NCBI GenBank assembly: GCA_964606485.1
Contig: CAZSGP010000001.1
Span: 417,085-481,084, forward strand
From: an uncultured Planctomycetia bacterium
Lineage (GTDB): Bacteria; Omnitrophota; Gorgyraeia; 2-02-FULL-51-18
Length of the DNA stretch: 64,000 nucleotides
Direction: 5' to 3'
In this document: positions 1 to 64,000 of the stretch, piece by piece
Layout of the letters: each line of letters begins with the position of its first letter
How positions within the stretch are numbered: the first letter of the stretch is position 1
Position numbers and translations under genes: made by a program
The notes under the pieces: model-generated
What the model was told of the DNA's origin: nothing
Database searches by the model: none
Seen by the model: only the letters and a program-made list of their open reading frames with translations

Positions 1-62
1 CCAGTGATTTCTGTGCTAAAATAAAAAACTTAGGCTTGCTTGGGCTCGTAGTCTGTAAAAAA

Positions 63-136
63 GGGCCTGTAGCTCAGGTGGTTAGAGCAGCTGACTCATA
101 ATCAGCTAGTCGTTGGTTCAAGTCCAACCAGGCCCA
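63..136 (+). tRNA. tRNA-Met (anticodon CAT); elongator type, Ile2-lysidine tRNA not excluded
   Basis: Cloverleaf drawn by hand: acceptor GGGCCTG/CAGGCCC, D-stem GCTC/GAGC, anticodon stem GCTGA/TCAGC with loop CTCATAA (CAT at 97-99), T-stem GTTGG/CCAAC with loop TTCAAGT. The 1-72 pair is G-C and there are no 3 GC pairs in the anticodon stem, so it is not an initiator. No CCA is encoded. Confidence 0.75.
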
Positions 137-170
137 AATTATTTATTTTAGGATGGTAAAAGATACTTAG

Positions 171-247
171 GGGTGCGTAGCTCAGTTGGTTAGAGCGTTG
201 CGTTCACATCGCAAAGGTCACTGGTTCGAGCCCAGTCGTACCCACCA
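171..247 (+). tRNA. tRNA-Val (anticodon CAC), CCA encoded
   Basis: Acceptor GGGTGCG/CGTACCC (one G-U), D-stem GCTC/GAGC, anticodon stem TTGCG/CGCAA with loop TTCACAT (CAC at 205-207), T-stem ACTGG/CCAGT with loop TTCGAGC, discriminator A, then CCA. Confidence 0.75.
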
Positions 248-262
248 CGTGTTTAAAAAATT

Positions 263-979
263 ATGCCAATTGCGATACAAGATCAGATAAAAGTTCTCAA
301 AGAGCTCCAGACGGTGGATTCAGAAATCCATCATCTGAGAAAAGAGCTTTCCGAGCAGCCTATTCTTCAAAAACAGATTGAAACTGAGTTTGAAAAAAAG
401 AAAGTTTCATTAAAAGCTGCCGAAGATGAGTACAAGGCTTTCCAGCTCAAACAAAAAGAAAAAGAAATGGGGCTAGCCTCCTCAGAAGATAAAATTAATA
501 AGCTCTCCGGGCAGCTCTATCAGCTTAAATCCAACAAAGAATACTCCGCGATGGAGATGGAGATCAAGGGTCTGAAAGCGGATAAATCCCTTTTAGAAGA
601 AGAGATTCTTATTCTCTTAGATACGGTTGAGACCGCCAAGGCGAAGATTACAAAAGAAAAAGAAATTCTCGCCGGCGAGGAAAAAAAATTGAAAGCCGAA
701 GTGGATGTTATTAAGAAAAAGTCCTCAGAGCTCGAGCAGCAAATTGCTCAAGGCGAGGAGAAGCGCAAAGTCCATCTTCCGGGAGTCGAAGCGCGGTTGC
801 TCGCGCAATACGAAAAACTTTTGAAAAACCGGGATGGCCTGGCCGTGGCACCCCTTTTAAAAGGCTCCTGTGGCGGATGCCACATTGGGTTGCCTCCTCA
901 GGTAGTGAACGAAATTCATATGCGCGATAAAATTATTACCTGTGAGTCTTGCGCGCGCATTCTTTACTTTGTGGAATGA
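263..979 (+). CDS. Zinc-ribbon domain protein (COG1579/DUF164-like): N-terminal coiled coil, C-terminal CxxC...CxxC ribbon
   Basis: 238 aa. Lys/Glu-rich coiled-coil N-terminus. C-terminus CGGCHIGLPPQVVNEI...ITCESCARILY. Stop overlaps the start of the next gene (ATGA). Confidence 0.7.
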   Translation: MPIAIQDQIKVLKELQTVDSEIHHLRKELSEQPILQKQIETEFEKKKVSLKAAEDEYKAFQLKQKEKEMGLASSEDKINKLSGQLYQLKSNKEYSAMEMEIKGLKADKSLLEEEILILLDTVETAKAKITKEKEILAGEEKKLKAEVDVIKKKSSELEQQIAQGEEKRKVHLPGVEARLLAQYEKLLKNRDGLAVAPLLKGSCGGCHIGLPPQVVNEIHMRDKIITCESCARILYFVE

Positions 980-1392
980 AAATTAAAAAAGCCGTTGTTT
1001 TTATCGACGGAGCTTCCCGGGGAAATCCGGGACCCGCTTCCGTTGGAGTGGTGTTGCTCGAGGAAGACGGGAAGTTGATTCGGGAGTTCGGAGCAAAAAT
1101 TGGAGTCACCACGAATAACGTTGCGGAGTATAGCGCGCTTTTAACGGCTTTGCAGGAAGCGTTGATGCTGGGCATACCCAATCTGGAAGTTCGTACGGAC
1201 AGCGAGCTTTTGGCGAAGCAGTTTAGCGGTGAATACAAAGTCAAAGATCCAAATTTAAAAGTTTTGTTCTTTTTAGCAACACATCTAAAAAAAGGTTTTA
1301 AGAGTTTGAACGTCAGCCATGTGCCGCGCGAGGAAAATAAAAAAGCCGACGCGTGTGCCAACAGGGCGTTAGACGACGAATTTTTTTTGTAG
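976..1392 (+). CDS. Ribonuclease HI-family protein (RNase H-like)
   Basis: Start MKIKKAVVFIDGASRGNPGPASVGVV; motifs TTNNVAEYSALLTAL, TDSELL and VPREENKKADACANRA are a typical RNase HI-like fold. ATG at 976 overlaps the upstream stop. The ORF-track start at 949 looks like a 5' over-extension. Confidence 0.8.
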   Translation: MKIKKAVVFIDGASRGNPGPASVGVVLLEEDGKLIREFGAKIGVTTNNVAEYSALLTALQEALMLGIPNLEVRTDSELLAKQFSGEYKVKDPNLKVLFFLATHLKKGFKSLNVSHVPREENKKADACANRALDDEFFL

Positions 1393-1681
1393 ATCGGATG
1401 GTCGCCCGCCGCGTTTTTGGCGGGAGGAAAGTCCGGGCTCCATTAAGCAGCGTGGCGGGTAACTCCCGTCATTCGTGTCTTCGGGCGCAAATAGGATCAG
1501 AGCTACAGAGACGAGCCGCTTTAAGGGCGGAGTGAAACGAGCAATCTCCACGCGGAGCAAGGTCAAATAGGGAGAGAGGGTGCTTACCCGCTTGTATCTC
1601 CGGGTAGACCGCTTGAGCTTGTCAGTAATGATAAGCCTAGATAGATGATCGTTTAAAACAGAACCCGGCTTACGGATCTGC
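1389..1681 (+). ncRNA. rnpB: RNase P RNA, bacterial type A (rnpB)
   Basis: Universal P4 strands are present: GGAGGAAAGTCCGGGCTCCA near 1424-1443 and ACAGAACCCGGCTTA near 1658-1672. GCAAGGTCAAATAGGGAG is present. A P1 stem forms between GTAGATCGG (5') and CGGATCTGC (3'). Track ORFs 1353-1535 (+) and 1369-1695 (-) over this region are spurious. Ends are approximate to +/-5 nt. Confidence 0.85.
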
Positions 1682-1702
1682 AAAAAAACCGTCAAAGCGG
1701 CG

Positions 1703-1730
1703 CTTCGGGCAACCCCCGAAGTGTCCGTTT
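1703..1730 (+). terminator. Hairpin after rnpB (CTTCGGG-caacc-CCCGAAG) with a partial T tract
   Basis: Seven bp perfect stem followed by tgtccgtttt. Confidence 0.35.
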
Positions 1731-1743
1731 TGGCCCAAAATTT

Positions 1744-2703
1744 ATGAACCCGATTAAAAAGTTCTGCTTATTTTTAATTTTGATCGCCCTGCCACTGCCC
1801 AATCTTTGGGCTGATACCGTCACTTTAAAAAATGGAAAACTTTTAAAAGGTTTGGTCGTGGAGCGCCACGAGGACCGCATTATTTTGAGTACCGAAAGCG
1901 GAGAGATTCCGATTCTTCTGCGCGGTGTCAAAGAGGTGAAGTACGATGACCCCGAGCAAAGCTTGTACCAGATGGGTCGAATGTATGAAAGCCAGTCGAA
2001 ACTTGGGGAAGCTTTGTCTTTTTACGAAAAAGCTGCTGAGCTTAATCCTGATTTTGAAGAAGCGCGCAATGCCGCCACCGGAGTGCGGAGTCGTTTGCTA
2101 GCTAGCCAGTCTCAAGGCCCTCGCAATGAAATGGAAAAGCAGCAAGCCATTCAGGATTCCTGGAGTCAAGGTCGCGGGCCAGTCTCTGAAACCACCACCA
2201 AACCATCACCTGCAAAACTACTCAAAGACCGTATGGGTTTAAGTCTTGAAAAAAAGGGGGATTGGGTTTTGTTGGGATTTGTGGAGTCCAAAAAAACAGC
2301 TGCCTTAGCGGGACTCAAAAAAGGAGACCGCTTGGTCTCGATCGACGGGGTTTCATTGCGCTATTTAAGCCCTGTAGTTGTTTGTGAAAAAATGCTTGAA
2401 CCTCGGCTTTCAACATTTACACTGGAGATCGAGCGGGATTTATTTATTAAGCAGGCTGAGCGCAATCCGAGTAAATTAGGTTTTGATATGGGCTTAGAGT
2501 ATGAAGGGATTCGAATCAAGAAGTCACGGGCCGAAAGCGCTGCGGATATGGCCGGGCTCAAAGAAGATGATTATTTGGTTGGTGTGAACGGAACATCAAC
2601 CCGTTACTTTGCTGTTAAGAAGGCAGCGGTTTTGATTCAAAATTCTAAAACAGAAAGACTTGTCTTAACCGTTCGTCGTAACGCAATGTTATCGAGAGGA
2701 TAA
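1744..2703 (+). CDS. Secreted protein with a TPR-like region and two PDZ domains
   Basis: Signal peptide MNPIKKFCLFLILIALPLPNLWA. YEKAAELNPDFEEA is TPR-like. Two PDZ-like segments: GLKKGDRLVSIDGVSL and GLKEDDYLVGVNGTS. Confidence 0.6.
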   Translation: MNPIKKFCLFLILIALPLPNLWADTVTLKNGKLLKGLVVERHEDRIILSTESGEIPILLRGVKEVKYDDPEQSLYQMGRMYESQSKLGEALSFYEKAAELNPDFEEARNAATGVRSRLLASQSQGPRNEMEKQQAIQDSWSQGRGPVSETTTKPSPAKLLKDRMGLSLEKKGDWVLLGFVESKKTAALAGLKKGDRLVSIDGVSLRYLSPVVVCEKMLEPRLSTFTLEIERDLFIKQAERNPSKLGFDMGLEYEGIRIKKSRAESAADMAGLKEDDYLVGVNGTSTRYFAVKKAAVLIQNSKTERLVLTVRRNAMLSRG

Positions 2704-2704
2704 A

Positions 2705-3145
2705 ATGGCAACCGAATCATTCCGCAGAAAAAAAATATTCGTAGAGAAAGGGCTTCAGCTTCGTTTTGCCCGTTTCGTGATTTTGTTTGTCCTCATCTCT
2801 TGCCTGGTGACGGGTCTGCTTGTTTTTTACACGACTTTCATGATGCTCGGACAGCGTCTCGCGGATGTCTATCCGCCCGGGCGACTGGTATCTATTTTTA
2901 GAACCGTGCATCTTTTGTTTGTCGCAAATATTCTCATCATGCTGCCGATTATTTTTTATGGGTCCATCGTATTCTCTCACCGCATCGCAGGACCTCTTCC
3001 AAAAATTTATAGGATTTTACGGGAGATTGGACAGGGGAATTTCGACACGAAGATTGTGCTTAGACAACACGATGAGCTAAAAGATTTGGCAGAAGAAATC
3101 AACCAGATGGCGCTTCACCTCAAAGAAAGAGAAATAAAAAAATAA
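2705..3145 (+). CDS. Small membrane protein with 2 TM helices and a HAMP domain
   Basis: Two hydrophobic helices followed by a HAMP-like segment PLPKIYRILREIGQGNFDTKIVLRQHDELKDLAEEINQMALHL. Confidence 0.55.
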   Translation: MATESFRRKKIFVEKGLQLRFARFVILFVLISCLVTGLLVFYTTFMMLGQRLADVYPPGRLVSIFRTVHLLFVANILIMLPIIFYGSIVFSHRIAGPLPKIYRILREIGQGNFDTKIVLRQHDELKDLAEEINQMALHLKEREIKK

Positions 3146-3183
3146 GCACTCTTTAGCCTAAAAAAAGACCTTTTTAGCTCTCA

Positions 3184-3217
3184 AAACCGCCTTTTAAAAA
3201 AGGGCGGTTTTCTCTTT
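3184..3217 (+). terminator. Rho-independent terminator
   Basis: AAACCGCC-ttttaaaaaag-GGCGGTTT followed by TCTCTTT. Confidence 0.6.
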
Positions 3218-3231
3218 CTAAGGGGCAAACC

Positions 3232-3260
3232 TTGACAATGGGGAGGGAGTGATGTATAGT
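3232..3260 (+). promoter_or_regulatory. Consensus sigma70 promoter of the dcw cluster (mraZ promoter)
   Basis: TTGACA (3232-3237), 17-nt spacer, TATAGT (3255-3260). Confidence 0.65.
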
Positions 3261-3281
3261 TTTCCCAGGAAGACCCATAAA

Positions 3282-3300
3282 GTGGTGGAGAGTGGAGGAA
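3282..3300 (+). promoter_or_regulatory. Putative MraZ operator (direct GTGG-N6 repeats at 10-bp spacing)
   Basis: GTGGTGGAGA then GTGGAGGAAA, directly downstream of the -10 and 8 nt upstream of the mraZ ATG. A third GGGAGGGAGTG copy sits in the spacer. MraZ is known to bind GTGGG direct repeats with 10-nt periodicity. Confidence 0.45.
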
Positions 3301-3307
3301 AGCCTAA

Positions 3308-3775
3308 ATGTTCTACGGGGAACATGAACACAGCATCGATCGGAAAGGGCGGCTTATCATCCCCTCTAAATTCAGAGAGGTATTCAAAGAAAATTATGTG
3401 GAGCGATTTTTTATCACTAGAGGCCTTGATTCATGTCTCTTTGTATTCGCAGAAGATGAATGGAAAAAGCAGGAGTCTCGATTCAAGTCGCTTTCGTTCA
3501 CGAATGCACAGGCCAGAAACTTCAACCGGCTTTATTTTTCCGGGGCTTGCGAAGTTAACTGCGATAAGCAGGGGAGAATTCTTGTCCCGCAGTTTTTAAA
3601 AGACTACGCAAAAATTAAGCGGGATTGCGTGATTGTGGGCGTGTCGAATCGTATGGAAATTTGGAGCAAAGAACTGTGGGTACACTTTTATGAAAACACG
3701 AAGGATACATTCGAAAAGATTGCAGAAGATCTCATGGGCGGTACAAACGAAAACCCGCAAGGGGGAGGGGTCTAA
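3308..3775 (+). CDS. mraZ: Division/cell-wall cluster transcriptional regulator MraZ
   Basis: 155 aa. MFYGEHEHSIDRKGRLIIPSKFRE and a second half-domain GRILVPQFL are the duplicated MraZ fold. It is the first gene of the dcw cluster. Confidence 0.9.
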   Translation: MFYGEHEHSIDRKGRLIIPSKFREVFKENYVERFFITRGLDSCLFVFAEDEWKKQESRFKSLSFTNAQARNFNRLYFSGACEVNCDKQGRILVPQFLKDYAKIKRDCVIVGVSNRMEIWSKELWVHFYENTKDTFEKIAEDLMGGTNENPQGGGV

Positions 3776-3776
3776 C

Positions 3777-3989
3777 ATGCATAGAGCCAAGCGAATAAAT
3801 CTCGAAGATAGTCTCTCGGAAGTGAGTTTGTCGTTTGAAACGAATGTTGAAAATTTTAAACGCAAGAGGGCGTTGCAGTCTCTGTCCATTCTTGACAGAA
3901 CTTCAAAGCTCTTTTTTGACCGCATGCTCGAAGTCAAAAAAATAAAAGATCTGATCTTTGTGACAAAGTCACAAGGGTATGCTCGTTAA
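3777..3989 (+). CDS. Hypothetical small protein (70 aa) in the mraZ-rsmH spacer
   Basis: ATG at 3777, preceded by GGGGAGGGG (SD-like) inside the mraZ 3' end. Basic and charged composition with no recognisable domain. A 220-bp gap is otherwise unusual here. Confidence 0.25.
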   Translation: MHRAKRINLEDSLSEVSLSFETNVENFKRKRALQSLSILDRTSKLFFDRMLEVKKIKDLIFVTKSQGYAR

Positions 3990-3997
3990 GAGGCGGT

Positions 3998-4882
3998 TTG
4001 AAGCATCAAAGTGTTTTGCTGAATGAAGTGCTGGGAGCTTTCGAGTCTATGGAAAATGCGGTGATTGTGGACGGCACGCTGGGAGCCGGTGGACACGCGA
4101 AAGCGATTTTGGAAAAGTTAGGGGAGAGTGCGAAGTTGATCGGATTCGATAAAGACCCGTTGGCGCTAGAAGAAGCTCGAATGAACTTAATGCAGTTCGG
4201 AGGGCGCGTCACCATGATAAACGATGACTTTAAAAATATCGCACAAAGGCTCGAAGAATTAAAAGTAGGTCCGGTGAGCGGCGCGTTGGTGGATCTCGGT
4301 GTTTCGTCTATGCAGCTCGATGAACCGGGAAGAGGTTTTAGTTTTATGAATGACGGCCCTCTCGACATGCGCATGAATCCCAATAGTCCGCTGAGCGCTG
4401 AGAGCATCGTGAATGATTATTCAAAGGCAGACTTACTCCAAATTCTTTGGAGGCTCGGGGAAGAGCGCTTCGCCAGAAAAATTGTCGATGCGATTCTTGT
4501 TGAGCGGAAGAAAAAAAGAATTCAAACGACACTGGAACTGGCTGAGCTGATTAAGCGTTCAGTGCCCGGTTTTTATCGGCACGGACGAATTCATCCGGCA
4601 ACGAAAACATTTCAAGCGCTGCGCATCGCGGTGAATGAAGAGCTGAGTGCGCTAGAGGAGTTTTTATCGCATTCGCTGAATTTTCTTTCAAATGGCGGTA
4701 GACTTGTTATAATTTCATTCCATTCGTTAGAAGATCGTATCGTCAAGCAAACGTTTAACAGATTTAAGTCCGAGAAGCTTGGGAAAGTTGTTACAAAAAA
4801 ACCAGTCCAGGCTTCTGAAGATGAAGTCCGGCGCAATCCGCGTTCGCGAAGTGCGAAGCTGCGGATTTTTGAGAAATTTTAA
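3998..4882 (+). CDS. rsmH: 16S rRNA (cytosine1402-N4)-methyltransferase RsmH (MraW)
   Basis: TTG start with AAGAGG RBS. LNEVL...VDGTLGAGGH...GFDKDP and the MraW-family fold. Conserved position after mraZ. Confidence 0.9.
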   Translation: MKHQSVLLNEVLGAFESMENAVIVDGTLGAGGHAKAILEKLGESAKLIGFDKDPLALEEARMNLMQFGGRVTMINDDFKNIAQRLEELKVGPVSGALVDLGVSSMQLDEPGRGFSFMNDGPLDMRMNPNSPLSAESIVNDYSKADLLQILWRLGEERFARKIVDAILVERKKKRIQTTLELAELIKRSVPGFYRHGRIHPATKTFQALRIAVNEELSALEEFLSHSLNFLSNGGRLVIISFHSLEDRIVKQTFNRFKSEKLGKVVTKKPVQASEDEVRRNPRSRSAKLRIFEKF

Positions 4883-4893
4883 GGGAGCACCAG

Positions 4894-5259
4894 GTGAAAC
4901 GCTTCGTTGTTTTTGTAGTCATGGCCACATTGTCTTCTCTGATGTACGTTTATCAGGAGATCGAGGCGGTGCAGGTAGGTTACCGCATTCGCAAACAGAT
5001 CGAAGAAAAAACACAACTGCTTGACCATGCTCGTAACCTTAAGTACAATATATCGCGGTTGAAGGCTCCGGCCGACCTGGAGAAAAAGCTGTCCGATCGC
5101 AACATTGTTCTCGGCGCTCCACAGGCTTGGCAGACACTGGTGCTTTCGAAAGATGGAACGTTTCAAAGGCCTGTTCCGGTACCGCAAGCGGTTCAAAATT
5201 CGTCATTTTTGGGAAAAATTTTTATCGGGACCGCACAGGCTGAAGCAAAAGACGCTTAA
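4894..5259 (+). CDS. ftsL: Cell division protein FtsL-like (single TM plus coiled coil)
   Basis: GTG start. TM segment FVVFVVMATLSSLMYVY followed by a coiled coil. Sits between rsmH and ftsI. Confidence 0.6.
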   Translation: MKRFVVFVVMATLSSLMYVYQEIEAVQVGYRIRKQIEEKTQLLDHARNLKYNISRLKAPADLEKKLSDRNIVLGAPQAWQTLVLSKDGTFQRPVPVPQAVQNSSFLGKIFIGTAQAEAKDA

Positions 5260-5273
5260 AAAGCCAAAACAAT

Positions 5274-7079
5274 TTGACCCAAGCCCGATTCTCCAAAACG
5301 AGACTTTTTTTTGTATTTTTCCTCTTCCTGGGGGCGCTCGGTTGTCTCCTTGTTCGTTTAAGCTTCCTTCAAATCTTTAAAGCCAGCAAATATACCTCCA
5401 TCGCTCAAAACCAATCGCGTTCGGTTATCGAAATGCAGCCCGCGCGCGGCAAGATTTTAGACTCTAAGGGCCGCGAACTGGCGCTCGACGTCCGTCTCGA
5501 TTCGGTCTATGCGGTATCGCGTGAAGTTAAAAATAAATTACTTGCGGCTACACAAATCCAAAAAGTACTTTCGCTTGATCGGCGGATTTTGATGAGCCGT
5601 CTCGCCAAGGACAAACTTTTTGTTTGGATCGCGCGTAAAATTGACGAAGGAAAATCTGCGACACTTAAAAAAATGAAGGTACAGGGGCTTGGGTTTATTA
5701 AAGAGTCCGAACGCGTTTATCCAAAGGGAGATCTAGGTTGTCACTTGGTGGGTTTTACCGACATTGATAACAACGGAATTGAAGGGATTGAGCTGTACTA
5801 CAATAGTTTCCTGAAAGGGGTGCCTGGTTGGCGCATGGTTCAAAAAGATGCCAAGCAGCGTGAACTCGTCTCCAAAGAAATTGAAATGATGCCGCCGGTC
5901 GATGGTTATAACGTGCACTTGACGATTGATCAGGTGATTCAATCCATCGCACAAACACAGCTTGCCGAAACCTGCAAAAAATTTAATGCAAAAGGCGGTT
6001 CCGTCACCGTGATGGATCCTAAAACGGGGGATATTTTAGCCATGGCTACTTACCCGGTTTACGATTTAAATGATCCCGGTAAAAGCGATGCGGATGTGCG
6101 CCGCAACCGAGCCATCACCGATATTTTTGAGCCCGGCTCAGTGTTCAAAGCGATTACACTGTCTTCCATTTTAGATAATAAAATATTTACACTGGATGAA
6201 AAGTTTGATTGCGAGCGCGGATCTTGGGCTGTCGCTGGAAAAGTTTTACACGATCATCACGGAAGCGGTGTTTTGAGTTTTCGTGAGGTGATTGAAAAAT
6301 CAAGCAACATTGGTACGGTAAAGGGTGCGCTGCGGCTCGGGGGCGATAAGCTCTATAAAACAATTCGTGATTTTGGGTTTGGCTCTCGAACGGGCATAGG
6401 TCTTGCGGGTGAGGTTAATGGCATTTTGCCGAACCCTAAAAATTGGTCAAGAAGCTCAATTATCAATATTCCCATCGGACAGGGCGTGGCGGTGACGCCG
6501 ATTCAGCTTGCCTGTGCACTTGGCGCGATTGCCAACGACGGCGTGCTCATGAAGCCGCGCATTGTGACGCTAATTGATGATCAGGATGGAAAAATGATCC
6601 GTAGTTTTAAGCCGGAACCCGCACGGCGCGTCATTTCCAAAGAAACGTCCCTGCAGGTGCGTTCGGTGTTGCAGGGAGTTGTGGAAAGGGGAACGGGTAA
6701 AAAAGCGGCCGTGCCAGGTTTTAAGGCGGCCGGAAAAACGGGGACGGCTCAGAAAATTTTGCCCAATGGCACATATTCCCATGACCACTTTGTTGGGTCG
6801 TTCGTTGGATTTGTTCCCTACGATGAACCAAAAGTCGTGATCACGGTGAGCATTGATGAGCCGCATCCGGTTTATTTTGGCGGCGACGTGGCAGCACCCG
6901 CTTTTTCGAAGATTGCCTCACAAATTTTAGAATATTGGCGCGTGCCGAAGGCCATCGCACCTCCGGAAGTGGCTAAGGCCTCTGTAAAAAATGCAAAAAA
7001 ATTAACCAAGAAAAATTCTTCCTCACCGCGTCTGGCTCGCCTCAACGCAACTTCTGCTCAAGCCGTTCCGGTTCAATGA
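5274..7079 (+). CDS. ftsI: Peptidoglycan D,D-transpeptidase FtsI (PBP3-like class B penicillin-binding protein)
   Basis: N-terminal TM helix, then SVFK (SxxK), SSN and KTGT motifs. dcw context. The TTG start is tentative. Confidence 0.9.
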   Translation: MTQARFSKTRLFFVFFLFLGALGCLLVRLSFLQIFKASKYTSIAQNQSRSVIEMQPARGKILDSKGRELALDVRLDSVYAVSREVKNKLLAATQIQKVLSLDRRILMSRLAKDKLFVWIARKIDEGKSATLKKMKVQGLGFIKESERVYPKGDLGCHLVGFTDIDNNGIEGIELYYNSFLKGVPGWRMVQKDAKQRELVSKEIEMMPPVDGYNVHLTIDQVIQSIAQTQLAETCKKFNAKGGSVTVMDPKTGDILAMATYPVYDLNDPGKSDADVRRNRAITDIFEPGSVFKAITLSSILDNKIFTLDEKFDCERGSWAVAGKVLHDHHGSGVLSFREVIEKSSNIGTVKGALRLGGDKLYKTIRDFGFGSRTGIGLAGEVNGILPNPKNWSRSSIINIPIGQGVAVTPIQLACALGAIANDGVLMKPRIVTLIDDQDGKMIRSFKPEPARRVISKETSLQVRSVLQGVVERGTGKKAAVPGFKAAGKTGTAQKILPNGTYSHDHFVGSFVGFVPYDEPKVVITVSIDEPHPVYFGGDVAAPAFSKIASQILEYWRVPKAIAPPEVAKASVKNAKKLTKKNSSSPRLARLNATSAQAVPVQ

Positions 7080-8539
7080 CCTCGCTAAAGCTGTTGTTGC
7101 GAGACTCCTTCCCGGAGCGTTCAGATCTTTCGGGTTTACCCGATATTTCCATTCAAAGCATTGAGTCCGATTCTCGAGCGGTGCAAAAAGGAGCTTTGTT
7201 TGTGGCGGTGAAGGGGGCCGTAGCAGATGGTCGTCAATTCATTGAGGATGCGCTCAATCGAGGGGCCGCGGCAGTGGTGGGAGAGGGTCCTCGTCCCGAA
7301 AGCTGTGCAGTTCCTTTTATAGAGGTTCAAGATACGCGGCAGGCCGCCGCAAGACTCGCCACCTCTTTCTACGATCACCCCACTAAACGCCTCTCCATGG
7401 TCGGGATCACCGGAACCAACGGCAAAACGACGAGCGCGTATCTCTTGGAACATTTCCTAAATTCAGCTCATAAAAAAACAGGAGTGTTGGGGACGGTATC
7501 GCACCGTTATCCGGGCAAAGAAACATTGGCGTCGGAAACGACACCCGGTCCGCTCAAGCTTCAAGCCATTTTAAAAGAAATGGCAGATGCTAATTGTGAA
7601 TGGGCCGTGATGGAAGTTTCTTCCCATGCGCTCGACCAGCGCCGCACTGAAGGCATTCGATTTAAGGCAGCACTCTTTACGAATTTAACTCAAGACCATT
7701 TGGACTATCACCACACACTCGAAGCGTATTTTGAAGCGAAGGCTAAATTATTTTTGAGTCTTGAACCTAGTCAAACGGCGGTGCTCAACGCGGATGACGC
7801 TTGGAATCAAAAATTACGCAACCGGCTTTCTTGCCGAGTTTTAACTTATTCTGTAAACGGCCCATCCGATTTTAAGGCGGAATCGATCCGCTTTGAAAAT
7901 AGCCAAGTGCATTTTAATGTTCGGTTTCAAAACCAAATTATCCCTGTTAGCACCTCTCTTTTAGGCTCACACAATATTTATAATATTCTCGGAGCAACCG
8001 CAGTTTTTCACGCGCTTGGGTTTAATTTGGGCTTGATTCCAGATTATCTCCAATCTTTCATTGGGGTTCCCGGGCGTCTAGAGCGCGTGGATGCCGGTCA
8101 AAATTTCCATGTGTTTATCGATTTTGCGCACACGCCTGACGGCCTAGAAAACGTGCTAAAGAGTCTGCAGGCGTATAAAAAAAACCGGCTGATCACGCTT
8201 TTTGGCTGCGGTGGCGATCGTGATCGGGGCAAGCGTCCTAAGATGGCCGAAATTGCCGCACGGCTGTCAGATCAAGTAATTGTAACCTCCGACAACCCCC
8301 GTTCGGAAGACCCAAAGGCCATTGCGCAGGAAATTTGCGCTGGATTCACACAAGATTTTAAAAATTTTAGCGTTATTTTAGATCGTAAAAAAGGGATTCG
8401 TCAGGCGCTGATGGATGCGCGTGAAAATGATATTGTTATTCTTGCCGGAAAAGGGCATGAGCGCAATCAGGTGATTGGCGCGCAGTCGTTCCCGTTTTCA
8501 GACCGCGAGGAAGCCATAAAGGTGCTCAATGGACATTAG
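7076..8539 (+). CDS. murE: UDP-N-acetylmuramoyl-L-alanyl-D-glutamate--2,6-diaminopimelate ligase MurE
   Basis: GITGTNGKTT P-loop; DNPRSEDP (the DNPR motif is typical of meso-DAP-adding MurE). Confidence 0.9.
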   Translation: MTSLKLLLRDSFPERSDLSGLPDISIQSIESDSRAVQKGALFVAVKGAVADGRQFIEDALNRGAAAVVGEGPRPESCAVPFIEVQDTRQAAARLATSFYDHPTKRLSMVGITGTNGKTTSAYLLEHFLNSAHKKTGVLGTVSHRYPGKETLASETTPGPLKLQAILKEMADANCEWAVMEVSSHALDQRRTEGIRFKAALFTNLTQDHLDYHHTLEAYFEAKAKLFLSLEPSQTAVLNADDAWNQKLRNRLSCRVLTYSVNGPSDFKAESIRFENSQVHFNVRFQNQIIPVSTSLLGSHNIYNILGATAVFHALGFNLGLIPDYLQSFIGVPGRLERVDAGQNFHVFIDFAHTPDGLENVLKSLQAYKKNRLITLFGCGGDRDRGKRPKMAEIAARLSDQVIVTSDNPRSEDPKAIAQEICAGFTQDFKNFSVILDRKKGIRQALMDARENDIVILAGKGHERNQVIGAQSFPFSDREEAIKVLNGH

Positions 8540-9911
8540 TCTCAAAGAAATTCAAGACGCGACGGGCGGGACGGTTTTGTCGTCTGCAGCGAGTGATTTG
8601 GTGGTGCGAAAGGTGTCGACCGATACGCGCACCATCGAAAAAGGTGATTTATTTTTTGCGCTCATTGGTCCCAATTTTGACGGCCATGATTTTATAAAAG
8701 ACGCTTACGAAAAAGGCGCGCGCACTTTTGTGGTCTCGGATGAAAAAAAAGTCCCAGCCGCTGTAAAAACGACGACCAATTTAATTCACGTTGAGGACAC
8801 GCTCAAAGCTTACGGGGATCTCGCCAAACTTTATCGCCAAAAATTTAAAATTCCTGCCGTGGCTATTACGGGAAGCTCCGGAAAAACCACTCTCAAAGAA
8901 ATGACCGCGCATATTTTGGGAGCGAAGTTTAAGGTGCTCAAAAATCGCGGCACTGAAAATAATCTGGTTGGAGTTCCCAAAACCATTTTCCAGCTTGAAG
9001 AGTCCCATGAGATTTTAGTTTTAGAAATGGGCACCAATGCTCCCGGCGAAATCGAACGCCTTGCGTCGATTGTGGCGCCGCAGATCGGCGTTGTGACGCA
9101 AATCGGGCTCTCTCATTTGGAGGGCCTAAAAACGCGCGAGGGCGTGAAAGAAGAGAAGCTTAAAATTCTGACCCATTTAGAGCGCGGTGGCATTCTTGTT
9201 TTGAACGGCGAAGACGAGTTGTTGAAGGACGTTCAAAGCGGCGTTCATAAAATTATTCGTGCGGGCTTCGGAAAAGAAGGCGAAGAATGGGCAGCCGATC
9301 AAGTATGGTGTCACGAAAAGGGAAGTTCTTTTCATTTAAAAGGTGAAATCTTTGAAACACAGCTTCTAGGTCGCCACAATGTGCTGAATTGTGTGCTCGC
9401 CGTCTCAGTGGCAGGTCTACTCGGAATGGAATTTTCGGCGATTCAAAAGGCGCTCGCTTCATTTAAGCCTGTGTCCGGTCGGCTTTATTCAAAAGAACTC
9501 GCAGGCATTATCTTTTTGGATGACACGTACAACGCTAACCCAACTTCTTTGCGCGCCGCGCTCGAGACGCTAAAAGATATGAAGCTTCGTGAGCGAAAAG
9601 GCGTTGTGTGTGGAGACATGTTGGAGCTCGGCGCTCAAAATGAGACGCTTCACCGCGAGGCTGGAAAACAAATTGCGGCTATGTTGTTTGATTTTGTAAT
9701 CGCGGCCGGCCCTTCTTGTAAATTTTTAGTGGAGGAAGCTTTAAAATGCGGTTTTGACCCAACGCGCATTCATCACGTCAAAGACAGTGTGGAGGCGGGG
9801 AAGGTTTGCCGGCAAATTGCGAAAGAGGGCGACCGGATTTTAGTGAAAGGTTCCCGTGGCATGAAAATGGAGAAAGTTTTCGAATGCTTTACCACTTCCT
9901 CTACCCGCTAA
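8529..9911 (+). CDS. murF: UDP-N-acetylmuramoyl-tripeptide--D-alanyl-D-alanine ligase MurF
   Basis: AITGSSGKTT; Mur ligase domain organisation; dcw position. Confidence 0.9.
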   Translation: MDISLKEIQDATGGTVLSSAASDLVVRKVSTDTRTIEKGDLFFALIGPNFDGHDFIKDAYEKGARTFVVSDEKKVPAAVKTTTNLIHVEDTLKAYGDLAKLYRQKFKIPAVAITGSSGKTTLKEMTAHILGAKFKVLKNRGTENNLVGVPKTIFQLEESHEILVLEMGTNAPGEIERLASIVAPQIGVVTQIGLSHLEGLKTREGVKEEKLKILTHLERGGILVLNGEDELLKDVQSGVHKIIRAGFGKEGEEWAADQVWCHEKGSSFHLKGEIFETQLLGRHNVLNCVLAVSVAGLLGMEFSAIQKALASFKPVSGRLYSKELAGIIFLDDTYNANPTSLRAALETLKDMKLRERKGVVCGDMLELGAQNETLHREAGKQIAAMLFDFVIAAGPSCKFLVEEALKCGFDPTRIHHVKDSVEAGKVCRQIAKEGDRILVKGSRGMKMEKVFECFTTSSTR

Positions 9912-10972
9912 GAGATCTCTTTTTCGGGTTTAACGTTTTTCGCTACATCACGTTTCGTGCTGCTATGGCTAGCATCACGGCGTTTCTGGTTAGTTTATGG
10001 CTCGGACCGAAAGTGATTCAAGCGCTCAAGGATTTAAACCTAAAACAAACCATCGAGCGCGCCGGATTCGCCAAACTTTACGCCGAGCATCTCGGAAAAG
10101 AAAAAGTTCCGACCATGGGTGGAGTTCTCATCATGGGTGCGATGGGGGTTTCCGTTCTTTTGTGGGCGGATCTTTCCAATCGATTCGTCATTTTAAGCAT
10201 GCTCACCATGGCGTGGCTTGGGGCGGTCGGTTTTTGGGATGACTATTTAAAGCTTTCCAAGAAGGACTCAAAAGGGCTGCGCGCAAGCCTGAAATTAATG
10301 GGGCAGGTGGTTTTTGCATTGGGGCTCGGAGCGTATTTGTATTGGGATTCGCCGGCATGGCAAGTGGTTCCTGTGCCATTTTTAAAGAATGTGGTTTTTT
10401 CGCTCGGGATTTTTTACATTTTATTTGTAGTGCTTGTGATTGTGGGTTCCTCGAATGCCGTGAATTTGACTGATGGGCTAGACGGCTTGGCGATTGGTTG
10501 CACGCTGATGGTGGCACTCGCGTATTCTATTTTTAGCTATGTCACGGGAAACTTTAAAATTAGCCACTATTTGCAAATTCCATTTGTGCCGGGAGCGGGG
10601 GAGCTCACCGTGATTTGCGCGGCGCTCTTTGGCGCGGCGCTGGGTTTTCTGTGGTTTAATGCGCATCCGGCGACAGTGTTTATGGGAGATATTGGCTCTC
10701 TAAGTCTTGGTGGCGTACTCGGCGCCATAGCTGTGTTCACCAAAAAAGAACTGCTGCTCCTCATTGTCGGCGGTGTTTTTGTGGTAGAAGCGTTGTCGGT
10801 CATTTTGCAGGTCGCTAGTTTCAAGTTACGAGGCAAGCGGATTTTTTTAATGTCGCCGCTTCACCATCACTTTCAGCTCACCGGCCTCAAAGAAACAAAA
10901 GTCGTGATCCGGTTTTGGATTGTTTCGATCATCCTCGCGCTGATCGGTTTTGCGTCGCTCAAATTGCAGTAA
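9884..10972 (+). CDS. mraY: Phospho-N-acetylmuramoyl-pentapeptide transferase MraY
   Basis: Polytopic membrane protein with NAVNLTDGLDGLA and FMGDIGSLSLGG motifs. Start moved to the ATG at 9884 (MLYHFLYP); the track ORF is extended upstream into murF. Confidence 0.9.
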   Translation: MLYHFLYPLRDLFFGFNVFRYITFRAAMASITAFLVSLWLGPKVIQALKDLNLKQTIERAGFAKLYAEHLGKEKVPTMGGVLIMGAMGVSVLLWADLSNRFVILSMLTMAWLGAVGFWDDYLKLSKKDSKGLRASLKLMGQVVFALGLGAYLYWDSPAWQVVPVPFLKNVVFSLGIFYILFVVLVIVGSSNAVNLTDGLDGLAIGCTLMVALAYSIFSYVTGNFKISHYLQIPFVPGAGELTVICAALFGAALGFLWFNAHPATVFMGDIGSLSLGGVLGAIAVFTKKELLLLIVGGVFVVEALSVILQVASFKLRGKRIFLMSPLHHHFQLTGLKETKVVIRFWIVSIILALIGFASLKLQ

Positions 10973-10976
10973 TCGC

Positions 10977-12320
10977 ATGAAACTTAAAAATAAAAAAATA
11001 GCCGTCATAGGCCTTGGTAAAAGCGGGTTTGCCGCAGCGAAATTTTTGGTGTCTCAAAAAGCGCAGGTCCGCGCAACCGATGCTGGTCAGAAAAATGAAG
11101 TCTTAGAAAACGCAGGATATCTTAAGAGTCTAGGTATTTCTGTAGAAACGGGCGGTCACAGCGAAGCGTTTCTAAAAGGGGCGGAGCTGATCGTGACGAG
11201 TCCTGGGGTTCCTAAAAATAGCCTACCGCTCGCGTACGCGGCAGCCCAAAAAATTCCGGTGATCAGCGAAATTGAACTTGCCGCTGCCTTTTGCAAGGGG
11301 ACAATTATTGCCGTGACGGGTTCGAACGGAAAAACCACGACGTGTCATTTGATTCATCGCTTGCTCAGTGACGCTGGCAAAAAAAGCGCGCTCTGCGGGA
11401 ATGTTGGGTTTTCATTTATCGAGGCGCTCGGTGAAATTGATCGTCAAACACTGGTGGTGCTAGAGCTTAGCTCGTTTCAGCTCGAAGATAGCCCTCGATT
11501 CCGGCCGCAGATTGCAGTTTTACTCAATGTAAGCCCGAATCACTTGGATCGCCATAAAACCATCGAAAAATATGCCGCGGCTAAAGCCAAAATTTTTAAG
11601 AATCAAACCTCCAAAGATTGCCTGGTTGCCAATTTTGACAACGCGTTCACAAAAGAAATGGCTTTAAAGGCGCGTTCCAAAACCATTTTTTTTAGCAAAG
11701 CGCCGCTCAAGTCAGGGGTTTACGTCAAAGACGGGAAAGTGTTTTGGAAATCCAAAGGATCCGCACGCCCCATTTTGAACACGCGGACGTTTTCCCTAAA
11801 GGGCGCACACAATCTAGAAAATATGATGGCTGCGGCAGCGGTGGGGCAGGTGTTGGGTGTTTCGAGTGTGGTAACACAGAAAACGTTTGAAAATTTTACG
11901 ACGCTTGAGCATCGGATTGAGCCCGTTCGCGAAATAAAAGGTGTGCGCTTTTTCAACGATTCGAAGTCTACAACGCTCGACAGCACACGTGCCGCCATCA
12001 TGGCTGTGCCGGGACCGCTGGTTTTGATTGCGGGAGGGCGCGATAAAGGTTCAGATTTTGAGCGCATCGAAGATCTGGTCCGCGAAAGGGCGAGGTGTGT
12101 CATTTTGTACGGCGAGTCGCGCGAGAAAATTAAAAAAGCCTTCAGGAATGTTCCTGTCTGTGAAACGGAGGAGCTGTTTGAAAAAGCAGTTCTGAAAGCG
12201 TTTGGCGCAGCCCGCTCAGGGGACGCGGTTTTGCTATCGCCCATGTGTACGAGCTTCGATCAGTTCAACTCGTTTGAGCACCGCGGCGAAGTGTTTAAAA
12301 AGATCGTTCAAGGCCTCTAA
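10977..12320 (+). CDS. murD: UDP-N-acetylmuramoylalanine--D-glutamate ligase MurD
   Basis: N-terminal Rossmann IAVIGLGKSG; VTGSNGKTTT P-loop. Start at the ATG at 10977 (MKLKNKKIAVIG). Confidence 0.9.
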   Translation: MKLKNKKIAVIGLGKSGFAAAKFLVSQKAQVRATDAGQKNEVLENAGYLKSLGISVETGGHSEAFLKGAELIVTSPGVPKNSLPLAYAAAQKIPVISEIELAAAFCKGTIIAVTGSNGKTTTCHLIHRLLSDAGKKSALCGNVGFSFIEALGEIDRQTLVVLELSSFQLEDSPRFRPQIAVLLNVSPNHLDRHKTIEKYAAAKAKIFKNQTSKDCLVANFDNAFTKEMALKARSKTIFFSKAPLKSGVYVKDGKVFWKSKGSARPILNTRTFSLKGAHNLENMMAAAAVGQVLGVSSVVTQKTFENFTTLEHRIEPVREIKGVRFFNDSKSTTLDSTRAAIMAVPGPLVLIAGGRDKGSDFERIEDLVRERARCVILYGESREKIKKAFRNVPVCETEELFEKAVLKAFGAARSGDAVLLSPMCTSFDQFNSFEHRGEVFKKIVQGL

Positions 12321-13424
12321 ATGGAAACCTTGCAGAGAGTGCGTTCGCTTTTAATCGGATCAGCGCTCATTCTTATGGGCATTGGTGTCGTGATGATTTA
12401 CAGTGCCAGCGCTATTTATGCGTTTGATCAAATGAAAGACAGCACTTATTTTTTAAAACGGCATTTGGTTTACCTTGCTCTTGGCGGAATACTGCTCTGG
12501 GTGGCAAGCCGGGTCAATATTCAAGCGTTGCGGCGCCACACCAAGGCGATTTTAATTTGGGGGATTGTGCTGGTTGTTCTGGTGCTGCTTCCGTTTGTGG
12601 GTCACTCGGCGGGGGGCGCGCGGCGTTGGTTTAAAATTTTGGGGCTGAGTTTTCAACCGTCCGAGTATTTGAAGCTTGCTGTTATTTTTTACATGGCTGA
12701 TTTTTTGGATCGCCGAAAAGAAACAATTTCTGATTTAAAGCACACCGTTTTTCCGGCGATTGTAGTCTTAGGGCTTTGTGCGGGCCTCGTTTTTTTACAG
12801 CCCGATCTCGGAACCGCGGTCACGATTGCGCTTGTGACGCTTATTCTATTTTTTACGGCGGGATTTAACATTAAACATCTCTTGTCGATGATTATCTGCG
12901 GTATTCCAGTCCTTTTGTACGCGATGCTCGCAAAGCCTTACCGGCGAAAAAGAATCTTGGCGTTCGTGAACCCGTGGGAAGATCCGCGGGGAGTGGGGTA
13001 TCAGGTGATTCAATCTTTTCTAGCCATTGGCTCCGGAGGAATTTTTGGCGTGGGTCTTGGACGGTCGCAGCAAAAATTATTTTTCCTCCCGGAATCTCAC
13101 ACGGATTTTATTTTCTCGATTATTGCCGAGGAGCTTGGATTTCTAGGAACAAGTTCGATTGTAATTTTATTTGCGGTGTTTATTTTTTCAGGCATGGTGA
13201 TTGTGTTTCGTGCGAAGAGTCATTTTTCACAGCTCTTGGGCATGGGGCTTGTGAGTTTGATCGGCCTTCAGGCGGTGATCAATATTGGAGTCAGCACCGG
13301 CGCGCTGCCCACCAAAGGGTTGTCACTCCCGTTTATTAGCTACGGAGGTTCCGCGCTTTTAACGAATATGACCGCTTTGGGGTTACTCATTAATCTTTCA
13401 AGGGAGCTTCCGGAGGACTCATGA
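12321..13424 (+). CDS. ftsW: Peptidoglycan glycosyltransferase / lipid II flippase FtsW (SEDS family)
   Basis: Ten-TM SEDS protein with PESHTDFIFS and GGSALL motifs, between murD and murG. Confidence 0.9.
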   Translation: METLQRVRSLLIGSALILMGIGVVMIYSASAIYAFDQMKDSTYFLKRHLVYLALGGILLWVASRVNIQALRRHTKAILIWGIVLVVLVLLPFVGHSAGGARRWFKILGLSFQPSEYLKLAVIFYMADFLDRRKETISDLKHTVFPAIVVLGLCAGLVFLQPDLGTAVTIALVTLILFFTAGFNIKHLLSMIICGIPVLLYAMLAKPYRRKRILAFVNPWEDPRGVGYQVIQSFLAIGSGGIFGVGLGRSQQKLFFLPESHTDFIFSIIAEELGFLGTSSIVILFAVFIFSGMVIVFRAKSHFSQLLGMGLVSLIGLQAVINIGVSTGALPTKGLSLPFISYGGSALLTNMTALGLLINLSRELPEDS

Positions 13425-14506
13425 AAATTGTTCTAGCTTGCGGAGGAACTGGGGGGCACATTTTCCCGGCCTTTAGCGTCGCCGAAGAATTAAAAAAAAG
13501 AAATCCATCTGTCGAAATTGTTTATGTCTGCGGCAACATGGACATTGAAAGCGCTATTTTTAAAATTATTCGAGGTGAGCGCGTGTTTTCGGTGACGAGC
13601 GCGGCGTTCCGTGGAGGGAGATCGCTTCTTGATATTCGTTTTCTGATCAAGCTATTTAAAGGTCTTTCGGCGAGCTTCTGGTTCTTAAAAAAAGAAAAGC
13701 CGGCGCTTGTGGTGGGTTTTGGCGGATATTTTTCGTTTCCCATGGTGTTCACAGCGCGTCTACTCGGAATTCGCGCCATGGTTCACGAGCAAAATGTGAT
13801 TCCGGGGGTCGCCAATAAGATTTTAGCCAAAATGGTCAACGGTGTGGCGCTTAGCTTCGAGGACACGCTCTCTTACTTTAACGATAAACACAATTTGCGC
13901 GTGACGGGAAACCCCATTCGCTCGTCGATCGAAAATGCTTCCCAAAAAGACGCGCTTCAATTTTTTGGATTTTCTCCTGACAAAAAAACCCTGCTTGTGC
14001 TCGGGGGAAGCCAAGGAGCAGAGTCGATTAACACGCTTTTTATTGACGCGCTTTCTTATTTGGAGCCCGAATTTAAAAGTAAATTGCAGGTGTTGCATCT
14101 ATGCGGCAAAATGAATCCAGCCGAATCAGAGGCTGCGTTTAAGCGCCACGGAATTCTCGCCAAATCTTTTTCGTTTTTTGAGCGAATGGACTTGGCGTAT
14201 GGCGCAAGCTCTGCGGCGATTGGACGCGCGGGCGCTACTTTCTTAGCGGAAATTCAGGCGCGAAAAATCCCAGCGATTTTAATCCCTTATCCGTACAGCA
14301 ATGGTCATCAGTCCAAAAATGCGGAAAGTTATAGTCGGACCGATCGCGCTATCGTCGCCGAGCAATTTGGGTTATCCTCGCAGAAATTGGCAGAACATGT
14401 TAAAAGTATAGTAGCGCTTTCGGATGAACAGGGTTCGAAAACCATGCCGTCAGTGAGTGCGCGGGCGAGACTAGCGGATTACATCGAAGAAACAGTTGGA
14501 GTTTAA
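13421..14506 (+). CDS. murG: UDP-GlcNAc:undecaprenyl-PP-MurNAc-pentapeptide GlcNAc transferase MurG
   Basis: MKIVLACGGTGGHIFPA N-terminal G-loop; GGSQGA. Confidence 0.9.
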   Translation: MKIVLACGGTGGHIFPAFSVAEELKKRNPSVEIVYVCGNMDIESAIFKIIRGERVFSVTSAAFRGGRSLLDIRFLIKLFKGLSASFWFLKKEKPALVVGFGGYFSFPMVFTARLLGIRAMVHEQNVIPGVANKILAKMVNGVALSFEDTLSYFNDKHNLRVTGNPIRSSIENASQKDALQFFGFSPDKKTLLVLGGSQGAESINTLFIDALSYLEPEFKSKLQVLHLCGKMNPAESEAAFKRHGILAKSFSFFERMDLAYGASSAAIGRAGATFLAEIQARKIPAILIPYPYSNGHQSKNAESYSRTDRAIVAEQFGLSSQKLAEHVKSIVALSDEQGSKTMPSVSARARLADYIEETVGV

Positions 14507-14509
14507 GAC

Positions 14510-17500
14510 GTGAAAATTCATTTTATCGGAATTGGTGGCATTGGCATGAGCGGCATTGCGCGCCTTTATCTGCAAAGCGGCCACACCGTTTCTGGAAGCG
14601 ATTTGAAGTATGCGGATGTGATTGGCGGGCTCGAAAAGCTGGGAGCTAAAATTTTTATTGGTCACAAAGCGCAAAACGTCGAAGGCGCCGAGCTTGTCGT
14701 GTATTCCTCGAGCATTAAAAACGATCACGTGGAAATTGTGTTTGCGCGCGAACGGCAGATCCAGGTGATTCATCGTTCGGAAGCGCTGGCGCGTCTTTGT
14801 GAGGGAAGATTTACCATTGCCGTGTCTGGAACGCACGGCAAGACGACTACCACTTCGTTGATTGGTATGATTCTAAAAGAAGCTGAAAAAGATCCGCTCG
14901 TGGTGGTTGGGGGGATTGTGAAGGAGTTTGGCGGCAATGCCCGCGCAGGTTCCGGCCCTGCCGTCATCGAAGCTGACGAGAGCGATGCTTCTTTTTTAAA
15001 TTTTTCACCCAATATTTCCGTCGTCACCAATATCGAAGCCGAGCATTTGGATCACTTTGGAAATTTTGAAAATGTACTCACGGCGTTTCGAAATTTTATC
15101 AAGCGCCTGCCTGAAAACGGCGTGTGGATTGGCACGTCGGACGACAGCGGTGTGAAGATTTTGGCCGAAGAAAAAAGCCGGCGCTTTGTGGGTTGCAAGC
15201 TCGGTGAGAGTGGCGTTGATTTCTGGGCGAGCGATATTGTGGAGTGTCCCGAAGGAAACCGTGGAATTTCTTTTAATGTTTGGAAAGGCAGCGAGAATTT
15301 AGGCAAAGTGTCGATGCGCATGATGGGCACGCATAACGCCTCAAACGCGCTTTGCGCGGTAGCCGTCGGCTTGGAGTTAGGAATCAATTTTCAAGTCATT
15401 GCCTCAGCCCTCGGCAAATACGAAGGCGCCCGGCGCCGTTTTGACGTGCGCTACGAAGATTCTGAGCTATTAATTGTCGATGACTATGCCCATCACCCGA
15501 CAGAAATTAAAAAAACATTGTCTGCTGCAAGGGCCATTGCCAATAAACGCATTGTGGCGCTTTTTCAGCCGCATCGCTACTCGCGCACCGAAGCATTTTT
15601 AAATGAATTCAGCGAAAGCTTTCATCATGCCGATCAGCTCATCATTACCGATATTTATGCCGCGTCCGAATCTCCGCGGCCCGGCATTAGCGGGGAAAAG
15701 CTTTCCGAAGCCGCTCACGACGCGGGGCACCCAAACGTAACCTTTGTGAAGCGAGACCGCTTGAGCGACTTTGCTAAAAATGAAATCCGGCCAGGGGATT
15801 TAGTGATTACGCTCGGCGCCGGAGACATTAGTCAAGTGGCTAGCGAAATTTCTGATTACTTGCGTCAAAGAAGTCTTTTTTCCGGATTTCGCGGACGCGT
15901 GTTGATCAATGAATCCTTGAGCCGCCACACCTCCTTAAAAATCGGAGGACCGGTCGAAGCGTGGGTAGAGCCAGCTGACGAAGCGGATTTAAAACGGCTT
16001 TTAGAAATCGCCAAGGAAAATAATAAAAAAATTTATATTTTTGGTGGGGGAAGCAATATTTTGGTCGCCGACGAGGGCTTAAAAGGATTCGCGTTGAACC
16101 TTGGTGGAAACGCTTTTAAGGAAATTCGATTGGAAAATGGGAAGGTGCTTGTCCGGGGAGGCGTTCCCAATGCGCTATTTATTCAATTTGCGCTGGAACA
16201 CAATTTAGGCGGTTCTGAATTTTTATCAGGCATCCCGGGGACGATTGGTGGAGCGGTGGCGATGAACGCCGGAAGCCACGGACAGTCAGTGGACCTCATT
16301 TTAGAACAAATTCGTGTGATGGATTTTGATGGCAATGAAAGTGTGCTTAAAAAAGATGATCTGGGTTTCGGATACCGGACTTCGAATATTAAAAATAAAA
16401 TTGTGCTCGAGGCTACATTTGCTCTGCCAGCGCGGGCCCACGAAGAATCTCAGAAAATATTAGACGAATACCGCCAACGCCGCGCTAAAACACAGGATCT
16501 GTGGCATGCCAGTGCCGGCTGTATGTTTAAAAACCCGATGGATTCGAATTGTTCGAGCGGCAAACTCATCGACGACGCCGGTTTAAAAGGCAAGACCGTT
16601 GGTCGGGCTCAAGTTTCGGAGAAGCACGCGAATTTTATTATCAATTTGGGTGGCGCTAAGTCCGGCGACATCATTGGATTAATCCGCGAAGTTCAAAAAT
16701 CTGTCGAGCAGCGCTTTGGGTTGCGGCTAGAGGAAGAGGTTCGGTATTTTTCAGACGAGCCGGAGAAGTTGAAAGGCGCTGCCGTTGCGATTGAAGCGGT
16801 GGAACTTCCCAAAAAAATCGTGGTTTTGGCTGGGGGAACGTCTTGTGAGCGGGAAGTGTCACTCGTTTCCGGAAAAGCCGTTTGTGACGCGCTTACTCAA
16901 AAAGGATTGAATGCTATTCTGCTCGACCCTGTCGGAGATTTTGAGCCTCAGCTTCGAAACCAAAAACCGGATTTTGCGTTCATTGCCTTGCACGGAACGT
17001 TTGGCGAAGACGGAGCTGTGCAGAAAATTTTAGATAAAGAAGAAATTCCTTATAGCGGCTCAGGACCCGAAGCGAGTGCCAAAGCGTTTGATAAGGCCAA
17101 AGCTCAAGCCTTTTTTAAGGATGCAGGAATCGACGTGGCTGATTTTGCAGTGCTCGACCAAAGCTTTGGAATTCGCGTGCCTCAAGGGATCCCATTTCCG
17201 CTCGTGGTGAAGCCTTCTGCTGCCGGTTCCAGTGTGGGAATCACTCTTCTGCAGGACGCTGGTATGTTTGAGGCTGCGGTGAAAGAAGCGTTTAAGTATT
17301 CGGACAAGGTGCTCGTCGAAAAATACATCTCTGGACGGGAGTTGACGGTGGGAATTTTGGGGGACCAGACGCTTCCCATAGTCGAAATTGTATCCAAAAG
17401 AAAATTTTATGATTATCAAGCGAAATACGGCGACTCCGGAACGACGTATGAAGTGCCGGCAAAAATTGAGCCGGTCCTCGCTCAAAAGATCGCTCAAATT

Positions 17501-17725
17501 GCACTCAAAGCCCATCGCATTTTAGGCTGTGAAGCCATGTCCCGCGTTGATTTTATCCTGGGCGAAGACGGAACGCCGTATCTGCTTGAAATCAATACCA
17601 TCCCGGGTCTCACGGGCCGGAGCTTGCTCCCGAAGGCAGCCAAAGCTGCCGGCATCGATTTCGGCTCGCTTTGTGTTAAAATCATCGAGCTTTCACTGGA
17701 GTCCCAAAGTTGCCAAAGCCCGTAA
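14510..17725 (+). CDS. murC-murB-ddl: Trifunctional fusion MurC - MurB - Ddl in one ORF
   Basis: 1071-aa uninterrupted ORF. aa 1 to ~460 are MurC-like (IHFIGIGGIGMSGIA, VSGTHGKTTT). aa ~465 to ~755 are MurB-like FAD-binding reductase (LKIGGP, FGGGSNIL, GIPGTIGGAVAMNAG). aa ~770 to 1071 are D-Ala-D-Ala ligase ATP-grasp (KIVVLAGGTSCEREVSL, LHGTFGEDG, EINTIPG). There are no stops at the junctions near 15890 and 16790. Confidence 0.85.
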   Translation: MKIHFIGIGGIGMSGIARLYLQSGHTVSGSDLKYADVIGGLEKLGAKIFIGHKAQNVEGAELVVYSSSIKNDHVEIVFARERQIQVIHRSEALARLCEGRFTIAVSGTHGKTTTTSLIGMILKEAEKDPLVVVGGIVKEFGGNARAGSGPAVIEADESDASFLNFSPNISVVTNIEAEHLDHFGNFENVLTAFRNFIKRLPENGVWIGTSDDSGVKILAEEKSRRFVGCKLGESGVDFWASDIVECPEGNRGISFNVWKGSENLGKVSMRMMGTHNASNALCAVAVGLELGINFQVIASALGKYEGARRRFDVRYEDSELLIVDDYAHHPTEIKKTLSAARAIANKRIVALFQPHRYSRTEAFLNEFSESFHHADQLIITDIYAASESPRPGISGEKLSEAAHDAGHPNVTFVKRDRLSDFAKNEIRPGDLVITLGAGDISQVASEISDYLRQRSLFSGFRGRVLINESLSRHTSLKIGGPVEAWVEPADEADLKRLLEIAKENNKKIYIFGGGSNILVADEGLKGFALNLGGNAFKEIRLENGKVLVRGGVPNALFIQFALEHNLGGSEFLSGIPGTIGGAVAMNAGSHGQSVDLILEQIRVMDFDGNESVLKKDDLGFGYRTSNIKNKIVLEATFALPARAHEESQKILDEYRQRRAKTQDLWHASAGCMFKNPMDSNCSSGKLIDDAGLKGKTVGRAQVSEKHANFIINLGGAKSGDIIGLIREVQKSVEQRFGLRLEEEVRYFSDEPEKLKGAAVAIEAVELPKKIVVLAGGTSCEREVSLVSGKAVCDALTQKGLNAILLDPVGDFEPQLRNQKPDFAFIALHGTFGEDGAVQKILDKEEIPYSGSGPEASAKAFDKAKAQAFFKDAGIDVADFAVLDQSFGIRVPQGIPFPLVVKPSAAGSSVGITLLQDAGMFEAAVKEAFKYSDKVLVEKYISGRELTVGILGDQTLPIVEIVSKRKFYDYQAKYGDSGTTYEVPAKIEPVLAQKIAQIALKAHRILGCEAMSRVDFILGEDGTPYLLEINTIPGLTGRSLLPKAAKAAGIDFGSLCVKIIELSLESQSCQSP

Positions 17726-18525
17726 AAAACAGGCCTAAGAAAAAATCTGTCTTAGGTTCCTTCTCCGTCAAGATGGCCGGAGGTTTTAGAAGCACGCTCC
17801 TTGCGTGTTTTCCTTACTTTTTATCGCTGGCGCTGGCCGGAATTTTTTTTGGCGGAGTGCTAGCCTACGCGATGAATTCTTCGGCCTTTCAGTTGCGGGA
17901 TGTCAAAATTTTAAATGCCGGCCCGATGAACTATGAGCAAGCTTTCGAATTTTGTGATCTAAGACCGGGGGAAAATCTGATTACGCTTGATCTTGTGGCT
18001 GTTCAACAGGTGATTCGCCGCAAGCATCCCGAGTTTAAAGAAGTTCGTGTTTCGAGAGTGCTGCCTAACCGCGTGGAAGTGGTGCTCAAGCGCCGCACAC
18101 CTGCCGCACAAATTGCATTTGGATCGCGCTTTGTGCAAATGGACCGCGATCTTGTTATTCTTCCTGGATCTGCCAATGCGCCTTTTAAAAATTTAACGGT
18201 TATCGACGGCGCTGTGGTTCCAAAGACCGGACTTTTTGTCGGCTCGAGTTTAACCGACCCCATGACCAAAAAAGCGCTAAAGCTTACTGAAATTATCAGG
18301 CAGTCGGAGCTCTCCAAAAAACACGTGCTTACCTCTATCGACATTCGTGACCCCAAGAACGTCTCCTTTTATTTTGATGGGGACCTGGAAATTCGTGTGG
18401 GCGGAAATCATTTTATTGAGAGGCTCAAAATTCTCGAGCAAACGACGAAAAACATCGAACTCGATCGCTCTAAGGTCCGATACGTCGATCTGCGTTTTGA
18501 CGACGTCGTCATCGGTCCCCGATGA
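17710..18525 (+). CDS. ftsQ: Cell division protein FtsQ/DivIB (POTRA domain)
   Basis: N-terminal TM helix and POTRA-like LRDVKILNAGPMNYEQAFEFCDLRPGENLITLDL. dcw position. The start may be M23 at 17773. Confidence 0.75.
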   Translation: MPKPVKNRPKKKSVLGSFSVKMAGGFRSTLLACFPYFLSLALAGIFFGGVLAYAMNSSAFQLRDVKILNAGPMNYEQAFEFCDLRPGENLITLDLVAVQQVIRRKHPEFKEVRVSRVLPNRVEVVLKRRTPAAQIAFGSRFVQMDRDLVILPGSANAPFKNLTVIDGAVVPKTGLFVGSSLTDPMTKKALKLTEIIRQSELSKKHVLTSIDIRDPKNVSFYFDGDLEIRVGGNHFIERLKILEQTTKNIELDRSKVRYVDLRFDDVVIGPR

Positions 18526-19547
18526 GCGAATACTCCATTCTCGACGTCGGTCATAAGACGACTGTTGTCCTTACCGCTCGCCGCGCAACACCCAATAGTT
18601 GGCAGATTCTAGGGGCAGGAGACAGCCCAACCCGCGGTTTTTTAAACGGGGAAATTTCTCATATTGGCGACTTGGTGGAAACGCTTGCGGAGGCCCGACG
18701 AAAATGCGAAAAGGCGTCCGGTGTTGCCATTAATCGTTTGTATTACAATTTTGATGACTCGCAGATTCAATCCATTCGTTCCAAGGGCCATAAATATTTA
18801 AAGGGAGAAGGCGAGATCACCTCGGTCGATGTGAAGGATGCAGCCGACGCTGCGCGTCGAAGCGCCGATACTTTCGAGCGCGCCACGGTTTACGCCAAAG
18901 AATTGTCGTTTGTCATTGACGGACGCGATCCCGTTTGGGATCCGATTGGAGTTTTTGGAGCAGAGCTCGAGGCCACACTTCATTTGCTGCAGGCGCGCTC
19001 TTCGCTGTGCCAGCAATGGAAAAGCGCTATTGAGCGCGCGCATATTTCGCAAGGGACTCTCGTGCCGTCGGCTTGGTCGGCTGCCGTTGCGATTTTGCCG
19101 CCATCAGACCGCGAGCGCGTGAGACTGATTTTGGATTTGGGCGAAGATTTCTTTAATTTTTTTACTTTTGAAAAATCGCGCATTACCGATGCCTGCACGT
19201 TGCTAGCCTGCTTGGATAGTAATGGCACCATGGATGAAGGCGCAGCGATGCTCCTTAAAAAAATTACCCAAGAAAATCCAAACATCGAACAAGTTTTTGT
19301 GACGGGTGATTTGGCAAGCCAGGAAAAAGTAATTCAAAAACTCGAAAGTGTCACGGGTCTTCCTGTTTTACAAGCGCCGGCTCTTGGAGTGTCGGGAGTT
19401 TTATCGCAACCTCGTTTCGCGTCAGCCGTTGGCCTTTTGTCGGTAGCGGAAGAAATTGAAAAAAGAGAGCCTGTGATGCGTAAGCCCCGGGGATTTCTAG
19501 ATGGAGTCAAAACAAAGGCGACGACGTTTATTCATGAATACTTTTAA
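18522..19547 (+). CDS. ftsA: FtsA-like actin-fold cell division protein (short, degenerate nucleotide-binding motifs)
   Basis: 341 aa, where FtsA is usually ~410-440. [12 protein letters not shown] phosphate-1-like N-terminus. The region equivalent to DxGGGT reads LDLGEDFF. Alignable to FtsA along its length. ftsZ is not downstream. Confidence 0.65.
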
Positions 19548-20748
19548 ACCAAGCCCCATTCCGGAAGTATTGGCGGAGCTCAAAAAAGGCCGCGTGATCA
19601 TCGTGGTGGACGACGAAGATCGCGAAAACGAAGGTGATCTCATCGTCTCCGCAGAATTTGCAACACCGGCCAATATTAATTTTATGGCCAAGCACGGCCG
19701 CGGCATTATTTGCGTGCCCATGGAGTCTGATCGTCTAAAGGAGCTTGGTATCGATTTAATGGTTCAGGTGAATACAGACGAGCTCAAAACGGCCTGGACG
19801 GTATCGATCGATGCCAAAAAGGGAGTCACGACCGGAATCTCCGCGTATGACCGCGCGCATACGATTAAAGTTTTAATTGATCCTAAGTCGAAGCCATCGG
19901 AATTGGCGAGACCGGGGCATATTTTCCCGCTGCGCGCCAGAGAGGGTGGCGTGCTCGTGCGCGCGGGCCACACCGAAGCGTGTGTGGACTTGATGAAGCT
20001 TGCCGGACTTTATCCGGCAGGCGCCATTTGTGAAATTATGAACGATGATGGCAGTATGGCGCGCACGCCGGATCTTGCGGCATTTGCAAAAACGCACAAA
20101 TTAAAAGTTTGCACCATTCGCGATCTCATCGAATACCGTCGCAAAAAGGAAAACCTGGTCTTCAAGGCGGTCGAAACGCAAATGACAAATGCGTACGGCG
20201 AATTTAAGCTTGTGGCCTACGAGTCTTCGGTGGATAAAGACTATCATGTGGCTCTCGTGATGGGAGATCTAACTGGTTCTAAGCCGGTGCTCGTGCGTGT
20301 GCACTCCGAATGTTTTACCGGAGACGTTCTGGGTTCCAAGCGATGTGACTGTGGTGAGCAATTAAACGCAGCGCTTGAGAAAATCGCCCGCGAAAAAAGA
20401 GGCGTTTTGCTTTACATGCGTCAAGAAGGGCGGGGGATTGGACTGCTGAACAAATTAAAAGCCTACCAACTTCAGGATCAGGGGCTGGATACTGTGGAGG
20501 CCAACGAGCGCCTGGGCTTTCCGGCGGATCTGCGACATTACGGAGTTGGCGCGCAAATTTTGGCAGATTTGGGAATCAAAAAAATTAAACTGCTAACCAA
20601 TAATCCTAAAAAAATTGTGGGTCTCGACGCGTATGGATTAAAAGTGGTCGAGCGCATTCCCATTGAAATGAAGCCAGGCCCTCACAATAAAAAATATCTC
20701 GCGACTAAAAAGAAAAAATTAGGCCATTTTCTGGAAGGCGTCGAATGA
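19534..20748 (+). CDS. ribBA: Bifunctional 3,4-dihydroxy-2-butanone-4-phosphate synthase / GTP cyclohydrolase II (RibBA)
   Basis: [14 protein letters not shown] (RibB domain); CDCGEQL and [11 protein letters not shown] (GTP cyclohydrolase II zinc site and loop). Start at the ATG at 19534, overlapping the ftsA-like stop by 14 nt. Confidence 0.9.
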
Positions 20749-21209
20749 TTCGGAAAACGAAGGGAAGTTACTCGGCGAAAAATTTAAAATTTGCGATCGT
20801 GGTGTCGCAGTTCAACGAAGCGCTCACGAACCGCCTCTTAGAAGGTGCCGTGGATACACTTCTGCGCAGTGGCGCCCAGGAAAAAAATATTGAAGCTATT
20901 TACGTTCCGGGAGCATTTGAAATTCCGCTCGCAGTTAAAAAAATTATTTCGCGGGAAAAAATTGATGCAGTGATCACGCTAGCGGTGGTGATTCGGGGGA
21001 AGACCAAACATTTTGACCAGGTGGTAAAAGAATCAGCCAAAGGAGTGCGTGAAATTTCTATGAAAACTCAAGTTCCGGTTATTTTGGGAATTATCCCAGC
21101 AGAAAATGAAGCCGATGCGCTTGCGCGTACCGGCATTAAACAAGCCAACAAAGGTCGCGACTGGGCACTTGCCGCGATTGAAATGGCCAATCTCATGAAG
21201 AAAATTTAA
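20745..21209 (+). CDS. ribH: 6,7-dimethyl-8-ribityllumazine synthase
   Basis: 154 aa. [10 protein letters not shown]...VPGAFEIP lumazine synthase signature. Confidence 0.9.
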
Positions 21210-21210
21210 G

Positions 21211-21636
21211 ATGAGAAAACGCACCCGTTCGAGAGAAATGGCGCTTCAAGCGCTGTACCAGTTAGACCTCGTTCAATCGAAGATCTCTGAGGCTTTGGAA
21301 AGCACCCGCGAAGAGCGGCAAGCTGAAGCGGCCGGCCCCGAAGTTAAAAAATATGCAGAAGTTTTAGTTCGCGGCGTCTCTGACAAGATCACGGATCTCG
21401 ATCAAGTTATTGAGCAGTTTGCCGAACACTGGAAAATTAACCGCATGGCCTGTGTGGACCGGAACATTTTAAGACTCTCCGCGTATGAAATTATTTACGT
21501 GGATGATGTTCCGCCGAAAGTGGCCATGAACGAAGCCATTGAGCTCGCCAAAAAATTTGGAGACTCCGATTCTCCCAAATTCGTGAACGGTATTTTGGAC
21601 AAGGTGGCCAACGTTTATGGGAAAAATAAATCCTAA
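21211..21636 (+). CDS. nusB: Transcription antitermination factor NusB
   Basis: 141 aa. ARxxALQALYQ-type NusB N-terminus. Classic ribH-nusB pairing. Confidence 0.9.
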   Translation: MRKRTRSREMALQALYQLDLVQSKISEALESTREERQAEAAGPEVKKYAEVLVRGVSDKITDLDQVIEQFAEHWKINRMACVDRNILRLSAYEIIYVDDVPPKVAMNEAIELAKKFGDSDSPKFVNGILDKVANVYGKNKS

Positions 21637-22717
21637 AGATATTCTCCTGATGCGCCAGGCGCTCAAGTGCGCCGAAAAAGGCCGCGGAGCCGTTCACCCT
21701 AATCCCATGGTGGGTGCGGTTCTTGTGAAAGAAGGCCGAGTGATCGCAGAAGGCTTTCACGAGAAATTTGGCGACCCCCACGCTGAAGTGAACGCGATTA
21801 AAAATTCGAAAGTAGACCCTCGCGGAGCGACGCTCTACGTCACGCTCGAACCCTGTTCGCATCAAGGGAAAACGCCGCCTTGCGCAGAATTCGTCATTAA
21901 AAGCGGTATTAAAAAAGTGGTGATTGCGCGCCAGGACTCGAATCCACTCGTTTCAGGCCGTGGAATTGCTGCCCTCAAAAAAGCAGGTGTTGAAGTTGTG
22001 TTGGGCGTACTCGAAAAAGAAAGTTCGCGGCTGAACCAGGATTTTGATTTTTGGATCCGCACTAAAATTCCATACGTTGTGGTCAAAGCCGCTCAGAGCG
22101 TGGACGGTAAAATTGCCACGAGCAGCGGTGACTCACAGTGGATTACAGGGGTTGAAGCCCGAAAACTTTCGCATCAACTTCGCTTGGAGGCTGACGCGGT
22201 TTTGGTGGGGGTGAACACAGTCTTAAAAGACGATCCGAAGCTTAGCGTCCGTGCCGTCAGAACAAAGCATCAGCCCGTTAAAATTATTTTAGACAGTTTT
22301 TTAAAAACGCCCCCGAACGCTAAGATTTTTTCGAAGGAATCTCCGGGCAAAGTGATTCTTGCGGTCACATCCAAAGTATCTCGACGTAAAATAAAATCCT
22401 TCGAGAAAAAAGCGCAGGTTTTAGTGGTCCCAGAAAAGGCGGGCCGCGTGGATTTCGAGTCCCTACTCAGAACGCTTGGAAAAGACGGGATTGTGAAAAT
22501 CTTAGTTGAGGGCGGTGGTGAGACAATTGCCTCCGCGCTCGAATCCAAGCGTGTTCAGGAAGCTTATTTTTTTGTGGCACCAACGATTATTGGAGGCCGA
22601 AGCGCAGTCGGTTCGGTGGCTGGAAATGGCGTAGGTCGTTTATCGCAAGCGCTTCACTTTCGGGAGTGGAGTGCGAAGCCGGTGGGAAAAGATCTTTTGA
22701 TTCATGGGTATTTTTAA
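21617..22717 (+). CDS. ribD: Bifunctional riboflavin biosynthesis protein RibD (deaminase/reductase)
   Basis: HAEVNAI...PCSHQGKTPPC CDA zinc motif, then a RibD reductase C-terminal domain. Confidence 0.9.
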   Translation: MGKINPKDILLMRQALKCAEKGRGAVHPNPMVGAVLVKEGRVIAEGFHEKFGDPHAEVNAIKNSKVDPRGATLYVTLEPCSHQGKTPPCAEFVIKSGIKKVVIARQDSNPLVSGRGIAALKKAGVEVVLGVLEKESSRLNQDFDFWIRTKIPYVVVKAAQSVDGKIATSSGDSQWITGVEARKLSHQLRLEADAVLVGVNTVLKDDPKLSVRAVRTKHQPVKIILDSFLKTPPNAKIFSKESPGKVILAVTSKVSRRKIKSFEKKAQVLVVPEKAGRVDFESLLRTLGKDGIVKILVEGGGETIASALESKRVQEAYFFVAPTIIGGRSAVGSVAGNGVGRLSQALHFREWSAKPVGKDLLIHGYF

Positions 22718-22718
22718 A

Positions 22719-23303
22719 ATGTTCACAGGCATAATCGAAGCGCAGGGAACGGTTAAAGCTTTTAAAAGCGGCAAGCTTGAGATTGTGGTCCCTCAATTTT
22801 TTGGAAAATTAAAAAGGGGTTCGAGTCTCGCTGTCGACGGCGTTTGTCTCACCGTTACGCGCCAGACTGCAAGAATTGCTGTTTTTGACGTGGTTCGAGA
22901 AACCCAGAAGCGCAGCACACTTGGATTGCTCGCAGCTGGTAGCCAGGTTAATTTGGAGCGTCCGCTCAAATGGCAGGGGCGCATCGAAGGGCATTTTGTA
23001 TCGGGCCATGTGGACGGGGTAGGAATTGTTAAAGTGGTGACAAAACGCAAGAACGAAACGGATATTCAAATCCAAGCATCCCCCAATCTAAAGGCCTTTC
23101 TCGTTGAAAAGGGGTCTGTGGCCATTAATGGGGCGAGTCTGACCCTTGGGAAAGTTAAGGGGGGTATTTTTTGGATTCATTGCATCCCCCACACCTTAAA
23201 ACTCACTAATTTAAACCGCCTCCAAAAGGGCGATCGGGTGAATTTGGAAGCGGATCTCGCCGCAAAGTTGATTTGCGCCAAACGTTCCCGGCGTTTTAAT
23301 TGA
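22719..23303 (+). CDS. ribE: Riboflavin synthase alpha subunit
   Basis: MFTGIIE start; two lumazine-binding repeats (SLAVDGVCLTV / SVAINGASLTL). Start at the ATG at 22719 rather than the track's 22704. Confidence 0.9.
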   Translation: MFTGIIEAQGTVKAFKSGKLEIVVPQFFGKLKRGSSLAVDGVCLTVTRQTARIAVFDVVRETQKRSTLGLLAAGSQVNLERPLKWQGRIEGHFVSGHVDGVGIVKVVTKRKNETDIQIQASPNLKAFLVEKGSVAINGASLTLGKVKGGIFWIHCIPHTLKLTNLNRLQKGDRVNLEADLAAKLICAKRSRRFN

Positions 23304-23337
23304 CAAGGTGTTTCGAACGCTATAAGCTATTTCATCT

Positions 23338-24333
23338 ATGAAAAACAAAGCCATTGCACTCCTCGTTCTAGCATTATTTTTAGCCGGAAACACCGCTCAA
23401 GCCTACTGGGTTTGGAGCCCTGAAACAGGCAAGTGGGTGAACCCCAAAAAGTCCGCCAAGGACACCCCTGAAGACCAACTCGCCTGGGCTAAGCAGTTTT
23501 ATGACAATCGGGACTGGGACCGTTCTATCGAAGAATTTGAAAAGTTAGCCATCGTATTTCCTGCATCGCGTTTAGCGGCTGAAGGCGTTTATTTTACCGG
23601 CATGAGCTGGGAAGAAAAGGGAGATCTGGCCAAAGCAGCAGACAACTACCAGAAACTTATTGATAAGTATCCCTACAGCGATCGCATTAAAGACGCCATC
23701 GGCCGGGAGTTTGCCATTGCCGGATCGTTTGCGAGCGGCGGCAAAGTCAAAGTGTTGGGCGTGCCTGCGCTTCCGGGTCAGGAAAAGGCCATCGAACTCT
23801 ACAAACACATCATTAAAAATGCGCCGTTTGGAACTTTTGGGGACCAAGCTCAGTTTCAAATTGGCGAAGTCTACAAAATGCAAGGGGAGTACGAGGAGGC
23901 GCAGAAGGCGTTTCAAGCCGTGGTGGATGATTACCCGAACTCCGAACTGCTTCCGAAGGCGCGTTATCAAATTGCGTATTGCTCCATGCTTTCTTCGAAA
24001 AAATTTCAGTACAATGAGCAATCCGCCCAGCGCGCGATTGAAGAGTTTGAAGGTTTTAAGAAAAATTATCCTGCCAATGCCGCCTCGATCGAGGCCGATG
24101 AGTCCATCAAAGCGCTTCGTGAAAAACGGGCTGCGACTTATTGGGACACAGCAGAGTTTTATGAAAAACAAAGCAAGCTCGGAAGCGCAAAAGTTTATTA
24201 TCAGGAAGTGGTGGACCGCTTTCCAGACACGACTTACGGCGAGCGCGCAAAAAAGAAAGTGGCAGAGATGGTTATTTCTTCGAGCCAAAAAGAAAGTGCT
24301 CCCAAAAAGCCCTGGTACAAGGTGTGGGGATGA
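23338..24333 (+). CDS. Secreted TPR-repeat protein (BamD/YbgF-like)
   Basis: Signal peptide MKNKAIALLVLALFLAGNTAQA (SPase I type, no lipobox). Multiple TPR-like repeats. A promoter-like TTGACA sits at ~23301. Confidence 0.5.
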   Translation: MKNKAIALLVLALFLAGNTAQAYWVWSPETGKWVNPKKSAKDTPEDQLAWAKQFYDNRDWDRSIEEFEKLAIVFPASRLAAEGVYFTGMSWEEKGDLAKAADNYQKLIDKYPYSDRIKDAIGREFAIAGSFASGGKVKVLGVPALPGQEKAIELYKHIIKNAPFGTFGDQAQFQIGEVYKMQGEYEEAQKAFQAVVDDYPNSELLPKARYQIAYCSMLSSKKFQYNEQSAQRAIEEFEGFKKNYPANAASIEADESIKALREKRAATYWDTAEFYEKQSKLGSAKVYYQEVVDRFPDTTYGERAKKKVAEMVISSSQKESAPKKPWYKVWG

Positions 24334-24869
24334 GAAAATTACTTCTAACGCTTCTTTTGCCCCTAGCCTTACTTCAGAGCGGTTGCGGGTATTCTCAGAA
24401 ATCCCTTTTGCCGAGCCACATTAAGTCAATTCACATTTTGCCCGTAAAAAATACCATCGATTTATCTGCCGAAATCAGCGACAAGGACCGTTTTAAAGTT
24501 TACCGCCCGGGCGTGGAAGTGGAGCTTACGAACGCGATTATCAACCGTTTTATTTTTGACGGAACACTGCAAGTTTCAAAGTCCGGAGCTGCTGACGCGG
24601 TGGTTGAAGCGAAGCTTGTGGATTACCGCCGCGATGTGTTGCGATACACCAATGGGGACGATGTGGAGGAGTATCGCCTGAGCATTGTTCTCGACGTCAC
24701 GGTAACCGAGACGCAGTCTCAAAAACAGATTTGGCATGAAACAGGGCTCACCGGCGACACTACTTTTTTCCTTAGAAATGCCCGCGCTCAAACCGAAGAT
24801 GAAGCCGTGGCAAAGGCTGTGGATGACACGGCCCGCCGCGTGGTGGAAAAAACCGTAGAGATATGGTAA
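24324..24869 (+). CDS. lptE: Lipoprotein, LptE-like (LPS-assembly lipoprotein); located directly upstream of holA as in many Proteobacteria
   Basis: Lipobox LLQSGC. ~180 aa. Conserved lptE-holA synteny. Confidence 0.5.
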   Translation: MGMRKLLLTLLLPLALLQSGCGYSQKSLLPSHIKSIHILPVKNTIDLSAEISDKDRFKVYRPGVEVELTNAIINRFIFDGTLQVSKSGAADAVVEAKLVDYRRDVLRYTNGDDVEEYRLSIVLDVTVTETQSQKQIWHETGLTGDTTFFLRNARAQTEDEAVAKAVDDTARRVVEKTVEIW

Positions 24870-25828
24870 CCGCGCCCGAACCGGCAAAGGGCGCGCTGTA
24901 TCTTTTGACGGGTAAAGAAAGTTTCCTTAAAAAAGAATTTATTCAAAATCTCCGCACTGATGGCGTCTCCTGCCGTGAGTTTCACTCCGAAAATGATTCT
25001 CTGAATGAATTTCTGGACTTTGCCGGCACCTCTTCCTTTTTCGAATCTAAAAAAGTGGCTGTCTTGTGGAGTGTGGGGGATTTGCCTAAAGCGGACCGTG
25101 GACGACTGGCAAGCTTCATCAATGCGATTCCGGCCTCGTGCTCAGTGGTCCTCGAGTCCGAAGAGACCGCTTCTAAACGAAACGATTTTTTAACCGAACT
25201 TTTTTTAAAGGCCAAAGTGGTGACTTGCCACACGCCGTTTGACCGTGACTTGCCGCGCTGGGTTGAAACGCGCGCTAAAAAACGTGGAAAGGCTATTGCG
25301 GCACCCGCCGTTCAGGCGCTCATTTCTCAAAGCGCCAAGAATTTATCGCTCATCGATGCGTCGCTCGAGGAATTGTCACTCTACGCCATGGAGCGTGAGC
25401 GCATAGAGCTTGCCGATGTGGAGACGCTGCTTGGGCGCTCCGCTCAGAGCGACGCCTTTTTGTTGATGGATTTTATTTTAGACGGGAAAAAGAAAGAGGC
25501 CTTGTTTCTGGTGGGCGATATTTTAAAGTCGGGAAAGCGTGCGTTTGAAATTGTCGGAATGCTTCAGACTCAGTGGGAACGCTTACGGAAGGCTGTACAT
25601 CTTATGGAGAACGGGGCGTCCCAGCAAGAAATTGGAAATCAGCTCAGAGTTCACTCGTTTTTCCTGGAAAAATTTATGAGGCAGGTCCGACAGGTGAAGG
25701 CGGTTCAGTTTGATGAAATTGCCAGGCAGATTTTAGCATGCGACCAGTCGCTCAAAAGAAGTTTGGTTTCTGAGCGACTGGGCTTGGAAAAACTCGTTTT
25801 AGAAGAGTTTGTTACTTTAAAGAATTGA
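24863..25828 (+). CDS. holA: DNA polymerase III subunit delta (HolA)
   Basis: 321 aa. N-terminal LYLLTGKESFL and a clamp-loader delta fold. Downstream of the lptE-like gene. Confidence 0.75.
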   Translation: MVTAPEPAKGALYLLTGKESFLKKEFIQNLRTDGVSCREFHSENDSLNEFLDFAGTSSFFESKKVAVLWSVGDLPKADRGRLASFINAIPASCSVVLESEETASKRNDFLTELFLKAKVVTCHTPFDRDLPRWVETRAKKRGKAIAAPAVQALISQSAKNLSLIDASLEELSLYAMERERIELADVETLLGRSAQSDAFLLMDFILDGKKKEALFLVGDILKSGKRAFEIVGMLQTQWERLRKAVHLMENGASQQEIGNQLRVHSFFLEKFMRQVRQVKAVQFDEIARQILACDQSLKRSLVSERLGLEKLVLEEFVTLKN

Positions 25829-26075
25829 TTTTGAGCGTGATGCGGGACTTTTTTCTCGAGGCGCGGTTCTGATGGACAATTCCTTTTTTAACGGCCTTAT
25901 CCAGTTTCGAGAAAAAATTGCTGCTAGCTTTCACAGCCTCATCCCGTTTCTTGTCTGTGAGCGCGGTGGTGAGTTTGCGGGCAGCGGTGCGAAGGTCCGA
26001 GATAATACGGACATTAACTTCGCGGCGGCGAGCATCAATTCTGATTTTTTTAATAGCCGATCTTCTGTGTGCCAT
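25812..26075 (-). CDS. rpsT: 30S ribosomal protein S20
   Basis: 87 aa. MAHRRSAIKKIRIDARRREVN and KGIVHQNRASRKKSR are canonical S20. Confidence 0.9.
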   Translation of the reverse strand: MAHRRSAIKKIRIDARRREVNVRIISDLRTAARKLTTALTDKKRDEAVKASSNFFSKLDKAVKKGIVHQNRASRKKSRITLKINSLK

Positions 26076-26127
26076 AAGTTCCTTCTATTGTTAAATTGTC
26101 GTGAAATTCTACAGAAAATAAGCCTTT

Positions 26128-27687
26128 ATGTCAACCCATAGGCATTTAGCCAAATCTACCGGAATTATCGGGGGCTTAACCGCGGTGAGCCGTGTTTTGG
26201 GCTTTGTGCGGGACCTGGTTATCGCCTCCTTTTTTGGGACGGGGGTGGCGGCTGAGGCGTTTGTGGTCAGTTTCAAGATCCCCAATCTCTTGCGCGACCT
26301 GGTGGGGGAGGGCGCCACGAATGCGGCGTTTGTCCCTGTTTTAACGCAGTGCCACCAAGAGCGGAAGGAGGATTTTTGGAAGCTTGTGTCAACATTAGTG
26401 CTCACAATGACGCTTGTGCTGACAGCGCTTTCGGTGCTTGGCATTTGTTTTGCGCCCTGGGTGGTCAAAGCCATCGCACCGGGCTTCGCACAGTCGACCG
26501 ATAGCGAAAAACTTCCGCTCACGATTCATCTGACACAGATTATCTTTCCCTACATTTTACTGATTGGTCTCTCGGCACTGGCGATGGGAGTTTTAAATTC
26601 GCTCAAAGAATTCACGAGTTCCGCTTTGGGACCCTGCCTCATGAATCTTTCAATGATTGCGGCAGGTTTCTTTTTTGAAAGAACATACGGCCCAATGGCG
26701 CTTGTGATTGGAGTCCTGGCCGGAGGATTTTTACAGCTAGCCTGCCAGATCCCGGCGCTTTATCGCGTAGGATTTCGTTTTGAGAAGCCTGTTTTTAATC
26801 ATCCGGCGGTGGCGCAAATCGGAAAACTTTTAATTCCTCGAGCTCTAGGTTCAGCGCTTTACCAGATCAATGTATTCGTCGACTCAATCCTTGCATCTTT
26901 TGAAACGATTATCGGTCCGGGCGGGCAGTCGGCTCTTTATTATTCCAACCGCCTATTTCAGCTGCCGCTTGCGATATTCGGCGTTTCTTTGGCGCAAGCG
27001 GTTCTCCCGACTTTCTCAACGCAAGCCGTCCAAAAAGACATGGAGGGCTTTAAGCGCACACTCGCCGTGTCACTGCGCACGCTCGCGATGATTATTTTGC
27101 CAGCCGCGGTCGGGCTCCTTATGCTTTCGGAGCCGATTGTCCGAATAATTTTTGAGCACGGAAAATTTGATTCTTATTCGACAGGCATTACAAGCCAAGC
27201 GCTATTTTTTTACAGTTTCGGACTTTTGTCATGCTGCTTCATTAAAATTTATGCAAACGCATTTTATGCACTGCAAGACACCCGTACGCCGGTGAGAACG
27301 GCGTTGTTCGCCGTGTTTGTGAATATTTGCCTGAGTATTCTTCTGATGTATTCCTTGAGAATTGGGGGGCTGACACTCGCCTCGTCAATATCAGCGACCA
27401 TCAACGTTTGCTCGCTGCATTATTTTTTGAAGAAAAGGATTGGAGATTTTTCAGCGCCTGGATTTTTAAATTTTGCGTGGAAAATCGCTTTATCCAGCGC
27501 TGTGATGGCTGCCTACTGTTTTTTTCTGAACCAGTTTATTCTTGAAAACTGCAAGCATGCCTCAACGGCTGCGCAGGCTCTGCGGCTTGGAGGGGGAATC
27601 ACCGGCGGCGCTCTCCTTTATTTTGCCTGTGTGTATCTTCTACGCGTCGAAGAGCTCCAAAAAATTCTCAAATGGGCAAAGCGCTAG
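26128..27687 (+). CDS. murJ: Lipid II flippase MurJ (MviN)
   Basis: 519 aa, ~14 TM. GLTAVSRVLGFVRDLVIASFFG...PNLLRDLVGEGA MurJ N-terminal signature. Confidence 0.9.
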   Translation: MSTHRHLAKSTGIIGGLTAVSRVLGFVRDLVIASFFGTGVAAEAFVVSFKIPNLLRDLVGEGATNAAFVPVLTQCHQERKEDFWKLVSTLVLTMTLVLTALSVLGICFAPWVVKAIAPGFAQSTDSEKLPLTIHLTQIIFPYILLIGLSALAMGVLNSLKEFTSSALGPCLMNLSMIAAGFFFERTYGPMALVIGVLAGGFLQLACQIPALYRVGFRFEKPVFNHPAVAQIGKLLIPRALGSALYQINVFVDSILASFETIIGPGGQSALYYSNRLFQLPLAIFGVSLAQAVLPTFSTQAVQKDMEGFKRTLAVSLRTLAMIILPAAVGLLMLSEPIVRIIFEHGKFDSYSTGITSQALFFYSFGLLSCCFIKIYANAFYALQDTRTPVRTALFAVFVNICLSILLMYSLRIGGLTLASSISATINVCSLHYFLKKRIGDFSAPGFLNFAWKIALSSAVMAAYCFFLNQFILENCKHASTAAQALRLGGGITGGALLYFACVYLLRVEELQKILKWAKR

Positions 27688-28940
27688 TTTCCCCGAGTCT
27701 CGAACGTCGTATTCACGAATTGCCGCTGACCTGCGGCGTTTATTTTTTTAAGGACGGGCAGGGCATTCCGATCTACATCGGAAAAGCCATTTCCATTCGT
27801 AAGCGCATCCTGTCGCATTTTCGCGCGTATGGCGACACGGGTTCGAAAGCGGGGATGATGCTGTCGGAAGCGCGACGCATTGATTTTATAGAAACGCCGT
27901 CAGAAGCCGAGGCGCTGCTCCTCGAAGCGGCTCTCGTCAAAGAAAACCAGCCCAAGTTCAACAGCCTTTTAAAAGACGATAAAAGTTACCCTTTTTTAAA
28001 ATTAACGGCGGAGGAATATCCGCGGCTCATGGTGGTGCGAATCCGCAAATCCGACGGCGGGCGGTATTTTGGTCCCTACACCGATGTGCGTCTTCTCAAG
28101 CAGGCGGTTGGTCTATTGCGGCGCATGTTTCCGATGAGAACCTGCAAAAAACTTCCCAAAAAGGTGTGTCTCATGTATCACATCGGTCAGTGCGGGGGAC
28201 CGTGTGAAAATTTTCAATCGAAAGAAGATTATCTAAAAATCGTTAAAGAATTGGAAAATTTTTTAGATGGCCGCCGCGATGCGATGGTTCGCACGCTCAC
28301 GAAACGCATGAAAGAATTTTCTGCGGCCCAGGAATTTGAAAAAGCTAAAAGCACGTATGAAATGATTCGGGCTCTGTCTTTACTCCCGTCCGGGAATTCT
28401 AAAATAAAAGAGCGAAGCTCGCAAATTGAAGAACTTCAAAAAACGCTTGAGCTCCCCAAAACGCCGCACCGGATGGAATGTTTTGATATATCCAATATTT
28501 CCGGCAAGGAGGCGGTGGCGTCGATGGTGGTGTTTATCGATGGGCGTCCCGCAAAATCGGAGTATCGCAAGTTCAAGATTAAGACGGTTCAAGGAATTGA
28601 TGATTATAAGATGATGCGCGAAGTGGTGCGCCGGCGCTACACCCGCGTTTTAAACGAAAAAACACCTCTGCCAGATTTAGTGGTGATTGACGGGGGAAAG
28701 GGACACCTTTCCTCCGCGAAGGCGGAGTTGGATGTGATGGGGCTGCAGGACCAACCCATTATTTCCATCGCTAAGCAGCATGAGCATCTCTTTAAACCTG
28801 GTCGTGAAAAGCCCTATGTTTTGTCTTTAAGCTCGCCACTGCTTCAAATGATTCGTCATCTGCGCGACGAAGCCCACCGCTTCGCCATCCGCTACCACCG
28901 CGGCCTCCATCTCAAAGAGTCTCTCTCCAAAAAACGTTAA
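27672..28940 (+). CDS. uvrC: Excinuclease ABC subunit C (UvrC), short form without the C-terminal HhH domain
   Basis: GIY-YIG at the N-terminus (GVYFFKD...IYIGKA). Cys-rich CKK...CLMYHIGQCGGPC. UVR motif. RNase H-like endonuclease domain (FDISN...VIDGGKGHL). Ends at 422 aa, where UvrC is usually ~600. Confidence 0.8.
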   Translation: MGKALVSPSLERRIHELPLTCGVYFFKDGQGIPIYIGKAISIRKRILSHFRAYGDTGSKAGMMLSEARRIDFIETPSEAEALLLEAALVKENQPKFNSLLKDDKSYPFLKLTAEEYPRLMVVRIRKSDGGRYFGPYTDVRLLKQAVGLLRRMFPMRTCKKLPKKVCLMYHIGQCGGPCENFQSKEDYLKIVKELENFLDGRRDAMVRTLTKRMKEFSAAQEFEKAKSTYEMIRALSLLPSGNSKIKERSSQIEELQKTLELPKTPHRMECFDISNISGKEAVASMVVFIDGRPAKSEYRKFKIKTVQGIDDYKMMREVVRRRYTRVLNEKTPLPDLVVIDGGKGHLSSAKAELDVMGLQDQPIISIAKQHEHLFKPGREKPYVLSLSSPLLQMIRHLRDEAHRFAIRYHRGLHLKESLSKKR

Positions 28941-28992
28941 GTTAATAGAATATATACCTAGTATGCTTCCGGGATGCATACCGGGTTCAAAC

Positions 28993-29036
28993 TTGACAAA
29001 TAGTGATTATTAGTATATATTTTTAATAAATACTAA
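28993..29036 (+). promoter_or_regulatory. Sigma70-like promoter (TTGACA-17-TATATT) overlapped by a 7-bp inverted repeat TTAGTAT-N13-ATACTAA
   Basis: Positions 28993-28998 and 29016-29021; inverted repeat at 29010-29016 and 29030-29036. Upstream of the DUF883 gene. Confidence 0.4.
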
Positions 29037-29079
29037 CAATGTTTAACAAATCTAATCAATTGAAAGGAACGTTGACTCT

Positions 29080-29319
29080 ATGAATACCGTTGCTAATGGA
29101 CACCGCAAGATGGATCGCACAATTTTGGATTTAGCGCATGCCGCTAAGAGCAAAGCTGAGGCGTTGAAGAAACAAGTGCTCAATCAGTACTCCGACGCCA
29201 AAGATGCGGTTGAAGATATCGACAAACAGGCTCATCGTCACCCTTGGGAACTGATTGCCAAGATCGCTTTTGCGAGCGCAGCTGTCGGATTTTGTTTTGG
29301 CTGGTTAAAACGAAAATAA
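29080..29319 (+). CDS. DUF883/ElaB/YqjD-family protein (C-terminal membrane anchor)
   Basis: 79 aa. HPWELIAKIAFASAAVGFCFGWL C-terminal anchor typical of ElaB/YqjD. Confidence 0.6.
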   Translation: MNTVANGHRKMDRTILDLAHAAKSKAEALKKQVLNQYSDAKDAVEDIDKQAHRHPWELIAKIAFASAAVGFCFGWLKRK

Positions 29320-29335
29320 TAAGGATCTTTTCTGG

Positions 29336-29374
29336 ACGGCCCGGTCATTTTTGACGGGCCGTTTTTATTTTTTG
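29336..29374 (+). terminator. Rho-independent terminator
   Basis: ACGGCCCG-gtcatttttga-CGGGCCGT followed by TTTTTATTTTTT. Confidence 0.7.
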
Positions 29375-29393
29375 TGTTACAATCTACCGCATT

Positions 29394-30492
29394 ATGAAAA
29401 AAGATTTGTTGGAAAAAATGAAGGCATCCGCTGAAAAGATCGATGCCTTGGGGAGGTTTCTTTGACGTCCCCAGTATGGAAAAAAGAATTCTCGAATTGG
29501 AAGCCGAAGTCTCTAGCCCTGCCTTTTGGGATAACCCCGATAACAAGAATAAAGTGATTCAAGAGTTAAAGCGTCTCAAAAGCCAAACGGGACCGTATTT
29601 GGTTCTTCAAAAACAGCGTGCTGAAACCGAAGAAATGCTTTCCATTATCGATGAGTCGGATCTGGTCTCGCTCAAGCAATTGGACGGCGAAATCGATCTT
29701 CTCTCAAAGCAGATCGACGCGCTCGAATTTCAAAAACTTTTAAGTGGTCCGAATGACGCCGCGAGCGCGATTTTAAGCATCAACGCCGGCGCCGGCGGAA
29801 CCGAGTCTTGCGACTGGGCCTCAATGTTACTCAGAATGTACACGCGCTGGGCCGAAGAGCAGGGACATAGGACGTCGATGATCGACGTGCTTCCCGGCGA
29901 AGAAGCGGGGATTAAAAACGTAACACTGCTCATCGAAGGCGATTACGCGTACGGATATTTGAAAGCGGAGACCGGCGTGCATCGCTTGGTTCGTATTTCG
30001 CCATTTGATTCCAACAAGCGCCGGCACACGTCGTTTGCCTCGGTCGAAGCCATTCCGGAAGTCGATGACGCGATTGATATTCAAATAAAAGAAGAAGAGC
30101 TTCGCATTGACGTGTTTCGTTCCGGCGGAAAAGGCGGACAGGGCGTCAACACCACGGACTCGGCAGTCAGAATCACTCATTTACCAACCAACACTGTGGT
30201 GCAGTGCCAAAACGAGCGCTCTCAGATTAAAAATAGGGCCACGGCGCTCAAAGTTTTGAAAAGCCGTTTGTACGAAAAAGAAATGCAAAAACGCGAAGCC
30301 GAAGCGCAAAAACAATACGGCCAAAAAAAAGAAATTTCATGGGGAAGTCAGATTCGTTCGTATGTGCTTCATCCGTACAACATGGTCAAAGATCACCGCA
30401 CCGATCACGAAACGTCGAATGCGACGGCTGTGCTCGATGGGCGGCTCACACCATTTATGGAAGCGTATTTAAAATCACAAGGGGCCTCATAA
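29394..30492 (+). CDS. prfB: Peptide chain release factor 2 with programmed +1 ribosomal frameshift
   Basis: Frame 0 runs ATG 29394 ... GGG AGG TTT CTT TGA (stop 29463-29465). The +1 frame continues GAC GTC CCC... = [15 protein letters not shown]... to 30492. The frameshift cassette GGGGAGG-ttt-CTT-TGA-C has the internal SD 3 nt upstream of CUU and a weak UGA-C stop. SPF and GGQ motifs lie downstream. Confidence 0.9.
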
Positions 30493-30493
30493 A

Positions 30494-33070
30494 ATGATTG
30501 GATGGGTTTTAGCAAAAATTTTCGGAACGCAAAATGAACGAGTTTTGGGGCGTCTGAAGCCATTGGTGGCTCAGGTCAATGATTGGGAAGCAACGATCCA
30601 AAAATTATCGGATCCCGAACTTCAAGCGAAGACCACCGAATTTCGCGATCGCCTCCAAAAAGGTGAGACGCTTGATGAATTGCTTCCCGAGGCATTTGCA
30701 GTCGTTCGCGAAGCGAGTGTGCGCGTTTTAAAAATGCGCCATTTTGATGTTCAGCTCATTGGGGGTATGGCGCTTCACAAAGGAATGATTGCCGAAATGG
30801 CCACCGGTGAAGGAAAAACACTGATGGCGACACTGCCGGTGTATCTGAACGCACTGTCCGGAAAAGGCGTACATGTCGTGACGGTGAATGACTACCTCGC
30901 TAAGCGCGACCGTGAGTGGATGGGGCCATTGTATGAATTTTTAGGGCTTACGATCGGCGTGATTCAGCATGGCATTCACAATGCGGACCGTCAAAAGGCG
31001 TACGGCTCGGACATCACCTACGGAACAAATAACGAATTCGGTTTTGATTATTTACGCGACAACATGGTGCGCCACGTGTCTCAGCGCGTTCAGCGTCCGC
31101 TTAATTTTGCCATTGTCGACGAAGTGGACAGCATTTTGATTGACGAAGCGCGCACGCCGCTGATTATTTCCGGTCCCAGCGAAGAATCCACCGATAAATA
31201 CGCCAAAATTGACAAAATCATTCCGTATTTAAAGAAAGAAGAGCACTATCAGATCGAAGAAAAAACCCGCACAGTGTCGCTCACCGACGCGGGGAATAAA
31301 AAAATCGAAGAGCTGCTGCACGTGGATAATTTGTATGATCCCAATAACGTGGAGCTTGTGCATCACGTCAGTCAAGCGCTGAGAGCACACACACTGTTTA
31401 AAGCGGATGTCGATTATGTGGTGAAAGACAACGAAGTCATCATTGTTGATGAGTTCACCGGCCGCCTCATGCCGGGTCGCCGGTATTCGGACGGACTGCA
31501 CCAGGCGCTTGAAGCCAAAGAGGGTGTGAAGGTTGAAGAAGAAAACCAAACGCTTGCCACGGTGACGTTTCAAAATTATTTTAGACTCTATCAGAAGTTA
31601 GCCGGTATGACCGGAACCGCTCTCACTGAAGCGCACGAATTTCATGAAATTTATAAATTAAACGTTTTAGTGGTTCCCACGAACCGTCCGATGAATCGTA
31701 AAAATCATGCCGACCGCGTCTACCGCACCGAACGCGAAAAATTCAACGCCGTCGTGAATGAAATTATTGAACTTCACAAAAAAGGACAGCCGGTGCTCGT
31801 CGGAACAATTTCCATCGAAAAATCTGAAACTTTGAGTTCGCAGTTGAGACGCGCCAACGTGCTTCACAATGTGTTGAATGCCAAGTATCACGAGCAGGAA
31901 GCCGAAATCATTAAACAAGCCGGTCAGCGCAGCACGGTGACGATTGCCACCAACATGGCGGGTCGCGGAACGGATATCGTGCTCGGCGAAGGCGTAAAAG
32001 ATTTGGGTGGGCTGCACGTGCTCGGCACCGAGCGCCATGAAGCGCGTCGCATTGACAATCAGCTGCGCGGACGCTCTGGCCGCCAAGGCGACCCAGGATC
32101 CTCGCGTTTTTATTTATCGCTAGAAGATGATCTGATGCGCATATTTGGATCGGACCGTATTTCCACGTTCATGCAAAAGCTCGGCATGGAAGAGGGTCAG
32201 GAAATCGAACATCCGCTGATTAGCCGTTCAATCGAAACCGCGCAAAAGCGCGTCGAAGGCCGCAATTTCGAAATCCGTAAACAGCTTTTGGAATACGACA
32301 ACGTCATGAACCGCCAGCGCGAGGTGATTTACGAAGAGCGGCGCAAGGTGCTGGAAGGGGAAGATTTAAAAGAGCATTATCTCGGAATGATTGAAGAAGT
32401 GGCCGACGAACTCGCCGCAAGTTATCACTCCAAAGAAGAAGGCTCATTCAAAAGTTTCTCGGATATGGTTAAAAATATTTTTCCGATCACGTTCGACGAG
32501 TTGGAAGGTTTAGAGGGCGACGCATTGGCCGACCAACTCATTGAGCGCGCCAAAGCGGCTTATGAAGCCAAGGAAAAACAAGTAAGCACCGATTTCTTGA
32601 GACATTTGGAGCGGATGATTTTGCTCGATGTTGTGGACTCGAAGTGGAAGCAGCATTTGCGAAATATGGACGATCTGCGCGAGGGAATCGGTCTGCGCGC
32701 CTACGGCCAAAAAGACCCGCTCGTCGAATACAAGCGCGAAGCTTACGAAGCGTTTCAGGTGATGGTGGGCGCTATCAAAGAAGACGCGCTCTCGTTTGTG
32801 TTTCGTGTTCAACCGGCGACTGAAACACCGGAAGGTCTTCGCCCTGCGGATTCTCCGAGAAAAGAAACTCCGAGCCGCCTGCAATTTTTACACCCCGATG
32901 CTTCGAGTGCCAAGCCGGTATTGCCGTCCGAAGTACTGGGTGAGCCAGAGACTCTTGCCTCAAGCGAACCTCGCCGCGGCGTGACGATTGAGGCGGACGA
33001 TAAAACTGGCCGCAACGACCCGTGCCCATGCGGCTCCGGAAAAAAATACAAAAAGTGTCACGGGTCCTAG
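30494..33070 (+). CDS. secA: Preprotein translocase ATPase SecA
   Basis: 858 aa. MATGEGKTL Walker A, DEAD-like motor, and a C-terminal zinc finger [14 protein letters not shown]. Confidence 0.95.
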
Positions 33071-33077
33071 AGAACGG

Positions 33078-34616
33078 ATGCCAAGCTCTTTTGTTCTGAT
33101 GTTGGCTTCGGCCATCTTGCTTGTGCTGCCATTTCATTGTGGCAGTCTGGGTTTCCTCGCATTTTTTGCGCTCATCCCTTATTTCACACTGCTTAAAAAT
33201 AAAGAAGCCGGCGAAGCTTTTAAAATTTCCTATTGGACCGGACTTTTATTTTTTGCCTTGATGGGGTATTGGCTCAATTGGGTGAACGTGCTCGGGTTTG
33301 CGCTGCTGGTGCTGTATCTCGCACTTTATTTTGGTTTATTTGGGTACTGGGCTTCGAAGTTTATTCATTCCTCGTCACTGCGCACCGTGTTTTACATCCC
33401 CGCATTTTGGGTGGCGCTCGAATTTGTGCGCGGGTTTTTATTCAGCGGACTGCCGTGGGGCTTACTGGGATACAGCCAATGGAAAAGCATTGTTTGGATT
33501 CAAATTTCAGATCTCACCGGCGCGTGGGGCGTGTCGTATTTTGTGCTGCTTATAAACGTGCTTCTTTTTAAGATCATCGACGTGTGGCGTCTCAAAGTCT
33601 TACGGGGGCGCTTGATCGGCATTCTATTTATTGCGCTCGTCGTGGTGGCAAGCTACGGCGAATATCAGCTCATGAGCTGGAAAAATTATTTTAATGGCCC
33701 TTCTAAAAAAGCGGCTTTTAAAGTCTCGGTGTTGCAAGGCAATATTCCGCAAGAACAGAAATGGGACGCCAAGATTAAAGGCATTATTTTTGAAAAATAC
33801 AAACGCCTCACCTTGATGGCAGCGCTTCAAAAACCCGATTTGATTGTGTGGCCCGAAACGTCTTTTCCGGGGTTTTTGGAAGATGAGCCGACTCTCGCCG
33901 CGTCTTTGCGCAGTGTGGTGCGTCAGGCGCAAACGCCGGTTTTGGTTGGCGCGCCGGTGTTTGGAGATCTGGAAAAGGGCCTCAAGTTTTATAACAGCGG
34001 CGTTTACTACAGCGCGCAGGGCGAGGAGAAGGGGCGTTACAGCAAAATTCACCTCGTCCCATTTGGGGAGTACGTTCCCTTTGAGCCGCTAATCGGATTC
34101 ATTCGCCATTTTGTCACGATTGGGCATTTTAGTGCCGGATCCGAAAAAACCGTGTTTGAGTTGAAGCCCCGCGATGCGAGCCTAGGCTACTCCGCGCGCT
34201 TTAGCACGCTGATCTGCTACGAAGATATTTTTCCGGGACTGGTTCGCGGCTTTTGTTTGAATGGAGCTAATTTACTCGTGAATATCACAAACGACGCCTG
34301 GTTTGGTAAAACCACCGCCCCTTATCAGCATGCGCAAGGGTCAATTTTCCGGGCGGTGGAAAACCGTGTTCCCGTCGTGCGCTCGACGAATACAGGGCTA
34401 TCCTGTTTCATTTCCCAGACGGGGGAGATCCTTTCTTCTGTAAAGGATAGTGGCGAGGAAATCATGGTGACGGGTCACGCCACCGAAACCCTGATGCTGC
34501 GGAAAATCACAACCTTTTATACGCGGTTTGGGGAGGTATTTATGGTGCTGATCGGCTTTCTTTGCTTCTTGGCTTACCGCGACCGGGCCGCCCAAAACGA
34601 CTACTCAAAAATTTGA
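33078..34616 (+). CDS. lnt: Apolipoprotein N-acyltransferase Lnt (CN-hydrolase)
   Basis: N-terminal polytopic membrane domain plus a C-terminal nitrilase-like domain (VWPET...; LICYE). Start moved to the ATG at 33078 (MPSSFVLML). Confidence 0.85.
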   Translation: MPSSFVLMLASAILLVLPFHCGSLGFLAFFALIPYFTLLKNKEAGEAFKISYWTGLLFFALMGYWLNWVNVLGFALLVLYLALYFGLFGYWASKFIHSSSLRTVFYIPAFWVALEFVRGFLFSGLPWGLLGYSQWKSIVWIQISDLTGAWGVSYFVLLINVLLFKIIDVWRLKVLRGRLIGILFIALVVVASYGEYQLMSWKNYFNGPSKKAAFKVSVLQGNIPQEQKWDAKIKGIIFEKYKRLTLMAALQKPDLIVWPETSFPGFLEDEPTLAASLRSVVRQAQTPVLVGAPVFGDLEKGLKFYNSGVYYSAQGEEKGRYSKIHLVPFGEYVPFEPLIGFIRHFVTIGHFSAGSEKTVFELKPRDASLGYSARFSTLICYEDIFPGLVRGFCLNGANLLVNITNDAWFGKTTAPYQHAQGSIFRAVENRVPVVRSTNTGLSCFISQTGEILSSVKDSGEEIMVTGHATETLMLRKITTFYTRFGEVFMVLIGFLCFLAYRDRAAQNDYSKI

Positions 34617-34692
34617 ACCAAAGGGGTGCTTGTGATAAAGTACCCCTCGTCTTAAAAGTAACGTTTGTCCAATCAAAGGAGCTAAAGAGGGA

Positions 34693-35028
34693 ATGAAAAA
34701 GTCGTTTGCAATACTCGCGGCGTTTGTCGCAGTGATCGGATTTTCAGGATTGTCTTTTGCGGAAGATAAGAATTTGGTTGAGAACATTGCCGACGGAACC
34801 GGACAAGTGGTTGCCGGAGCCGCCAATGGTGTTGGAACCGTTGTGGCCGGTACGCCCGATGCGACGAAAAACGTCGTAGAAGGAACCGCCAATGCTACCG
34901 GAACGGTAATTGCCGGAACCCCTGATGCCACGAAGAATGTGGTCGAAGGAACTGGAAACGCCGTTGTAACTGTTGCTAAAACGGTGACGGGTCAGAATTT
35001 TTCCAGCGGAAACAAGAAAAAAGCTTAA
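34693..35028 (+). CDS. Small secreted protein with tandem ~22-aa repeats
   Basis: Signal peptide MKKSFAILAAFVAVIGFSGLSFA. Repeats VVAGTPDATKNVVEGTANATGTV / IAGTPDATKNVVEGTGNAVVTV. Confidence 0.5.
   Translation: MKKSFAILAAFVAVIGFSGLSFAEDKNLVENIADGTGQVVAGAANGVGTVVAGTPDATKNVVEGTANATGTVIAGTPDATKNVVEGTGNAVVTVAKTVTGQNFSSGNKKKA
34801..34975 (+). repeat. Tandem 66-nt coding repeat (2.5 copies) inside the small secreted protein gene
   Basis: gccggtacgcccgatgcgacgaaaaacgtcgtagaaggaacc recurs as gccggaacccctgatgccacgaagaatgtggtcgaaggaact. Confidence 0.5.
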
Positions 35029-35041
35029 GATTTAAAATAAG

Positions 35042-35076
35042 AAAACCGGGAGGCCTCACGGCTTCCCGGTTTTTTT
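35042..35076. terminator. Bidirectional rho-independent terminator between convergent genes
   Basis: AAAA-CCGGGAGGCC-tcac-GGCTTCCCGG-TTTTTTT: 10-bp stem with one G-U, A tract on one side and T tract on the other. Confidence 0.7.
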
Positions 35077-35087
35077 GTGCCTAAAAA

Positions 35088-35474
35088 TTACTTTTTAACG
35101 CTGTCGAGAGTCAGTTGAACCGATTGAATAACTTTTTTAGATTCAAAGGGTTTTGGAATGTAATCCGCAGCACCTAGCTTGATGGCTTCCTGAGCGATCT
35201 CCACGCTTTGATAACCGCTCACGATGATGACCGGAAGCGCAGGGCGCACCTTCTTGATCTGCTTTAAGATTTCAAGGCCGTGAAGTTTAGGCATTTTGAT
35301 ATCCAAGAGCATCACGTCAGGGGAGAAAGTCTTTAAAAGTTCAACGGCCTCAAGGCCATTGTGCGATAGGCGAATATTATAGAAGTCCGCCAAAATCAGC
35401 TTGAGCGACTCGCGAATACCTTCCTCGTCGTCGCAGATGAGAACCGTTTTCCTCGATGCATCATGGTTTGCCAT
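35088..35474 (-). CDS. Single-domain response regulator (CheY-like receiver)
   Basis: 128 aa. LICDDEEGIRESL with conserved Asp (MLLDIKMP), T/S (IIVSGY) and Lys (IPKPF). No output domain. No cognate kinase adjacent. Confidence 0.8.
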   Translation of the reverse strand: MANHDASRKTVLICDDEEGIRESLKLILADFYNIRLSHNGLEAVELLKTFSPDVMLLDIKMPKLHGLEILKQIKKVRPALPVIIVSGYQSVEIAQEAIKLGAADYIPKPFESKKVIQSVQLTLDSVKK

Positions 35475-35553
35475 TAAATTCTCCTTATTGAAAGTGTGAA
35501 AGAAACTCTACCATGAATTTGAATAATAATCAAATGCCCTGTCGCATCTCTTA

Positions 35554-35606
35554 ATTTGATTATAAATCAAATAAATGTTGACATAAATGAATCCCGCGTG
35601 TAATCT
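35554..35606 (+). promoter_or_regulatory. Promoter of the giant gene (TTGACA-17-TAATCT) preceded by a perfect 19-bp palindrome ATTTGATT-ATA-AATCAAAT
   Basis: Palindrome 35554-35572; a third AATCAAAT copy at 35528-35535. -35 at 35578-35583, -10 at 35601-35606. RBS GGGAGGAG before the ATG at 35641. Confidence 0.5.
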
Positions 35607-35640
35607 TTGGTTATCGTTGACCGTTTGGGAGGAGCTCGGC

Positions 35641-38600
35641 ATGAAAAAATCAAAAATTTTAATGAAAGTCGTGGCTTGGGTTTTGGTGTTTAGCACATTT
35701 CTCCAGAGCGGCGCCTGGGCACTGACTCCGCGGGAACTTTTGGACCAGGCGAAAGCGTCGTTTGGGTTTATGAGCGAGGATCATCACCAAGGCGGGGGAT
35801 TGAGTGCTGCCGGATTAGCCACGACGCAGTCTCAAGCGCAGAGCGCGGTCGATCAGCAGAACGTTTTGCAGGATCTTCAGGGGATGAATTTTAGTCTCAC
35901 CACTCAAAACGGCGACACACTGAGCTATGTCCAAAACACATTGTCTCAAATTACTCGTCCAGACGGAACCACTCTGAATAACATTTCTCAAGATTCGAGT
36001 GGCAACATTACCGGGGCCAACCTTCTTTTGAGTGACGGGACCGTGCAGGTTCTGCAAGGTGGAAGCATTTTGGGGAGTCAGTCGCCCGACGGCGCTCAGG
36101 TTTTCTATGATCTGCAAACGGGAAAAATTCAAAGAACGGTTTCCGCAAGCGGAGAAGAAACGACTTATACCTATTCCGATACAGAAACCCTGTTAGAGAA
36201 CATTCATTTTCAAACTGTTTATGACACTGACCAAAAACTAAAGAAGATTGTTGATAAATCATCCGGTAAACAAAGTTTTTTTCAGGACGGAAGGCTTCAG
36301 CGAATTGTGTTGGCAGACCATTCTGAAATTTTATACAACTCTGCAGCCCAGGGAAACCAAATCAAGGTTTCGCTTGGCGCTTATAAGGATGCAAGCGGTA
36401 ATCTTTACACGTTTGACGCGAGTGGGCTTGTCACGCGCATTGAGTCGAGCGTTGGCGTGCGCTACGGCTCGCTCATTTGGGGCGTTGATCAAAAAATAAA
36501 AGACGCGGAGATTACTTTTTCGAATGGCTCAAGAGGGGTGTATCAGTCTCAGAAACTTGTCCGGCTCACAGATTCGTCGGGGCAGATTACAAATTTTACT
36601 TACACCGCGGACCGAATAGTGGCGGCGTCGAGTGGGGTGAGTTCAGAGTATCAGCTAGACGGAACACTCGTAAAGTCGACGGATTCTGTTGGTGGCCAGA
36701 GTTTTTATTTCACCAGCGGACTCCACAAGGGCTACAAAGAAAGAGAAGTCGATACAGCTGGAAATATTTTTGTTTATGAATATTCAGCTAATAACACAGT
36801 TGAGCGAAAACAAATTCTTCGATCTGAGCAGACAGTGACTACATTTGCTGGCCAATCCACGCTTTTGGCGCGCAACAACCCCTTTTTAGGATTCGAAGTT
36901 TCGTTTAATCAAGACACCGACACCCAAGGCGTGACCCTGCAAAGCCAGGGCTCCTATCCGCCGCTTCAAATTAAATTGATTCCCGGTCAGGACGCTCAAT
37001 GCACCATTGGTTCAAGTCCCGCGCAATTACTGGGTGTAAGAATTGAGAAGTCCGCGACTTATAAAGTTGAAATAAAATTAAGCCAAGCCAATGCTAAAAT
37101 TTTTATTTATAAATCAGGCACGCCCATTCCGCAAACTCCCACCAAAATTATTCAACAACGCGATTGGAATGCGCGCTTCAATCTTCAAGCCACAAACGCT
37201 CGTCTTGTGTTGGATTCGCGTTCAAGCGGCGTTTACCGAACGGCGGTGGAAACTTCAGATCGCCAAGCGGTTTACCGGACTGGGGCCGTGGTTGAACGCG
37301 TGGATTTTAGAATTGATCCGAATACTCAGAATCGCCCGAGCATTAGTCTGAATGCTGAGCAGAAAGATGCGGCCAATCACAGGCGCAGTTTCTCTATGGA
37401 ATACTCCAGCGGAAAATGGAGAATTCAGGCATACGGCGGCGGACCGCGCTCTCAAAGTTTTACGGTGAATCAAAATCTTCAGGCGGGTGTGGATTACGTG
37501 GCGGAGTTGCGCTTCGAAAATAACGCCCTCAATTTTTACGTTTACCCAAGCGCTCAAGCGCGACCCGCGAGTCCAACAGCAACGCTCAGCGCGCTTTCAA
37601 ACGCTGGCGCACGATTTTCGTCAAGCCTCGATAAAGCGCAAGGCACAGCCCAAGTTTTTTACAATCTGCAATCGGTTTCACTGCAAAGTGTGAAAGGGAA
37701 GGCTTTGCCTCAGGAGATGGACCCTGTTCGCAATGATCCTAATTTTTGGCTTGTTCAGCCGGCGCAAAGCGTTTTGGAAGCCGCTTCACCCGCAAAAATG
37801 ATTCTTTATGGTCAGACCGGCCAGATGGAGCGCGTTGAGAAATGGGACGGCTCAAAATTTATTTTTACAAATGGCGCTTTGTCTCAAATGTTGGATCCCC
37901 AAGGAAATATCACTCAGCTTTCGGTTAACTCTTCCGATCTTGGAAATATTCTTGGAGCGACGATTGAGCAGAGTGGGGCCGAGTCGCATTACAACGCCGA
38001 GGGAAAATTAGAAACCGTGCGGGTGGGAGACATAACGGTTCATTATAAAAGACAAGATTCTTCGGCTTCGCCTCAGAATGACGGGGGAATTGATTATCTT
38101 GAAAAATCGGATGGAACCGAAATTCACGACATTGTTTTTGGTGGTCAAGGTGAAATTCAAAACGCGTCGGTTTATTTGACGGATGGCCGTATTAAATTTT
38201 ATGAGAATGGTCATCTGGTTAAGAGCGTAGAAGCAGATCGCTCCCAGATTTTCTTTGTGAATGACCAAGCCACGCAAATGATTACGCCTCAGGACCTGCA
38301 TTACGATTTTAATTACATGCCCGGACAGATTGAGGCGGTTCTGAATGTCGGATCTGTCATTCCCGCGCAGGCGGGAATCAGCGTGGATCCCCGCTTCCGC
38401 GCGGATGACACCGTTGTCCGGATGGTCTACGACTCCAATTTCAATCTCCAGAGCATGGTCCGGCAAAATAACGAAATCATCAATTTCTCCGGCAATCACA
38501 TTCAGTCGATTTTGACTCCCAGTCAGTTGCCGCAAACCGTTGTGCAGTTGGCTGAGGGTTACAAAGTTCTACAGGACAACACTGAAACGTTTTACGACTC

Positions 38601-41600
38601 GAGCAATCAAATTCAAAAGGTGTTGATCCATCCGCAAACGGGGACAGGGCAGTCTGTCCCAAGAAATGCGGGACAGACAGACCTGTCCCCGATGGGTCAT
38701 GAGCTTGAAATAACCTATCAATACGGCAAAATCCGGCAAATTAAAAAAGATAACGCGCTCACGTTTACGTATTCGTACACCTTTGAAAATGATAGGGAGC
38801 AGACTGTTATTCACGACTTGGAAGAAAACACGACGAAGACCTACGAAGAGAGCCTGCTTCAAAAAAGTTTCGACAACAACACCTCGGTGTTATCGAATTA
38901 TTCTTACGATTCTAATCAAAAGGTCTCTCAGGTTCTCGTCTCACGTCTTGGTCGCTCTCTTCACACCTACACTTACGCTTACAACGACAGGGCCACAGCC
39001 GATACCGCAGATGATTGGACGATTGTTACTGATGAAGCGGGTGTAATTCGGACCTACGGCCAAGCCCCCGTGACAAAAGTCACTCTCAAGAAAAAGGACG
39101 TCACCGACCCCAATGATTTGGATGCGAGCGGCAACCCCAGAGTCATCGGCCAAACGCTGGAAGAACAACCCCTGGAAATTCTCCCGCTCGAGAACAATAA
39201 GCTTCTCTCGATGGAAAAAGATCATAAGCTTTTTACTTATACCTACTCACTCAATGTTACCCAAGAAAAAGACGGCACGATTCTCGCCGGCAATTCTCAA
39301 GAATCTATTCAAGAGCGGCTCATCCAACAAACGCTCTCTGATGGATCTGTGGCGCATTACGACGAGTGGGGACAGATTCAAAATATCGTGTTGTCCAATG
39401 GGCTTACCCTGACAGATGTCGTGGTGGATCAAGCTCGTCAAATTCAAAGTGCGAAGGTGGTGGTTCCCGACGGACGGACACTCACCTTTAGCCAAGACCA
39501 TTTGCTAGAAGAAGTCACGCCGCAGAACGTGCATTATTCGTATCAAAACGGAAGACTGTCTCGCGTTGTCGATGAAAATGCACACGACTATTCTTTGGCT
39601 TATGATTTTTCATTGAGTGATCAGTTAAGCTCTATTCATTTAGATTTAGGAAATGAGGTTCTCAATTACAATTCTCAGGGACAAATTCAGTCGCTAGAGG
39701 TTGAAAATATTTTGACGCCTCAAGAAATTTTAGCGGGCCGCGTTAACACATCTTCCGGAGGAAACGGGGGAGATTGGGGCTACGATGGAAATTTCAACAC
39801 CGCCCAAACTGGAGGGCTTTACGTGGATCTTATTTCCACGCAAATGCTTCCGACTGCGAGCACGATCACCTCGCTTACCTATCGGCTTTTTGCGGACGCC
39901 AATTCCCAAGGCTCGCAAAACAACGGCAGTTCGGCTTACAGCTACATTCAAACACAGGACGCCACAACGCTTGCGTGGACCATAGTTCCGGGAAGCTTGC
40001 TGGTTGATAGTCACAACAACGGCGGTGGCGGCGGCTCCACCGCGCATGCGACGTCTGCGAATCCCGCCCAACTCAATGTGAATATTTCAAATGTCATTGC
40101 GGTGCGGGCTCTGACCGGGACCGCTGCGTACGCCAATAACGGCAGTGGTACGGCCGGCGGCTCCTCCGCTATTTATGAAGTCGAGCTTGGACTTGCGGAT
40201 TTATCGCAATTTCAATTTTCATCTTCAAGTCCAAATGGGCTTGTGTTTCAAAATTTATCCGGATCCCGAACTGTTTTAGGTTCTCAAAATATGGGCGTCC
40301 TGCCTTATTTTTCAAAAATTAACGAAGAGCTTCCAGCCGAACTCGCGTCATGGACGCAAAGTATCAAAAGCGCTCTCTTAGACACGAGCACGGTGACGAG
40401 TCAGGAATATTCCGCCGCGGGAATTTTACAAACTCAAACCAAAGCGGATCAGACCGTGACGCTTTTTAATGAGCACAACAAGCCCGTTCAGGTTTTGGAT
40501 AAAACCGGCAACACGCTGATGCAGTATCTTTACGACAATGACGGAAATCCCACGCGTGTGTATTTGAAAAACGCGCGCGATACGCTTCCGGACCAGATTC
40601 GCGCGGCAAGGGAAGCGATTGAAACTCAGAGAGCGTCCCAGCTTAAAATTCTCGCCCAGCAAAAAAATCTCGCTTACCAGACTATTTATGCGCAAGCCGA
40701 AACCCAGCGCCAGCTCCTAGGTTTTCAGATTCAAATGTTGGAAGATCAGGAAAATTATATCGAAAAAATTGAGGTTCAGGGATCTCAAGCCCGCTCTCAA
40801 AAAGCGGACGCTTTGTCTCAAATTCAAGACTCGCTCGACCACATCACCGGAGTGATCACGCAAATTTCTAGTTCAGAAGCGGATGCCTACGCAGGACTCA
40901 ATGCACAAGTCCAAACGCTTTCGAATCAAATTAATTTAGACGCCCAGCACGCATTTTCCGATCTCGATACCCAAGGACTGCTTCTTGAAAAAGAAATTCT
41001 GCGTCAGGAAGTGTCGCCCATTGTTTACGACGTCTATCGGCGGGTATTGGGCCGCGATCCAAATTCACAGGAATATGATGGTTGGATTAGTCAACTTAGC
41101 TACAGTCAAAATAATGGGCTCGCCGAGGCCAAAACACTTTCAGGGATCGGTTTAACACAGGCCATTGCAACGTCTCTGTCCAATTCGCAGGAACTAGCGG
41201 ATCGCCAAGCTTATGTTCAGGCTGTTCGCAGTGGCGTTTCGGCACAGATTCAACAATTCTTAAATCTTTCGGACGCTGGCAAGCTCGCTTTTGCCCAGAA
41301 CTTGGGACTGCCCGCGCAGGATTTAATTGCGCTTTCGCAAGCCGACGCTCAAAAAATAATGACATGGCTTAGCTCGCGCTCGCTTCACTTTGGGCAATCC
41401 GCGTTTTTGTCTTTGGAGTCATTGCTCGATCAAAATAATATTTCTTACAACCGTATCGACATTGCTCAGAAAGCCATCTTGATCGACATCTTGAGCGGCG
41501 TGATTTCTCCGCTCGATGATGGGGATCTTGTGATCTCTGTATTTGCACTCAATAAAGTTGCGGCGCTTTATGGATTGAATCTTTCCGGCGCTCGTCTTAC

Positions 41601-44415
41601 TTGGGACGACTTGCGCGTCATCCCGAGCGGTACTCGCATTATCGCCCACATTCTTGGAAACCACTATGTTGTAATCACAGGGATAACTCAGGATTCGATT
41701 ACCTATATCGATCCCGGTATTGGGGCCGATAAACAGAACGAAGTCGTAACCGTATCAAAAGCTGGCTTCCTGAAAGTTTGGAAGGGGAACGTTACCCTTG
41801 AACAATCTAAGCTACAAACCGTCGCCGGGTACCAGAACAAGGTCCTATCCGCCACACAGACCCAACAGATCAGAGGGGCCTTCTTTGGCAGTATTCTTGG
41901 CCTTATAGGCTCGATTCTAACGTGGGTCCCAGGCCTCAATGGCATTGGCATAGCGCTTACCGCAATCTCTGCTGCTGTATCCGCGATTGAAGGCGACTTC
42001 ATTTCAGCGATCTCATCCATTGTTACCCTCGGCATGGCCAATTTGGGTAGTTTCTTTCAGACGGCTTTTGATGGGGTAATAAAAGCCATGGGTCCCCTTG
42101 GCCAGGCATTCTCCAAGGTGGGGCAGGTGTTCGGAAGTATTTATAACGGTGTGGTCGGCTTTATCAATAGCGCCGTTGGATTCTTGCCCGGCATTGGCAC
42201 AGCGCTTCAAGGAGCCGCAGGTGCGTTGCACACCACCATTGGGAATGCGATAGTAAACACAGCCCTTTCTACAGGTCTCAATATCGGGGCGACCAAGGGG
42301 CTCACAGCTTTGGGCGTATCGCCCCAAATTGCTTCGTTCCTCGGTCAGCTAACCGCCGGTGCTGTGATCGGAGCCCTGCAACCCCAAACAATGGCGGGTG
42401 GGCACGTTGCTATTACCCAAGCGCAGAATATCCAAGCAGCTGTTCAGCAGACGATCATCTTAAACCAAGTCGGCCGTCTTGGCACAGAGCTTGGTCTTGA
42501 CCCATCTTTCACCAACATAATTGGACTGTCCCTTGGAGCAATTCAAGGCCAACTCATTACGAATCCCAGCGCCGATCCCTTGACTTATGCATTCTCCAAT
42601 ATAAAACCCGAGCTTTTTTCATCCCTGGCACAATACGGAATTCAAAAGCTGGGAACCTCTCTGGGCATAGACCCACGGCTGTCAACCCTGATCGGCTCGC
42701 CAATCAGCGCTGGAATTGGAACTGCTTTTGGGCAAGGCGTAACGGCAGGCACTCAAATAATCAATTCGATCAATGATGGTTTATTGCGAGGGGTTACTTC
42801 ACTGGGAATCGAATATGCTACGCAAAATGTTGATCCACTTCTTGGATCTTTGACTTCAAGGGCAGTAACAGGGGCTATTGAGGGAATGTTGGGTGGAAAT
42901 ATCTTTGATGGAATCTTCAGAGCATATTCGCAGTCAGTGCTTAATGTGGCAAGACTTGGTGTGTCGGGCTCTGATTCGTGGAGTCAGGCACAATATATTC
43001 AAAGAGCGACTAATTTCTCTACAATTGTTCAACAAAAAGGTTTGGCCCAAGCAATCGAAGACACAGCTACACAGGTAATGACTGAAGATTCAATCAGCTC
43101 TATTCTCAAATCTTTCCAGACCGTTGGGGCATTTATTCAAGACCAGATTCAGGGCAATAAACCACAATCGGTTCAGCAGGATGGGACTACATACAAGAAG
43201 GTCCTGCTGGCCAACGGTGATTATCAGATTTACACAGCTGACTACAAAGACCTTGTAGAAGTGAAAATGGGGAACACAATTCTTCGGGGAACATTTGGCA
43301 GGGACGAAACCGGGCTTCTTGGACTTAAGACGGGCACTATCTCAATCTATGATGCCAGCGGGAAACTACAGTCCAAAACGTATATTGAAAACGGCTGGAA
43401 TATCGAAGATGTCCATTATTCGGTTGACCCTCTTTCGGGGCAAGAGGCAGTTGACTTAACCGTTAAGCCAATTAAGGGCAAACTTGGTATTACCTTTGAT
43501 GAGTTTGGTAATTATCGAGACGCAGATCTTATAGGCAAAGACAACCAGTTCCATTTCTCGATCAATAGTGGCATTGCGACGTCGGCTCAGTATGGATTTC
43601 AATTTATGGCTGATAGCGACTTAACATGGCTAAGCCAACAAGGACTTGATTCGGCCAGCTTGAATAATCTTTTGTTCAACGAAACAGTTGATGCGACCGG
43701 AAACTATGCAACTTCTTTAAGGTGGGAAGCCAATAATTCCCTTATACCCGAAAATTGGGTTGATGCATTTAAATCGCCGGATTCTGCTGAGCGAATTATG
43801 AATGCGTTCCAAGGCTTCGGATTCAGGACTAATAGCGAAATTGCGCAACATTTTAGCAATGACGCCGAAATTCTTAAAACAGCTGCAAAAACTGGTACAA
43901 TAATTTCTGTTAGGGGGCGGACATTATCGGCAGCGGTAATAAAAACAGTAACGTCAGGCCCAGTCAATCATACAGCTACCTTGTATATTGATAACCAAGG
44001 TCAGCGTTGGGTATTTGAAGAATTGGGCCCATTGCCACAACAAGGTCTCCAAAAAGTTCGTCTCGATGATTGGCTCGCTCGATATCAGTCTGAGAAACCA
44101 GATATTAACATTGGAGGCTTAGATCAAGTGGGAGCCGATCAAGATATTAAACAGGCGATTGAACGTAGCTTCTTCTATTGGAATCGGGATGCGAACGGCA
44201 ACTGGACTATGACGGATGAGGTTATTCCAATGCCGTATAATACTGCAAACTTGATAGGGTTATCTTCCGGCGGCAATATTTGCAGTAGCCTGATCGTTGA
44301 ACTATATCGAGATAGCGGCCATCCTCTATTCGGCTTGACCGAAACGGACGTTCAACTTCAATATTCGCCAAATGATGTCTATAGACGTTTGAAATTACTA
44401 GGATATACGGATTAA
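35641..44415 (+). CDS. Giant secreted multidomain protein (2924 aa): YD/RHS-like repeats, coiled coil, degenerate C39-like peptidase domain, Gly/Ala-zipper hydrophobic segment, divergent C-terminal module
   Basis: Signal peptide MKKSKILMKVVAWVLVFSTFLQSGAWA. Recurring YD-type repeat motifs (TYTYSDTE, FTYSYTF, FTYTYSL, VHYSYQNGRL, YSLAYDF). Gly-rich low-complexity stretches (NNGGGGGSTAHAT). ~150-aa coiled coil (aa ~1550-1700). C39-like block HYVVITGI...ITYIDPGIG...FLKVWKGNV with no Cys at the expected nucleophile position. ~450-aa Gly/Ala-rich amphipathic region (GAFFGSILGLIGSIL...). C-terminal Cys/His motif GGNICSSLIVELYRDSGHP. The track ORF starts at 35587; ATG 35641 is preferred. Confidence 0.85.
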   Translation: MKKSKILMKVVAWVLVFSTFLQSGAWALTPRELLDQAKASFGFMSEDHHQGGGLSAAGLATTQSQAQSAVDQQNVLQDLQGMNFSLTTQNGDTLSYVQNTLSQITRPDGTTLNNISQDSSGNITGANLLLSDGTVQVLQGGSILGSQSPDGAQVFYDLQTGKIQRTVSASGEETTYTYSDTETLLENIHFQTVYDTDQKLKKIVDKSSGKQSFFQDGRLQRIVLADHSEILYNSAAQGNQIKVSLGAYKDASGNLYTFDASGLVTRIESSVGVRYGSLIWGVDQKIKDAEITFSNGSRGVYQSQKLVRLTDSSGQITNFTYTADRIVAASSGVSSEYQLDGTLVKSTDSVGGQSFYFTSGLHKGYKEREVDTAGNIFVYEYSANNTVERKQILRSEQTVTTFAGQSTLLARNNPFLGFEVSFNQDTDTQGVTLQSQGSYPPLQIKLIPGQDAQCTIGSSPAQLLGVRIEKSATYKVEIKLSQANAKIFIYKSGTPIPQTPTKIIQQRDWNARFNLQATNARLVLDSRSSGVYRTAVETSDRQAVYRTGAVVERVDFRIDPNTQNRPSISLNAEQKDAANHRRSFSMEYSSGKWRIQAYGGGPRSQSFTVNQNLQAGVDYVAELRFENNALNFYVYPSAQARPASPTATLSALSNAGARFSSSLDKAQGTAQVFYNLQSVSLQSVKGKALPQEMDPVRNDPNFWLVQPAQSVLEAASPAKMILYGQTGQMERVEKWDGSKFIFTNGALSQMLDPQGNITQLSVNSSDLGNILGATIEQSGAESHYNAEGKLETVRVGDITVHYKRQDSSASPQNDGGIDYLEKSDGTEIHDIVFGGQGEIQNASVYLTDGRIKFYENGHLVKSVEADRSQIFFVNDQATQMITPQDLHYDFNYMPGQIEAVLNVGSVIPAQAGISVDPRFRADDTVVRMVYDSNFNLQSMVRQNNEIINFSGNHIQSILTPSQLPQTVVQLAEGYKVLQDNTETFYDSSNQIQKVLIHPQTGTGQSVPRNAGQTDLSPMGHELEITYQYGKIRQIKKDNALTFTYSYTFENDREQTVIHDLEENTTKTYEESLLQKSFDNNTSVLSNYSYDSNQKVSQVLVSRLGRSLHTYTYAYNDRATADTADDWTIVTDEAGVIRTYGQAPVTKVTLKKKDVTDPNDLDASGNPRVIGQTLEEQPLEILPLENNKLLSMEKDHKLFTYTYSLNVTQEKDGTILAGNSQESIQERLIQQTLSDGSVAHYDEWGQIQNIVLSNGLTLTDVVVDQARQIQSAKVVVPDGRTLTFSQDHLLEEVTPQNVHYSYQNGRLSRVVDENAHDYSLAYDFSLSDQLSSIHLDLGNEVLNYNSQGQIQSLEVENILTPQEILAGRVNTSSGGNGGDWGYDGNFNTAQTGGLYVDLISTQMLPTASTITSLTYRLFADANSQGSQNNGSSAYSYIQTQDATTLAWTIVPGSLLVDSHNNGGGGGSTAHATSANPAQLNVNISNVIAVRALTGTAAYANNGSGTAGGSSAIYEVELGLADLSQFQFSSSSPNGLVFQNLSGSRTVLGSQNMGVLPYFSKINEELPAELASWTQSIKSALLDTSTVTSQEYSAAGILQTQTKADQTVTLFNEHNKPVQVLDKTGNTLMQYLYDNDGNPTRVYLKNARDTLPDQIRAAREAIETQRASQLKILAQQKNLAYQTIYAQAETQRQLLGFQIQMLEDQENYIEKIEVQGSQARSQKADALSQIQDSLDHITGVITQISSSEADAYAGLNAQVQTLSNQINLDAQHAFSDLDTQGLLLEKEILRQEVSPIVYDVYRRVLGRDPNSQEYDGWISQLSYSQNNGLAEAKTLSGIGLTQAIATSLSNSQELADRQAYVQAVRSGVSAQIQQFLNLSDAGKLAFAQNLGLPAQDLIALSQADAQKIMTWLSSRSLHFGQSAFLSLESLLDQNNISYNRIDIAQKAILIDILSGVISPLDDGDLVISVFALNKVAALYGLNLSGARLTWDDLRVIPSGTRIIAHILGNHYVVITGITQDSITYIDPGIGADKQNEVVTVSKAGFLKVWKGNVTLEQSKLQTVAGYQNKVLSATQTQQIRGAFFGSILGLIGSILTWVPGLNGIGIALTAISAAVSAIEGDFISAISSIVTLGMANLGSFFQTAFDGVIKAMGPLGQAFSKVGQVFGSIYNGVVGFINSAVGFLPGIGTALQGAAGALHTTIGNAIVNTALSTGLNIGATKGLTALGVSPQIASFLGQLTAGAVIGALQPQTMAGGHVAITQAQNIQAAVQQTIILNQVGRLGTELGLDPSFTNIIGLSLGAIQGQLITNPSADPLTYAFSNIKPELFSSLAQYGIQKLGTSLGIDPRLSTLIGSPISAGIGTAFGQGVTAGTQIINSINDGLLRGVTSLGIEYATQNVDPLLGSLTSRAVTGAIEGMLGGNIFDGIFRAYSQSVLNVARLGVSGSDSWSQAQYIQRATNFSTIVQQKGLAQAIEDTATQVMTEDSISSILKSFQTVGAFIQDQIQGNKPQSVQQDGTTYKKVLLANGDYQIYTADYKDLVEVKMGNTILRGTFGRDETGLLGLKTGTISIYDASGKLQSKTYIENGWNIEDVHYSVDPLSGQEAVDLTVKPIKGKLGITFDEFGNYRDADLIGKDNQFHFSINSGIATSAQYGFQFMADSDLTWLSQQGLDSASLNNLLFNETVDATGNYATSLRWEANNSLIPENWVDAFKSPDSAERIMNAFQGFGFRTNSEIAQHFSNDAEILKTAAKTGTIISVRGRTLSAAVIKTVTSGPVNHTATLYIDNQGQRWVFEELGPLPQQGLQKVRLDDWLARYQSEKPDINIGGLDQVGADQDIKQAIERSFFYWNRDANGNWTMTDEVIPMPYNTANLIGLSSGGNICSSLIVELYRDSGHPLFGLTETDVQLQYSPNDVYRRLKLLGYTD

Positions 44416-44819
44416 TGAAGAAAATACACGCTGGCTTGCCTTACGTAATATCGTTAATATATGTTTTCCTTGGCGTTGTTATTTATGATTGGACCACGCA
44501 CATGGCCCCGGCGCTGGACGGAAGAGGGCAAGCTAGAACTATTTTTCTAGAAACATTTTTAATATGTCTCGGCTTAATTATTTTTGTCACAACGTTTATC
44601 GAGCGAAGGAAAAATATTAGCCAGTTATTTTGGTCTTTTTTATTCTTTTCGGGGTTGACCATACTTGTGGTTGTCGGCTTCATAGTGTCACTGGCTGATA
44701 GATCAGCAAATTCAACCCTATTGAAGAATTACTGGGAATATTTGTGGGTATCAGTTATTCTTTACTTGCCAGCAGTACTTTTGTATCTTTTGAAGATTAA
44801 GAGGCCCGTTAACTCATAA
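44415..44819 (+). CDS. Small 4-TM membrane protein, translationally coupled (TAATG) to the giant gene; candidate immunity/partner protein
   Basis: 134 aa, four hydrophobic helices. The start overlaps the giant gene stop by 1 nt. Confidence 0.5.
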   Translation: MKKIHAGLPYVISLIYVFLGVVIYDWTTHMAPALDGRGQARTIFLETFLICLGLIIFVTTFIERRKNISQLFWSFLFFSGLTILVVVGFIVSLADRSANSTLLKNYWEYLWVSVILYLPAVLLYLLKIKRPVNS

Positions 44820-45175
44820 TGAGAACAATATTAACCCCCATTTTGCTTCTGTTGTTTTTTAGCGTAGGCGTCATTGCAAACGCAAGCGATGCTCTTGTTC
44901 AGGAAGGGAAAAAGGCCATCGAAAATGGTCGTTACGAGGAAGCTGTTAATGACGTTGGTCAGATTTTAGATAAGTCAGACAACGTTTCGCGTGATCCTGA
45001 AGTATTGAGTTTGCATAAGGCCATCCAAGCATATGGTATGATTCGGTTAAATGATCACGGTTATGATAAAGAAATCGAACAAAATTTAACAGGTGCAATT
45101 AGCCTTGATCCAAATTGGGAGTATCCAAAAAAATTATTGGAAGAATTTCGAATTTCCAAGGACCATAAAATTTAG
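44819..45175 (+). CDS. Small secreted protein (TPR-like helix pair), translationally coupled (TAATG)
   Basis: 118 aa. Signal peptide MRTILTPILLLLFFSVGVIANA. Confidence 0.45.
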   Translation: MRTILTPILLLLFFSVGVIANASDALVQEGKKAIENGRYEEAVNDVGQILDKSDNVSRDPEVLSLHKAIQAYGMIRLNDHGYDKEIEQNLTGAISLDPNWEYPKKLLEEFRISKDHKI

Positions 45176-45187
45176 AAATTTATCTGC

Positions 45188-45397
45188 ATGAACGACCACG
45201 AAACCGTCCTCACCAAGCAGTTACGATCCCAGCTTATTGAAGAGCGTCGGGATCTCGAAGCCGAATACTTCAGGCGGATGCCTCTAAACCAGAAAATCCA
45301 CTCTTTTGCCTTCGCCATAGTCTTTGTAGGCGGCATCTTTTTCGGGGTGGGGCTGATCGGATTCATCCTGTATAAGCTGATTTTTCGCCATCCCTGA
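45188..45397 (+). CDS. Hypothetical small protein with a C-terminal TM helix
   Basis: 69 aa, FAFAIVFVGGIFFGVGLIGFILY. Preferred over the antisense ORF 45172-45441. Confidence 0.3.
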   Translation: MNDHETVLTKQLRSQLIEERRDLEAEYFRRMPLNQKIHSFAFAIVFVGGIFFGVGLIGFILYKLIFRHP

Positions 45398-45616
45398 AGA
45401 GCCGCAATAAAAATATTTTTCCAGCCGGAATTTCGCGGCAATTCGTAATTTTATCCAAAGTAAGCGCAATTAAGCGATAAAACGTGAAGATACACTACGA
45501 GCCATCAAAAGCATTTTTTATATGGCTAAAGAAGTTAAAGATTTTTAAGAAGTGCTCTTGTAAGCGGGTCATTCATATGCCAGACTTTTTCCGTGGTAGG
45601 ATTGGAGGTCTGAGCA

Positions 45617-45862
45617 ATGAAGATAGTGGTCCATTTGAATCACGGCGTTGATAAGAGTTACTTGCTGGTATTCGGCAAAAACTCCATCACCAGAGATCAA
45701 GTTCGCCAAATCATCAATCAAAACGACGATATTTCGGCGAAGCAGCTTATTTTTAAATCCGGCGAGAGGTATGAGCTCAACCCTTCAGAAGCACGCCGAG
45801 CAGAAATGGTTGCCGATTTTGTGGTGAGCCAGCACGGTTACAGTGCTGAACGTTTAGCATAA
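45617..45862 (+). CDS. Hypothetical protein
   Basis: 81 aa. GGAGG RBS 8 nt upstream. Followed by the terminator at 45890-45923. Confidence 0.4.
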   Translation: MKIVVHLNHGVDKSYLLVFGKNSITRDQVRQIINQNDDISAKQLIFKSGERYELNPSEARRAEMVADFVVSQHGYSAERLA

Positions 45863-45889
45863 GTTAGTCAGCAATCTCCAAGTAAAAGT

Positions 45890-45923
45890 CGAAGCGTTTT
45901 GGCGCTTCGGCTTTTTTGTTTTT
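45890..45923 (+). terminator. Rho-independent terminator
   Basis: CGAAGCG-ttttgg-CGCTTCG then CTTTTTTGTTTTT. Confidence 0.6.
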
Positions 45924-46034
45924 ATCAGATAAGCCCATCCAGAATAGTCCGTGACAAATCTCTTTTCCCTCTGTTATTATTAGGTATCAGTTTCGGATAA
46001 TTACGGTTATCAACGGAAAAGGGCGATTAATAAA

Positions 46035-46241
46035 ATGACCACAGATATCATGTCTTTGCCAGAGGTCTGCGAATACCTAAAGCTGACCAAAAGCACTGTT
46101 TATAAGCTTTCGCAAAGAGGGGATTTGCCGTCTTCGCGCATTGGAAGACAACTGCGTTTTCGGAAGTCCAGGGTAGATTCTTGGCTCGATTCAAGAGAAA
46201 TTCAGAAAGCAAAGAAAGCGAAGAAATCAGCAAGACGTTAA
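46035..46241 (+). CDS. Excisionase/AlpA-family helix-turn-helix DNA-binding protein (HTH_17-like)
   Basis: 68 aa. LPEVCEYLKLTKSTVYKLSQRGDLPSSRIGRQLRFRKSRVDSWL. Resembles the protein at 56478-56672. Confidence 0.7.
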   Translation: MTTDIMSLPEVCEYLKLTKSTVYKLSQRGDLPSSRIGRQLRFRKSRVDSWLDSREIQKAKKAKKSARR

Positions 46242-46270
46242 ACGGCGGCTGCATGTAGCGACGGAGATTC

Positions 46271-47218
46271 ATGGAGAAGCAAGACTACATACACACAAGC
46301 AAGAGTGGGCATAAAATCAATATTGTTTCATTGGTCCCCAATGAACCGAAACGGATTTTACTTATCCCGCCTTTGGTTGGAGCAACCGGGACACTTGCTA
46401 TTAGGACTTTTCGCTATTTTTTTCGTGAAAATGGTTACTTAATGTCATTCCAGTATTGCGGGCATTCCGATCAGCTTCACAATCAATTTACAATTACAGG
46501 CACTTTCGTAGATACCAAAGAGGCAATATTGCACGCGATTGAAACGGGAAGAAAACTGGAGATCCCGGTTCACGTGGTAGGCGCTTGTTATGGCTTAATC
46601 CCTTTAATCTGCGTTCTTCATGAATTGAAATGGCCCCGTGAAGTAAAGTCATTATTTAGCGTGGGTGGGTTATTCAGTATGCACGAGCTCATTAATTTTG
46701 ACGGATATAGCCCCTATCTGAAGAAACGCGGAATCACATTCAAAAATAAGACTGAATTCATCGAATACATGAAAACAGAAAAATCAACTTTTGTAAAAAA
46801 CAAAAAAATTTACACTGAGGCATTGACAGAGTATTTGATCTCCATTTTTGATGAATTAAAAGATGTCATTTCGTATGAAAGCTTCGGAGTGATGCAGTAT
46901 TCAAACGTCGATTTTTATAAAGCATTTTATGAATTTATAACCATCGACTTGCCGAAGGTCACGATACCCAGCTATTTTCCTTGTTTATTTTTCACCGGCG
47001 TCGAAGATCACGTATTGAAGTTGGAGACGGCGACCGGAAATAGCGTTTACACCAAAAAAATTACCGCAATGGCCCCGCACGCTCAATTCCGCAACATTAA
47101 GATTGACCACTTTGGCAGAGGTGAAGACCATTATGTAATAGGGGAAGATGGGATGAAGTTTCTATTAAAAAATGAAAAGCTGAATGTCCTCGAGGGAGTG
47201 CGCGATGGCAATTCATAA
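46271..47218 (+). CDS. Hypothetical protein, possible alpha/beta-hydrolase fold with a Cys nucleophile elbow (G-A-C-Y-G)
   Basis: 315 aa. RILLIPPLVGATG...VHVVGACYGLIP. Weak call. Confidence 0.4.
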   Translation: MEKQDYIHTSKSGHKINIVSLVPNEPKRILLIPPLVGATGTLAIRTFRYFFRENGYLMSFQYCGHSDQLHNQFTITGTFVDTKEAILHAIETGRKLEIPVHVVGACYGLIPLICVLHELKWPREVKSLFSVGGLFSMHELINFDGYSPYLKKRGITFKNKTEFIEYMKTEKSTFVKNKKIYTEALTEYLISIFDELKDVISYESFGVMQYSNVDFYKAFYEFITIDLPKVTIPSYFPCLFFTGVEDHVLKLETATGNSVYTKKITAMAPHAQFRNIKIDHFGRGEDHYVIGEDGMKFLLKNEKLNVLEGVRDGNS

Positions 47219-48101
47219 TAGAATTTCAACACAAGACCTTGAAGCCAAAAGGTGGCCATATTATCTCATTTACCCCATGACATCGCTTTTGGTTCTGTGG
47301 GCTGTCCTTAAGAAGAAACTCTATGGGTTATTCCGGCCAAGGAAGGAAGTCAATTTTCTGCTTTTTGATGGAATTGGCAAATATGGCAAAGTTATCAAAC
47401 GAAATGTGACTGGCTGGAGAGCGGTCGATTTGATTTATAACCACCGTTTTGGCGAGACGAAATCGATTGGTGGCCGCCTTGATGATTTTTGGTTTGATAG
47501 TCTCAATTGTCAGGCTGCAAGAAACCGCTTCAAATTAGCAAAGAGGGAGCTGGAGAAGGCGATATTGAATACACCAGCCTCTGAAGTAAGAGTGCTTTCA
47601 TTGGCATCTGGGACCGGACAAATCGAAAGCGAAACGTTGGCAAATGTAAGAGATAAAAACGTAAACGTCAAAGCAGTCCTCATCGACCGTGAGGCTGAAG
47701 CGCTCGAACGAGCAGAACACTTTATTTCGTCAAACGGAGTTTCCGAAAGCATTAAGTTAATCAATTCAGACGTGATGCAGGCGATCGAAATTGCAAAAGA
47801 ATTTAATCCGCATATCATTCAAATGGTGGCGTTCTTGGATTATCTGCAAGAACAGGAGGCAATTGATTTCTTGTCGGATATCTATGGCACTCTCCCGGAG
47901 GGAGGGTATTTTATCGCGTCAAATACGATGCCAAATCTTGAAATGCATTTTGTAAAAGAGGTGGTTGGCTGGCCCCTGATATACAGGAACCATGAAGAGA
48001 TAGGGCGTATATTTGAAAAAAGCGGCTTCAAAAATGCCCAAATTATTGACGAACCTTTAGGTATTCAAAATATGATAGTCGCTAAAAAGCAGGCTGGGTA
48101 G
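47205..48101 (+). CDS. Class I SAM-dependent methyltransferase
   Basis: VLSLASGTGQIE (motif I, GxGxG-like), acidic residue after beta2 (LIDRE), LINSDVM. The ATG at 47205 overlaps the upstream stop. Confidence 0.55.
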   Translation: MAIHNRISTQDLEAKRWPYYLIYPMTSLLVLWAVLKKKLYGLFRPRKEVNFLLFDGIGKYGKVIKRNVTGWRAVDLIYNHRFGETKSIGGRLDDFWFDSLNCQAARNRFKLAKRELEKAILNTPASEVRVLSLASGTGQIESETLANVRDKNVNVKAVLIDREAEALERAEHFISSNGVSESIKLINSDVMQAIEIAKEFNPHIIQMVAFLDYLQEQEAIDFLSDIYGTLPEGGYFIASNTMPNLEMHFVKEVVGWPLIYRNHEEIGRIFEKSGFKNAQIIDEPLGIQNMIVAKKQAG

Positions 48102-48109
48102 CCCGCCGG

Positions 48110-50350
48110 ATGAAATTTCTATTTATAAACTTTGTCATTGTTTTATGGATCACATCCCTCACCGCTTTTCTGCTTGGAATTTTTGCCTGGATAAGAAGAC
48201 GTAATACCGTCAACAAATGCTTTGCGCTCTACTGCTTCAGTATTTCATGGTGGAGCTTCTGCGAAATCTGGGGTATTTCCTGCAATTCGGAATCCACGGC
48301 TCTTCTTTGGACCCGCATTGAACAGATAGGCGTATTTTTTATTCCCACCTTTTTTGTCCATTTCGTCATATCGCTATTGAACATAAAAGACAAAAAATGG
48401 CTGCTTAAAACTGCATATATTTTCAGCTCAATTGCCGCTGCACTTTGCTTTACGCCGCTAATGATGGCCGGATCTGCTCCGATATCGGCAGCGCCCTACG
48501 TCAAACGCTTTGGTGTCCCAGGCGTTGCTTATCACTTTGCTATTTTATTCTTTCTAATCTTGATTGTGTATGGACTGAACGAACTATTTAAGGCATATCT
48601 TACTTCGCGGGGCGCGAGAAGGAACCAGCTGAAATATTTATTTTTTAGCACGCTTTTTGGATATCTTGGCGGCGGCGCAAACTTTTTATTGGTTTATAAC
48701 GTCAGCATTCCATTCCTTAATCCCTTTGGCACATATGCACTTCCAATTTATATAGCCGTTGTTACATATGCCATCGTCAAGTACCGGTTGATGGACATTA
48801 GAATTGCGGCGATAAGGACCGTAGTATTTGTCGGAGTATATGTCCCGGTTTTATTCTTGCCATTTATCGGTGGATTCATTTTAAAAAGCAAACTTGCTGC
48901 ATTAGCAGGAGAAAACTGGTGGATCATTCCTGCTATTGGATCAAGCATTTTGGCCCCTCTCGGAATATATATCTTTTTAAATATAAAAAATCGCGCCGAA
49001 GCGATGCTGCTGAAGGAGCAGAGGCAATATCAAGACACACTGTTGGGAATTTCAAAGAGCATGACGTATGAGCGCAACCTTGCGATTCTCCTTCAAAAGA
49101 TTGTTCAAGGCGTCGCTGATTCACTTAAATTAAACGCTGTTCATCTGTTTTTGGTGGATAAGGAAACGGGCCGCTATTTGCTAAAAGCATCGCATCCGAA
49201 GAGTTTATTATCAGAGCCAATGGCTTTTGAGACTGATGATCCTCTAATCAAGAAGCTGCTTAATGAAAAATCGTCAATTGTTATAGAAGAGGATCATATT
49301 CATTCAAAAACCGGCGCCGGTGAGGGAGATGGGCTTAAGCTGATGGAAGAAAAGAGCGGCATGAAAATTGCTTTAGCGACGCCCTCATTTGCTCAAAATG
49401 AACTCATCGCATTTTTGCTGCTCGGTGATAAGCCAAATGGGCATATGTATACCCAAGACGATCTGAATGTCTTTTCAGTGCTTGCGACCCAAGCTGCGCT
49501 TGCGATTGAAAATGCTATTTTTTATGAGGAGCAGGGAAAATCCCTGGCGCAGGAACTTCAAGAGCACAAGCTGAAATATTTAGGCAACATGGCTTCAAAT
49601 ATCAGCCACGATGTAAATAACCGGTTTAATAGCGTGGCGCTCGAAGCTTTTGAAATTATCGACCAAATCATGCCAGCTTTGAAACAAAAACTTGGAGCTA
49701 CTTCAATTCCGGACGGACTAAATGAATTGATCGAACGTATTTTGCAGAATCTCGACAAGATTTCCCACCATGCCCAAGCGGGCGGAGAAACCGTTGAAAG
49801 ATTTCGCCGCCGCTCTCGTCAGGCAAAAATCGAGCCCCTTGATTTGGCTGCTGTTATAGAGAGCACATTGTCGATCGTTGTTTATCCAAAAGAAAAAGCC
49901 GGTGAGATTGTCAAAGTAATCCCAAGAGAAGTGTATGGTTTAGAAGTAGATCTGCCAACGGGGTTCCCGAAACTTTCTGCAGAAGTTTTTTCTCTTGAAA
50001 ACACAATTGCCAATCTACTTAGAAACGCCTATGAAGCTCAGCAAAAAAGAAGAGAAATTATTGGGCGAGATGGATATAGCCCGTTTGTAAAAATTTCAGC
50101 GCAGGTTCTTGGTGACACAGCTGACATAAAAATTGCGGATAATGGGATAGGTATGACGCCAGACCAGCTAAATCAGATTTTTGTGCCGTTTTATACAACG
50201 AAAGTTAAAGGCACGGGCCTTGGACTCTCTATTTTGAAATCGATGATTGAGCTGCAACGCGGGAAAATTTCCGTTGACTCGGAATATGGAAAAGGAACAA
50301 CATTCACCATTACATTGCCAGTCGCAAAAGAAGGGAGTGAGAATGCCTAG
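48110..50350 (+). CDS. Sensor histidine kinase: N-terminal 7-TM sensor, GAF domain, HisKA/HATPase
   Basis: 746 aa. ~7 hydrophobic helices in aa 1-290. GAF-like middle (LLGDKPNG...ALAIENA). H-box NISHDVNNRFNSV. G-boxes DNGIGM and GTGLGLS. Confidence 0.85.
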   Translation: MKFLFINFVIVLWITSLTAFLLGIFAWIRRRNTVNKCFALYCFSISWWSFCEIWGISCNSESTALLWTRIEQIGVFFIPTFFVHFVISLLNIKDKKWLLKTAYIFSSIAAALCFTPLMMAGSAPISAAPYVKRFGVPGVAYHFAILFFLILIVYGLNELFKAYLTSRGARRNQLKYLFFSTLFGYLGGGANFLLVYNVSIPFLNPFGTYALPIYIAVVTYAIVKYRLMDIRIAAIRTVVFVGVYVPVLFLPFIGGFILKSKLAALAGENWWIIPAIGSSILAPLGIYIFLNIKNRAEAMLLKEQRQYQDTLLGISKSMTYERNLAILLQKIVQGVADSLKLNAVHLFLVDKETGRYLLKASHPKSLLSEPMAFETDDPLIKKLLNEKSSIVIEEDHIHSKTGAGEGDGLKLMEEKSGMKIALATPSFAQNELIAFLLLGDKPNGHMYTQDDLNVFSVLATQAALAIENAIFYEEQGKSLAQELQEHKLKYLGNMASNISHDVNNRFNSVALEAFEIIDQIMPALKQKLGATSIPDGLNELIERILQNLDKISHHAQAGGETVERFRRRSRQAKIEPLDLAAVIESTLSIVVYPKEKAGEIVKVIPREVYGLEVDLPTGFPKLSAEVFSLENTIANLLRNAYEAQQKRREIIGRDGYSPFVKISAQVLGDTADIKIADNGIGMTPDQLNQIFVPFYTTKVKGTGLGLSILKSMIELQRGKISVDSEYGKGTTFTITLPVAKEGSENA

Positions 50351-50705
50351 GACGTTATTAGTTATTGATGACGAAGTCGAAATGACGCGTATTTTAGTAG
50401 GCACATTTAGCAATCGCGGTTATACCGTCTTTGAAGCCAATTCCGGACACGATGCCATCTCTATTTTAGAGAAGAACCACATTGATGCCGTGACATTGGA
50501 TCTTAATATGCCGGGGATGGATGGAATTGCCGTTGCCGCAGAGATGAATAAGCGTTTCCCCAAGGTAAAGATTATCGTCGTCTCAGGCTTCGGTGGGGAA
50601 TATGACGAAGAACTTAAAACCGTCAAAGTCGACGCTCACATTCCAAAGCCGATTAACATGACGGCCTTACTCAAAAAAATTCCTGAATTGCTGGATGGAA
50701 AATAA
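50343..50705 (+). CDS. Single-domain response regulator receiver
   Basis: LLVIDDE...LDLNMPGMDG...IIVVSGFG...KPI. The start overlaps the kinase stop by 8 nt. Confidence 0.8.
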   Translation: MPRTLLVIDDEVEMTRILVGTFSNRGYTVFEANSGHDAISILEKNHIDAVTLDLNMPGMDGIAVAAEMNKRFPKVKIIVVSGFGGEYDEELKTVKVDAHIPKPINMTALLKKIPELLDGK

Positions 50706-51300
50706 GTCCAGAAGCGTGAAAAGTTCATCAAGAACTCAATTGGCAAGCACCGCTTACCATGAGGCGGCTCATGCAGTCGCGCGGCATTGTCTTGGCATCA
50801 AAATTAAAAAAGTAACAATTGTTCCGCACGATGATTGCTTAGGAAGTGTTTCGGGTCCGAGCGCGACCGGTAAACATCAATTGGACGTTGATAATTCAAA
50901 TCAGGCGCGACTAAAAGCTGAACGTGATGTTATGGTCTCACTTGCAGGAGGCATAGCCCAAAGGAAGTTTAGTCCGAAAAACTTCAGGCACGATCATTGC
51001 AGCCAAGACCTTCATCAAGCCATGGATATATTGAGTTATTTCGCAGGGTCGCATGACGAATTGAATGCCTACCATAGTTATTTGAGTAAGCGAACAGAGA
51101 ACCTGCTTAGTAAGCCAATGGTATGGACAATGATACAGGCTGTGGCAAAAGAACTTCTATTCCGCCAGACCCTGACAGGTGCTCAGGTTAAGGAGATTAT
51201 ATTTAACGCATTTCCTGATCTTAAAGCTTTTTCAGATCGCTCCAAGGTTTCAGCAAAGTCAAAAACTTTGACCAAGCGAGGATTTAAGAGTAACATTTAG
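50695..51300 (+). CDS. Standalone FtsH-like (M41) zinc metallopeptidase domain, no AAA ATPase
   Basis: 201 aa. AYHEAAHAVARH (HExxH), then KVTIVPHDDCLG and LAGGIAQRKF, colinear with the FtsH protease domain (YHEAGHA...KVTIIPRG...LGGRAAEE). Confidence 0.55.
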   Translation: MENKSRSVKSSSRTQLASTAYHEAAHAVARHCLGIKIKKVTIVPHDDCLGSVSGPSATGKHQLDVDNSNQARLKAERDVMVSLAGGIAQRKFSPKNFRHDHCSQDLHQAMDILSYFAGSHDELNAYHSYLSKRTENLLSKPMVWTMIQAVAKELLFRQTLTGAQVKEIIFNAFPDLKAFSDRSKVSAKSKTLTKRGFKSNI

Positions 51301-51401
51301 CTAACGACATACTGAAGCAGTCCCAAGGCTGTTTTTTAGCCACTGATAGAAATGTGAGCAACATTCTATCGGTGGCTTTTTCTTTTTTGGAGGCCTTTTG
51401 G

Positions 51402-52409
51402 ATGAGGATGTTTAAGGCGTTGTTGCCATATTACGGTGGGAAGAGAAAGCTTTGCCCAATAATCTTTAGTCACATCTCAAAGTATCTTCCAAGGGATAAA
51501 TGGGCGGGAGCGGTATTTGTGGACGCTTTTTTAGGAAGTGGGGCGGTCAGTCTCTATGCCAAGGCTCAGGGTTTTCAGATCTACGCTAATGACATCGCCG
51601 AGCGAAGCTATATTGCTGGGCAATCACTTATTGAAAATAACAACATAGTGCTCACCGACAATGATCTCCATCGATTATGTCGTCCTAATGGCGATGTAAC
51701 GCCATTTATTCAGGAACATTTTTCTCCCGACGTCTTTACCTCAAAACATGCTGCATTTCTAGACGGTGCTTTTTCGAACGCCAAGAAACCACTCGATAAG
51801 TATTTACTCTTGAAATACATCTTCGCCATTAGACCCTATTCTAAATTCAGTTCACCCAATGCGTTTAATCGGCCAATGGAAGAGGGCCGCTTTGATGAAA
51901 TTAAATCCACGTACACAAAACACATCAAGGACAATCTGAAATCACCACTATCTATTTTAAAAAACGAAATGCGGAATGTAAATCTTGGCATATTTTCCAA
52001 TGGACTAAACAACTGGATAGCCAAGAAAGACGTATTTGAGTTTCTTGATGATGCCGAAGGGGATGTTCTTTACCTCGACCCTCCTTACGCCGGGACACTT
52101 GCTTACGAGAACGAGTATGAAGTGCTCGACAAGATATTAGGGCAGAACGAGAACCCTAAAAGTGATTTCTCCAGTGGGATGGATGCGCTGGGTAGGCTTT
52201 TAGCAGAGTGCGAGAAGTATCCGCTGTGGGTCATCAGTTTCGGAAACGCTGGTGGAAAGAACGAATTAAACGAACTATTGGGTATCGTCAGTAAATACCG
52301 TAAATGCGAAGCCCATGAGTTTCATTATCGGCACTGCGCGGCAGTAGCCTCGGAAGCGCACAAACAAAAATCAAGGGAGTGGCTCATTCTTGGAAATCAC
52401 ACAAGTTAG
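51402..52409 (+). CDS. DNA N6-adenine methyltransferase, D12 (Dam) class
   Basis: LPYYGGKRKL (Dam N-terminal motif), FVDAFLGSGAV (motif I), LYLDPPY (motif IV). Start placed at the ATG at 51402; the track ORF begins at 51354. Confidence 0.8.
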   Translation: MRMFKALLPYYGGKRKLCPIIFSHISKYLPRDKWAGAVFVDAFLGSGAVSLYAKAQGFQIYANDIAERSYIAGQSLIENNNIVLTDNDLHRLCRPNGDVTPFIQEHFSPDVFTSKHAAFLDGAFSNAKKPLDKYLLLKYIFAIRPYSKFSSPNAFNRPMEEGRFDEIKSTYTKHIKDNLKSPLSILKNEMRNVNLGIFSNGLNNWIAKKDVFEFLDDAEGDVLYLDPPYAGTLAYENEYEVLDKILGQNENPKSDFSSGMDALGRLLAECEKYPLWVISFGNAGGKNELNELLGIVSKYRKCEAHEFHYRHCAAVASEAHKQKSREWLILGNHTS

Positions 52410-53043
52410 AATAGACAAAATACACCCAAACAAATACAACCCGAATGTTGTACCAGCCGACATCATTGCCAAATTACGGGCAGAAATTGGCCAGAAAGGG
52501 CTCTGTGAGCCCATCATGGTGCGCTTCAGCCCCAATGGCTACGAAATTGTAAATGGCGAGCACAGGTGGCGGATTTGCCGGGATTTGGGCTGGCGGGAGA
52601 TCCCGTGCATTATTCAGGACTATGACGACAACGAAGCTAAAATAAAGACTTTGCAACTCAACTACATGCACGGGTCGGTCATCCCGGTCAGACTCGCATC
52701 GCTTATCCATGATTTGAGCAAAGAGATAAAACTCGAGGATTTGGCAAAGCGCCTTCCGTATGAAGAACTCCATTTGATGGACCAGTTGGAGCTCTTGAAG
52801 CTGCCGGAAGATTTTGGAAGCGCGCTCGAGGATAGAGCCAAGAAAGACGATGAAGAAATGCCTTCCGTCGTTTCTTTCGTACTTTATAAGAGTCAACTTC
52901 AAGTGCTTGAAGAAGCAATCCGGGCTATAGCCGAAGTCATACCAAAGGGTACGAAAAATACGAAAGCCGTCGCGCTTGAAGCGATTTGCTCATATTTCCT
53001 TGAGACCAAAGGGCTTAAGCAAGATTTGGAGTCGGCAACCTAA
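52390..53043 (+). CDS. ParB-like nuclease domain protein (ParB/Srx fold)
   Basis: GYEIVNGEHRWRICRDLGW is the ParB N-terminal domain GxxR motif. Common phage-encoded partner of Dam-type methylases. Confidence 0.7.
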   Translation: MEITQVRIDKIHPNKYNPNVVPADIIAKLRAEIGQKGLCEPIMVRFSPNGYEIVNGEHRWRICRDLGWREIPCIIQDYDDNEAKIKTLQLNYMHGSVIPVRLASLIHDLSKEIKLEDLAKRLPYEELHLMDQLELLKLPEDFGSALEDRAKKDDEEMPSVVSFVLYKSQLQVLEEAIRAIAEVIPKGTKNTKAVALEAICSYFLETKGLKQDLESAT

Positions 53044-53078
53044 GAACAGCAGGGCGGAGAATTTCGGAGTTTTAGGAT

Positions 53079-53585
53079 ATGGGGTACGAGCCGGTAAAAG
53101 ACGAAACCAAAGAGTTGTATCTCAAGATTTGGATGCACTACTGCGTCGGGCATCTGAGCCAGGAGCAGCTTGCCAAGCTATTTGATTGCAGCCAGGACAC
53201 CATCGCCAACGCTATCAACTGGGCGGCAGAGAATAGGGCTCAATTTGCAACGCCAATTCTCGGTGAGGCGGCCAAAGAGTCACTCGAAAGCCGTCTTCGT
53301 GACTTACGAAATGACCTGGTGAGAATTAAAGAGTCAGAGCCGGTGAACTGGAACGCCGTCATAGGCATGCACAAGTTAATTAAAGAAAACGAGGAGTTAC
53401 TGTGGAAGCTTCAGGCGGTGATTCAAGACCGGAGCACGATTACGATAAATGCGGCCCAAATAAACCAAGTAGCAAAAGCCCGTAACGAAATCCTGGAAGG
53501 TATGAACGATGAAGAGCGACAGGCCCTTATATCCCGAATTAGAGAAGTTACTGACAAGCCGGTCGACGACCAAAGAGGAAATTGA
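53079..53585 (+). CDS. Putative phage terminase small subunit (HTH-containing)
   Basis: 168 aa. N-terminal HTH (LSQEQLAKLFDCSQDTIANAINWA). Sits directly upstream of the large terminase. Position-based call. Confidence 0.35.
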   Translation: MGYEPVKDETKELYLKIWMHYCVGHLSQEQLAKLFDCSQDTIANAINWAAENRAQFATPILGEAAKESLESRLRDLRNDLVRIKESEPVNWNAVIGMHKLIKENEELLWKLQAVIQDRSTITINAAQINQVAKARNEILEGMNDEERQALISRIREVTDKPVDDQRGN

Positions 53586-55068
53586 TGATCTCCTTTGGTT
53601 TCTGGAGCACCCCGAATACGAACACCGGGTTGTCGATATCCGGACCTTCATTGATAGCCCCGAATATCTAAACGCCAAATCCGAGTGCTGGCCAAGCGTC
53701 AAAGACGACCTTGTGGTATTGTTCGAGGGCGGTTATACAGAAGCCGTGTTCTGTGAGGCTATTGGTTCAGGAAAAAGCTACAAGTCGTCACTCATCATAA
53801 GTTACATGACCTATCGGGTGTTATGTCTTCGGGACCCGCAGAACTTTTTCGGTTTAGCTAAGGGTAGTCCCATTTGTTTTATCAATATGTCCGTGCGGGC
53901 CGAGCAAAGCCGCAAGGTTGTATTCGGTGAAATCAAAAGCCGTGTTGACAATAGCCCGTGGTTTCGTAAATATTATCCTCCCGATTCTGAAATCAGGTCC
54001 GAGCTTCGTTTTGCAAAAAATATCGTAGTATTCCCCGGCAACTCCAGAGAAACATTCCCACTTGGATTTAATATCCTAGGTGGTGTTATGGACGAGGCCG
54101 CCTGGTATACCGAAACCTCAGACCATGATGTAGCCGAGGAAATGTTCAACGCTCTCCATAGCCGCATCAAAAATAGATTCGGGGATAAGGGTTTGCTGGT
54201 AATGATTTCATCCCCGAGATACGTCGATGATTTTATTGAACTCAAAGTCAAAGAAGCGCTGACCAACCAAAAAATATTCTCACGCAGAAAAATGCTTTGG
54301 CAGTCAAAACCAGCGCATTGCTTTTGCGGCCAATGGATTGACTTCCAGGACTATAAAATTCCTATTGAATTTGAGATTGAGGCCAAGCGCAATCCCGAAA
54401 CCTTCAAGCGTGATTTTATGGCCATCCCGGCCCTGGCACTTGAGCCATATTTCAAACGAATGGACATCGTTGAGTCGTGCATTGATTTGAGTATGCATCA
54501 CCCAATAGATGACACTGGGAAATTTCAACCCTGGTTTCGTGGCAAATTAAAAACGTATTACTATGTCCATGTGGATCTCTCTCACAAGCGAGACGCCACA
54601 GGTATTGCCATGGCGCATGACGAGGGGGACAAGGTTATCGTTGATTTCATGCTGCGCATCAAAGCTCCTGTAGGAGGTGAGATTTACTTCTCCGACATCC
54701 GGGACATGATTTTTCGACTGAGAGATGAATGTCGATTCAAAATTGATAAGGTTACTTTCGATGGGTGGCAGTCCATTGATAGTATTCAGATCCTGAAAGA
54801 GAATAGATTCAAATGTGGAGTCTTTAGCGTCGATAGGGACACGAGCGCCTATGACACTTTAAAGGAGAAAATGTATTCCAGGAAACTACGCTGCTACCGC
54901 TACGAGCCGTTTCTTGAAGAGTTAAAAAGGTTGGAGTTGTTTGAAGGCATCAAGGTTGACCATCCACCCAGCGGTTCAAAGGATGTTGCCGATGCTGTCG
55001 CTGGGGCTTGTTATGCTGCCGTGGAAAATGAAGGCAAGATTCGGGAGGTTCAATGTTTTATCGTCTAA
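53509..55068 (+). CDS. Phage terminase large subunit (ATPase plus RNase H-like nuclease)
   Basis: Walker A EAIGSGKSY, Walker B/coupling GGVMDEAAWY, C-terminal nuclease acidic residues (HVDLSHKRDATGIAMAHDEG, FDGWQ). The 5' end overlaps the previous ORF by 77 nt, so the true start is uncertain. Confidence 0.7.
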   Translation: MKSDRPLYPELEKLLTSRSTTKEEIDDLLWFLEHPEYEHRVVDIRTFIDSPEYLNAKSECWPSVKDDLVVLFEGGYTEAVFCEAIGSGKSYKSSLIISYMTYRVLCLRDPQNFFGLAKGSPICFINMSVRAEQSRKVVFGEIKSRVDNSPWFRKYYPPDSEIRSELRFAKNIVVFPGNSRETFPLGFNILGGVMDEAAWYTETSDHDVAEEMFNALHSRIKNRFGDKGLLVMISSPRYVDDFIELKVKEALTNQKIFSRRKMLWQSKPAHCFCGQWIDFQDYKIPIEFEIEAKRNPETFKRDFMAIPALALEPYFKRMDIVESCIDLSMHHPIDDTGKFQPWFRGKLKTYYYVHVDLSHKRDATGIAMAHDEGDKVIVDFMLRIKAPVGGEIYFSDIRDMIFRLRDECRFKIDKVTFDGWQSIDSIQILKENRFKCGVFSVDRDTSAYDTLKEKMYSRKLRCYRYEPFLEELKRLELFEGIKVDHPPSGSKDVADAVAGACYAAVENEGKIREVQCFIV

Positions 55069-55327
55069 AATTGTCTGATATTTGGGTGCTCGCCATGTTC
55101 TCGTTATTTTGAATTAAACATACATTTCTCACCCCGATTTCTACCTCGATTTTTTGAATAATCCGGTATCTCGCTAACGTTCAAAGAGTTGTGGCGTTTT
55201 CCAAGGCGCATGGCCCATTATTTACCCCCGCTATTGTTTGCGATTAAATTGAGTATTTAATCTCAAATAGACTGGATTTCCCCGGAATCCATGGCATCAT
55301 TCGACTGACAAAGGGGAGGGCACACCG

Positions 55328-56242
55328 ATGGACCGCGAAATTACCGAGTTTTTAGCCTATAAGGCTACAGAACGGGGGCTCACACCCCGGACCATAGAAG
55401 CATATCGCCACGATTTGGCTAAATTTGGCCAATTCATAGCCAAGGAAACCGGGTCTAAACCAGCGCTCGGCGATATCGACCAGTATACGATTAAGGCCTA
55501 CCTGCAATTTTTAGCGAACACAGGTATCAAGAAAGGAAACGCCACTGTAACCCGGGGCAGAAAACTCGCAACTCTGAAGTCATTCTTCAAATACCTCGTG
55601 TCCGAGGGGAAGGTAAAATCCGATCCCACCAGCCAAGTAAAGATGCCCAAGGTAAAACGGAAGGAGCCATCCTATCTAACCGAGCAGGAATACAAGCGGC
55701 TTCTGCGGACGGTTCAGAAGAACGCCACCAAATACTTCAAACACCGTGATGTTGCTATTATCAATATGCTTTTGGGCATGGGTCTGCGCCTGAACGAGTT
55801 AGTGGGCTTGAATGTGGGCAGCGTAAACGTCGAGGACGGGGCAATCAAGGTTTCAAGAAAAGGAAACCAGGAGCGTATACTTCCCGCGAATGACGAGGTG
55901 ATGATTTGCCTTCAACGATATTTGAAAACGAGGGCAGATGCCTCATTTTCATCACCCTTATTTTTAAGCAAACGTGACCAGCGAATCGATGGCGCTACGG
56001 TCTGGTATCTGGTAAAAAAATATCTGAAACAAGCGCAGATAGAAAAGGACAAGCTATCACCCCACACCCTGCGGCATACGTTCGCAACGACCCTATTAAA
56101 ACAAGGGGTCAATATACTTGCCATCAAAGAGTTGTTGTCTCACCGCAATCTCCGCACCACGGAACGATACCTTCACATCACCGGCGAGGACTTAAAAATA
56201 GCCGTAGGAAAGATGGATCTAAACTCGAAAAAGAGCGGCTAG
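55328..56242 (+). CDS. Tyrosine site-specific recombinase/integrase (XerC/D-like)
   Basis: 304 aa. N-terminal SAM-like domain. Catalytic R...HTLRHTFAT...LSHRNLRTTERYLH, giving the R-H-R-Y tetrad. Confidence 0.9.
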   Translation: MDREITEFLAYKATERGLTPRTIEAYRHDLAKFGQFIAKETGSKPALGDIDQYTIKAYLQFLANTGIKKGNATVTRGRKLATLKSFFKYLVSEGKVKSDPTSQVKMPKVKRKEPSYLTEQEYKRLLRTVQKNATKYFKHRDVAIINMLLGMGLRLNELVGLNVGSVNVEDGAIKVSRKGNQERILPANDEVMICLQRYLKTRADASFSSPLFLSKRDQRIDGATVWYLVKKYLKQAQIEKDKLSPHTLRHTFATTLLKQGVNILAIKELLSHRNLRTTERYLHITGEDLKIAVGKMDLNSKKSG

Positions 56243-56478
56243 GGCTTACGTTTCTCTTTTTCGTCCCACTCGTGAAGTAGCTTGATAAAACCCACCATAT
56301 TATCCGTTATCTCCACTGCATCTTGGTACGTTAACGGCTCCTTGGAGCGCGGCTGCCATACCTTTAGTGTTTTATCCAAGAACTCCTTCGAGTATTTATA
56401 TTGCCAACTCATGCCACCTCCTTGTGTTAAGAATCTACTCTGCAGGATAACCCTTTTCTGGTAAAATTTAGCAAACAT
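56239..56478 (-). CDS. Hypothetical protein
   Basis: 79 aa, convergent with the integrase. No recognisable domain. Confidence 0.3.
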   Translation of the reverse strand: MFAKFYQKRVILQSRFLTQGGGMSWQYKYSKEFLDKTLKVWQPRSKEPLTYQDAVEITDNMVGFIKLLHEWDEKEKRKP

Positions 56479-56672
56479 TGGAAGGGCAAAGAATGACGGA
56501 CAAATGGCTTACCATCAACCAAATCGCTAGATATCTACAGGTTTCGAAAGAAAAAATCTACAAAATTTGTCAGAAGGGCAAAATGCCTGCCTCGAAATTT
56601 GGTGGGCAGTGGCGTTTTAAAAAAGAGGCGGTCGATAAATGGATGCTGGGCCAACAAAGGAAAAATAAATAG
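56478..56672 (+). CDS. Excisionase/AlpA-family HTH DNA-binding protein (HTH_17-like)
   Basis: 64 aa. LTINQIARYLQVSKEKIYKICQKGKMPASKFGGQWRFKKEAVDKWM. First gene of the methylase-helicase operon. Confidence 0.7.
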   Translation: MEGQRMTDKWLTINQIARYLQVSKEKIYKICQKGKMPASKFGGQWRFKKEAVDKWMLGQQRKNK

Positions 56673-56718
56673 CATTTTTTTGGGAAGAGACGACTTGCAA
56701 GGAGATCATAAAAGCAAA

Positions 56719-57810
56719 ATGAGAAGACGCACTAGACAAATAGTAGCTATCGATCTGTTCTGCGGCGCTGGTGGCCTGACCAAGGGCCTGGAGGATGCAG
56801 GGATAAAAGTGCGGCTGGGCGTCGACGCTGACCCGGCCTGCAAGTATCCCTTCTCGGCGAACAACAAAGCAAAATTTCTTCTCGCTAAGGTAGAAGACGT
56901 CAAATCCGAGCAGCTTAATGAGTTCTATGGAAAGAATAGCATTAGGGTCTTGGCAGGCTGTGCCCCATGCCAAACATTTTCTACCTATAATCAAAAAGCT
57001 AATAGTTCTGATGAGCGCTGGTGGTTGCTACTCCAGTTCTCTCGATTAGCGAAGGAAATACTGCCTGAAGTCATTACGATGGAAAATGTGCCGCGTTTAC
57101 AAAAGCAAGATGTGTTCGGCCGATTTGTGCGAGATCTCAAACGTTCCGGTTATTACGTGACTTCACAAGTTGTGAGTTGTCTCAACTACGGCGTTCCGCA
57201 GCAGCGCAAAAGACTGGTGTTGCTCGCCTCACGACTCGGGCCTATCGAGTTGAGAAGGCCGATAGATATTTCTAAATCAAATCTTACAGTGCGCAAACAT
57301 ATTGGATCTCTACCTACTATTAAGGCTGGTGCCGCTCATAAAAATGATCGGCTGCATCGAAGCTCCAATCTTTCTGAGATGAATCAGAGGCGCATCAGGG
57401 CTTCTGCGCCAGGTGGTACCTGGCGCGATTGGGATAATTCAATCGTGGCTAAGTGTCACAGAAAGAAACAGGGGAAAACTTATCCGAGCGTCTACGGAAG
57501 AATGAAGTGGGATGAGCCAGCCCCAACTCTGACCACTCTTTTTTTTGGGTTTGGGAATGGCCGCTTCGGGCATCCATCGCAAAACAGAGCCATTTCGCTG
57601 CGCGAAGGCGCTATTCTCCAAAGTTTTCCAAGGACCTACAAGTTCGTGGAACCAAGAAAGCCCGTGTTCACTAGAACCATAGGTCGATTGATTGGAAATG
57701 CCGTGCCCGTGAAATTAGGCACGGCTATTGGTGAGAGTATTTTGCAGCACGTTTCCGAATGGCGTGGGAGAAGACCTGCGCCACGCCTACAAAATCGAAA
57801 AGATAACTAA
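56719..57810 (+). CDS. dcm: DNA (cytosine-5)-methyltransferase
   Basis: Motif I IDLFCGAGGLTKG, motif IV GCAPCQTFS, ENV, QQRKRLVLLAS, motif X GNAVPVKLG. AAGGAG RBS 13 nt upstream of the ATG at 56719. Confidence 0.9.
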   Translation: MRRRTRQIVAIDLFCGAGGLTKGLEDAGIKVRLGVDADPACKYPFSANNKAKFLLAKVEDVKSEQLNEFYGKNSIRVLAGCAPCQTFSTYNQKANSSDERWWLLLQFSRLAKEILPEVITMENVPRLQKQDVFGRFVRDLKRSGYYVTSQVVSCLNYGVPQQRKRLVLLASRLGPIELRRPIDISKSNLTVRKHIGSLPTIKAGAAHKNDRLHRSSNLSEMNQRRIRASAPGGTWRDWDNSIVAKCHRKKQGKTYPSVYGRMKWDEPAPTLTTLFFGFGNGRFGHPSQNRAISLREGAILQSFPRTYKFVEPRKPVFTRTIGRLIGNAVPVKLGTAIGESILQHVSEWRGRRPAPRLQNRKDN

Positions 57811-60800
57811 TGCCCATTGAAGTCGAGTCGATACGAAGTAGTAAACCCTCTTCTCATAGCTATGTCGTGCCCGAGCAAGGCCAGCTCGTCGAAGTACGTC
57901 GCAGGCAATGGGTCGTTGCTGACGTGGCGAGGTCATCGCTTCAAAGCAATACCCACAAACAGTTCGAACATCTTTTACGGTTGGCTTCGATTGACGAAGA
58001 TGCTTTGGGTGAAGAGCTGCACGTTATATGGGAACTAGAGCCCGGTGCTCGAGTTCTGGAAAAAGCAGGGCTTCCGACACTTTCAGGGATTGACGAGTCA
58101 CGGCGAATGGATGCATTTTTAGACGCAATCCGCTGGGGTGCAGCCACGAATGTTGATATCCAAGCACTACAGGCGCCATTCAGGAGTGGCATAGCGATTG
58201 AGGATTACCAGCTAGATCCATTGGTCCGAGCGCTTGATATGCCTCGAGTCAATCTCCTGATTGCCGACGATGTGGGATTGGGAAAGACGATTGAGGCTGG
58301 GCTCATCATACAGGAAATGCTACTCCGATATCGAGCACGAACAGTACTAGTCGTTTGCCCAGCGTCTCTACAGGTGAAGTGGCAACAAGAGATGCGGGAG
58401 AAGTTCGGTTTAGATTTTAGGATAGTTGATACAGACTATATGCGCGAGCTCAGACGCTCTCGCGGGATTCATACGAATCCATGGACATCATTTCCGCGGC
58501 TCATTACTTCAATTGATTGGATCAAATCCGACTTCGCGATGACGATGATGAAGGATATTCTTCCCAGGATTCCGACTTATCCGAGAAAGTTCGATATGCT
58601 CGTCGTTGACGAAGCTCATAATGTTGCGCCAGTCGGCGGCGGAAACTACGCTGTCGATAGTTTGAGGACCCAGGCGATAAATGCGATCGCTCCTCATTTC
58701 GAGCACCGTCTTTTTTTATCCGCAACTCCTCACAACGGTGACAAAGTTTCTTTTACTGGGCTATTGGAGATGCTTGATAGTCAACGTTTCGCTAGAGGTA
58801 TCAGCCCAGATGCTAAAAGCCTAGAGCAGATCATGGTACGGCGGCTCAAGACAGATATTGTGGAAAAAGATGGAAAACCCGTGTTTCCTGTCCGAAAACT
58901 TGAAGCCCTGGAAGTCGATTATGCAGAAGAAGAACGTGAAATCCACGAGCTCTTAAAGCGATACAGCGAGTCGCGCGTAAAAAATGCCAAAGGCGTGGGA
59001 GGTGGGTACGGGACGTATTTCTTGCTTAAACTTCTCAAAAAGAGGTTGTTTTCTTCTCCCGCCGCATTTGCATCTACGCTGGAAAAGCACCGCGAGAACC
59101 TGTCAGGACGCCACGCCAAATCCACGGCTGATCACTTGGACGAGCGAATTCTTCATCAGGCTATACAACGTGTAGACGAAGATTACGCGGATGACGAAGT
59201 GAAGGAATCTGATTTATTGGACGCCATTCAAACAGCTACTGCATCGTGTGTCAGCGTTAATCCAAGTGAGAAGGAGATGCTAGATAAGATGACACGTTGG
59301 GCCGAGAAGGCTAGAGAAAAGCCAGATTCAAAGATGTCAGCCGTTATTGAGTGGTTAGACCTACATATTAAGCCCAAGGGCCAATGGGCAAGCGAGCGAG
59401 TAATTATTTTTACTGAGTATCGCACGACGCAGAAGTGGCTAGTGGACATCCTAACGGCCAAGGGATTCGGCGGACAAGATCGGCTGATGACAATCTATGG
59501 CGGGATGGACGTGAAACAAAGAGAGATGGTCAAGGCTGCTTTCCAGGCGAACCCTGAAGGGTCACCCGTGAGGATTTTGGTTGCGACGGACGCCGCTGCA
59601 GAGGGTATCGATTTGCAGAATCACTGCTCCCGCATGATCCATTTCGAGATACCTTGGAATCCAAATATCATGGAGCAGCGCAACGGGCGTATTGATCGAC
59701 ATGGGCAGCGTGATAAAGAGGTCCAAGTCTGGCATCCCGTGAGTAAGGGCTACGGAAAGAAGATCGGTGAGGGAAGAGAGCGGGTGGGCGCGCTTGATGG
59801 AGATCTTGAGTTTTTGATGGCTGCTGCGAAAAAAGTAGAGTCGATTCGGCAGGATTTGGGCAGCGTCGGTTCCGTGATTGCCCAGCAAATTGAAGAAGCC
59901 ATGATTGGGAAAAGAATCTCTCTGGATACGCGAAACATTGAGACGCAGGCTACGGAAACACGGAAGCGACTTCCAACCGAAAAGAGGATCCGCGAGCGTG
60001 TTGAGCGCTTGCATCAGAGACTGCTAGAAAGCGTAGAAGCTTTCCGACTGAGCCCAGAAAACGTGGCTAATGCTGTGAAGGTTGCTCTTGAGATAGCGAA
60101 TCAACCGGCGTTGCGGCCAATCCGATTCAGTGGTGCCCCGGAGGGAACAGTTTTCGAGATGCCTGCATTTCAAGGAACGTGGGCGCGATGTGCGGAGGGC
60201 CTTGCCCATCCCCACACGCAGGCAAAACGCCCGATTACATTTCACCATGATGTGGCCAAAGGACGCGATGACGTGGTTTTGGTTCATTTGAACCATCGCC
60301 TCACACAACTGTCCCTCGGTTTGTTACGAGCAGAGGTATGGGCGATGGAGGATACCAAGAAACTCCATCGTGTTGTCATCCGAAGTATTCCAAAAATGTT
60401 TTCCGAGCATCCGGTTATAGGAGTTTGGTCACGTCTAGTTGTTACCGGAAAGCAGTCGCACCGATTACACGAAGAGCTAACTCTCTCCGGCGGGCAAATC
60501 TGCCAGGGGAAGCTTGAAAGATTGAGCGTGACCCAAATGCAAGAGATTGCAGATGCATCACGTAATGAGCCACCAACAAATTTCCGTCTAAATGATCTGA
60601 AAAAAGTATGGCCTGACCTTGAGTCTAGTATTTTGGGCGCAGTCGAGGCGAGGTCCAGAGACCGTATGCGGAACCTCGAAAGTACACTAAAAATAAGGAA
60701 AGAAAAACTTGTGAAGGATGCAGCCGATATTCTGTCGGAGCTCAAGGCCACCATTGAAAGAGAAATCAACGACACGAATCCTGCTAGTCAGCAGCTTGAG

Positions 60801-60992
60801 TTCTGGAAGAGTGAAGAAAAGATCCAGCTAGAAAAGAACACATCAAGTCTGCGGTCTCGCATGGCTGAGATTCCAAAAGAGATCGAAGAAGAAAAGCGCT
60901 CAATAGAAACACGATTTGATTCGCCGGTAGCTAGGACGTTCCCCGTTGCTATCAGCGTATTTGTGCCATCGGATGGAGAGGGGAAGCTCTGA
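57810..60992 (+). CDS. SNF2-family helicase (DISARM DrmD-like)
   Basis: 1060 aa. LLIADDVGLGKTIEAG (motif I), LVVDEAHNV (DEAH), helicase-C ILVATDAAAEGIDLQ...EIPWNPNIMEQRNGRIDRHGQ. The start overlaps the dcm stop (TAATG). Confidence 0.85.
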   Translation: MPIEVESIRSSKPSSHSYVVPEQGQLVEVRRRQWVVADVARSSLQSNTHKQFEHLLRLASIDEDALGEELHVIWELEPGARVLEKAGLPTLSGIDESRRMDAFLDAIRWGAATNVDIQALQAPFRSGIAIEDYQLDPLVRALDMPRVNLLIADDVGLGKTIEAGLIIQEMLLRYRARTVLVVCPASLQVKWQQEMREKFGLDFRIVDTDYMRELRRSRGIHTNPWTSFPRLITSIDWIKSDFAMTMMKDILPRIPTYPRKFDMLVVDEAHNVAPVGGGNYAVDSLRTQAINAIAPHFEHRLFLSATPHNGDKVSFTGLLEMLDSQRFARGISPDAKSLEQIMVRRLKTDIVEKDGKPVFPVRKLEALEVDYAEEEREIHELLKRYSESRVKNAKGVGGGYGTYFLLKLLKKRLFSSPAAFASTLEKHRENLSGRHAKSTADHLDERILHQAIQRVDEDYADDEVKESDLLDAIQTATASCVSVNPSEKEMLDKMTRWAEKAREKPDSKMSAVIEWLDLHIKPKGQWASERVIIFTEYRTTQKWLVDILTAKGFGGQDRLMTIYGGMDVKQREMVKAAFQANPEGSPVRILVATDAAAEGIDLQNHCSRMIHFEIPWNPNIMEQRNGRIDRHGQRDKEVQVWHPVSKGYGKKIGEGRERVGALDGDLEFLMAAAKKVESIRQDLGSVGSVIAQQIEEAMIGKRISLDTRNIETQATETRKRLPTEKRIRERVERLHQRLLESVEAFRLSPENVANAVKVALEIANQPALRPIRFSGAPEGTVFEMPAFQGTWARCAEGLAHPHTQAKRPITFHHDVAKGRDDVVLVHLNHRLTQLSLGLLRAEVWAMEDTKKLHRVVIRSIPKMFSEHPVIGVWSRLVVTGKQSHRLHEELTLSGGQICQGKLERLSVTQMQEIADASRNEPPTNFRLNDLKKVWPDLESSILGAVEARSRDRMRNLESTLKIRKEKLVKDAADILSELKATIEREINDTNPASQQLEFWKSEEKIQLEKNTSSLRSRMAEIPKEIEEEKRSIETRFDSPVARTFPVAISVFVPSDGEGKL

Positions 60993-63900
60993 TGAACCAA
61001 CACGCAGAACTTTTGTCTCTCATAGAACACACTGGCCCGTTTCTCACAGAACCGGTCTTGGACCGCATTTTTCCGCAAGGCATAGATCCTATAGAACACG
61101 GGACCGGAGCGCGTCTGAGATCTGCTTATACGGAATGGACAGAGTCTCAACAGCGTTGCGATGCTGAAAGCCCCAAAATACATGCGGCTTGGATCGATAT
61201 GATGTTGAGAGAGGGGCTTGATTACGAGGAGCGTAGTCTTCGGAGAGGATCTGCGGTATCTGTCGAAATCACAGTTGATCTCGCAGAGCATAACGAGAAG
61301 ATTTCTCCTGAAATAGCTCTCGTCAATCCGGAAGGAAGAACAAATGCTGGTAAAGCAAGGCTTCTGTTGGCCATTTGGCCATTTGGCCAGGATCTAGTCG
61401 GTCAAACGAAGGATTTAAAATGGGCGGCATCTCCCATCGAACGGATGACGGTATTGTGCCGCACCACTGGTACGCAGCTAGGTTTGGTAACCAATGGCGA
61501 AAGATGGACTCTTGTCGATGCGCGTGAAGGCCAAAGTGTAGCCATAGCGTCATGGTACGCACGGCTATGGTTTCAAGAACCATTGACCTTGCAGGGGTTT
61601 CTCTCGCTTTTGGGGGCCCGCCGGTTTTTTGGTGTGCCAGAAGGGGATACGATCGAATCACTTTTTGTGGAATCGAGCAATTACCAGGAAGAAGTCACGG
61701 ATCAGCTGGGACTCCAGGTCCGCCAAGCCGTTGAAGTTCTTGTCCAGGCGCTCGACCGTGCGGACAAGGACCGTAAACGTGAGCTTCTGAAAGATGTCGA
61801 TCCCGTGAGACTCTATGATGCCGCGCTGACTGTCATGATGCGCCTGGTATTCCTTTTTTGCGCCGAAGAACGCGGCCTACTTTTGCTGGAGGACGAAATC
61901 TATGATAGCTGTTATGCCGTATCCACTCTGCGCGGTCTATTGCGCGAACAAGCCGACAAAATCGGGCTCGAAGTTCTAGAGCGACGGCATGACGCTTGGG
62001 CCCGTCTTCTGGCTATTTTTCGAGCGATATACGGCGGGATCTACCACGAAAATTTACGGTTACCTGCTTTAGGGAGTTCATTATTCGATCCAGATCGGTA
62101 TCCATTTCTTGAGGGGAGGGGTGAGAAGACGAGCTGGAGGGATACACCAGCTTTTCCACTACCAATTGACAATCGAACTGTACTCCATCTACTTGAGTCC
62201 TTGCAACTTCTGCGAAGGAGAGGGGGGCGTGGCTTCCAAGAAGCCAGGCGGCTTTCTTTTCGCGCACTTGATATTGAGCAAATCGGTCATGTTTACGAAG
62301 GTTTGCTTGATCATGTTGCGGTGCGCGTCAAATCGCCAACCCTCGGTCTGGTCGGGGCCAAAAGGCAAGAGACCGAAATTTCGCTCGAAGATTTAGAAGA
62401 AAATAGAAAGAAAGGTGAAACCAAACTCATTGAGTTTCTGAACGAAGAAACAGGACGTTCTATCAATGCCTTGAAAAATGACCTCCACCGAAAACCCACG
62501 GAAGATATCCGATCAGCGCTTGTCACAGCTTGTGGGAATGACGAAGAACTCCTGGAGCGAGTTTTGCCATTCCATGCACTCATCCGGGACGACGTTTGGG
62601 GATACCCCGTGGTTTATCAAACGGGGAGTTTTATGGTTACTGGTGGCGCGGATCGACGGTCTACAGGAACTCACTACACACCTAAATCATTCACCGAAGA
62701 AATCGTTAAGGAAACACTCATTCCTCTCGTTTATGAGGGCCCCTCCGAAGGAAGGCTGCGTCATGCGTGGAAACTCAAATCAGCGGCTGAGCTTCTGGAT
62801 CTAAAGATTTGCGACATGGCCATGGGCTCGGCGGCTTTTCTTGTCCAGGTATGTGAGTGGTTGGGGGAGCGTATAGTCGAGGCGTGGATGCTAGCAGAGG
62901 AAATTGGGCAAATTGTTCTGGCGGATGGAAACGTGGTCCAAAATGCCAGTGGATTAGAAACATTAGCTCGCGACAAAGATGAAAGATTGTTGGTGGCAAA
63001 GCGACTAATTGCCGAGAAGTGTATTTACGGAGTAGATATCAATCCAATGGCAGTCGAACTTGCCAAGCTTTCGATATGGCTTGTGACGATGGCGAAAGGA
63101 CGTCCATTTGGCTTTCTTGATCATAATCTCCGGTGCGGGGATAGTTTGCTTGGCATCAATAGGTTAGATCAACTGACGAATTTAAGCATGGAACCAGATG
63201 ATAAATTTCAAGGGCGATTGTTTGGCCAAAAAATTGAGGTTGCCGTCAAGGAAGCTCTCCAAATAAGAAAAAAACTGAGAGAGATCCAGATTTTGGACAT
63301 CAATGATATAGACATCATGAAACGTCTGGACCGTGAAGCTAGGGAGAAGCTCGAAAACGTTGAGCTCATCGCAGATGCAATGATTGGCGAGGTTCTCTGC
63401 CATGGCAGCAATGAGAAAGCCCTTGAGGCAGCACTGTCAGTCTTGTCTGGATTGGCAGATGAATTAATCCTAGGTAAGGTTGGCGTAAAAGAGCGGATAC
63501 TTAAAACTGCTCAAGCAACGCTCGCTTGTGGTCTTCCCGCGGGAACGCCGCCGCGCATGCCATTTCACTGGGCGGTGGAATTTCCCGAAGTTTTTGCTCG
63601 GGAAGGATTTGATGCGATTGTGGGCAATCCCCCCTTTCTTGGTGGAACGCGTATCAGCGAGGTTTGCGGGGATGAATATAACTTATTTCTTGCTCTGCTA
63701 TGGCCGCCAGCATCTCGAAAGACAGACTTGTGTGCCTTTTTCTTTAGAAATGCCTATCTACTTTTGAGATCTAGGGGCTCACTTGGCATGCTCGCCACGA
63801 ATACCATATCTCAGGGGACTACGCGTAAGGGCGGGTTAGAAATTATCTTAACTAATGGAGGAAAAATTGTGCGTGCTTGGCCGTCTTTTAAGTGGCCGGG

Positions 63901-64000
63901 CACAGCATCAGTCATTGCTTCGGCCGTCTGGATTTTTAAAGGCGAATGGGGAGCTAAGTGCGTGGTTGATAACAACCTTTGTGCATATATCGATAGTCTT
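60992..64000 (+). CDS. Large N6-adenine DNA methyltransferase (gamma class; DrmMI/PglX-like), 3' end beyond window
   Basis: At least 1003 codons open to the window end. It is missing from the ORF track because no stop falls in the window. Motif I LDLKICDMAMGSAAFLV and motif IV AIVGNPPFLGG follow a ~650-aa N-terminal domain. The start overlaps the helicase stop (TGATG). Confidence 0.8.
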   Translation, partial: MNQHAELLSLIEHTGPFLTEPVLDRIFPQGIDPIEHGTGARLRSAYTEWTESQQRCDAESPKIHAAWIDMMLREGLDYEERSLRRGSAVSVEITVDLAEHNEKISPEIALVNPEGRTNAGKARLLLAIWPFGQDLVGQTKDLKWAASPIERMTVLCRTTGTQLGLVTNGERWTLVDAREGQSVAIASWYARLWFQEPLTLQGFLSLLGARRFFGVPEGDTIESLFVESSNYQEEVTDQLGLQVRQAVEVLVQALDRADKDRKRELLKDVDPVRLYDAALTVMMRLVFLFCAEERGLLLLEDEIYDSCYAVSTLRGLLREQADKIGLEVLERRHDAWARLLAIFRAIYGGIYHENLRLPALGSSLFDPDRYPFLEGRGEKTSWRDTPAFPLPIDNRTVLHLLESLQLLRRRGGRGFQEARRLSFRALDIEQIGHVYEGLLDHVAVRVKSPTLGLVGAKRQETEISLEDLEENRKKGETKLIEFLNEETGRSINALKNDLHRKPTEDIRSALVTACGNDEELLERVLPFHALIRDDVWGYPVVYQTGSFMVTGGADRRSTGTHYTPKSFTEEIVKETLIPLVYEGPSEGRLRHAWKLKSAAELLDLKICDMAMGSAAFLVQVCEWLGERIVEAWMLAEEIGQIVLADGNVVQNASGLETLARDKDERLLVAKRLIAEKCIYGVDINPMAVELAKLSIWLVTMAKGRPFGFLDHNLRCGDSLLGINRLDQLTNLSMEPDDKFQGRLFGQKIEVAVKEALQIRKKLREIQILDINDIDIMKRLDREAREKLENVELIADAMIGEVLCHGSNEKALEAALSVLSGLADELILGKVGVKERILKTAQATLACGLPAGTPPRMPFHWAVEFPEVFAREGFDAIVGNPPFLGGTRISEVCGDEYNLFLALLWPPASRKTDLCAFFFRNAYLLLRSRGSLGMLATNTISQGTTRKGGLEIILTNGGKIVRAWPSFKWPGTASVIASAVWIFKGEWGAKCVVDNNLCAYIDSL

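Follow-up and report, generated by a model that had tools for sequence, protein, structure and literature searches.

Does the 1071-aa ORF that lies between murG and ftsQ in this Omnitrophota bacterium encode one polypeptide with three peptidoglycan enzymes, or are separate genes joined by an error in the assembled DNA? We find that the ORF is very probably a real gene, whose product would be a cytoplasmic enzyme with three functions in peptidoglycan-precursor synthesis. In the window, which is the whole 64-kb stretch of DNA analysed, it occupies a canonical dcw cluster, mraZ…murG-[murC-murB-ddl]-ftsQ-ftsA (Table 1). The GTG start lies 4 nt past the murG stop, and the last 16 nt of the gene are shared with the start of ftsQ. 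Frame 0 of the gene contains the terminal stop only, while the other two frames contain 46 and 57 stops. Between positions 13300 and 18700, promoter and terminator signals were at or below the shuffled expectation.

Table 1. Positions in the window of the fusion gene, its parts and the neighbouring dcw genes
Feature	Position	Strand	Remarks
mraZ	3308-3775	+	upstream dcw gene
rsmH	3998-4882	+	upstream dcw gene
ftsI	5274-7079	+	upstream dcw gene
murE	7076-8539	+	upstream dcw gene
murF	8529-9911	+	upstream dcw gene
mraY	9806-10972	+	upstream dcw gene
murD	10950-12320	+	upstream dcw gene
ftsW	12321-13424	+	upstream dcw gene
murG	13421-14506	+	upstream dcw gene
murC-murB-ddl fusion gene	14510-17725	+	single 1071-aa ORF, GTG start
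MurC module	14510-15865	+	aa 1-452; TIGR01082, 1gqq alignment, Foldseek 1p31
Junction 1 (MurC→MurB)	15866-15880	+	aa 453-457, within ...SDYLRQRSLFSGFRG...
MurB module	15881-16759	+	aa 458-750; UDP-N-acetylenolpyruvoylglucosamine reductase, type II, FAD_binding_4 + MurB_C
Cys671 codon	16520-16522	+	in ASAGCMFKNP; general-acid Ser position of solved type I/IIa MurB
Junction 2/linker (MurB→Ddl)	16751-16813	+	aa 748-768, SDEPEKLKGAAVAIEAVELPK
GGAG + in-frame TTG (Leu754)	16762-16771	+	GGAG 16762-16765, TTG 16769-16771; read from sequence
Ddl module	16802-17722	+	aa 765-1071; DdlB-like D-alanine--D-alanine ligase, ATP-grasp fold
A7 homopolymer	16811-16817	+	ccc aaa aaa atc = P K K I, at junction 2
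ftsQ-like	17710-18525	+	downstream dcw gene; POTRA_1 + FtsQ_DivIB_C
ftsA, short	18522-19547	+	downstream dcw gene

Performing a domain search with the 1071-aa protein, we found the Pfam domains in the order Mur_ligase, Mur_ligase_M, Mur_ligase_C, FAD_binding_4, MurB_C, Dala_Dala_lig_N and Dala_Dala_lig_C. In NCBIfam, all three modules matched full-length and each scored above its curated cut-off. The AF2 model of the full protein has a mean pLDDT of 93, and each of its modules superposed on solved enzymes in Foldseek with a target TM of 0.91-0.94; no PDB entry in that search covered more than one module. The catalytic residues were invariant or nearly so in 52 aligned triple fusions. The integrity of the ORF, the completeness of its modules and the conservation of their catalytic residues are thus directly established. 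The initial annotation had described one ORF fusing MurC, MurB and Ddl in this order, with intact catalytic signatures and a frame open through junctions at ~15890 and ~16790. The domain boundaries and the reading frame bear this description out, and the junctions that we located (~15866-15880 and ~16751-16813) are close to those positions.

The MurC module scored 491.8 bits with TIGR01082 (cut-off 335.1), its aa 2-447 matching positions 1-448 of the 449 in the model, while the Mpl model gave 192 bits, below its cut-off of 388.7. PF01225, PF08245 and PF02875 were all found, as were the P-loop GTHGKTTT and the motifs EADESD, NIEAEHLD, HNASNAL, DDYAHHPTE and QPHRYSRT. Residues K111, E157, H179, N276, H328/H329 and R356/R359 were invariant in the 52 triples. 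H. influenzae MurC (1gqq) aligned with aa 2-447 (E 1.7e-97), and the target TM with 1p31 was 0.93 (Foldseek). The module is therefore predicted to be the ATP-dependent ligase adding L-Ala to UDP-MurNAc. The stand-alone MurC structures 1p31 and 2f00 (H. influenzae/E. coli) share its fold and motifs but are separate polypeptides. Identity between the three modules and the stand-alone enzymes was 34-42%, and the target TM across these comparisons was 0.89-0.94.

NF010480 and TIGR00179 recognised the MurB module with 317.3 bits (cut-off 259; aa 458-749 against model positions 10-300 of 303) and 227.9 bits (cut-off 144.5), respectively, and PF01565 (E 7.4e-20) and PF02873 (E 1.9e-32) were found in it. 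Structures 4pyt, 3tx1 and 1hsk aligned along its full length, with a target TM of 0.91 for 4pyt (Foldseek). The same fold and motifs occur as separate polypeptides in stand-alone type II MurB (4pyt, 1hsk) and in the type IIb enzyme of T. caldophilus (2gqt). In the alignment, Cys671 of the xGxxF(K/R)NP motif pairs with the Ser of 4pyt, 3tx1 and 9dtk. MurB of types I and IIa uses Ser as proton donor and that of type IIb, a recognised active class, uses Cys (PMC3689657). Cys occupies this position in 152 of 198 MurC-MurB fusions and in 46 of the 52 triples. We assign the module by its sequence to type IIb and reject Cys671 as an inactivating change, since Cys is what type IIb enzymes are known to have here and is common among the fusions. 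The module is predicted to be an FAD/NADPH reductase making UDP-MurNAc from UDP-GlcNAc-enolpyruvate.

The Ddl module carries the motifs GGTSCEREVSL, HGTFGEDG, VVKPSAAGSSVG, FYDYQAKY, RVDFIL and LLEINTIPGLTGRSLLP. Its score was 354.8 bits with NF002378 (cut-off 243; aa 767-1064 against model positions 6-303 of 305) and 299.4 bits with TIGR01205 (cut-off 245.65). Structures 3v4z, 1iov and 2dln aligned with aa 3-298 of the module, and the target TM was 0.92 for both 4c5a and 2dln (Foldseek). E. coli DdlB (2dln, 1iow) has the same fold and motifs as a separate polypeptide. We rejected a Van-type D-Ala-D-Lac or D-Ala-D-Ser ligase, as the VanA, VanC, VanD, VanG, VanL and VanN models gave 135-194 bits, far below their cut-offs of 495-750. 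The omega-loop residues K972-Y973 in FYDYQAKY, which we take from the motif alignment to be E. coli K215/Y216, were invariant in the 52 triples. [quoted passage not shown]

The activity of each module is a prediction from its sequence, and one of the three might be a catalytically dead scaffold whose activity comes from a separate gene at another place in the genome. Our view of the genome spans 64 kb, the MurB proton donor is Cys and not Ser, and the MurB activity of the related MurC-MurB fusion of V. spinosum was not measurable in vitro, although that fusion complemented murB in vivo (PMC4803751). Nevertheless, we hold a dead module to be highly improbable: the known catalytic and binding residues are all conserved across the 52 triples, Cys-type MurB is an active class, every module scores above an equivalog or subfamily cut-off, and no extra murB or ddl copy was found within the 64-kb window.

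The two junctions differ in character. In the AF2 model, junction 1 has a pLDDT of 84-91 and runs from helix 440-456 into the strand at 463 with no disordered residues; among group A homologues (the Omnitrophota group defined below), the MurC→MurB connection is 0-13 residues long. Junction 2 leads from ...EEEVRYF, where MurB ends, to KIVVLAGG..., where Ddl starts, and contains the sole segment of the model with pLDDT below 50 (aa 756-763). This linker is the least conserved part of the protein, with a majority fraction of 0.37-0.41 versus 0.53-0.72 in the modules, and the MurB→Ddl linkers vary in length and sequence between triples. The model thus suggests that MurB follows MurC through a short joint with defined structure and that a disordered stretch tethers Ddl to MurB.

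The linker also carries a GGAG followed by an in-frame TTG, which may be a vestige of the ribosome-binding site and start of a former ddl gene, and 'LKGA' in the linker resembles the 'MKKA' of the separate Ddl at locus L004. This TTG is a candidate internal initiation site. The fusion gene could then be real while Ddl is also, or mainly, made separately from the TTG or from the GTG of Val764, and a 1:1:1 ratio would not be fixed. The peptide (M)KGAAVAIEAVELPKKIVVLAGG that would follow the start resembles the N-termini of relatives' stand-alone Ddl, and a disordered linker fits such a start. Against this, the GGAG stands rather close to the TTG (3 nt) for a Shine-Dalgarno sequence, TTG is a weak start, the promoter signal nearby is not above the shuffled controls, and no such site is conserved in the linkers of other triples. 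The proposed start is a reading of the letters alone, and we regard separate production of Ddl as unlikely. We infer that the fusion is expressed as a single chain and that it brings a selective advantage.

How the fusion arose is suggested by the relatives. Loci L004 and L007 (Omnitrophota) and L010 and L013 (Verrucomicrobiota) have the arrangement murCB-ATGA-ddl with identical synteny. At L006 and L009 the murCB/ddl overlap is 8 nt (ATGNNTAA), and L008 has a TGA stop without ATG at this position. In the closest relatives the stop of murCB and the start of ddl share an ATGA, so that a one-base change fuses both. The most likely starting state would be murCB with a separate, ATGA-overlapped ddl; through a small indel the two would have come into one frame, and the N-terminal leader of Ddl would have become the flexible linker of ~20 residues.

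The A7 run is the only place where a length error flips the call between fused and unfused. If the true run were one A longer, murCB and ddl would be separate overlapping genes, the usual state among the relatives, with ddl starting at a TTG in the +1 frame, and the 1071-aa ORF would be absent. The run sits exactly on the MurB→Ddl junction, and with A8 the upstream +1 frame (stop at ~16770, then KALPLRLKRWNFPKK with TTG codons) would join the Ddl frame. The identical 1071-aa protein is encoded by the NCBI 546-kb contig and by a 92-kb contig of the k-mer-based Logan assembly of SRR12487046, and the DNA of the gene is 100% identical between them, although two agreeing assemblies may share the same reads. 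Scanning JGI metagenomes for the window junction with the length of the A-run left free, we found no independent contig of the organism. Artefactual triples do occur in databases. In P0119 an Arg/Pro-rich out-of-frame stretch replaces the C-terminal half of MurB, and we excluded it as a distant triple because it is a frameshift-type artefact; the window protein, unlike P0119, has all modules intact. A8 would moreover leave murCB with an atypical 34-aa tail and an overlap of ~60-80 nt with ddl, whereas relatives' murCB ends 0-4 residues beyond EVRIL and overlaps ddl by 4-8 nt. The A6 alternative lacks a start codon. Homopolymers of at least 5 are absent from the junctions of other triple loci (L088, L089/L090), and L086 and L087 show the fusion kept in distinct populations. 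Taken together, a miscounted run is quite improbable, and a genuine fusion gene is the reading that we follow below.

The fusion is a new combination inside a known class of Mur chimeras. A survey of these chimeras lists five two-part types (MurE-MurF, MurC-Ddl, MurC-MurB, MurG-MurC and MurD-FtsW) and no three-part one (PMC10214165). Such fusions have been argued to give a Mur complex more stability and its members a set ratio. Bordetella pertussis MurE-MurF (PDB 8F5D) follows the same principle, adjacent dcw genes in one chain, with different enzymes. The MurC-MurB fusion has been reported in Verrucomicrobia lineages only, with a ~100-residue 'linker' between the Pfam domains (PMC4803751, Naqvi et al. 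2016), whereas the joint in the window protein has 5 structured residues. In Verrucomicrobiota, Tn-seq showed the fusion to be essential (PMC12283558). Residues 1-750 of the window protein are a member of this Verrucomicrobiota-type chimera: the order is that of the V. spinosum/Verrucomicrobiota MurB/C (MurC N-terminal, then MurB), the context is the same (ftsW-murG-murCB-ddl-ftsQ), and loci L009, L010 and L013 show 38-43% identity to the window protein, which adds ddl as a third module.

As the initial annotation had noted, MurC-Ddl fusions are known in Chlamydiae (NF011171). The Chlamydia trachomatis protein is described as bifunctional (McCoy & Maurelli 2005, as cited in PMC10214165 and PMC4803751), and its Ddl activity is reported to depend on the fusion. 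It likewise has MurC N-terminal and Ddl C-terminal and joins non-consecutive steps, but the window protein has a complete MurB between them. NF011171 (PRK14573) gave 447.6 bits in two separate stretches, below the cut-off of 1015, and with MurB intervening we rejected membership in the chlamydial MurC/Ddl equivalog. Other Omnitrophota have MurC-Ddl proteins of ~793 aa (~41% identity), with murB not adjacent. The sister chimera MurG-MurC-MurB occurs in Verrucomicrobiia.

Surveying 400 fetched proteins, we found 72 complete MurC-MurB-Ddl triples. The architecture is uncommon but not unique. MurC-MurB is the majority state in Omnitrophota, and aa 1-750 of the window protein share 51-60% identity with ~64 Omnitrophota MurC-MurB proteins and ~40% with Verrucomicrobiota ones. 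Among the closest matches, 10 Omnitrophota triples including the window protein (group A) stand against about 60-64 two-part fusions. The nine others, from different samples, show 53-56% identity to the window protein and are scattered among the two-part fusions. P0003 was present in ENA ERZ3430527 and Logan SRR7369912 (99.9% DNA identity), P0010 was found in two runs, and triple loci L002/L003, L086/L087, L088 and L089/L090 were confirmed at the DNA level. Group B comprises ~62 distinct triples of 1009-1180 aa, and most of its named members bear the label Lentisphaerota; it shows 27-35% identity to the window protein in MurC/MurB and 37-45% in Ddl. Database triples such as OPZ25200.1, MCM8535185.1, MDT8390828.1 and MFO7821051.1 (mostly Lentisphaerota-labelled) show the three modules in the same order as the window protein, each complete and with its catalytic residues conserved. 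Neither of the two group B loci examined belongs to a dcw cluster. In species-representative genomes there was no triple among the 80 best loci of at least 600 matches listed, a scan with generic motifs in which the window's own genome was not among the matches listed and which gives context, not frequency. The fusion had been called rare; this holds for Omnitrophota and for the best loci listed from species representatives, but not for the mostly Lentisphaerota-labelled clade.

In neighbour-joining trees with bootstrap, group B forms a clade apart from group A (100/100), and each group nests among its own two-part relatives. We therefore reject common descent of all triples; the fusion has independent origins in two lineages, and the fused state persists through deep divergence. 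One clade consists of triples only (100% bootstrap) and has kept the fusion down to 66-73% identity; in group B it is kept over a range of 38-92%. Group A triples are not monophyletic in these trees, but with backbone support below 50% one origin within Omnitrophota is not separable from several. Fitch parsimony gave about five transitions in Omnitrophota; for the Lentisphaerota-type clade the number was four to eight, and both counts lean to the upper side.

MurB and MurC catalyse consecutive steps, and the Ddl product enters at MurF, three steps later. The fusion would fix a 1:1:1 stoichiometry and co-localise the three activities, and the short structured joint could favour hand-over of UDP-MurNAc from MurB to MurC. 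Channelling can be argued for this pair only, because its steps are consecutive. Ddl is merely tethered, so that its benefit would be co-expression, stability or co-localisation. Of the stoichiometric and channelling implications seen in the initial annotation, the first is retained, and the second is retained for MurB→MurC but not for Ddl, which feeds MurF from the end of a disordered tether. With an AF2 pTM of 0.64 for the full protein and 0.74 for MurC-MurB alone, the model lends no support to a relative geometry of the modules, hence to channelling.

The modules are ordinary, well-understood enzymes, and new chemistry is not expected. The locus exemplifies recurrent fusion of ATGA-coupled dcw neighbours, and a three-part class would join a catalogue of Mur chimeras that now holds pairs only. 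Our searches of open-access papers found no named MurC-MurB-Ddl protein. The named triples all carry single-enzyme names in databases, and with dozens of them public, pathway reconstructions may miscall murB or murC/ddl as missing. Whether cytoplasmic Mur enzymes form a complex is a standing question of cell-wall biology; natural chimeras are its chief genomic argument, and the only structural view so far is MurE-MurF. We tentatively consider that the chimera was assembled repeatedly (at least two origins) and long kept in PVC-group bacteria because MurB, MurC and Ddl (and MurG) normally work as a physical assembly under selection for stoichiometry and proximity. The fusions might then be natural images, each in one chain, of a 'Mur synthesome' in the cytoplasm, in which MurC and MurB keep a fixed geometry and UDP-MurNAc passes directly from site to site, a reading that we put forward as possible though rather doubtful. 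A stable MurB-MurC-Ddl chain would be tractable for cryo-EM, crystallography and tests of UDP-MurNAc channelling.

The fusion gene is a single open reading frame of 1071 codons that starts with GTG. Its frame has no internal stop, and the other two frames contain 46 and 57 stops. Performing Pfam searches, we find Mur_ligase, Mur_ligase_M, Mur_ligase_C, FAD_binding_4, MurB_C, Dala_Dala_lig_N and Dala_Dala_lig_C, in this order, so that all three enzymes proposed in the initial annotation were detected in the order MurC, MurB and Ddl. NCBIfam likewise gave three non-overlapping and nearly full-length matches, all exceeding the curated cut-offs, and one reading frame fusing the three enzymes is thereby confirmed. 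The junctions, placed earlier at about 15890 and 16790, were correct within a few tens of bases. Two other identities were rejected: the model for the chlamydial bifunctional MurC/Ddl (NF011171) reached 447.6 bits where its cut-off is 1015, and the models for Van-type D-Ala-D-Lac/Ser ligases scored far below their cut-offs on the Ddl module.

Each module aligned end to end with known enzymes: MurC with H. influenzae 1gqq (E 1.7e-97), MurB with the solved structures 4pyt, 3tx1 and 1hsk, and Ddl with 3v4z, 1iov and 2dln. An AlphaFold2 model of the triple, with 91 homologues as input, reached a mean pLDDT of 93, and its modules superposed on 1p31 (MurC, target TM 0.93), 2dln and 4c5a (Ddl, 0.92) and 4pyt (MurB, 0.91). 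A structure search with this model found no PDB chain covering more than one module.

Aligning 52 triple fusions, we find that the key residues show little or no variation, in agreement with the earlier claim of intact catalytic signatures. These are the P-loop Lys and Glu/His/Asn/Arg in MurC, Arg/His/Glu in MurB, and Glu, Ser, Lys-Tyr, Arg, Asp, Glu and Asn in Ddl, the last set numbered after E. coli with the help of motif alignments. The general-acid position of MurB is Cys671 (ASAGCMFKNP), where the solved type I/IIa enzymes have Ser. We considered this Cys as a lesion and rejected the idea, because type IIb enzymes are recognised to carry Cys here (PMC3689657), as do most MurC-MurB fusions (152 of 198).

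The weak spot of the fusion is a run of seven A residues sitting exactly at junction 2, between MurB and Ddl. A sequence error here would mean that murCB, the two-part fusion gene, and ddl are actually separate genes. With eight A residues, the upstream +1 frame joins the Ddl frame and ddl becomes a separate gene with a TTG start; however, this reading would give MurB an atypical tail of 34 residues and make the two genes overlap by 60-80 nt, and no relative looks like that. With six, the start codon is missing. The exact fusion protein is present on an NCBI 546-kb contig and in the Logan assembly of SRR12487046, and its DNA is identical in these two different assemblies, possibly made from the same reads. 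Moreover, the same architecture is independently attested at other loci. Three of them (L088, L089 and L090) lack any homopolymer of five or more at this position, and two of these, L089 and L090, stem from separate runs. L086 and L087 were sampled separately; they differ at 3 of 3198 positions, and each is fused. We thus regard a sequence error as very unlikely. Searching JGI metagenome contigs for junction 2 of the window, with the length of the A run left free, gave no match. One apparent triple, P0119 (1071 aa, on a 4.26-Mb contig), was discarded: the C-terminal half of its MurB is Arg/Pro-rich out-of-frame sequence. Its closest relatives are Verrucomicrobiota murCB genes, and a frameshift artefact or a pseudogene is the probable explanation.

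At the locus of the closest two-part relative (P0013, 60% identity, GCA_964373505.1), ddl is a separate gene after murCB, and the two overlap by 4 nt. The synteny of this locus is otherwise identical to the window, through the riboflavin operon after ftsA. Comparing relatives at the DNA level, we find that MurB ends in ...LETEVRIL*. The ddl start lies on the murCB stop through an ATGA overlap in L004, L007, L010 and L013, and the overlap is 8 nt in L006 and L009. A one-base indel at such an overlap would have merged the two frames. In the window, MurB ends in ...EEEVRYF. A linker of 21 residues (SDEPEKLKGAAVAIEAVELPK) leads from there to KIVVLAGG, which forms the conserved first strand of Ddl. 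The linker holds GGAG and then an in-frame TTG, resembling the ribosome-binding site and start of the separate ddl in L004, and its peptide 'LKGA' resembles the 'MKKA' N-terminus of that Ddl. We infer that these elements are a vestige of the old ddl start, which could still permit some internal initiation.

The dcw (division/cell-wall) cluster of the window is canonical: mraZ, rsmH, ftsI, murE, murF, mraY, murD, ftsW, murG, the fusion gene, an ftsQ-like gene and ftsA, adjoining or overlapping each other. No promoter or terminator signal rose above shuffled controls in the dcw region scanned around the fusion gene, and no second murB or ddl was found within the 64 kb. The nearest proteins with source names are all from 'Candidatus Omnitrophica/Omnitrophota'. 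FtsA is short (341 aa); its Pfam match is the SHS2 insert domain only, and it scores 112 bits against TIGR01174, below the cut-off of 175.85. ftsZ is absent after ftsA, and the riboflavin operon follows directly (window, L002, L004 and L086), an order kept in Omnitrophota relatives. About 6 kb downstream of the cluster lies murJ, followed by a UvrC-like gene, with secA and lnt close by. Giant proteins are a reported trait of Omnitrophota, and the window holds one ORF encoding 2942 aa. A low-GC segment may be acquired, and a methylase gene directly followed by a SNF2/helicase-family gene may form a restriction-modification or defence module.

Coordinates of the fusion gene, its NCBIfam matches (in amino acids), neighbouring features of the window and compared loci
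Feature	Position	Strand	Remark
Two tRNA genes and bacterial class A RNase P RNA	63-244 and 1386-1688	+	RNase P RNA 202.5 bits; upstream of dcw
murC-murB-ddl	14510-17725	+	
MurC match	aa 2-447		TIGR01082, 491.8 bits (cut-off 335.1)
MurB match	aa 458-749		NF010480, 317.3 bits (cut-off 259)
Ddl match	aa 767-1064		NF002378, 354.8 bits (cut-off 243)
A7 run	16811-16817		junction 2
ribBA	19501-20748		riboflavin operon
ribH	20745-21209		riboflavin operon
ribD	21617-22717		riboflavin operon
ribE-like	22704-23303		riboflavin operon
murJ	26128-27687	+	lipid II flippase; PF03023, E 7e-119
secA	30494-33070		
lnt	32988-34616		
2942-aa ORF	35587-44415	+	sole Pfam match a weak Peptidase_C39, aa 1984-2070
Low-GC segment	44001-52000		GC 0.41-0.43; ~0.48 elsewhere
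7TM-GAF histidine kinase	48110-50350		within low-GC segment
C-5 cytosine DNA methylase	56599-57810	+	
SNF2/helicase-family protein	57810-60992	+	1060 aa
L091, triple	511-3714		group B, stand-alone
L092, triple	7348-10494		group B, stand-alone
L093, murC-ddl	6001-8382		P0081

To gauge the distribution, we ran phmmer exhaustively against 1.84 billion cluster representatives. Among the best 150 matches, six 50%-identity clusters aligned over all three parts (P0001, P0131, P0140, P0147, P0152 and P0157), and the others were MurC-MurB pairs, MurC-Ddl pairs or single enzymes. A word-indexed search gave ten Omnitrophota triples (group A, 53-77% mutual identity), so the window protein has nine further relatives with the same fusion. 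A search seeded with P0140 gave group B, triples of 1009-1180 aa whose source names, where given, are mostly Lentisphaerae, Lentisphaeria or Lentisphaeraceae, with one Verrucomicrobiota and one Paceibacterota label. The initial annotation had called the triple rare. This stands for group A, set beside about 64 Omnitrophota MurC-MurB proteins (51-60% identity to the window protein), and none of the 80 best species-representative loci has the fused gene, a count that serves as context and not as a frequency; it does not hold for group B, with about 62 distinct full-length triples. murCB with an adjacent separate ddl occurs in 15 of the same 80 loci (17 counting L004 and L005). Both group B loci examined, L091 and L092, lie outside any dcw cluster; their flanks are unrelated (glycosyltransferases, NusA, a beta-lactamase-family protein and a JetD-like protein), suggesting that the cluster is fragmented in this Lentisphaerota-type lineage.

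The MurC-MurB region of 277 sequences was used for a neighbour-joining tree, in which every group B triple fell, along with 36 two-part proteins, into one clade recovered in 100 of 100 bootstrap replicates. Group A fell outside it, within an Omnitrophota clade of about 70 members. These separate clades show that the triple arose independently at least twice. The Omnitrophota triples were not monophyletic, with backbone support below 50%: they comprise a triple-only clade of five (100% support, 66-73% internal identity), the pair P0002/P0006 (100% support) and the singletons P0004, P0010 and the window protein. The linkers show no resemblance between subclades in either sequence or length, which is consistent with several fusion events in Omnitrophota. 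Fitch parsimony on neighbour-joining trees gave about 11 changes overall, 4-8 of them in clade B, both upper-leaning estimates. Identity within group B falls to 38% with the fused state kept, and fusion has clearly been retained through substantial divergence.

We infer that the gene is expressed as one chain with three autonomous, active catalytic modules, and that this would confer a selective advantage. UDP-MurNAc, the product of MurB, is the substrate of MurC (PMC4803751). The joint between these modules is short (0-13 residues in group A) and structured in the model, where helix 440-456 runs into strand 463 (pLDDT 84-91), making a proximity-assisted hand-over from MurB to MurC plausible. 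The pTM is low, at 0.64 for the whole protein and 0.74 when MurC-MurB is modelled by itself, too low to fix how the modules sit relative to each other, and we make no claim of a channel. The D-Ala-D-Ala that Ddl makes goes to MurF, which acts three steps later. Ddl is tethered through the least conserved stretch of the 52-triple alignment, which includes the only disordered segment of the model (aa 756-763, pLDDT <50). Ddl is dimeric; were the fusion protein (117 kDa) to pair through this module, the predicted complex would be about 234 kDa. Of the implications drawn earlier, channelling could apply only to MurB and MurC, and stoichiometry also to the distant, flexibly tethered Ddl. The benefit of attaching Ddl is likely fixed co-expression, co-localisation or stability. 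It would parallel the chlamydial MurC-Ddl, whose Ddl activity is reported to be fusion-dependent (as cited in PMC4803751 and PMC10214165).

Two-part fusions have been characterised: MurC-MurB in Verrucomicrobium (PMC4803751, PMC12283558) and MurC-Ddl in Chlamydia (as cited in PMC4803751 and PMC10214165). Five types with two parts, and none with three, appear in a survey of natural Mur chimeras from 2023 (PMC10214165). In a 2026 preprint, each of 176 complete Omnitrophota genomes was scored as having murB, murC and ddl, with fusions unmentioned. MurC-Ddl proteins (~793 aa, ~41% identity; P0081 at L093 and about 40 similar) also occur in other Omnitrophota dcw clusters, so three architectures (MurC-MurB, MurC-Ddl and MurC-MurB-Ddl) coexist in one phylum. 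The MurC-Ddl loci have no adjacent murB, and between murG and murC-ddl they hold a Peptidase_MA_2 gene. A different three-enzyme chimera, MurG-MurC-MurB, is present in MAGs labelled Verrucomicrobiia (P0136, P0274, P0281 and P0284, 1155 aa; P0286, P0204 and P0220), with a full N-terminal MurG module 28-34% identical to the window MurG; like MurC-MurB-Ddl, it is not among the published types. Searching open-access papers, we found no description of a MurC-MurB-Ddl protein, and the triple is apparently an undescribed combination within the known class of Mur chimeras. Such triples sit in public databases under single-enzyme names. Mechanistically the triple is unsurprising; it would be useful for the question of Mur complexes and for annotation.

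Follow-up and report, generated by a model that had tools for sequence, protein, structure and literature searches.

What becomes of FtsA at the end of a dcw cluster from which ftsZ is missing? [quoted passage not shown] At the locus studied here the ftsQ-ftsA adjacency is kept, and the position of ftsZ is occupied by ribBA. A sequence-only reading had placed a short FtsA-like ORF of 341 aa at the dcw end of the window (the whole 64-kb stretch of DNA that was analysed), with ribBA starting inside its last codons. The ORF is present and matches SHS2_FTSA, and the overlap, read directly at the junction, is indeed 14 nt, because the ribBA ATG falls at 19534 and the TAA stop of the ftsA-like gene at 19545-19547. 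As the ribBA start we took the ATG that corresponds to the starts seen in relatives. The features of the locus are as follows.

14510-17725, + strand: murC-murB-ddl triple fusion, 1071 aa, an upstream dcw gene
17710-18525, + strand: ftsQ, 271 aa
18522-19547, + strand: ftsA-like gene, an FtsA without subdomain 2B, 341 aa
18759-18986, + strand: 1C/SHS2 subdomain, residues 80-155, Pfam match
19131-19154, + strand: degenerate phosphate-2 motif LDLGEDFF, residues 204-211
19206-19292, + strand: subdomain 2B remnant, residues ~229-257, a single helix
19293-19319, + strand: degenerate adenosine motif VFVTGDLAS, residues 258-266
19491-19544, + strand: C-terminal tail, a probable membrane-targeting helix behind a disordered linker
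19534-20748, + strand: ribBA, bifunctional DHBP synthase/GTP cyclohydrolase II (Pfam, NF006803)
20745-21209, + strand: ribH (DMRL_synthase)
21211-21636, + strand: nusB (NusB)
21617-22717, + strand: ribD (dCMP_cyt_deam_1 with RibD_C)
22704-23303, + strand: ribE (Lum_binding), closing the rib block that runs from ribH (20745-23303)

Pfam resolves the triple fusion into three Mur_ligase domains, FAD_binding_4 with MurB_C, and the N- and C-terminal Dala_Dala_lig domains; the loci of relatives carry a MurC-MurB fusion with ddl as a separate gene. FtsQ is recognized by POTRA_1 (31.2 bits) and FtsQ_DivIB_C (27.9 bits), and the best 120 of its 207 homologues are all at least 56% identical. The ATG of the ftsA-like gene shares 4 nt with the ftsQ stop (ATGA, 18522-18525). 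Matches to DHBP_synthase (297 bits), GTP_cyclohydro2 (256 bits) and NF006803 (637 bits, over the cutoff of 569) identify ribBA; the identities of ribH, nusB, ribD and ribE come from gene calls and Pfam families on the identical contig L001. The long co-directional array around the ftsA-like gene also takes in bamD, lptE and holA.

The 341-aa gene is a true ftsA descendant in an Omnitrophota lineage. Its sole Pfam domain is SHS2_FTSA (PF02491), which scores 47.8 bits (cutoff 25.4) over residues 80-155 and profile positions 2-77 of 79; PF14450 gives no match in the protein at E ≤ 1. The curated full-length models score low: TIGR01174 reaches 112.3 bits, under its cutoff of 175.85, in an alignment restricted to residues 6-223, and NF007009 reaches 52 bits against a cutoff of 409. 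Against such an HMM this is not a normal-scoring FtsA, in keeping with the degenerate FtsA that the sequence-only reading had described. Profile and structure searches nevertheless lead to FtsA. A profile of the family matches FtsA structures in the PDB at 1e-38, and the AF2 model (pLDDT 89.2, pTM 0.84) has an actin-like (ASKHA) two-lobed fold nearest to solved FtsA structures. The top 19 Foldseek matches in the PDB are all FtsA (E 6e-29 to 8e-20, TM 0.72-0.80), the best with E 5.9e-29 and TM 0.79; the next structural class is PilM at E 1e-15, 14 orders of magnitude weaker. The best matches in both sequence and structure are the canonical FtsAs of E. coli, Vibrio and T. maritima (7Q6D, 7Q6F, 4A2A; TIGR01174), which share with the short protein an actin-like fold with a 1C/SHS2 insertion, a gene placed after ftsQ, and a linker followed by a C-terminal tail.

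By contrast with these canonical proteins, the short form has about 60-80 aa less and falls below the curated thresholds; a deletion of about 60 aa that removes subdomain 2B accounts for the reduced length. In the PDB profile search, the family aligns with FtsA residues 6-233 and 315-388 only, leaving residues ~234-314 without counterpart; nothing in the short protein matches canonical residues 241-291, a stretch that contains the EVPGVGDREPKRLSR hairpin, or residues 317-326. Where canonical FtsA has ~80-90 aa, the AF2 model has just one helix (residues 239-251), lying between the hairpin of 2A and the strand of the adenosine motif. Correspondingly, the phosphate-2 and adenosine motifs are 54-57 aa apart in the short family and 116-123 aa apart in canonical FtsA (56 vs ~118 aa for the 341-aa protein). 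The S12-S13 hairpin, to which the FtsZ C-terminal tail binds in model bacteria, belongs to 2B; PDB 4A2A is the structure of the FtsA:FtsZ-tail complex. Removal of 2B or of S12-S13 from E. coli FtsA abolishes FtsZ binding, with the 1C-dependent functions still separable (PMC4281207). Those engineered proteins, considered together with FtsA* R286W, have the same element removed (PMC4281207), but they are laboratory products, non-functional in a cell that depends on FtsZ, whereas the deletion here is natural, is fixed across a lineage and lies in a gene under purifying selection.

The nucleotide-binding motifs are degenerate as well. Residues 204-211 (LDLGEDFF) stand at the position of the FtsA DxGGGT, as the sequence-only reading had noticed, and the departure proves to be a family-wide DxGxD pattern in which D205, G207 and D209 are invariant across 18 family members. 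The adenosine motif reads VTGD in the 341-aa protein; T261 and G262 are invariant, and the residue after them is D or E instead of the second G of LTGG. Relative to canonical FtsA, then, GGGT has become x-D-F and the adenosine GG has become G-D. Phosphate-1 is partly kept (LDVGHK vs DxGT), and in a more degenerate tier (P0203, P0208) it is gone too. These substitutions suggest that ATP binding has been lost.

What remains of the protein is constrained. The ratio dN/dS is 0.22, equal in both halves of the gene, and full-length short FtsAs fall into about 60 clusters at 50% identity, with intact ORFs of 318-353 aa. Sixteen of the 38 invariant columns in the family alignment lie within residues 76-149 (the 1C region), and 1C has the highest conservation of any globular domain (0.59, vs 0.40-0.44 for 2A and a low of 0.28 for the 2B remnant). 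The tail scores 0.58, compared with 0.15-0.31 for the tails of canonical FtsAs; it keeps the pattern ...F-I-x-E-Y-F, in which Y340 and F341 are invariant. The AF2 model forms a helix at residues 326-340 behind a low-confidence linker; the hydrophobic moment of the tail is 0.27, a value reached by 22% of shuffles, and that of the E. coli tail is 0.57, so that by this measure the tail is weakly amphipathic. Relatives share a median identity of 43% in the FtsA-like protein, compared with 66% in FtsQ and 81.5% in RibBA. To judge from these sequence comparisons, the gene is functional and under purifying selection, and the constraint on its product is relaxed but real.

The junction with ribBA is equally stable. 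All related loci that were fetched show the same succession of ftsQ, short ftsA and ribBA, spaced by 0-25 nt, and the arrangement does not reflect chance; across this locus and its relatives, the ftsA-ribBA spacer varies from -14 to +25 nt. Riboflavin operons run by an FMN riboswitch carry an RFN element in the leader of their first rib gene; here, as had been predicted for the region upstream of ribBA, we found no FMN riboswitch (RF00050) at the Rfam gathering score in the window, none at E ≤ 10 in positions 17000-21500, and none in seven related loci. Consecutive genes from murG through holA overlap or abut, and a scan for promoter-like and terminator-like sites returned counts at the level of shuffled sequence. 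Together with the missing riboswitch, these features make co-transcription of rib and division genes plausible, and transcription probably continues from the division genes into the rib genes.

At this locus and at those of all relatives, ribBA fills the slot in which ftsZ was expected and from which it had been reported missing. Neither the tubulin signature GGGTG[ST]G, searched in six frames of the 64-kb window, nor a Tubulin/FtsZ Pfam match, searched in its large ORFs, was found, and there is no ftsZ within ±10 kb at the related short-ftsA loci. In other Omnitrophota, whether their FtsA is long or short, ftsA is likewise not followed by ftsZ, including on the single, apparently complete 1.14-Mb contig CP070655.1; the orders seen are ftsA-yggS-proC-yggT, ftsA-proC and ftsA-rpsU. 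In many bacteria yggS-proC-yggT sits just downstream of ftsZ, and at L040-L042 these genes directly follow ftsA. Neither the window nor any of the Omnitrophota dcw ends that were fetched contains ftsZ. The FtsZ genes of L006, L026, L028, L030, L032 and L034 belong to other organisms and were rejected as Omnitrophota ftsZ: L006 has an N-terminal fragment presumably resembling alphaproteobacterial FtsZ, the genes of L026, L028, L030 and L032 we take to resemble Bacteroidota FtsZ, and L034 is a divergent low-GC organism that carries FtsZ.

Omnitrophota is a member phylum of the PVC group, some of whose bacteria lack ftsZ, and the sequence-only reading had recognized a PVC trait in the missing gene; the lineage and published surveys bear this out, although the literature disagrees on FtsZ in Omnitrophota. 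Its absence from Omnitrophica was left undecided by Rivas-Marin et al. (2016). Pende et al. (2021) call Omnitrophica FtsZ-less in a figure legend and detected FtsZ in none of their four bona fide Omnitrophota genomes; FtsA is kept in three of the four. The genomes in these MAG surveys were incomplete. Henriques et al. (2025) place Omnitrophota among phyla of "highly conserved" dcw genes and do not explicitly address ftsZ, and a 2025 review names planctomycetes as the only free-living bacteria dividing without FtsZ (PMC12673574). The sole FtsZ-positive "Omnitrophica" in the surveys, OLB16, is now placed in Hinthialibacterota, a reclassification that removes it from the phylum. Seymour 2023, a 2026 complete-genome preprint and a giant-gene preprint contain no statement on division. 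Taken with the dcw ends described above, these reports suggest that ftsZ, gone from its slot, has probably been lost genome-wide, as in other Omnitrophota.

We therefore propose, with a probability of roughly 60%, that in a lineage without FtsZ the short protein acts as an FtsA adaptor for FtsQ and FtsWI, tethered to the membrane and probably free of nucleotide. With 2B and the glycine-rich motifs gone, it most likely has no affinity for either FtsZ or ATP, and it is most likely unable to form canonical FtsA filaments. Subdomain 2B and the glycine-rich phosphate-2 and adenosine motifs have been lost from this ftsA descendant, and selection has kept the 1A core, 1C/SHS2 and the ...EYF tail behind its flexible linker. 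ftsZ has been dropped from the dcw end, and in this lineage ribBA-ribH-nusB-ribD-ribE now abuts ftsA. Translationally coupled to ftsQ and presumably held at the membrane by its tail, the protein most likely serves as an adaptor or regulator of the FtsQ(LB)-FtsW-FtsI septal peptidoglycan synthase, its likely partners; in effect it would be an FtsA that is permanently "unlocked" and can do without a Z-ring. The 1C domain of E. coli FtsA recruits FtsI. The same domain recruits FtsQ and FtsN (PMC4281207). More tentatively, and at somewhat less than even odds, Omnitrophota as a whole may divide without FtsZ and yet keep FtsA, with 2B and the nucleotide site lost repeatedly and 1C and the tail retained by selection.

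A different account would put ftsZ elsewhere in the genome, leave the short FtsA to serve a Z-ring through some other surface or tether, and treat the loss of 2B as a quirk of the lineage. The readable sequence spans 64 kb of a 546-kb contig in a still larger genome, dcw clusters are fragmented in many PVC bacteria, and dcw genes have been described as conserved in Omnitrophota (Henriques et al., 2025); moreover, long-form Omnitrophota FtsAs likewise have no ftsZ beside them, so that adjacency is uninformative in this phylum. We nonetheless consider this account unlikely: neither of two independent surveys recovered FtsZ from a genome that is still classed as Omnitrophota, the element lost from the short FtsA is exactly the one that binds FtsZ, and the gene order at L040-L042 looks as though ftsZ alone had been excised.

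Might the gene instead have left division, or be on its way out of the genome? Recruitment to another task, as a PilM-like anchor for a bitopic protein or in connection with the downstream bamD-lptE envelope genes, could draw on the rank of PilM as second-best structural class and on the co-directional array with bamD, lptE and holA. It becomes distinctly improbable given that the gene always lies right after ftsQ, with stop and start codons overlapping or closely spaced, that no pilN/O/P/Q lies nearby, and that the SHS2_FTSA signature and an FtsA-type C-terminal tail are retained. PilM (type IV pilus; 5EOU, 2YCH) does resemble the short FtsA in its ASKHA fold and in having a 1C-like domain with which it grips the cytoplasmic peptide of its bitopic partner; it differs in its pil operon context, in binding ATP and in having no C-terminal membrane tail. 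We reject identity with PilM itself on gene context and match strength. That the gene is a decaying, functionless relic, heading for the loss seen in Chlamydiae and Planctomycetes, would fit an evolution faster than that of its neighbours (43% vs 66% for FtsQ) and catalytic motifs so degenerate that the P0203/P0208 tier has lost phosphate-1 too. Yet we find this scarcely credible for an ORF that stays intact across about 60 clusters, keeps its invariant columns and its low dN/dS in both halves, yields a confidently folded model and has a start translationally coupled to ftsQ. We reject a pseudogene on the dN/dS of 0.22 and the conservation.

An FtsZ-independent adaptor, the reading that we prefer, can be set beside two groups of relatives. 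Chlamydiota and Planctomycetota are likewise PVC bacteria with peptidoglycan genes, ftsQ/ftsW/ftsI and no ftsZ at the dcw end, but they have also lost FtsA (Pende et al., 2021; PMC12673574), whereas the present lineage keeps a remodelled one; its solution to FtsZ-less division, if confirmed, is therefore unlike theirs and would be a third, distinct route. Other Omnitrophota have a long FtsA (for example UCH12282.1, P0236, 409 aa, from CP070655.1) that shares with the short form the ...EYF C-terminus, the lack of a neighbouring ftsZ and nucleotide motifs that are often degenerate (DIGKDL, LTGAPS). The long form differs in retaining 2B, in matching PF14450 and in its downstream neighbours, which are yggS, proC and yggT in place of the rib operon. 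These full-length FtsAs, too, have no ftsZ next to them, so loss of 2B does not go strictly hand in hand with loss of ftsZ from the slot.

Work in E. coli suggests that FtsA has a second job besides tethering, in which the 1C domain signals to the late divisome and FtsWI. If the lineage is FtsZ-less, this second job would be seen here alone in nature, with 2B and the ATP motifs deleted, and Z-ring tethering would be naturally split from an older, FtsZ-independent activation of septal peptidoglycan synthase. FtsA itself is known; the 2B-less form is new. Short FtsAs are missed by TIGR01174 and PF14450, and some are deposited as "hypothetical protein"; as a consequence, gene-presence surveys under-count FtsA in Omnitrophota.

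The dcw cluster in the window runs co-directionally through mraZ, rsmH, a small ORF, ftsI, murE, murF, mraY, murD, ftsW and murG, and leads into the riboflavin genes:

13421-14506: murG
14510-17725: MurC-MurB-Ddl fusion, 1071 aa
17710-18525: ftsQ
18522-19547: ftsA-like ORF, 341 aa, its ATG overlapping the ftsQ stop (ATGA)
19545-19547: TAA stop of the ftsA-like ORF, 14 nt inside ribBA
from 19534: ribBA, its start chosen to match the N-termini of relatives
downstream of ribBA: ribH, nusB, ribD, ribE, then bamD, lptE and holA, with overlaps or abutting ends throughout

The sequence-only reading had placed a short FtsA-like gene after ftsQ, overlapping ribBA by 14 nt, with ftsZ missing from its dcw slot; these points hold, ribBA lying directly behind the ftsA-like gene here and in relatives. 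The identical FtsA-like sequence occurs on the NCBI contig (546,306 bp) and in the Logan assembly of SRR12487046. Close relatives carry a MurC-MurB fusion with a separate, overlapping ddl, and in Omnitrophota with long FtsAs the three genes are separate. Two-part fusions are on record, MurC-MurB in Verrucomicrobium and MurC-Ddl in Chlamydia; we know of no description of a MurC-MurB-Ddl triple fusion. A one-base assembly error where murB and ddl overlap could have created it, but the triple fusion is present alike in the NCBI and Logan assemblies.

The ftsA-like gene is alive, as its intact family and low dN/dS attest. An exhaustive HMM search of 1.84 billion representatives returned 230 proteins at E<=1e-30, some 60 of them full-length short forms (318-353 aa, 240-505 bits); homologues with names are Candidatus Omnitrophica/Omnitrophota, for example Omnitrophica bacterium RIFCSPHIGHO2_02_FULL_51_18 (GCA_001804125.1), and the taxonomy of the remaining contigs was assigned by similarity. 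For a close pair (L012, JACPXO010000071.1, and L013, JACPXO010000131.1; 92.6% identical), dN/dS is 0.22 over 324 codons and similar in both halves. These are two contigs of one MAG, each with the ftsA-like/ribBA junction, presumably reflecting strain heterogeneity within the bin. Across 13 loci the ftsA-like gene is the fastest-evolving of the block, with a median pairwise identity of 43% for its product, against 66% for FtsQ, 57% for MurG and 81.5% for RibBA. FtsQ normally diverges more than FtsA in model groups; the reversal here therefore points to relaxed constraint on FtsA. FtsQ is itself unusually well conserved in this lineage, each of the 120 matches listed being at least 56% identical.

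In the FtsA-like protein Pfam recognizes only the SHS2 (1C) domain of FtsA, at 47.8 bits, and PF14450 is not matched. The sequence-only reading had proposed alignment to an FtsA HMM; on the FtsA model TIGR01174 the protein scores 112 bits, under the 175.85 cutoff, with residues 6-223 on model positions 4-220 of 371. Solved FtsA structures are matched at 1.3e-38, in two pieces (columns 9-237 on FtsA 6-233, columns 250-319 on FtsA 315-388), by a profile of 18 family members, so that about 12 residues stand in for about 80 of FtsA. The AlphaFold2 model from the same alignment (pLDDT 89.2, pTM 0.84) has one helix, 239-251, flanked by the 2A beta-hairpin and the adenosine-motif strand. FtsA structures make up all of its best PDB matches (E 5.9e-29, TM 0.79), among them the FtsA:FtsZ-tail complex 4A2A, and PilM is the next structural class at 1e-15. 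The protein is descended from FtsA and is predicted to work like it. Unlike canonical FtsA, however, it departs from three defining features (subdomain 2B, the nucleotide motifs and the curated score thresholds), and it is not a regular FtsA member.

What has been deleted is subdomain 2B. When 138 sequences are aligned, residues 241-291 and 317-326 of a canonical 414-aa FtsA, including the stretch EVPGVGDREPKRLSR, have no counterpart in the window protein, and phosphate-2 and adenosine motifs lie 54-57 aa apart in the short family versus 116-123 aa in canonical FtsAs. The FtsZ-binding site of E. coli and T. maritima FtsA is 2B with its S12-S13 strands; deletion of 2B abolishes the FtsA-FtsZ interaction, and 1C serves self-interaction and the recruitment of FtsQ and FtsN (PMC4281207). 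We found no publication describing a natural 2B-less FtsA.

The phosphate-2 region does read LDLGEDFF, as the first reading had it, in place of DxGGGT; throughout the short family it is invariantly D-x-G-x-D (D205, G207, D209), and the adenosine motif is T-G-D/E where canonical FtsAs have T-G-G. The best-conserved parts of 47 short representatives are 1C (0.59), the C-terminal tail (0.58) and 1A (0.52-0.57), and the least conserved are the 2B remnant (0.28) and 2A (0.40-0.44); 73 canonical FtsAs are most conserved at the phosphate-2 block and only poorly so in the tail. The tail, a predicted helix behind a disordered linker, ends in invariant Y340 and F341, with hydrophobic residues at i, i+1, i+4, i+8, i+11, i+12 and i+15 and a hydrophobic moment (0.27) not above shuffles.

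The tubulin signature was not found in any frame of the 64-kb window, nor a Tubulin/FtsZ Pfam match in any large ORF. The order ftsQ-short ftsA-ribBA-ribH-nusB-ribD-ribE-bamD-lptE-holA is common to every related locus long enough (L002/L003, L005, L010-L017, L018 and L020), and none of these has a tubulin signature within +/-10 kb. On a rough NJ tree the family adjoins a clade of FtsAs ending ...EYF, which holds an Omnitrophota FtsA of canonical length (P0236, UCH12282.1, 409 aa, from the 1,137,816-bp contig CP070655.1) and further short forms from which 2B is cleanly deleted but whose motifs are near-canonical, DIGSSLT/LAGGG or DIGGG/ITGG (P0235 and P0243, 360-361 aa; P0264, 348 aa). This grouping suggests that 2B was lost more than once. 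A second tier of more degenerate short FtsAs (329-349 aa; P0202-P0204, P0208, P0210, P0213, P0214, P0222, P0224, P0229 and P0241), all from Logan contigs, has also lost the phosphate-1 DxG (e.g. LLEVNEAF) and keeps the ...EYF end. Omnitrophota loci outside the window family read:

L022, L023: ddl-ftsQ-ftsA(409)-proC-yggT
L037 (CP070655.1): murB-ddl-ftsQ-ftsA-proC fragment
L038: ftsQ-ftsA(360)-rpsU, the ftsA being P0243 (1093-2175), with rpsU next, not ftsZ
L040, L041, L042: ddl-ftsQ-ftsA(408-409)-yggS-proC-yggT-plsX-fabH-fabD (ftsA-yggS-proC-yggT at 10001-13080 in L040 and 6001-9194 in L041 and L042)

In none of these does ftsZ follow ftsA. In many bacteria yggS, proC and yggT lie just downstream of ftsZ, and in the long-FtsA Omnitrophota it looks as if ftsZ alone was excised between ftsA and yggS.

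In Rivas-Marin et al. 2016, "Omnitrophica bacterium OLB16" is the only genome with FtsZ, and whether FtsZ was truly absent from the other two was left open. Pende et al. 2021 report FtsZ missing in Planctomycetes, Omnitrophica and Chlamydiae, and FtsA in Planctomycetes and Chlamydiae; their Supplementary Data 2 gives no FtsZ for O. magneticus (FtsA KJJ85610.1), RIFOXYB12_FULL_50_7 (FtsA OGX11215.1), WOR_2 SM23_29 (two FtsAs) or GWA2_41_15 (no FtsA either), and two FtsZ with one FtsA for OLB16. OLB16, the sole FtsZ-positive Omnitrophica of the two surveys, is now placed in Candidatus Hinthialibacterota (NCBI taxonomy, taxid 1617433); three other surveyed genomes that we looked up are still Omnitrophota. 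Omnitrophota dcw genes are highly conserved according to Henriques et al. 2025, who say nothing specific about ftsZ. From surveys and gene context together, we put the probability that ftsZ is absent genome-wide at about 0.75. Beyond the table and legend of Pende et al. 2021, we found no publication on FtsA being kept in an FtsZ-less phylum.

The protein is probably an FtsA remnant, putatively membrane-tethered, that binds neither FtsZ nor nucleotide. It would be unable to polymerise canonically (2B reportedly takes part in the longitudinal contacts of canonical FtsA; Szwedziak et al. 2012) and would couple to FtsQ(LB)-FtsWI through the conserved 1C/1A face. PMC11323482 describes E. coli FtsA variants with reduced self-interaction, such as R286W in 2B, that bypass some divisome defects; a 2B-less FtsA would be a permanent version of such a state.

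At the riboflavin junction, all relatives have a spacer of -14 to about +25 nt from short ftsA to ribBA, which leaves much too little room for an FMN riboswitch, an element of about 140 nt. Rfam matches in the window are confined to RNase P RNA and two tRNAs; around the junction there is no match even at E<=10, and seven related loci have no riboswitch, in agreement with the earlier claim that none fits upstream of ribBA. Promoter-like and terminator-like sites at 13-27 kb occur at shuffle frequency. Read-through from the dcw genes is thus the simplest reading, although internal promoters within coding sequence are a possible alternative. The ftsA-ribBA joining is specific to this lineage, other Omnitrophota having yggS-proC-yggT or rpsU there.

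Elsewhere in the window, UvrC (27672-28940, 422 aa) lacks the C-terminal HHH_5 domain carried by relatives of 469-480 aa, and about 500 nt between uvrC and prfB are apparently non-coding. A 2942-aa ORF (35587-44415) has a single weak Pfam match (Peptidase_C39, residues 1984-2070); proteins of such great length are a known feature of Omnitrophota. The lower-GC block at ~44000-64000 (0.41-0.43 at 44-52 kb) is probably a mobile or defence island, encoding a methyltransferase, a response regulator with its 7TM-GAF histidine kinase, a D12 adenine methylase, a ParB-like protein, a tyrosine integrase (55328-56242), a C5 cytosine methylase and an SNF2 helicase (57810-60992), and an ORF of >1000 aa runs off the window's end. 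At the opposite end, two tRNAs (63-136 and 171-244) are present, and a CT398-like coiled-coil protein with a zinc ribbon adjoins the RNase P RNA (263-979 and 1386-1688; RNA at 202 bits).

Follow-up and report, generated by a model that had tools for sequence, protein, structure and literature searches.

A probable polymorphic toxin of Omnitrophota with a serine-variant C39-like domain and a double-glycine-type leader motif in cis

Introduction

The C39 peptidase domains of PCAT and AMS systems are fused to ABC transporters and use a Cys nucleophile together with an oxyanion Gln. The recognition rule published for C39 domains is Gly-Gly, Gly-Ala or Gly-Ser, with Leu at -12, Glu at -8 and Val at -4, and some C39-like domains of T1SS are known to lack proteolytic activity (PMC6363468). 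Elsewhere in the papain fold, families with a conserved Ser and active C-to-S mutants are documented (PMC10318531). A different use of the family is seen in StbD-CT (PDB 8SSK and 8SSM), a C39-family peptidase toxin of a CdiA-like protein, which processes itself in cis at GG/A, the slash marking the cut (bioRxiv 10.64898/2026.05.07.723447). In StbD-CT the C39 domain is itself the toxin, is Cys-using and redox-gated, and is cut on its N-terminal side.

Polymorphic toxin systems, as laid out in the sections of Zhang, Aravind et al. (2012, PMC3482391) drawn on here, share a template of trafficking signal, repeats, processing peptidase, variable C-terminal toxin, downstream immunity gene and orphan cassettes. 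The releasing peptidases given in those sections are of the HINT, ZU5, PrsW, caspase, MCF1-SHE, PVC-metallopeptidase and papain-like OTU types, with C39-like domains appearing as toxins only. The protein described below resembles this template but differs in that its C39-like domain is the putative releasing peptidase.

Omnitrophota are uncultured, ultra-small and probably predatory or episymbiotic bacteria that make long secreted proteins. In their giant proteins C39 domains have been noted, with cleavage of those same proteins as the suggested role (West-Roberts et al., 2023, preprint; 2026 complete-genome preprint). Both preprints deal with proteins of at least 10,000 aa; the protein treated here, from the same phylum, has 2924. 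The searched texts of the two preprints describe no Ser substitution, cis leader motif, C-terminal polymorphism or immunity genes, and neither "polymorphic" nor "immunity" occurs as a word in the 2026 text.

The 2924-aa protein is encoded in a 64-kb window, the whole stretch of DNA analysed, to which all nucleotide positions below refer; it was compared with relatives from about 100 Omnitrophota loci. Taken as a whole, the evidence makes it fairly probable that it is a Sec-exported member of a previously uncharacterised polymorphic toxin family in Omnitrophota. This is a joint judgement, covering the polymorphic toxin assignment, the cis cut by a Ser-type C39 domain, the C92 warhead and the immunity ORF together. 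It places one widespread family (~100 loci) in a concrete and testable class, that of polymorphic toxins with cognate immunity genes.

Gene and overall architecture

The ORF (35641-44415, forward strand) starts with an ATG at 35641, preceded by a GGAGGAG ribosome binding site, and ends with a stop codon at 44413-44415; a longer ORF starting at 35587 is unlikely to be the true gene. An identical product is encoded on a 546,306-bp NCBI contig and on a 92-kb Logan contig of independent assembly (SRR12487046), which makes a frameshift artefact unlikely and upholds the initial annotation in treating the gene as a single intact frame. The multi-part architecture first described is also present, and the motifs quoted for it are all found in the translation: HFGQSAFLSLESL (aa 1916-1928), HYVVITGI (aa 2008-2015), ITYIDPGIG (aa 2020-2028), KVWKGNV (aa 2045-2051) and GGNICSSLIVELYRDSGHP (aa 2877-2895). 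The parts run in the order Sec signal, beta-rich/YD part, helical stalk, DUF4214-like motif, C39-fold domain, leader-like motif, Gly/Ala region and swappable cassette.

A Sec-type signal peptide, aa 1-27 (35641..35721, forward; MKKSKILMKVVAWVLVFSTFLQSGAWA, cut before LTPRELL), was read from the sequence and has a detectable hydrophobic core. The N-terminus and a motif resembling PRELLDQAKASF are kept across homologues. The beta-rich region behind it, aa 28-1639 (35722..40557, forward), carries sparse YD/RHS-type repeats and other modules and is probably a target-binding or scaffold part. The RHS_repeat match in aa 1-450 is marginal (22.8 bits, E 1.2e-4), and the remaining matches are weaker and below threshold. 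Homologues have Pfam domains PF05593, PF25023, PF13385 and PF00754; PDB sequence searches with aa 400-720 and aa 1340-1540 gave no matches. The RHS core motif P....DP.G[LIVM] is absent, as is DP.G[LIVM] anywhere in the protein, which together with the marginal YD repeats bears out the earlier view that this is not a standard Rhs protein.

A helical, coiled-coil-like stalk (aa ~1640-1790) and a DUF4214-like motif, VYDVYRRVLGRDP (aa 1795-1807), occupy 40558..41130 on the forward strand. The coiled coil was called on composition alone (56% Q/E/K/R/A/L, with 1 Pro). The DUF4214 match is below threshold (E 0.006); the motif is kept in 14/14 homologues.

A C39-like domain with serine at the nucleophile position

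The C39-like papain-fold domain, modelled as aa 1875-2055 (41263..41805, forward), is recognised by several methods. Pfam Peptidase_C39 (PF03412) scores 31.3 and 34.8 bits (cutoff 22; E 1.7e-8) over aa 1966-2052 or profile positions 46-126 of 133 only, and profile comparison with the PCAT1 PEP domain gives E 5.7e-7. The AF2 model has pLDDT 87 and pTM 0.83; its Foldseek matches include 7N87, 5XE8, 3K8U, 6MPZ and 3B79 (target TM-scores 0.5-0.69), and among the proteins matched are PCAT1, ComA, LahT150 and HlyB-CLD, with StbD-CT at the top, in agreement with the fold proposed initially. Domains of the HlyB type are non-catalytic binders. In some relatives a LamG-like domain is inserted within the C39 fold.

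The only Cys residues of the protein are C454 and C2881, so the C39-like block is Cys-less, as had been noted, with none anywhere in aa 455-2880. Nor does alignment bring out an intact catalytic Cys, since in the hhalign register the canonical residue falls on Ser1920 (41398-41400, codon TCC). His2008 (41662-41664) and Asp2024 (41710-41712) occupy conserved catalytic positions; they match the His and Asp strands of the PCAT PEP domain, and the same papain-like fold and strand placement are shared with the C39 domains of ComA and LahT, so the retention of these two triad residues, recognised from the start, holds. H2008 is invariant, and the D2024 position is Asp or Glu in all relatives. Invariant in the C39-domain family are H1916, F1917, S1920, A1921, D1949, G1953, S1966, H2008, F2043 and G2079, and the invariant Ser, His and acidic residue persist down to relatives with ~32% identity.

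Because the genome scan for relatives used a 6-sequence alignment seeded on LHFGQSAF, and was thereby biased towards Ser, the test was repeated with a His/Asp-anchored metagenome scan. Ser and never Cys stands at the nucleophile position in the 15 aligned sequences and in 25/25 unique His-anchored metagenome relatives that include the N-terminal half. One word-indexed homologue search with the C39 profile returned a single fragment. The canonical oxyanion-hole Gln, about six residues before the nucleophile, is not kept, its register being a variable S/N/D/G position; the invariant His1916-Phe1917 pair lies at -4/-3 of Ser1920. No Ser-variant C39 domain turned up in a search of the literature.

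The protein thus departs from PCAT and AMS enzymes in having Ser for Cys, in lacking a conserved oxyanion Gln, and in carrying the domain inside a Sec-exported 2924-aa chain instead of on an ABC transporter. StbD-CT resembles it in being a C39 domain inside a polymorphic toxin, one that processes itself in cis at a Gly-Gly/Ala site. In StbD-CT, however, the domain is the toxin, whereas here it is internal, the putative site follows it in the chain, and a distinct, swappable domain is the toxin. The pattern of conservation makes Ser1920 the candidate nucleophile of a putatively self-cleaving module.

A leader-like motif in cis

About 25 aa after the C39-like domain, and in cis, is a motif resembling a double-glycine leader, aa 2069-2080 (LSATQTQQIRGA; 41845..41880, forward). 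It had escaped notice in the first reading. The consensus is L(-12)S..[E/Q]...[I/V]RG[A/S] followed by F, with G2079-A2080 and F2081 in the 2924-aa protein, and the predicted scissile bond lies between A2080 and F2081 (41880 and 41881). Among 57 unique family sequences, L/I/V at -12, G at -2 and A/S at -1 are universal (57/57 each); I/V at -4 and R at -3 are each found in 56/57, F at +1 in 55/57, E/Q at -8 in 43/57 and S/T at -11 in 42/57. Position -7 is A/T/Q in the family and not Leu, and the 2924-aa protein has Q, not E, at -8. The motif sits at a constant distance from the C-terminus (803-962 aa) across proteins of 2785-4958 aa, and the AF2 model gives pLDDT ~95 for the leader-like residues as far as about -10.

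The motif fits the published C39 leader recognition rule (PMC6363468), sharing with PCAT and AMS leaders the hydrophobic residues at -12 and -4, an acidic or amide residue at -8, Gly at -2 and Gly/Ala/Ser at -1. It strengthens the connection between the C39-like domain and double-glycine leaders drawn in the initial annotation and makes A2080 the predicted point of cleavage. Unlike in PCAT and AMS systems, "enzyme" and "leader" here share one chain, and the leader is C-terminal to the C39 domain. The stretch that follows the site is Gly-rich and hydrophobic, a feature common to many class II bacteriocins and microcins. Within the C39 branch of the papain fold, the family is a natural case of a conserved switch from Cys to Ser; with the substrate motif tethered in cis, it is a convenient system for finding out whether there are papain-fold serine proteases.

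The Gly/Ala-rich helical region

The low-charge, hydrophobic, helical Gly/Ala-rich region, aa 2081-2505 (~425 aa; 41881..43155, forward), opens with FFGSILGLIGSILTWVPGLNGIGIAL and contains three LGxxLG[LIV][DS]P repeats. Residues 2080-2500 are 14% Gly and 11% Ala, with 7.6% charged residues, and hold 24 small-xxx-small-xxx-small motifs where ~7 would be expected from the remaining sequence, in line with the glycine-zipper character ascribed to the segment earlier. The strongest hydrophobic windows come directly after the leader-like motif, and the region is kept in all homologues. AF2 of aa 2071-2575 (15 sequences) gives ~18 helices; the tertiary model is unreliable (pLDDT 44, pTM 0.25), so just the secondary structure is usable. 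Composition and motifs suggest a putative membrane-insertion or translocation module, although it could instead be an inner-membrane anchor. A search of the literature found no description of a Gly/Ala helical region between peptidase and toxin, or of the Omnitrophota host range; the conserved region may be a new membrane-translocation module. A beta-rich linker or pre-toxin segment follows, aa 2506-2720 (43156..43800, forward; AF2 beta strands, pLDDT 70-85).

Exchangeable C-termini across the family

The 40 complete C-termini from the related loci and the window fall into 14 cassette types. Homology to proteins with other C-termini stops at aa ~2440-2670, mostly ~2500-2625, as judged from BLAST end-points, which mark the start of the variable cassette; GC drops from 48.1% to ~43% from aa ~2480. 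At one locus (L055) the tail is Ntox10 (PF15520, E 1.8e-24) and is followed by Imm27 (E 5.9e-14), a published cognate pair. Ntox10 was the sole match in Pfam scans of ten alternative tails. The commonest tail, "GYSGG...H.DY", has no Pfam match and appears, from its motifs, to be alpha/beta-hydrolase-like; a different tail, in P0012, matches Abhydrolase, DUF676 and Tle3.

Tail type and downstream gene covary. One family of TPR lipoproteins is found downstream of 19/24 alpha/beta-hydrolase-type (T0) tails and of no others, and in nearly all of those 19 loci its gene is the adjacent or overlapping first ORF. About 12 loci have Y1 transposases downstream, and one (L072) has an orphan C92 cassette with a four-TM protein and an IS200-like transposase. 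The family is one of polymorphic toxins with swappable C-termini and cognate immunity genes. Its variable slot takes at least 14 cassette types, most lacking a Pfam match and each accompanied by a candidate immunity gene, so that new toxin and immunity domains can be drawn from it. A small multi-TM protein was also considered as a universal immunity factor against the Gly/Ala region and was rejected, being present in only 11/39 loci.

The C92-like domain and downstream ORFs

The cassette in the window, aa 2721-2924 (43801..44415 including the stop codon, forward), is a circularly permuted NlpC/P60 domain of the Peptidase_C92 (YaeF/YiiX) type. A profile of its subfamily matches 3KW0 (E 4.4e-15) and 2IF6 (YiiX; E 3.1e-7) in the PDB, with both His and Cys motifs covered. 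PF05708 matches 8/12 subfamily members (best E 5.5e-10); the 2924-aa protein alone is below threshold (14 bits against a cutoff of 27, E 0.055). H2777 (43969-43971), C2881 (44281-44283) and S2882 are invariant in the subfamily. The Cys/His module placed here by the initial annotation is right as to Cys2881, which is conserved, but not as to its local C...H motif: His2894 is not conserved, and the catalytic role belongs to H2777, which precedes Cys2881 by ~100 aa. With the YaeF and YiiX enzymes the domain shares the permuted His...Cys order, and the GD-type N-terminal strand (TG[TD]IISV), the NHTA His motif and the ICS Cys helix align. It differs in being very divergent, in belonging to a rare subfamily (only 19 relatives among 1.84 billion representative proteins) and in its use as a toxin cassette. 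Amidase activity on lipid or cell-wall substrates is known only for relatives (PMC10318531).

A four-TM ORF of 134 aa (44415-44819, forward; GC 38%) starts within the toxin stop codon (TAATG) and is likely to be the cognate immunity gene. The four-TM protein (137 aa) that follows the orphan C92 domain in L072 is related to it, the similarity being modest (26% identity over 82 aa, pairwise E 3e-6). L038 is the one further full-length locus whose tail is C92-like, and its downstream ORF is a different one. Stop-start coupled to the four-TM ORF is a gene for an exported TPR-like protein of 118 aa (44819..45175, forward), with no Pfam match and a weak, non-significant similarity (E 0.14) to the TPR lipoprotein of L002; it is a candidate second immunity or accessory protein.

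Possible mechanism and alternatives

These parts suggest a working scheme. The N-terminal YD-type and beta-rich modules and the helical stalk would serve as scaffold or target-binding region. The C39-fold domain (Ser1920, His2008, Asp2024) would bind the leader helix right behind it (L2069...I2077-R-G2079-A2080) and most likely cut in cis after A2080, freeing a C-terminal fragment of ~845 residues with a hydrophobic, glycine-rich new N-terminus, FFGSILGLIGSIL. That segment would head the ~425-aa helical membrane-insertion region, to which the exchangeable warhead is attached, in this case the C92-type permuted NlpC/P60 hydrolase (His2777, Cys2881). As its closest solved relative is a lipid-amino-acid amidase, amide bonds of membrane lipids, lipoproteins or the cell wall are the probable target. 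The four-TM ORF, possibly with the next exported ORF, would protect the producer. Passage across the outer membrane is presumed: the T1SS, T5SS and T6SS partners considered in the initial annotation are absent from the 64-kb window, which also has no outer-membrane export system and no ABC/PCAT, MFP or OMF genes. A bolder form of the scheme is offered tentatively, as one that may well not hold: a built-in, redox-insensitive, single-turnover Ser-C39 protease cuts its own double-glycine leader, unmasks a fusion-peptide-like N-terminus and drives the ~845-aa fragment, translocation region and warhead together, into the membrane of a prey or competitor cell. If true, this would be a mode of polymorphic-toxin delivery needing no T5SS, T6SS or T7SS, and widespread in Omnitrophota.

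The step most exposed to another reading is the cut itself. The Ser-C39 domain might be a non-catalytic, HlyB-like clamp, an intramolecular latch or chaperone that shields the hydrophobic C-terminal fragment, with release occurring without cleavage or through another protease and the toxin assignment otherwise the same. The missing catalytic Cys and canonical oxyanion Gln fit such a clamp, as do the HlyB CLD among the structural matches and the non-proteolytic C39-like domains known in T1SS (PMC6363468). A binding-only domain, however, needs no invariant Ser, His and acidic residue, and binding alone needs neither an invariant G-[A/S] at -2/-1, where small residues are a hallmark of scissile sites, nor a conserved Phe at +1; a weak nucleophile is tolerated in a single-turnover cis reaction (PMC10318531). 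Non-catalytic binding is accordingly considered unlikely, if still a serious contender. Rather improbable is a LapG/LapA-like arrangement in which aa 2081-2120 form a stop-transfer hairpin in the producer's inner membrane, the C39-like domain is a sheddase freeing a 2050-aa N-terminal adhesin or predation scaffold, and the C-terminal enzyme acts on the cell's own envelope. [quoted passage not shown]

The marginal RHS_repeat matches and the double-glycine-type motif could also be taken as signs of an Rhs/Tc-type encapsulating toxin, or of a substrate whose internal motif is read by a separate PCAT/T1SS exporter. The YD repeats are few and weak, the RHS core and aspartyl autoprotease motif are absent, the N-terminus bears a Sec signal, the leader-like motif comes 2069 residues in, and exporter genes are missing from the window; both readings were rejected as highly improbable. 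The self-processing polymorphic toxin remains the preferred reading.

Upstream region and neighbouring regulators

The toxin gene is divergent from that of a receiver-only response regulator of 128 aa (35088..35474, reverse strand; Pfam Response_reg, E 6.6e-30). Between them lie two copies of an operator-like palindrome, ATTTGA-N7-TCAAAT (35517-35535 and 35554-35572), with 0 expected by chance. The 19-bp palindrome reported initially does exist at 35554-35572, but it consists of 8-bp arms around a 3-nt centre, and the copy at 35517-35535 is additional to it. A TTGACA (35578-35583) starts 5 nt past the second copy and is followed by N17 and TAATCT, a promoter-like reading made by eye; a promoter/terminator scan of 34600-35700 gave no match. 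The receiver had been called an orphan, which it is not in the family sense: orthologues (47-73% identity), likewise divergent, stand upstream of family members in L001, L005, L012, L013 and L036, so that synteny is conserved, and HisKA_7TM kinases are found near the gene. Control of toxin expression probably runs through the palindromic operator, which is conserved, together with the two-component genes nearby. In L001 the same palindrome, again adjoining TTGACA, stands 5' of the homologous gene.

The protein and its relatives

The 2924-aa secreted protein encoded at 35641–44415 is best filed as a variant polymorphic toxin whose C39 processing module is of a Ser type. The observations of the initial annotation held with minor corrections, and its interpretation was partly supported and is considerably extended here. 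The gene is a single unbroken plus-strand ORF ending at 44415, for which the ATG at 35641 is the biologically sensible start, with GGAGGAG seven bases before it. A frameshift had been named as a concern. This is largely removed because the exact 2924-aa product is recorded both on the 546,306-bp NCBI contig and in an independent assembly, on a 92-kb Logan contig (run SRR12487046). Every peptide motif quoted initially is present at its expected place, and the C39-like block is indeed without cysteine, the whole protein having just two (C454 and C2881). The RHS-core motif is absent throughout the protein; as had been proposed, the architecture is not a standard Rhs one, and membership of the Rhs family was rejected.

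A whole-protein search found 14 homologues of 2785–4958 aa, the named ones all being proteins from Omnitrophota MAGs. Scanning one genome per species gave 67 loci, about 42 of them titled Omnitrophota, Omnitrophica or with a named Candidatus taxon of that group; the titles of the remainder (“uncultured Planctomycetia” or “uncultured bacterium”) are uninformative. A metagenome scan added 39 loci. A paralogue of 4356 aa with an alpha/beta-hydrolase-type tail (P0001) is encoded on the same 546-kb contig as the window protein. There are several family members per genome, and on the Candidatus Omnitrophus fodinae contig ASOC01000009.1 two with different tails (L037 and L047) lie in tandem.

A C39-like domain with serine in place of cysteine

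Pfam Peptidase_C39 matches above threshold at aa 1966–2052, the match being confined to the last two-thirds of the profile. A 15-sequence family profile matches the peptidase domain of PCAT1 (E 5.7e-7), with the nHyVvIT strand and yiDPgkG turn of the family lining up with the transporter domain's His and Asp elements. The AlphaFold2 (AF2) model of aa 1875–2090 is confident (pLDDT 87, pTM 0.83), and C39 domains are what it matches best in the PDB: those of StbD-CT, PCAT1, ComA and LahT150, together with the C39-like domains of HlyB and Vibrio. In an alignment of the profile with the sequence of a canonical PCAT domain from a plasmid (QHDYKDCGCACL...), the aligned part begins four residues past the catalytic Cys; when its register is extended, that Cys falls on Ser1920, and the canonical oxyanion Gln aligns with a position that is variable in the family. 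Ser1920 is at the N-terminus of model helix 45–57, the defining position of papain-fold nucleophiles (PMC10318531). The family invariants are H1916, F1917, S1920, A1921, D1949, G1953, S1966, H2008, F2043 and G2079. Because the genome scan had been seeded on the Ser motif, a second one, of metagenomes, took the His and Asp strands as its seed: HFG[QM]SA was found in all 25 unique relatives with the N-terminal half available, and Cys in none of the 25. The window protein is not a catalytically canonical C39 peptidase.

The Ser1920 codon (41398–41400) is TCC, one transversion from the Cys codon TGC. In five relatives (L075, L077, L084, L105 and L112) a Laminin_G_3-like domain of about 200–250 aa interrupts the C39-like fold past the LSGANLSWEDL segment, just ahead of the His strand, with the Ser helix kept upstream. 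In five homologous proteins (P0003 and P0005–P0008), LamG domains instead occur in pairs, after the DUF4214-like motif and ahead of the C39 domain.

A tethered leader-like motif and the region following it

Some 25–90 residues past the C39 fold, the homologues have a conserved stretch, ...LSxxExxxIRGA↓FF.... Among 57 unique family sequences, L/I/V at position -12, G at -2 and A/S at -1 are present in all 57, I/V at -4 and R at -3 in 56 each, and F at +1 in 55; E/Q at -8 (43/57) and S/T at -11 (42/57) are less strict. C39 substrates are described as ending in Gly-Gly, Gly-Ala or Gly-Ser, with Leu-12, Glu-8 and Leu-7 (PMC6363468), and the family motif fits this rule well, -7 excepted. From the motif to the end of the protein there are 803–962 aa, a nearly constant distance, while total lengths vary by more than 2000 aa. 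In the AF2 model, residues up to about -10 have pLDDT ~95, and confidence falls over the G-A-F region.

The region after the motif (aa 2081–2505) is 14% Gly and 11% Ala, with 7.6% charged residues and a 3.5-fold enrichment of small-xxx-small-xxx-small patterns; its first stretch, FFGSILGLIGSILTWVPGLNGIGIAL, is the most hydrophobic of the protein. AF2 gives about 18 helices, whose packing is unreliable. At 42310–43000 (aa 2224–2360) there are three internal LGxxLG[LIV][DS]Pxxxxxx[IL]G repeats, ~57–60 aa apart, with invariant family Gly positions inside them, which suggests a repeated helical-hairpin unit. Composition and position point to a possible role of the Gly/Ala region in membrane insertion or translocation.

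Exchangeable C-terminal cassettes and candidate immunity genes

The last ~225 aa of the window protein have 19 relatives among 1.84 billion representative proteins, most of which are partial sequences from the C-terminus of toxins like this one. With a profile of 12 sequences, matches were obtained to the Bacillus cereus “cysteine peptidase” 3KW0 (E 4.4e-15) and to YiiX of E. coli, 2IF6 (E 3.1e-7), in each case over both His and Cys motifs. Pfam Peptidase_C92 is found in eight of the 12 subfamily members (best E 5.5e-10) and NLPC_P60 in three. H2777, C2881 and S2882 are invariant in this C92-like subfamily, unlike His2894, part of a C-terminal motif that had been described as conserved-looking. 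C92 enzymes have been described as lipid amidases, and 3KW0 cuts a lipid-amino-acid amide (PMC10318531).

The 40 complete tails (39 from related loci and that of the window) fall into 14 clusters. GYSGG...H.DY is shared by 24 of them and is read from its motifs as alpha/beta-hydrolase-like; the others are rare or unique. That of the homologue P0012 is detectable by Pfam as lipase/Tle3-like. At L055 the C-terminus is Ntox10 (E 1.8e-24) and its stop is overlapped by an ORF for Imm27 (E 5.9e-14), a pairing listed in the survey of Zhang et al. (2012; PMC3482391). A single TPR-lipoprotein family is found downstream of 19 of the 24 common tails, nearly always as the adjacent or overlapping first ORF, and never with other tail types.

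The toxin gene of the window is followed by two small ORFs, at 44415–44819 (134 aa, four-TM) and 44819–45175 (118 aa, exported and TPR-like), each start sharing one base with the previous stop (TAATG in both cases). The locus L072 (ENA contig k141_397404, 260–1710) is an orphan cassette: after the C-terminal half of a C92 toxin domain come a 137-aa four-TM protein, to which the 134-aa product is related (pairwise E 3e-6), and an IS200-like Y1 transposase. When the window protein is compared with homologues having other tails, homology ends at aa ~2440–2670, mostly ~2500–2625; GC content, 48.1% up to aa ~2480, drops there to about 43%, and is 38% in the two downstream ORFs. Taken together, the tail clusters, the Ntox10/Imm27 pair, the tail-specific TPR lipoprotein, the L072 orphan, the break in homology and the drop in GC identify a polymorphic toxin system.

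IS200-like Y1_Tnp genes are located just downstream of about 12 of the 39 family loci, with different tails, and may be involved in cassette exchange.

Proposed mechanism and earlier descriptions

The signal peptide suggests that the protein would be exported by Sec. Cleavage in cis after A2080, by a site comprising Ser1920, His2008 and Asp2024, is proposed because the triad is invariant and a scissile-type motif is present, because auto-processing in cis at GG↓A has been demonstrated for the C39 toxin StbD-CT (bioRxiv 10.64898/2026.05.07.723447), and because residual activity has been documented for C-to-S papain-fold enzymes (PMC10318531). With a single turnover on a tethered substrate, a strong nucleophile would not be needed. 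The activity of StbD is gated by oxidation, to which the Ser of the window protein, in contrast, would be insensitive. The freed hydrophobic N-terminus and helical region would then insert into a target membrane, and lipid or cell-wall substrates would come within reach of the C92 hydrolase carried along. The four-TM protein, and perhaps the exported TPR-like one, would neutralise the toxin in the producer, an immunity role suggested by analogy and by the L072 pairing.

Two preprints report that very long proteins of Omnitrophota contain C39 domains, and suggest that such proteins cleave themselves (West-Roberts et al., 2023; a 2026 complete-genome preprint). No account of the Cys-to-Ser change, of a leader tethered in cis, of variable C-termini or of immunity genes was found in the literature texts searched, nor anything linking Omnitrophota to such polymorphic toxins. 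The 2012 survey, in its available portion, has C39-like domains as toxins and not as releasing peptidases (PMC3482391). Papain-fold families with a conserved Ser for Cys are known, and C39 is absent from those listed (PMC10318531).

Promoter region and genomic setting

An operator-like palindrome, ATTTGATT-ATA-AATCAAAT, is located at 35554–35572, abutting a promoter-like TTGACA-N17-TAATCT. A second ATTTGA-N7-TCAAAT copy lies 37 bp upstream (35517–35535), making two where none would be expected by chance. The same layout precedes the homologous toxin gene of L001 (palindrome at 5707–5725 of that locus). Divergent from the toxin gene is a receiver-only response regulator without a DNA-binding domain; its L001 counterpart, also divergent, shares 73% identity with it and has two HisKA_7TM kinases and an HTH-cupin gene as flanking genes. 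Similar receivers or kinases are found at several other loci.

Secretion partners had been suggested as worth seeking, and no T1SS, T5SS or T6SS component was found within the 64-kb window. The upstream housekeeping genes (a dcw/Mur cluster, ftsQ/A, riboflavin genes, a BamD-like lipoprotein, murJ, uvrC, prfB, secA and lnt) indicate a diderm host with peptidoglycan. Among the upstream genes, a single 1071-aa ORF at 14510–17725 (+) joins MurC-type Mur ligase, MurB (FAD-binding and MurB_C) and D-Ala-D-Ala ligase domains, three enzymes of peptidoglycan-precursor synthesis whose fusion is unusual. On the other side, the stretch at ~44400–61300 has lower GC (0.41–0.43 up to ~52 kb) and has the appearance of a mobile or defence island integrated beside the toxin locus. 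It includes an HTH_17 excisionase-like gene (46035–46241), a HisKA_7TM-GAF histidine kinase (48110–50350) and an integrase (55328–56242), as well as an unassigned 315-aa ORF, a methyltransferase, a truncated M41-like ORF, a D12 adenine methylase, a ParB-like gene, a C5 cytosine methylase and an SNF2 helicase.
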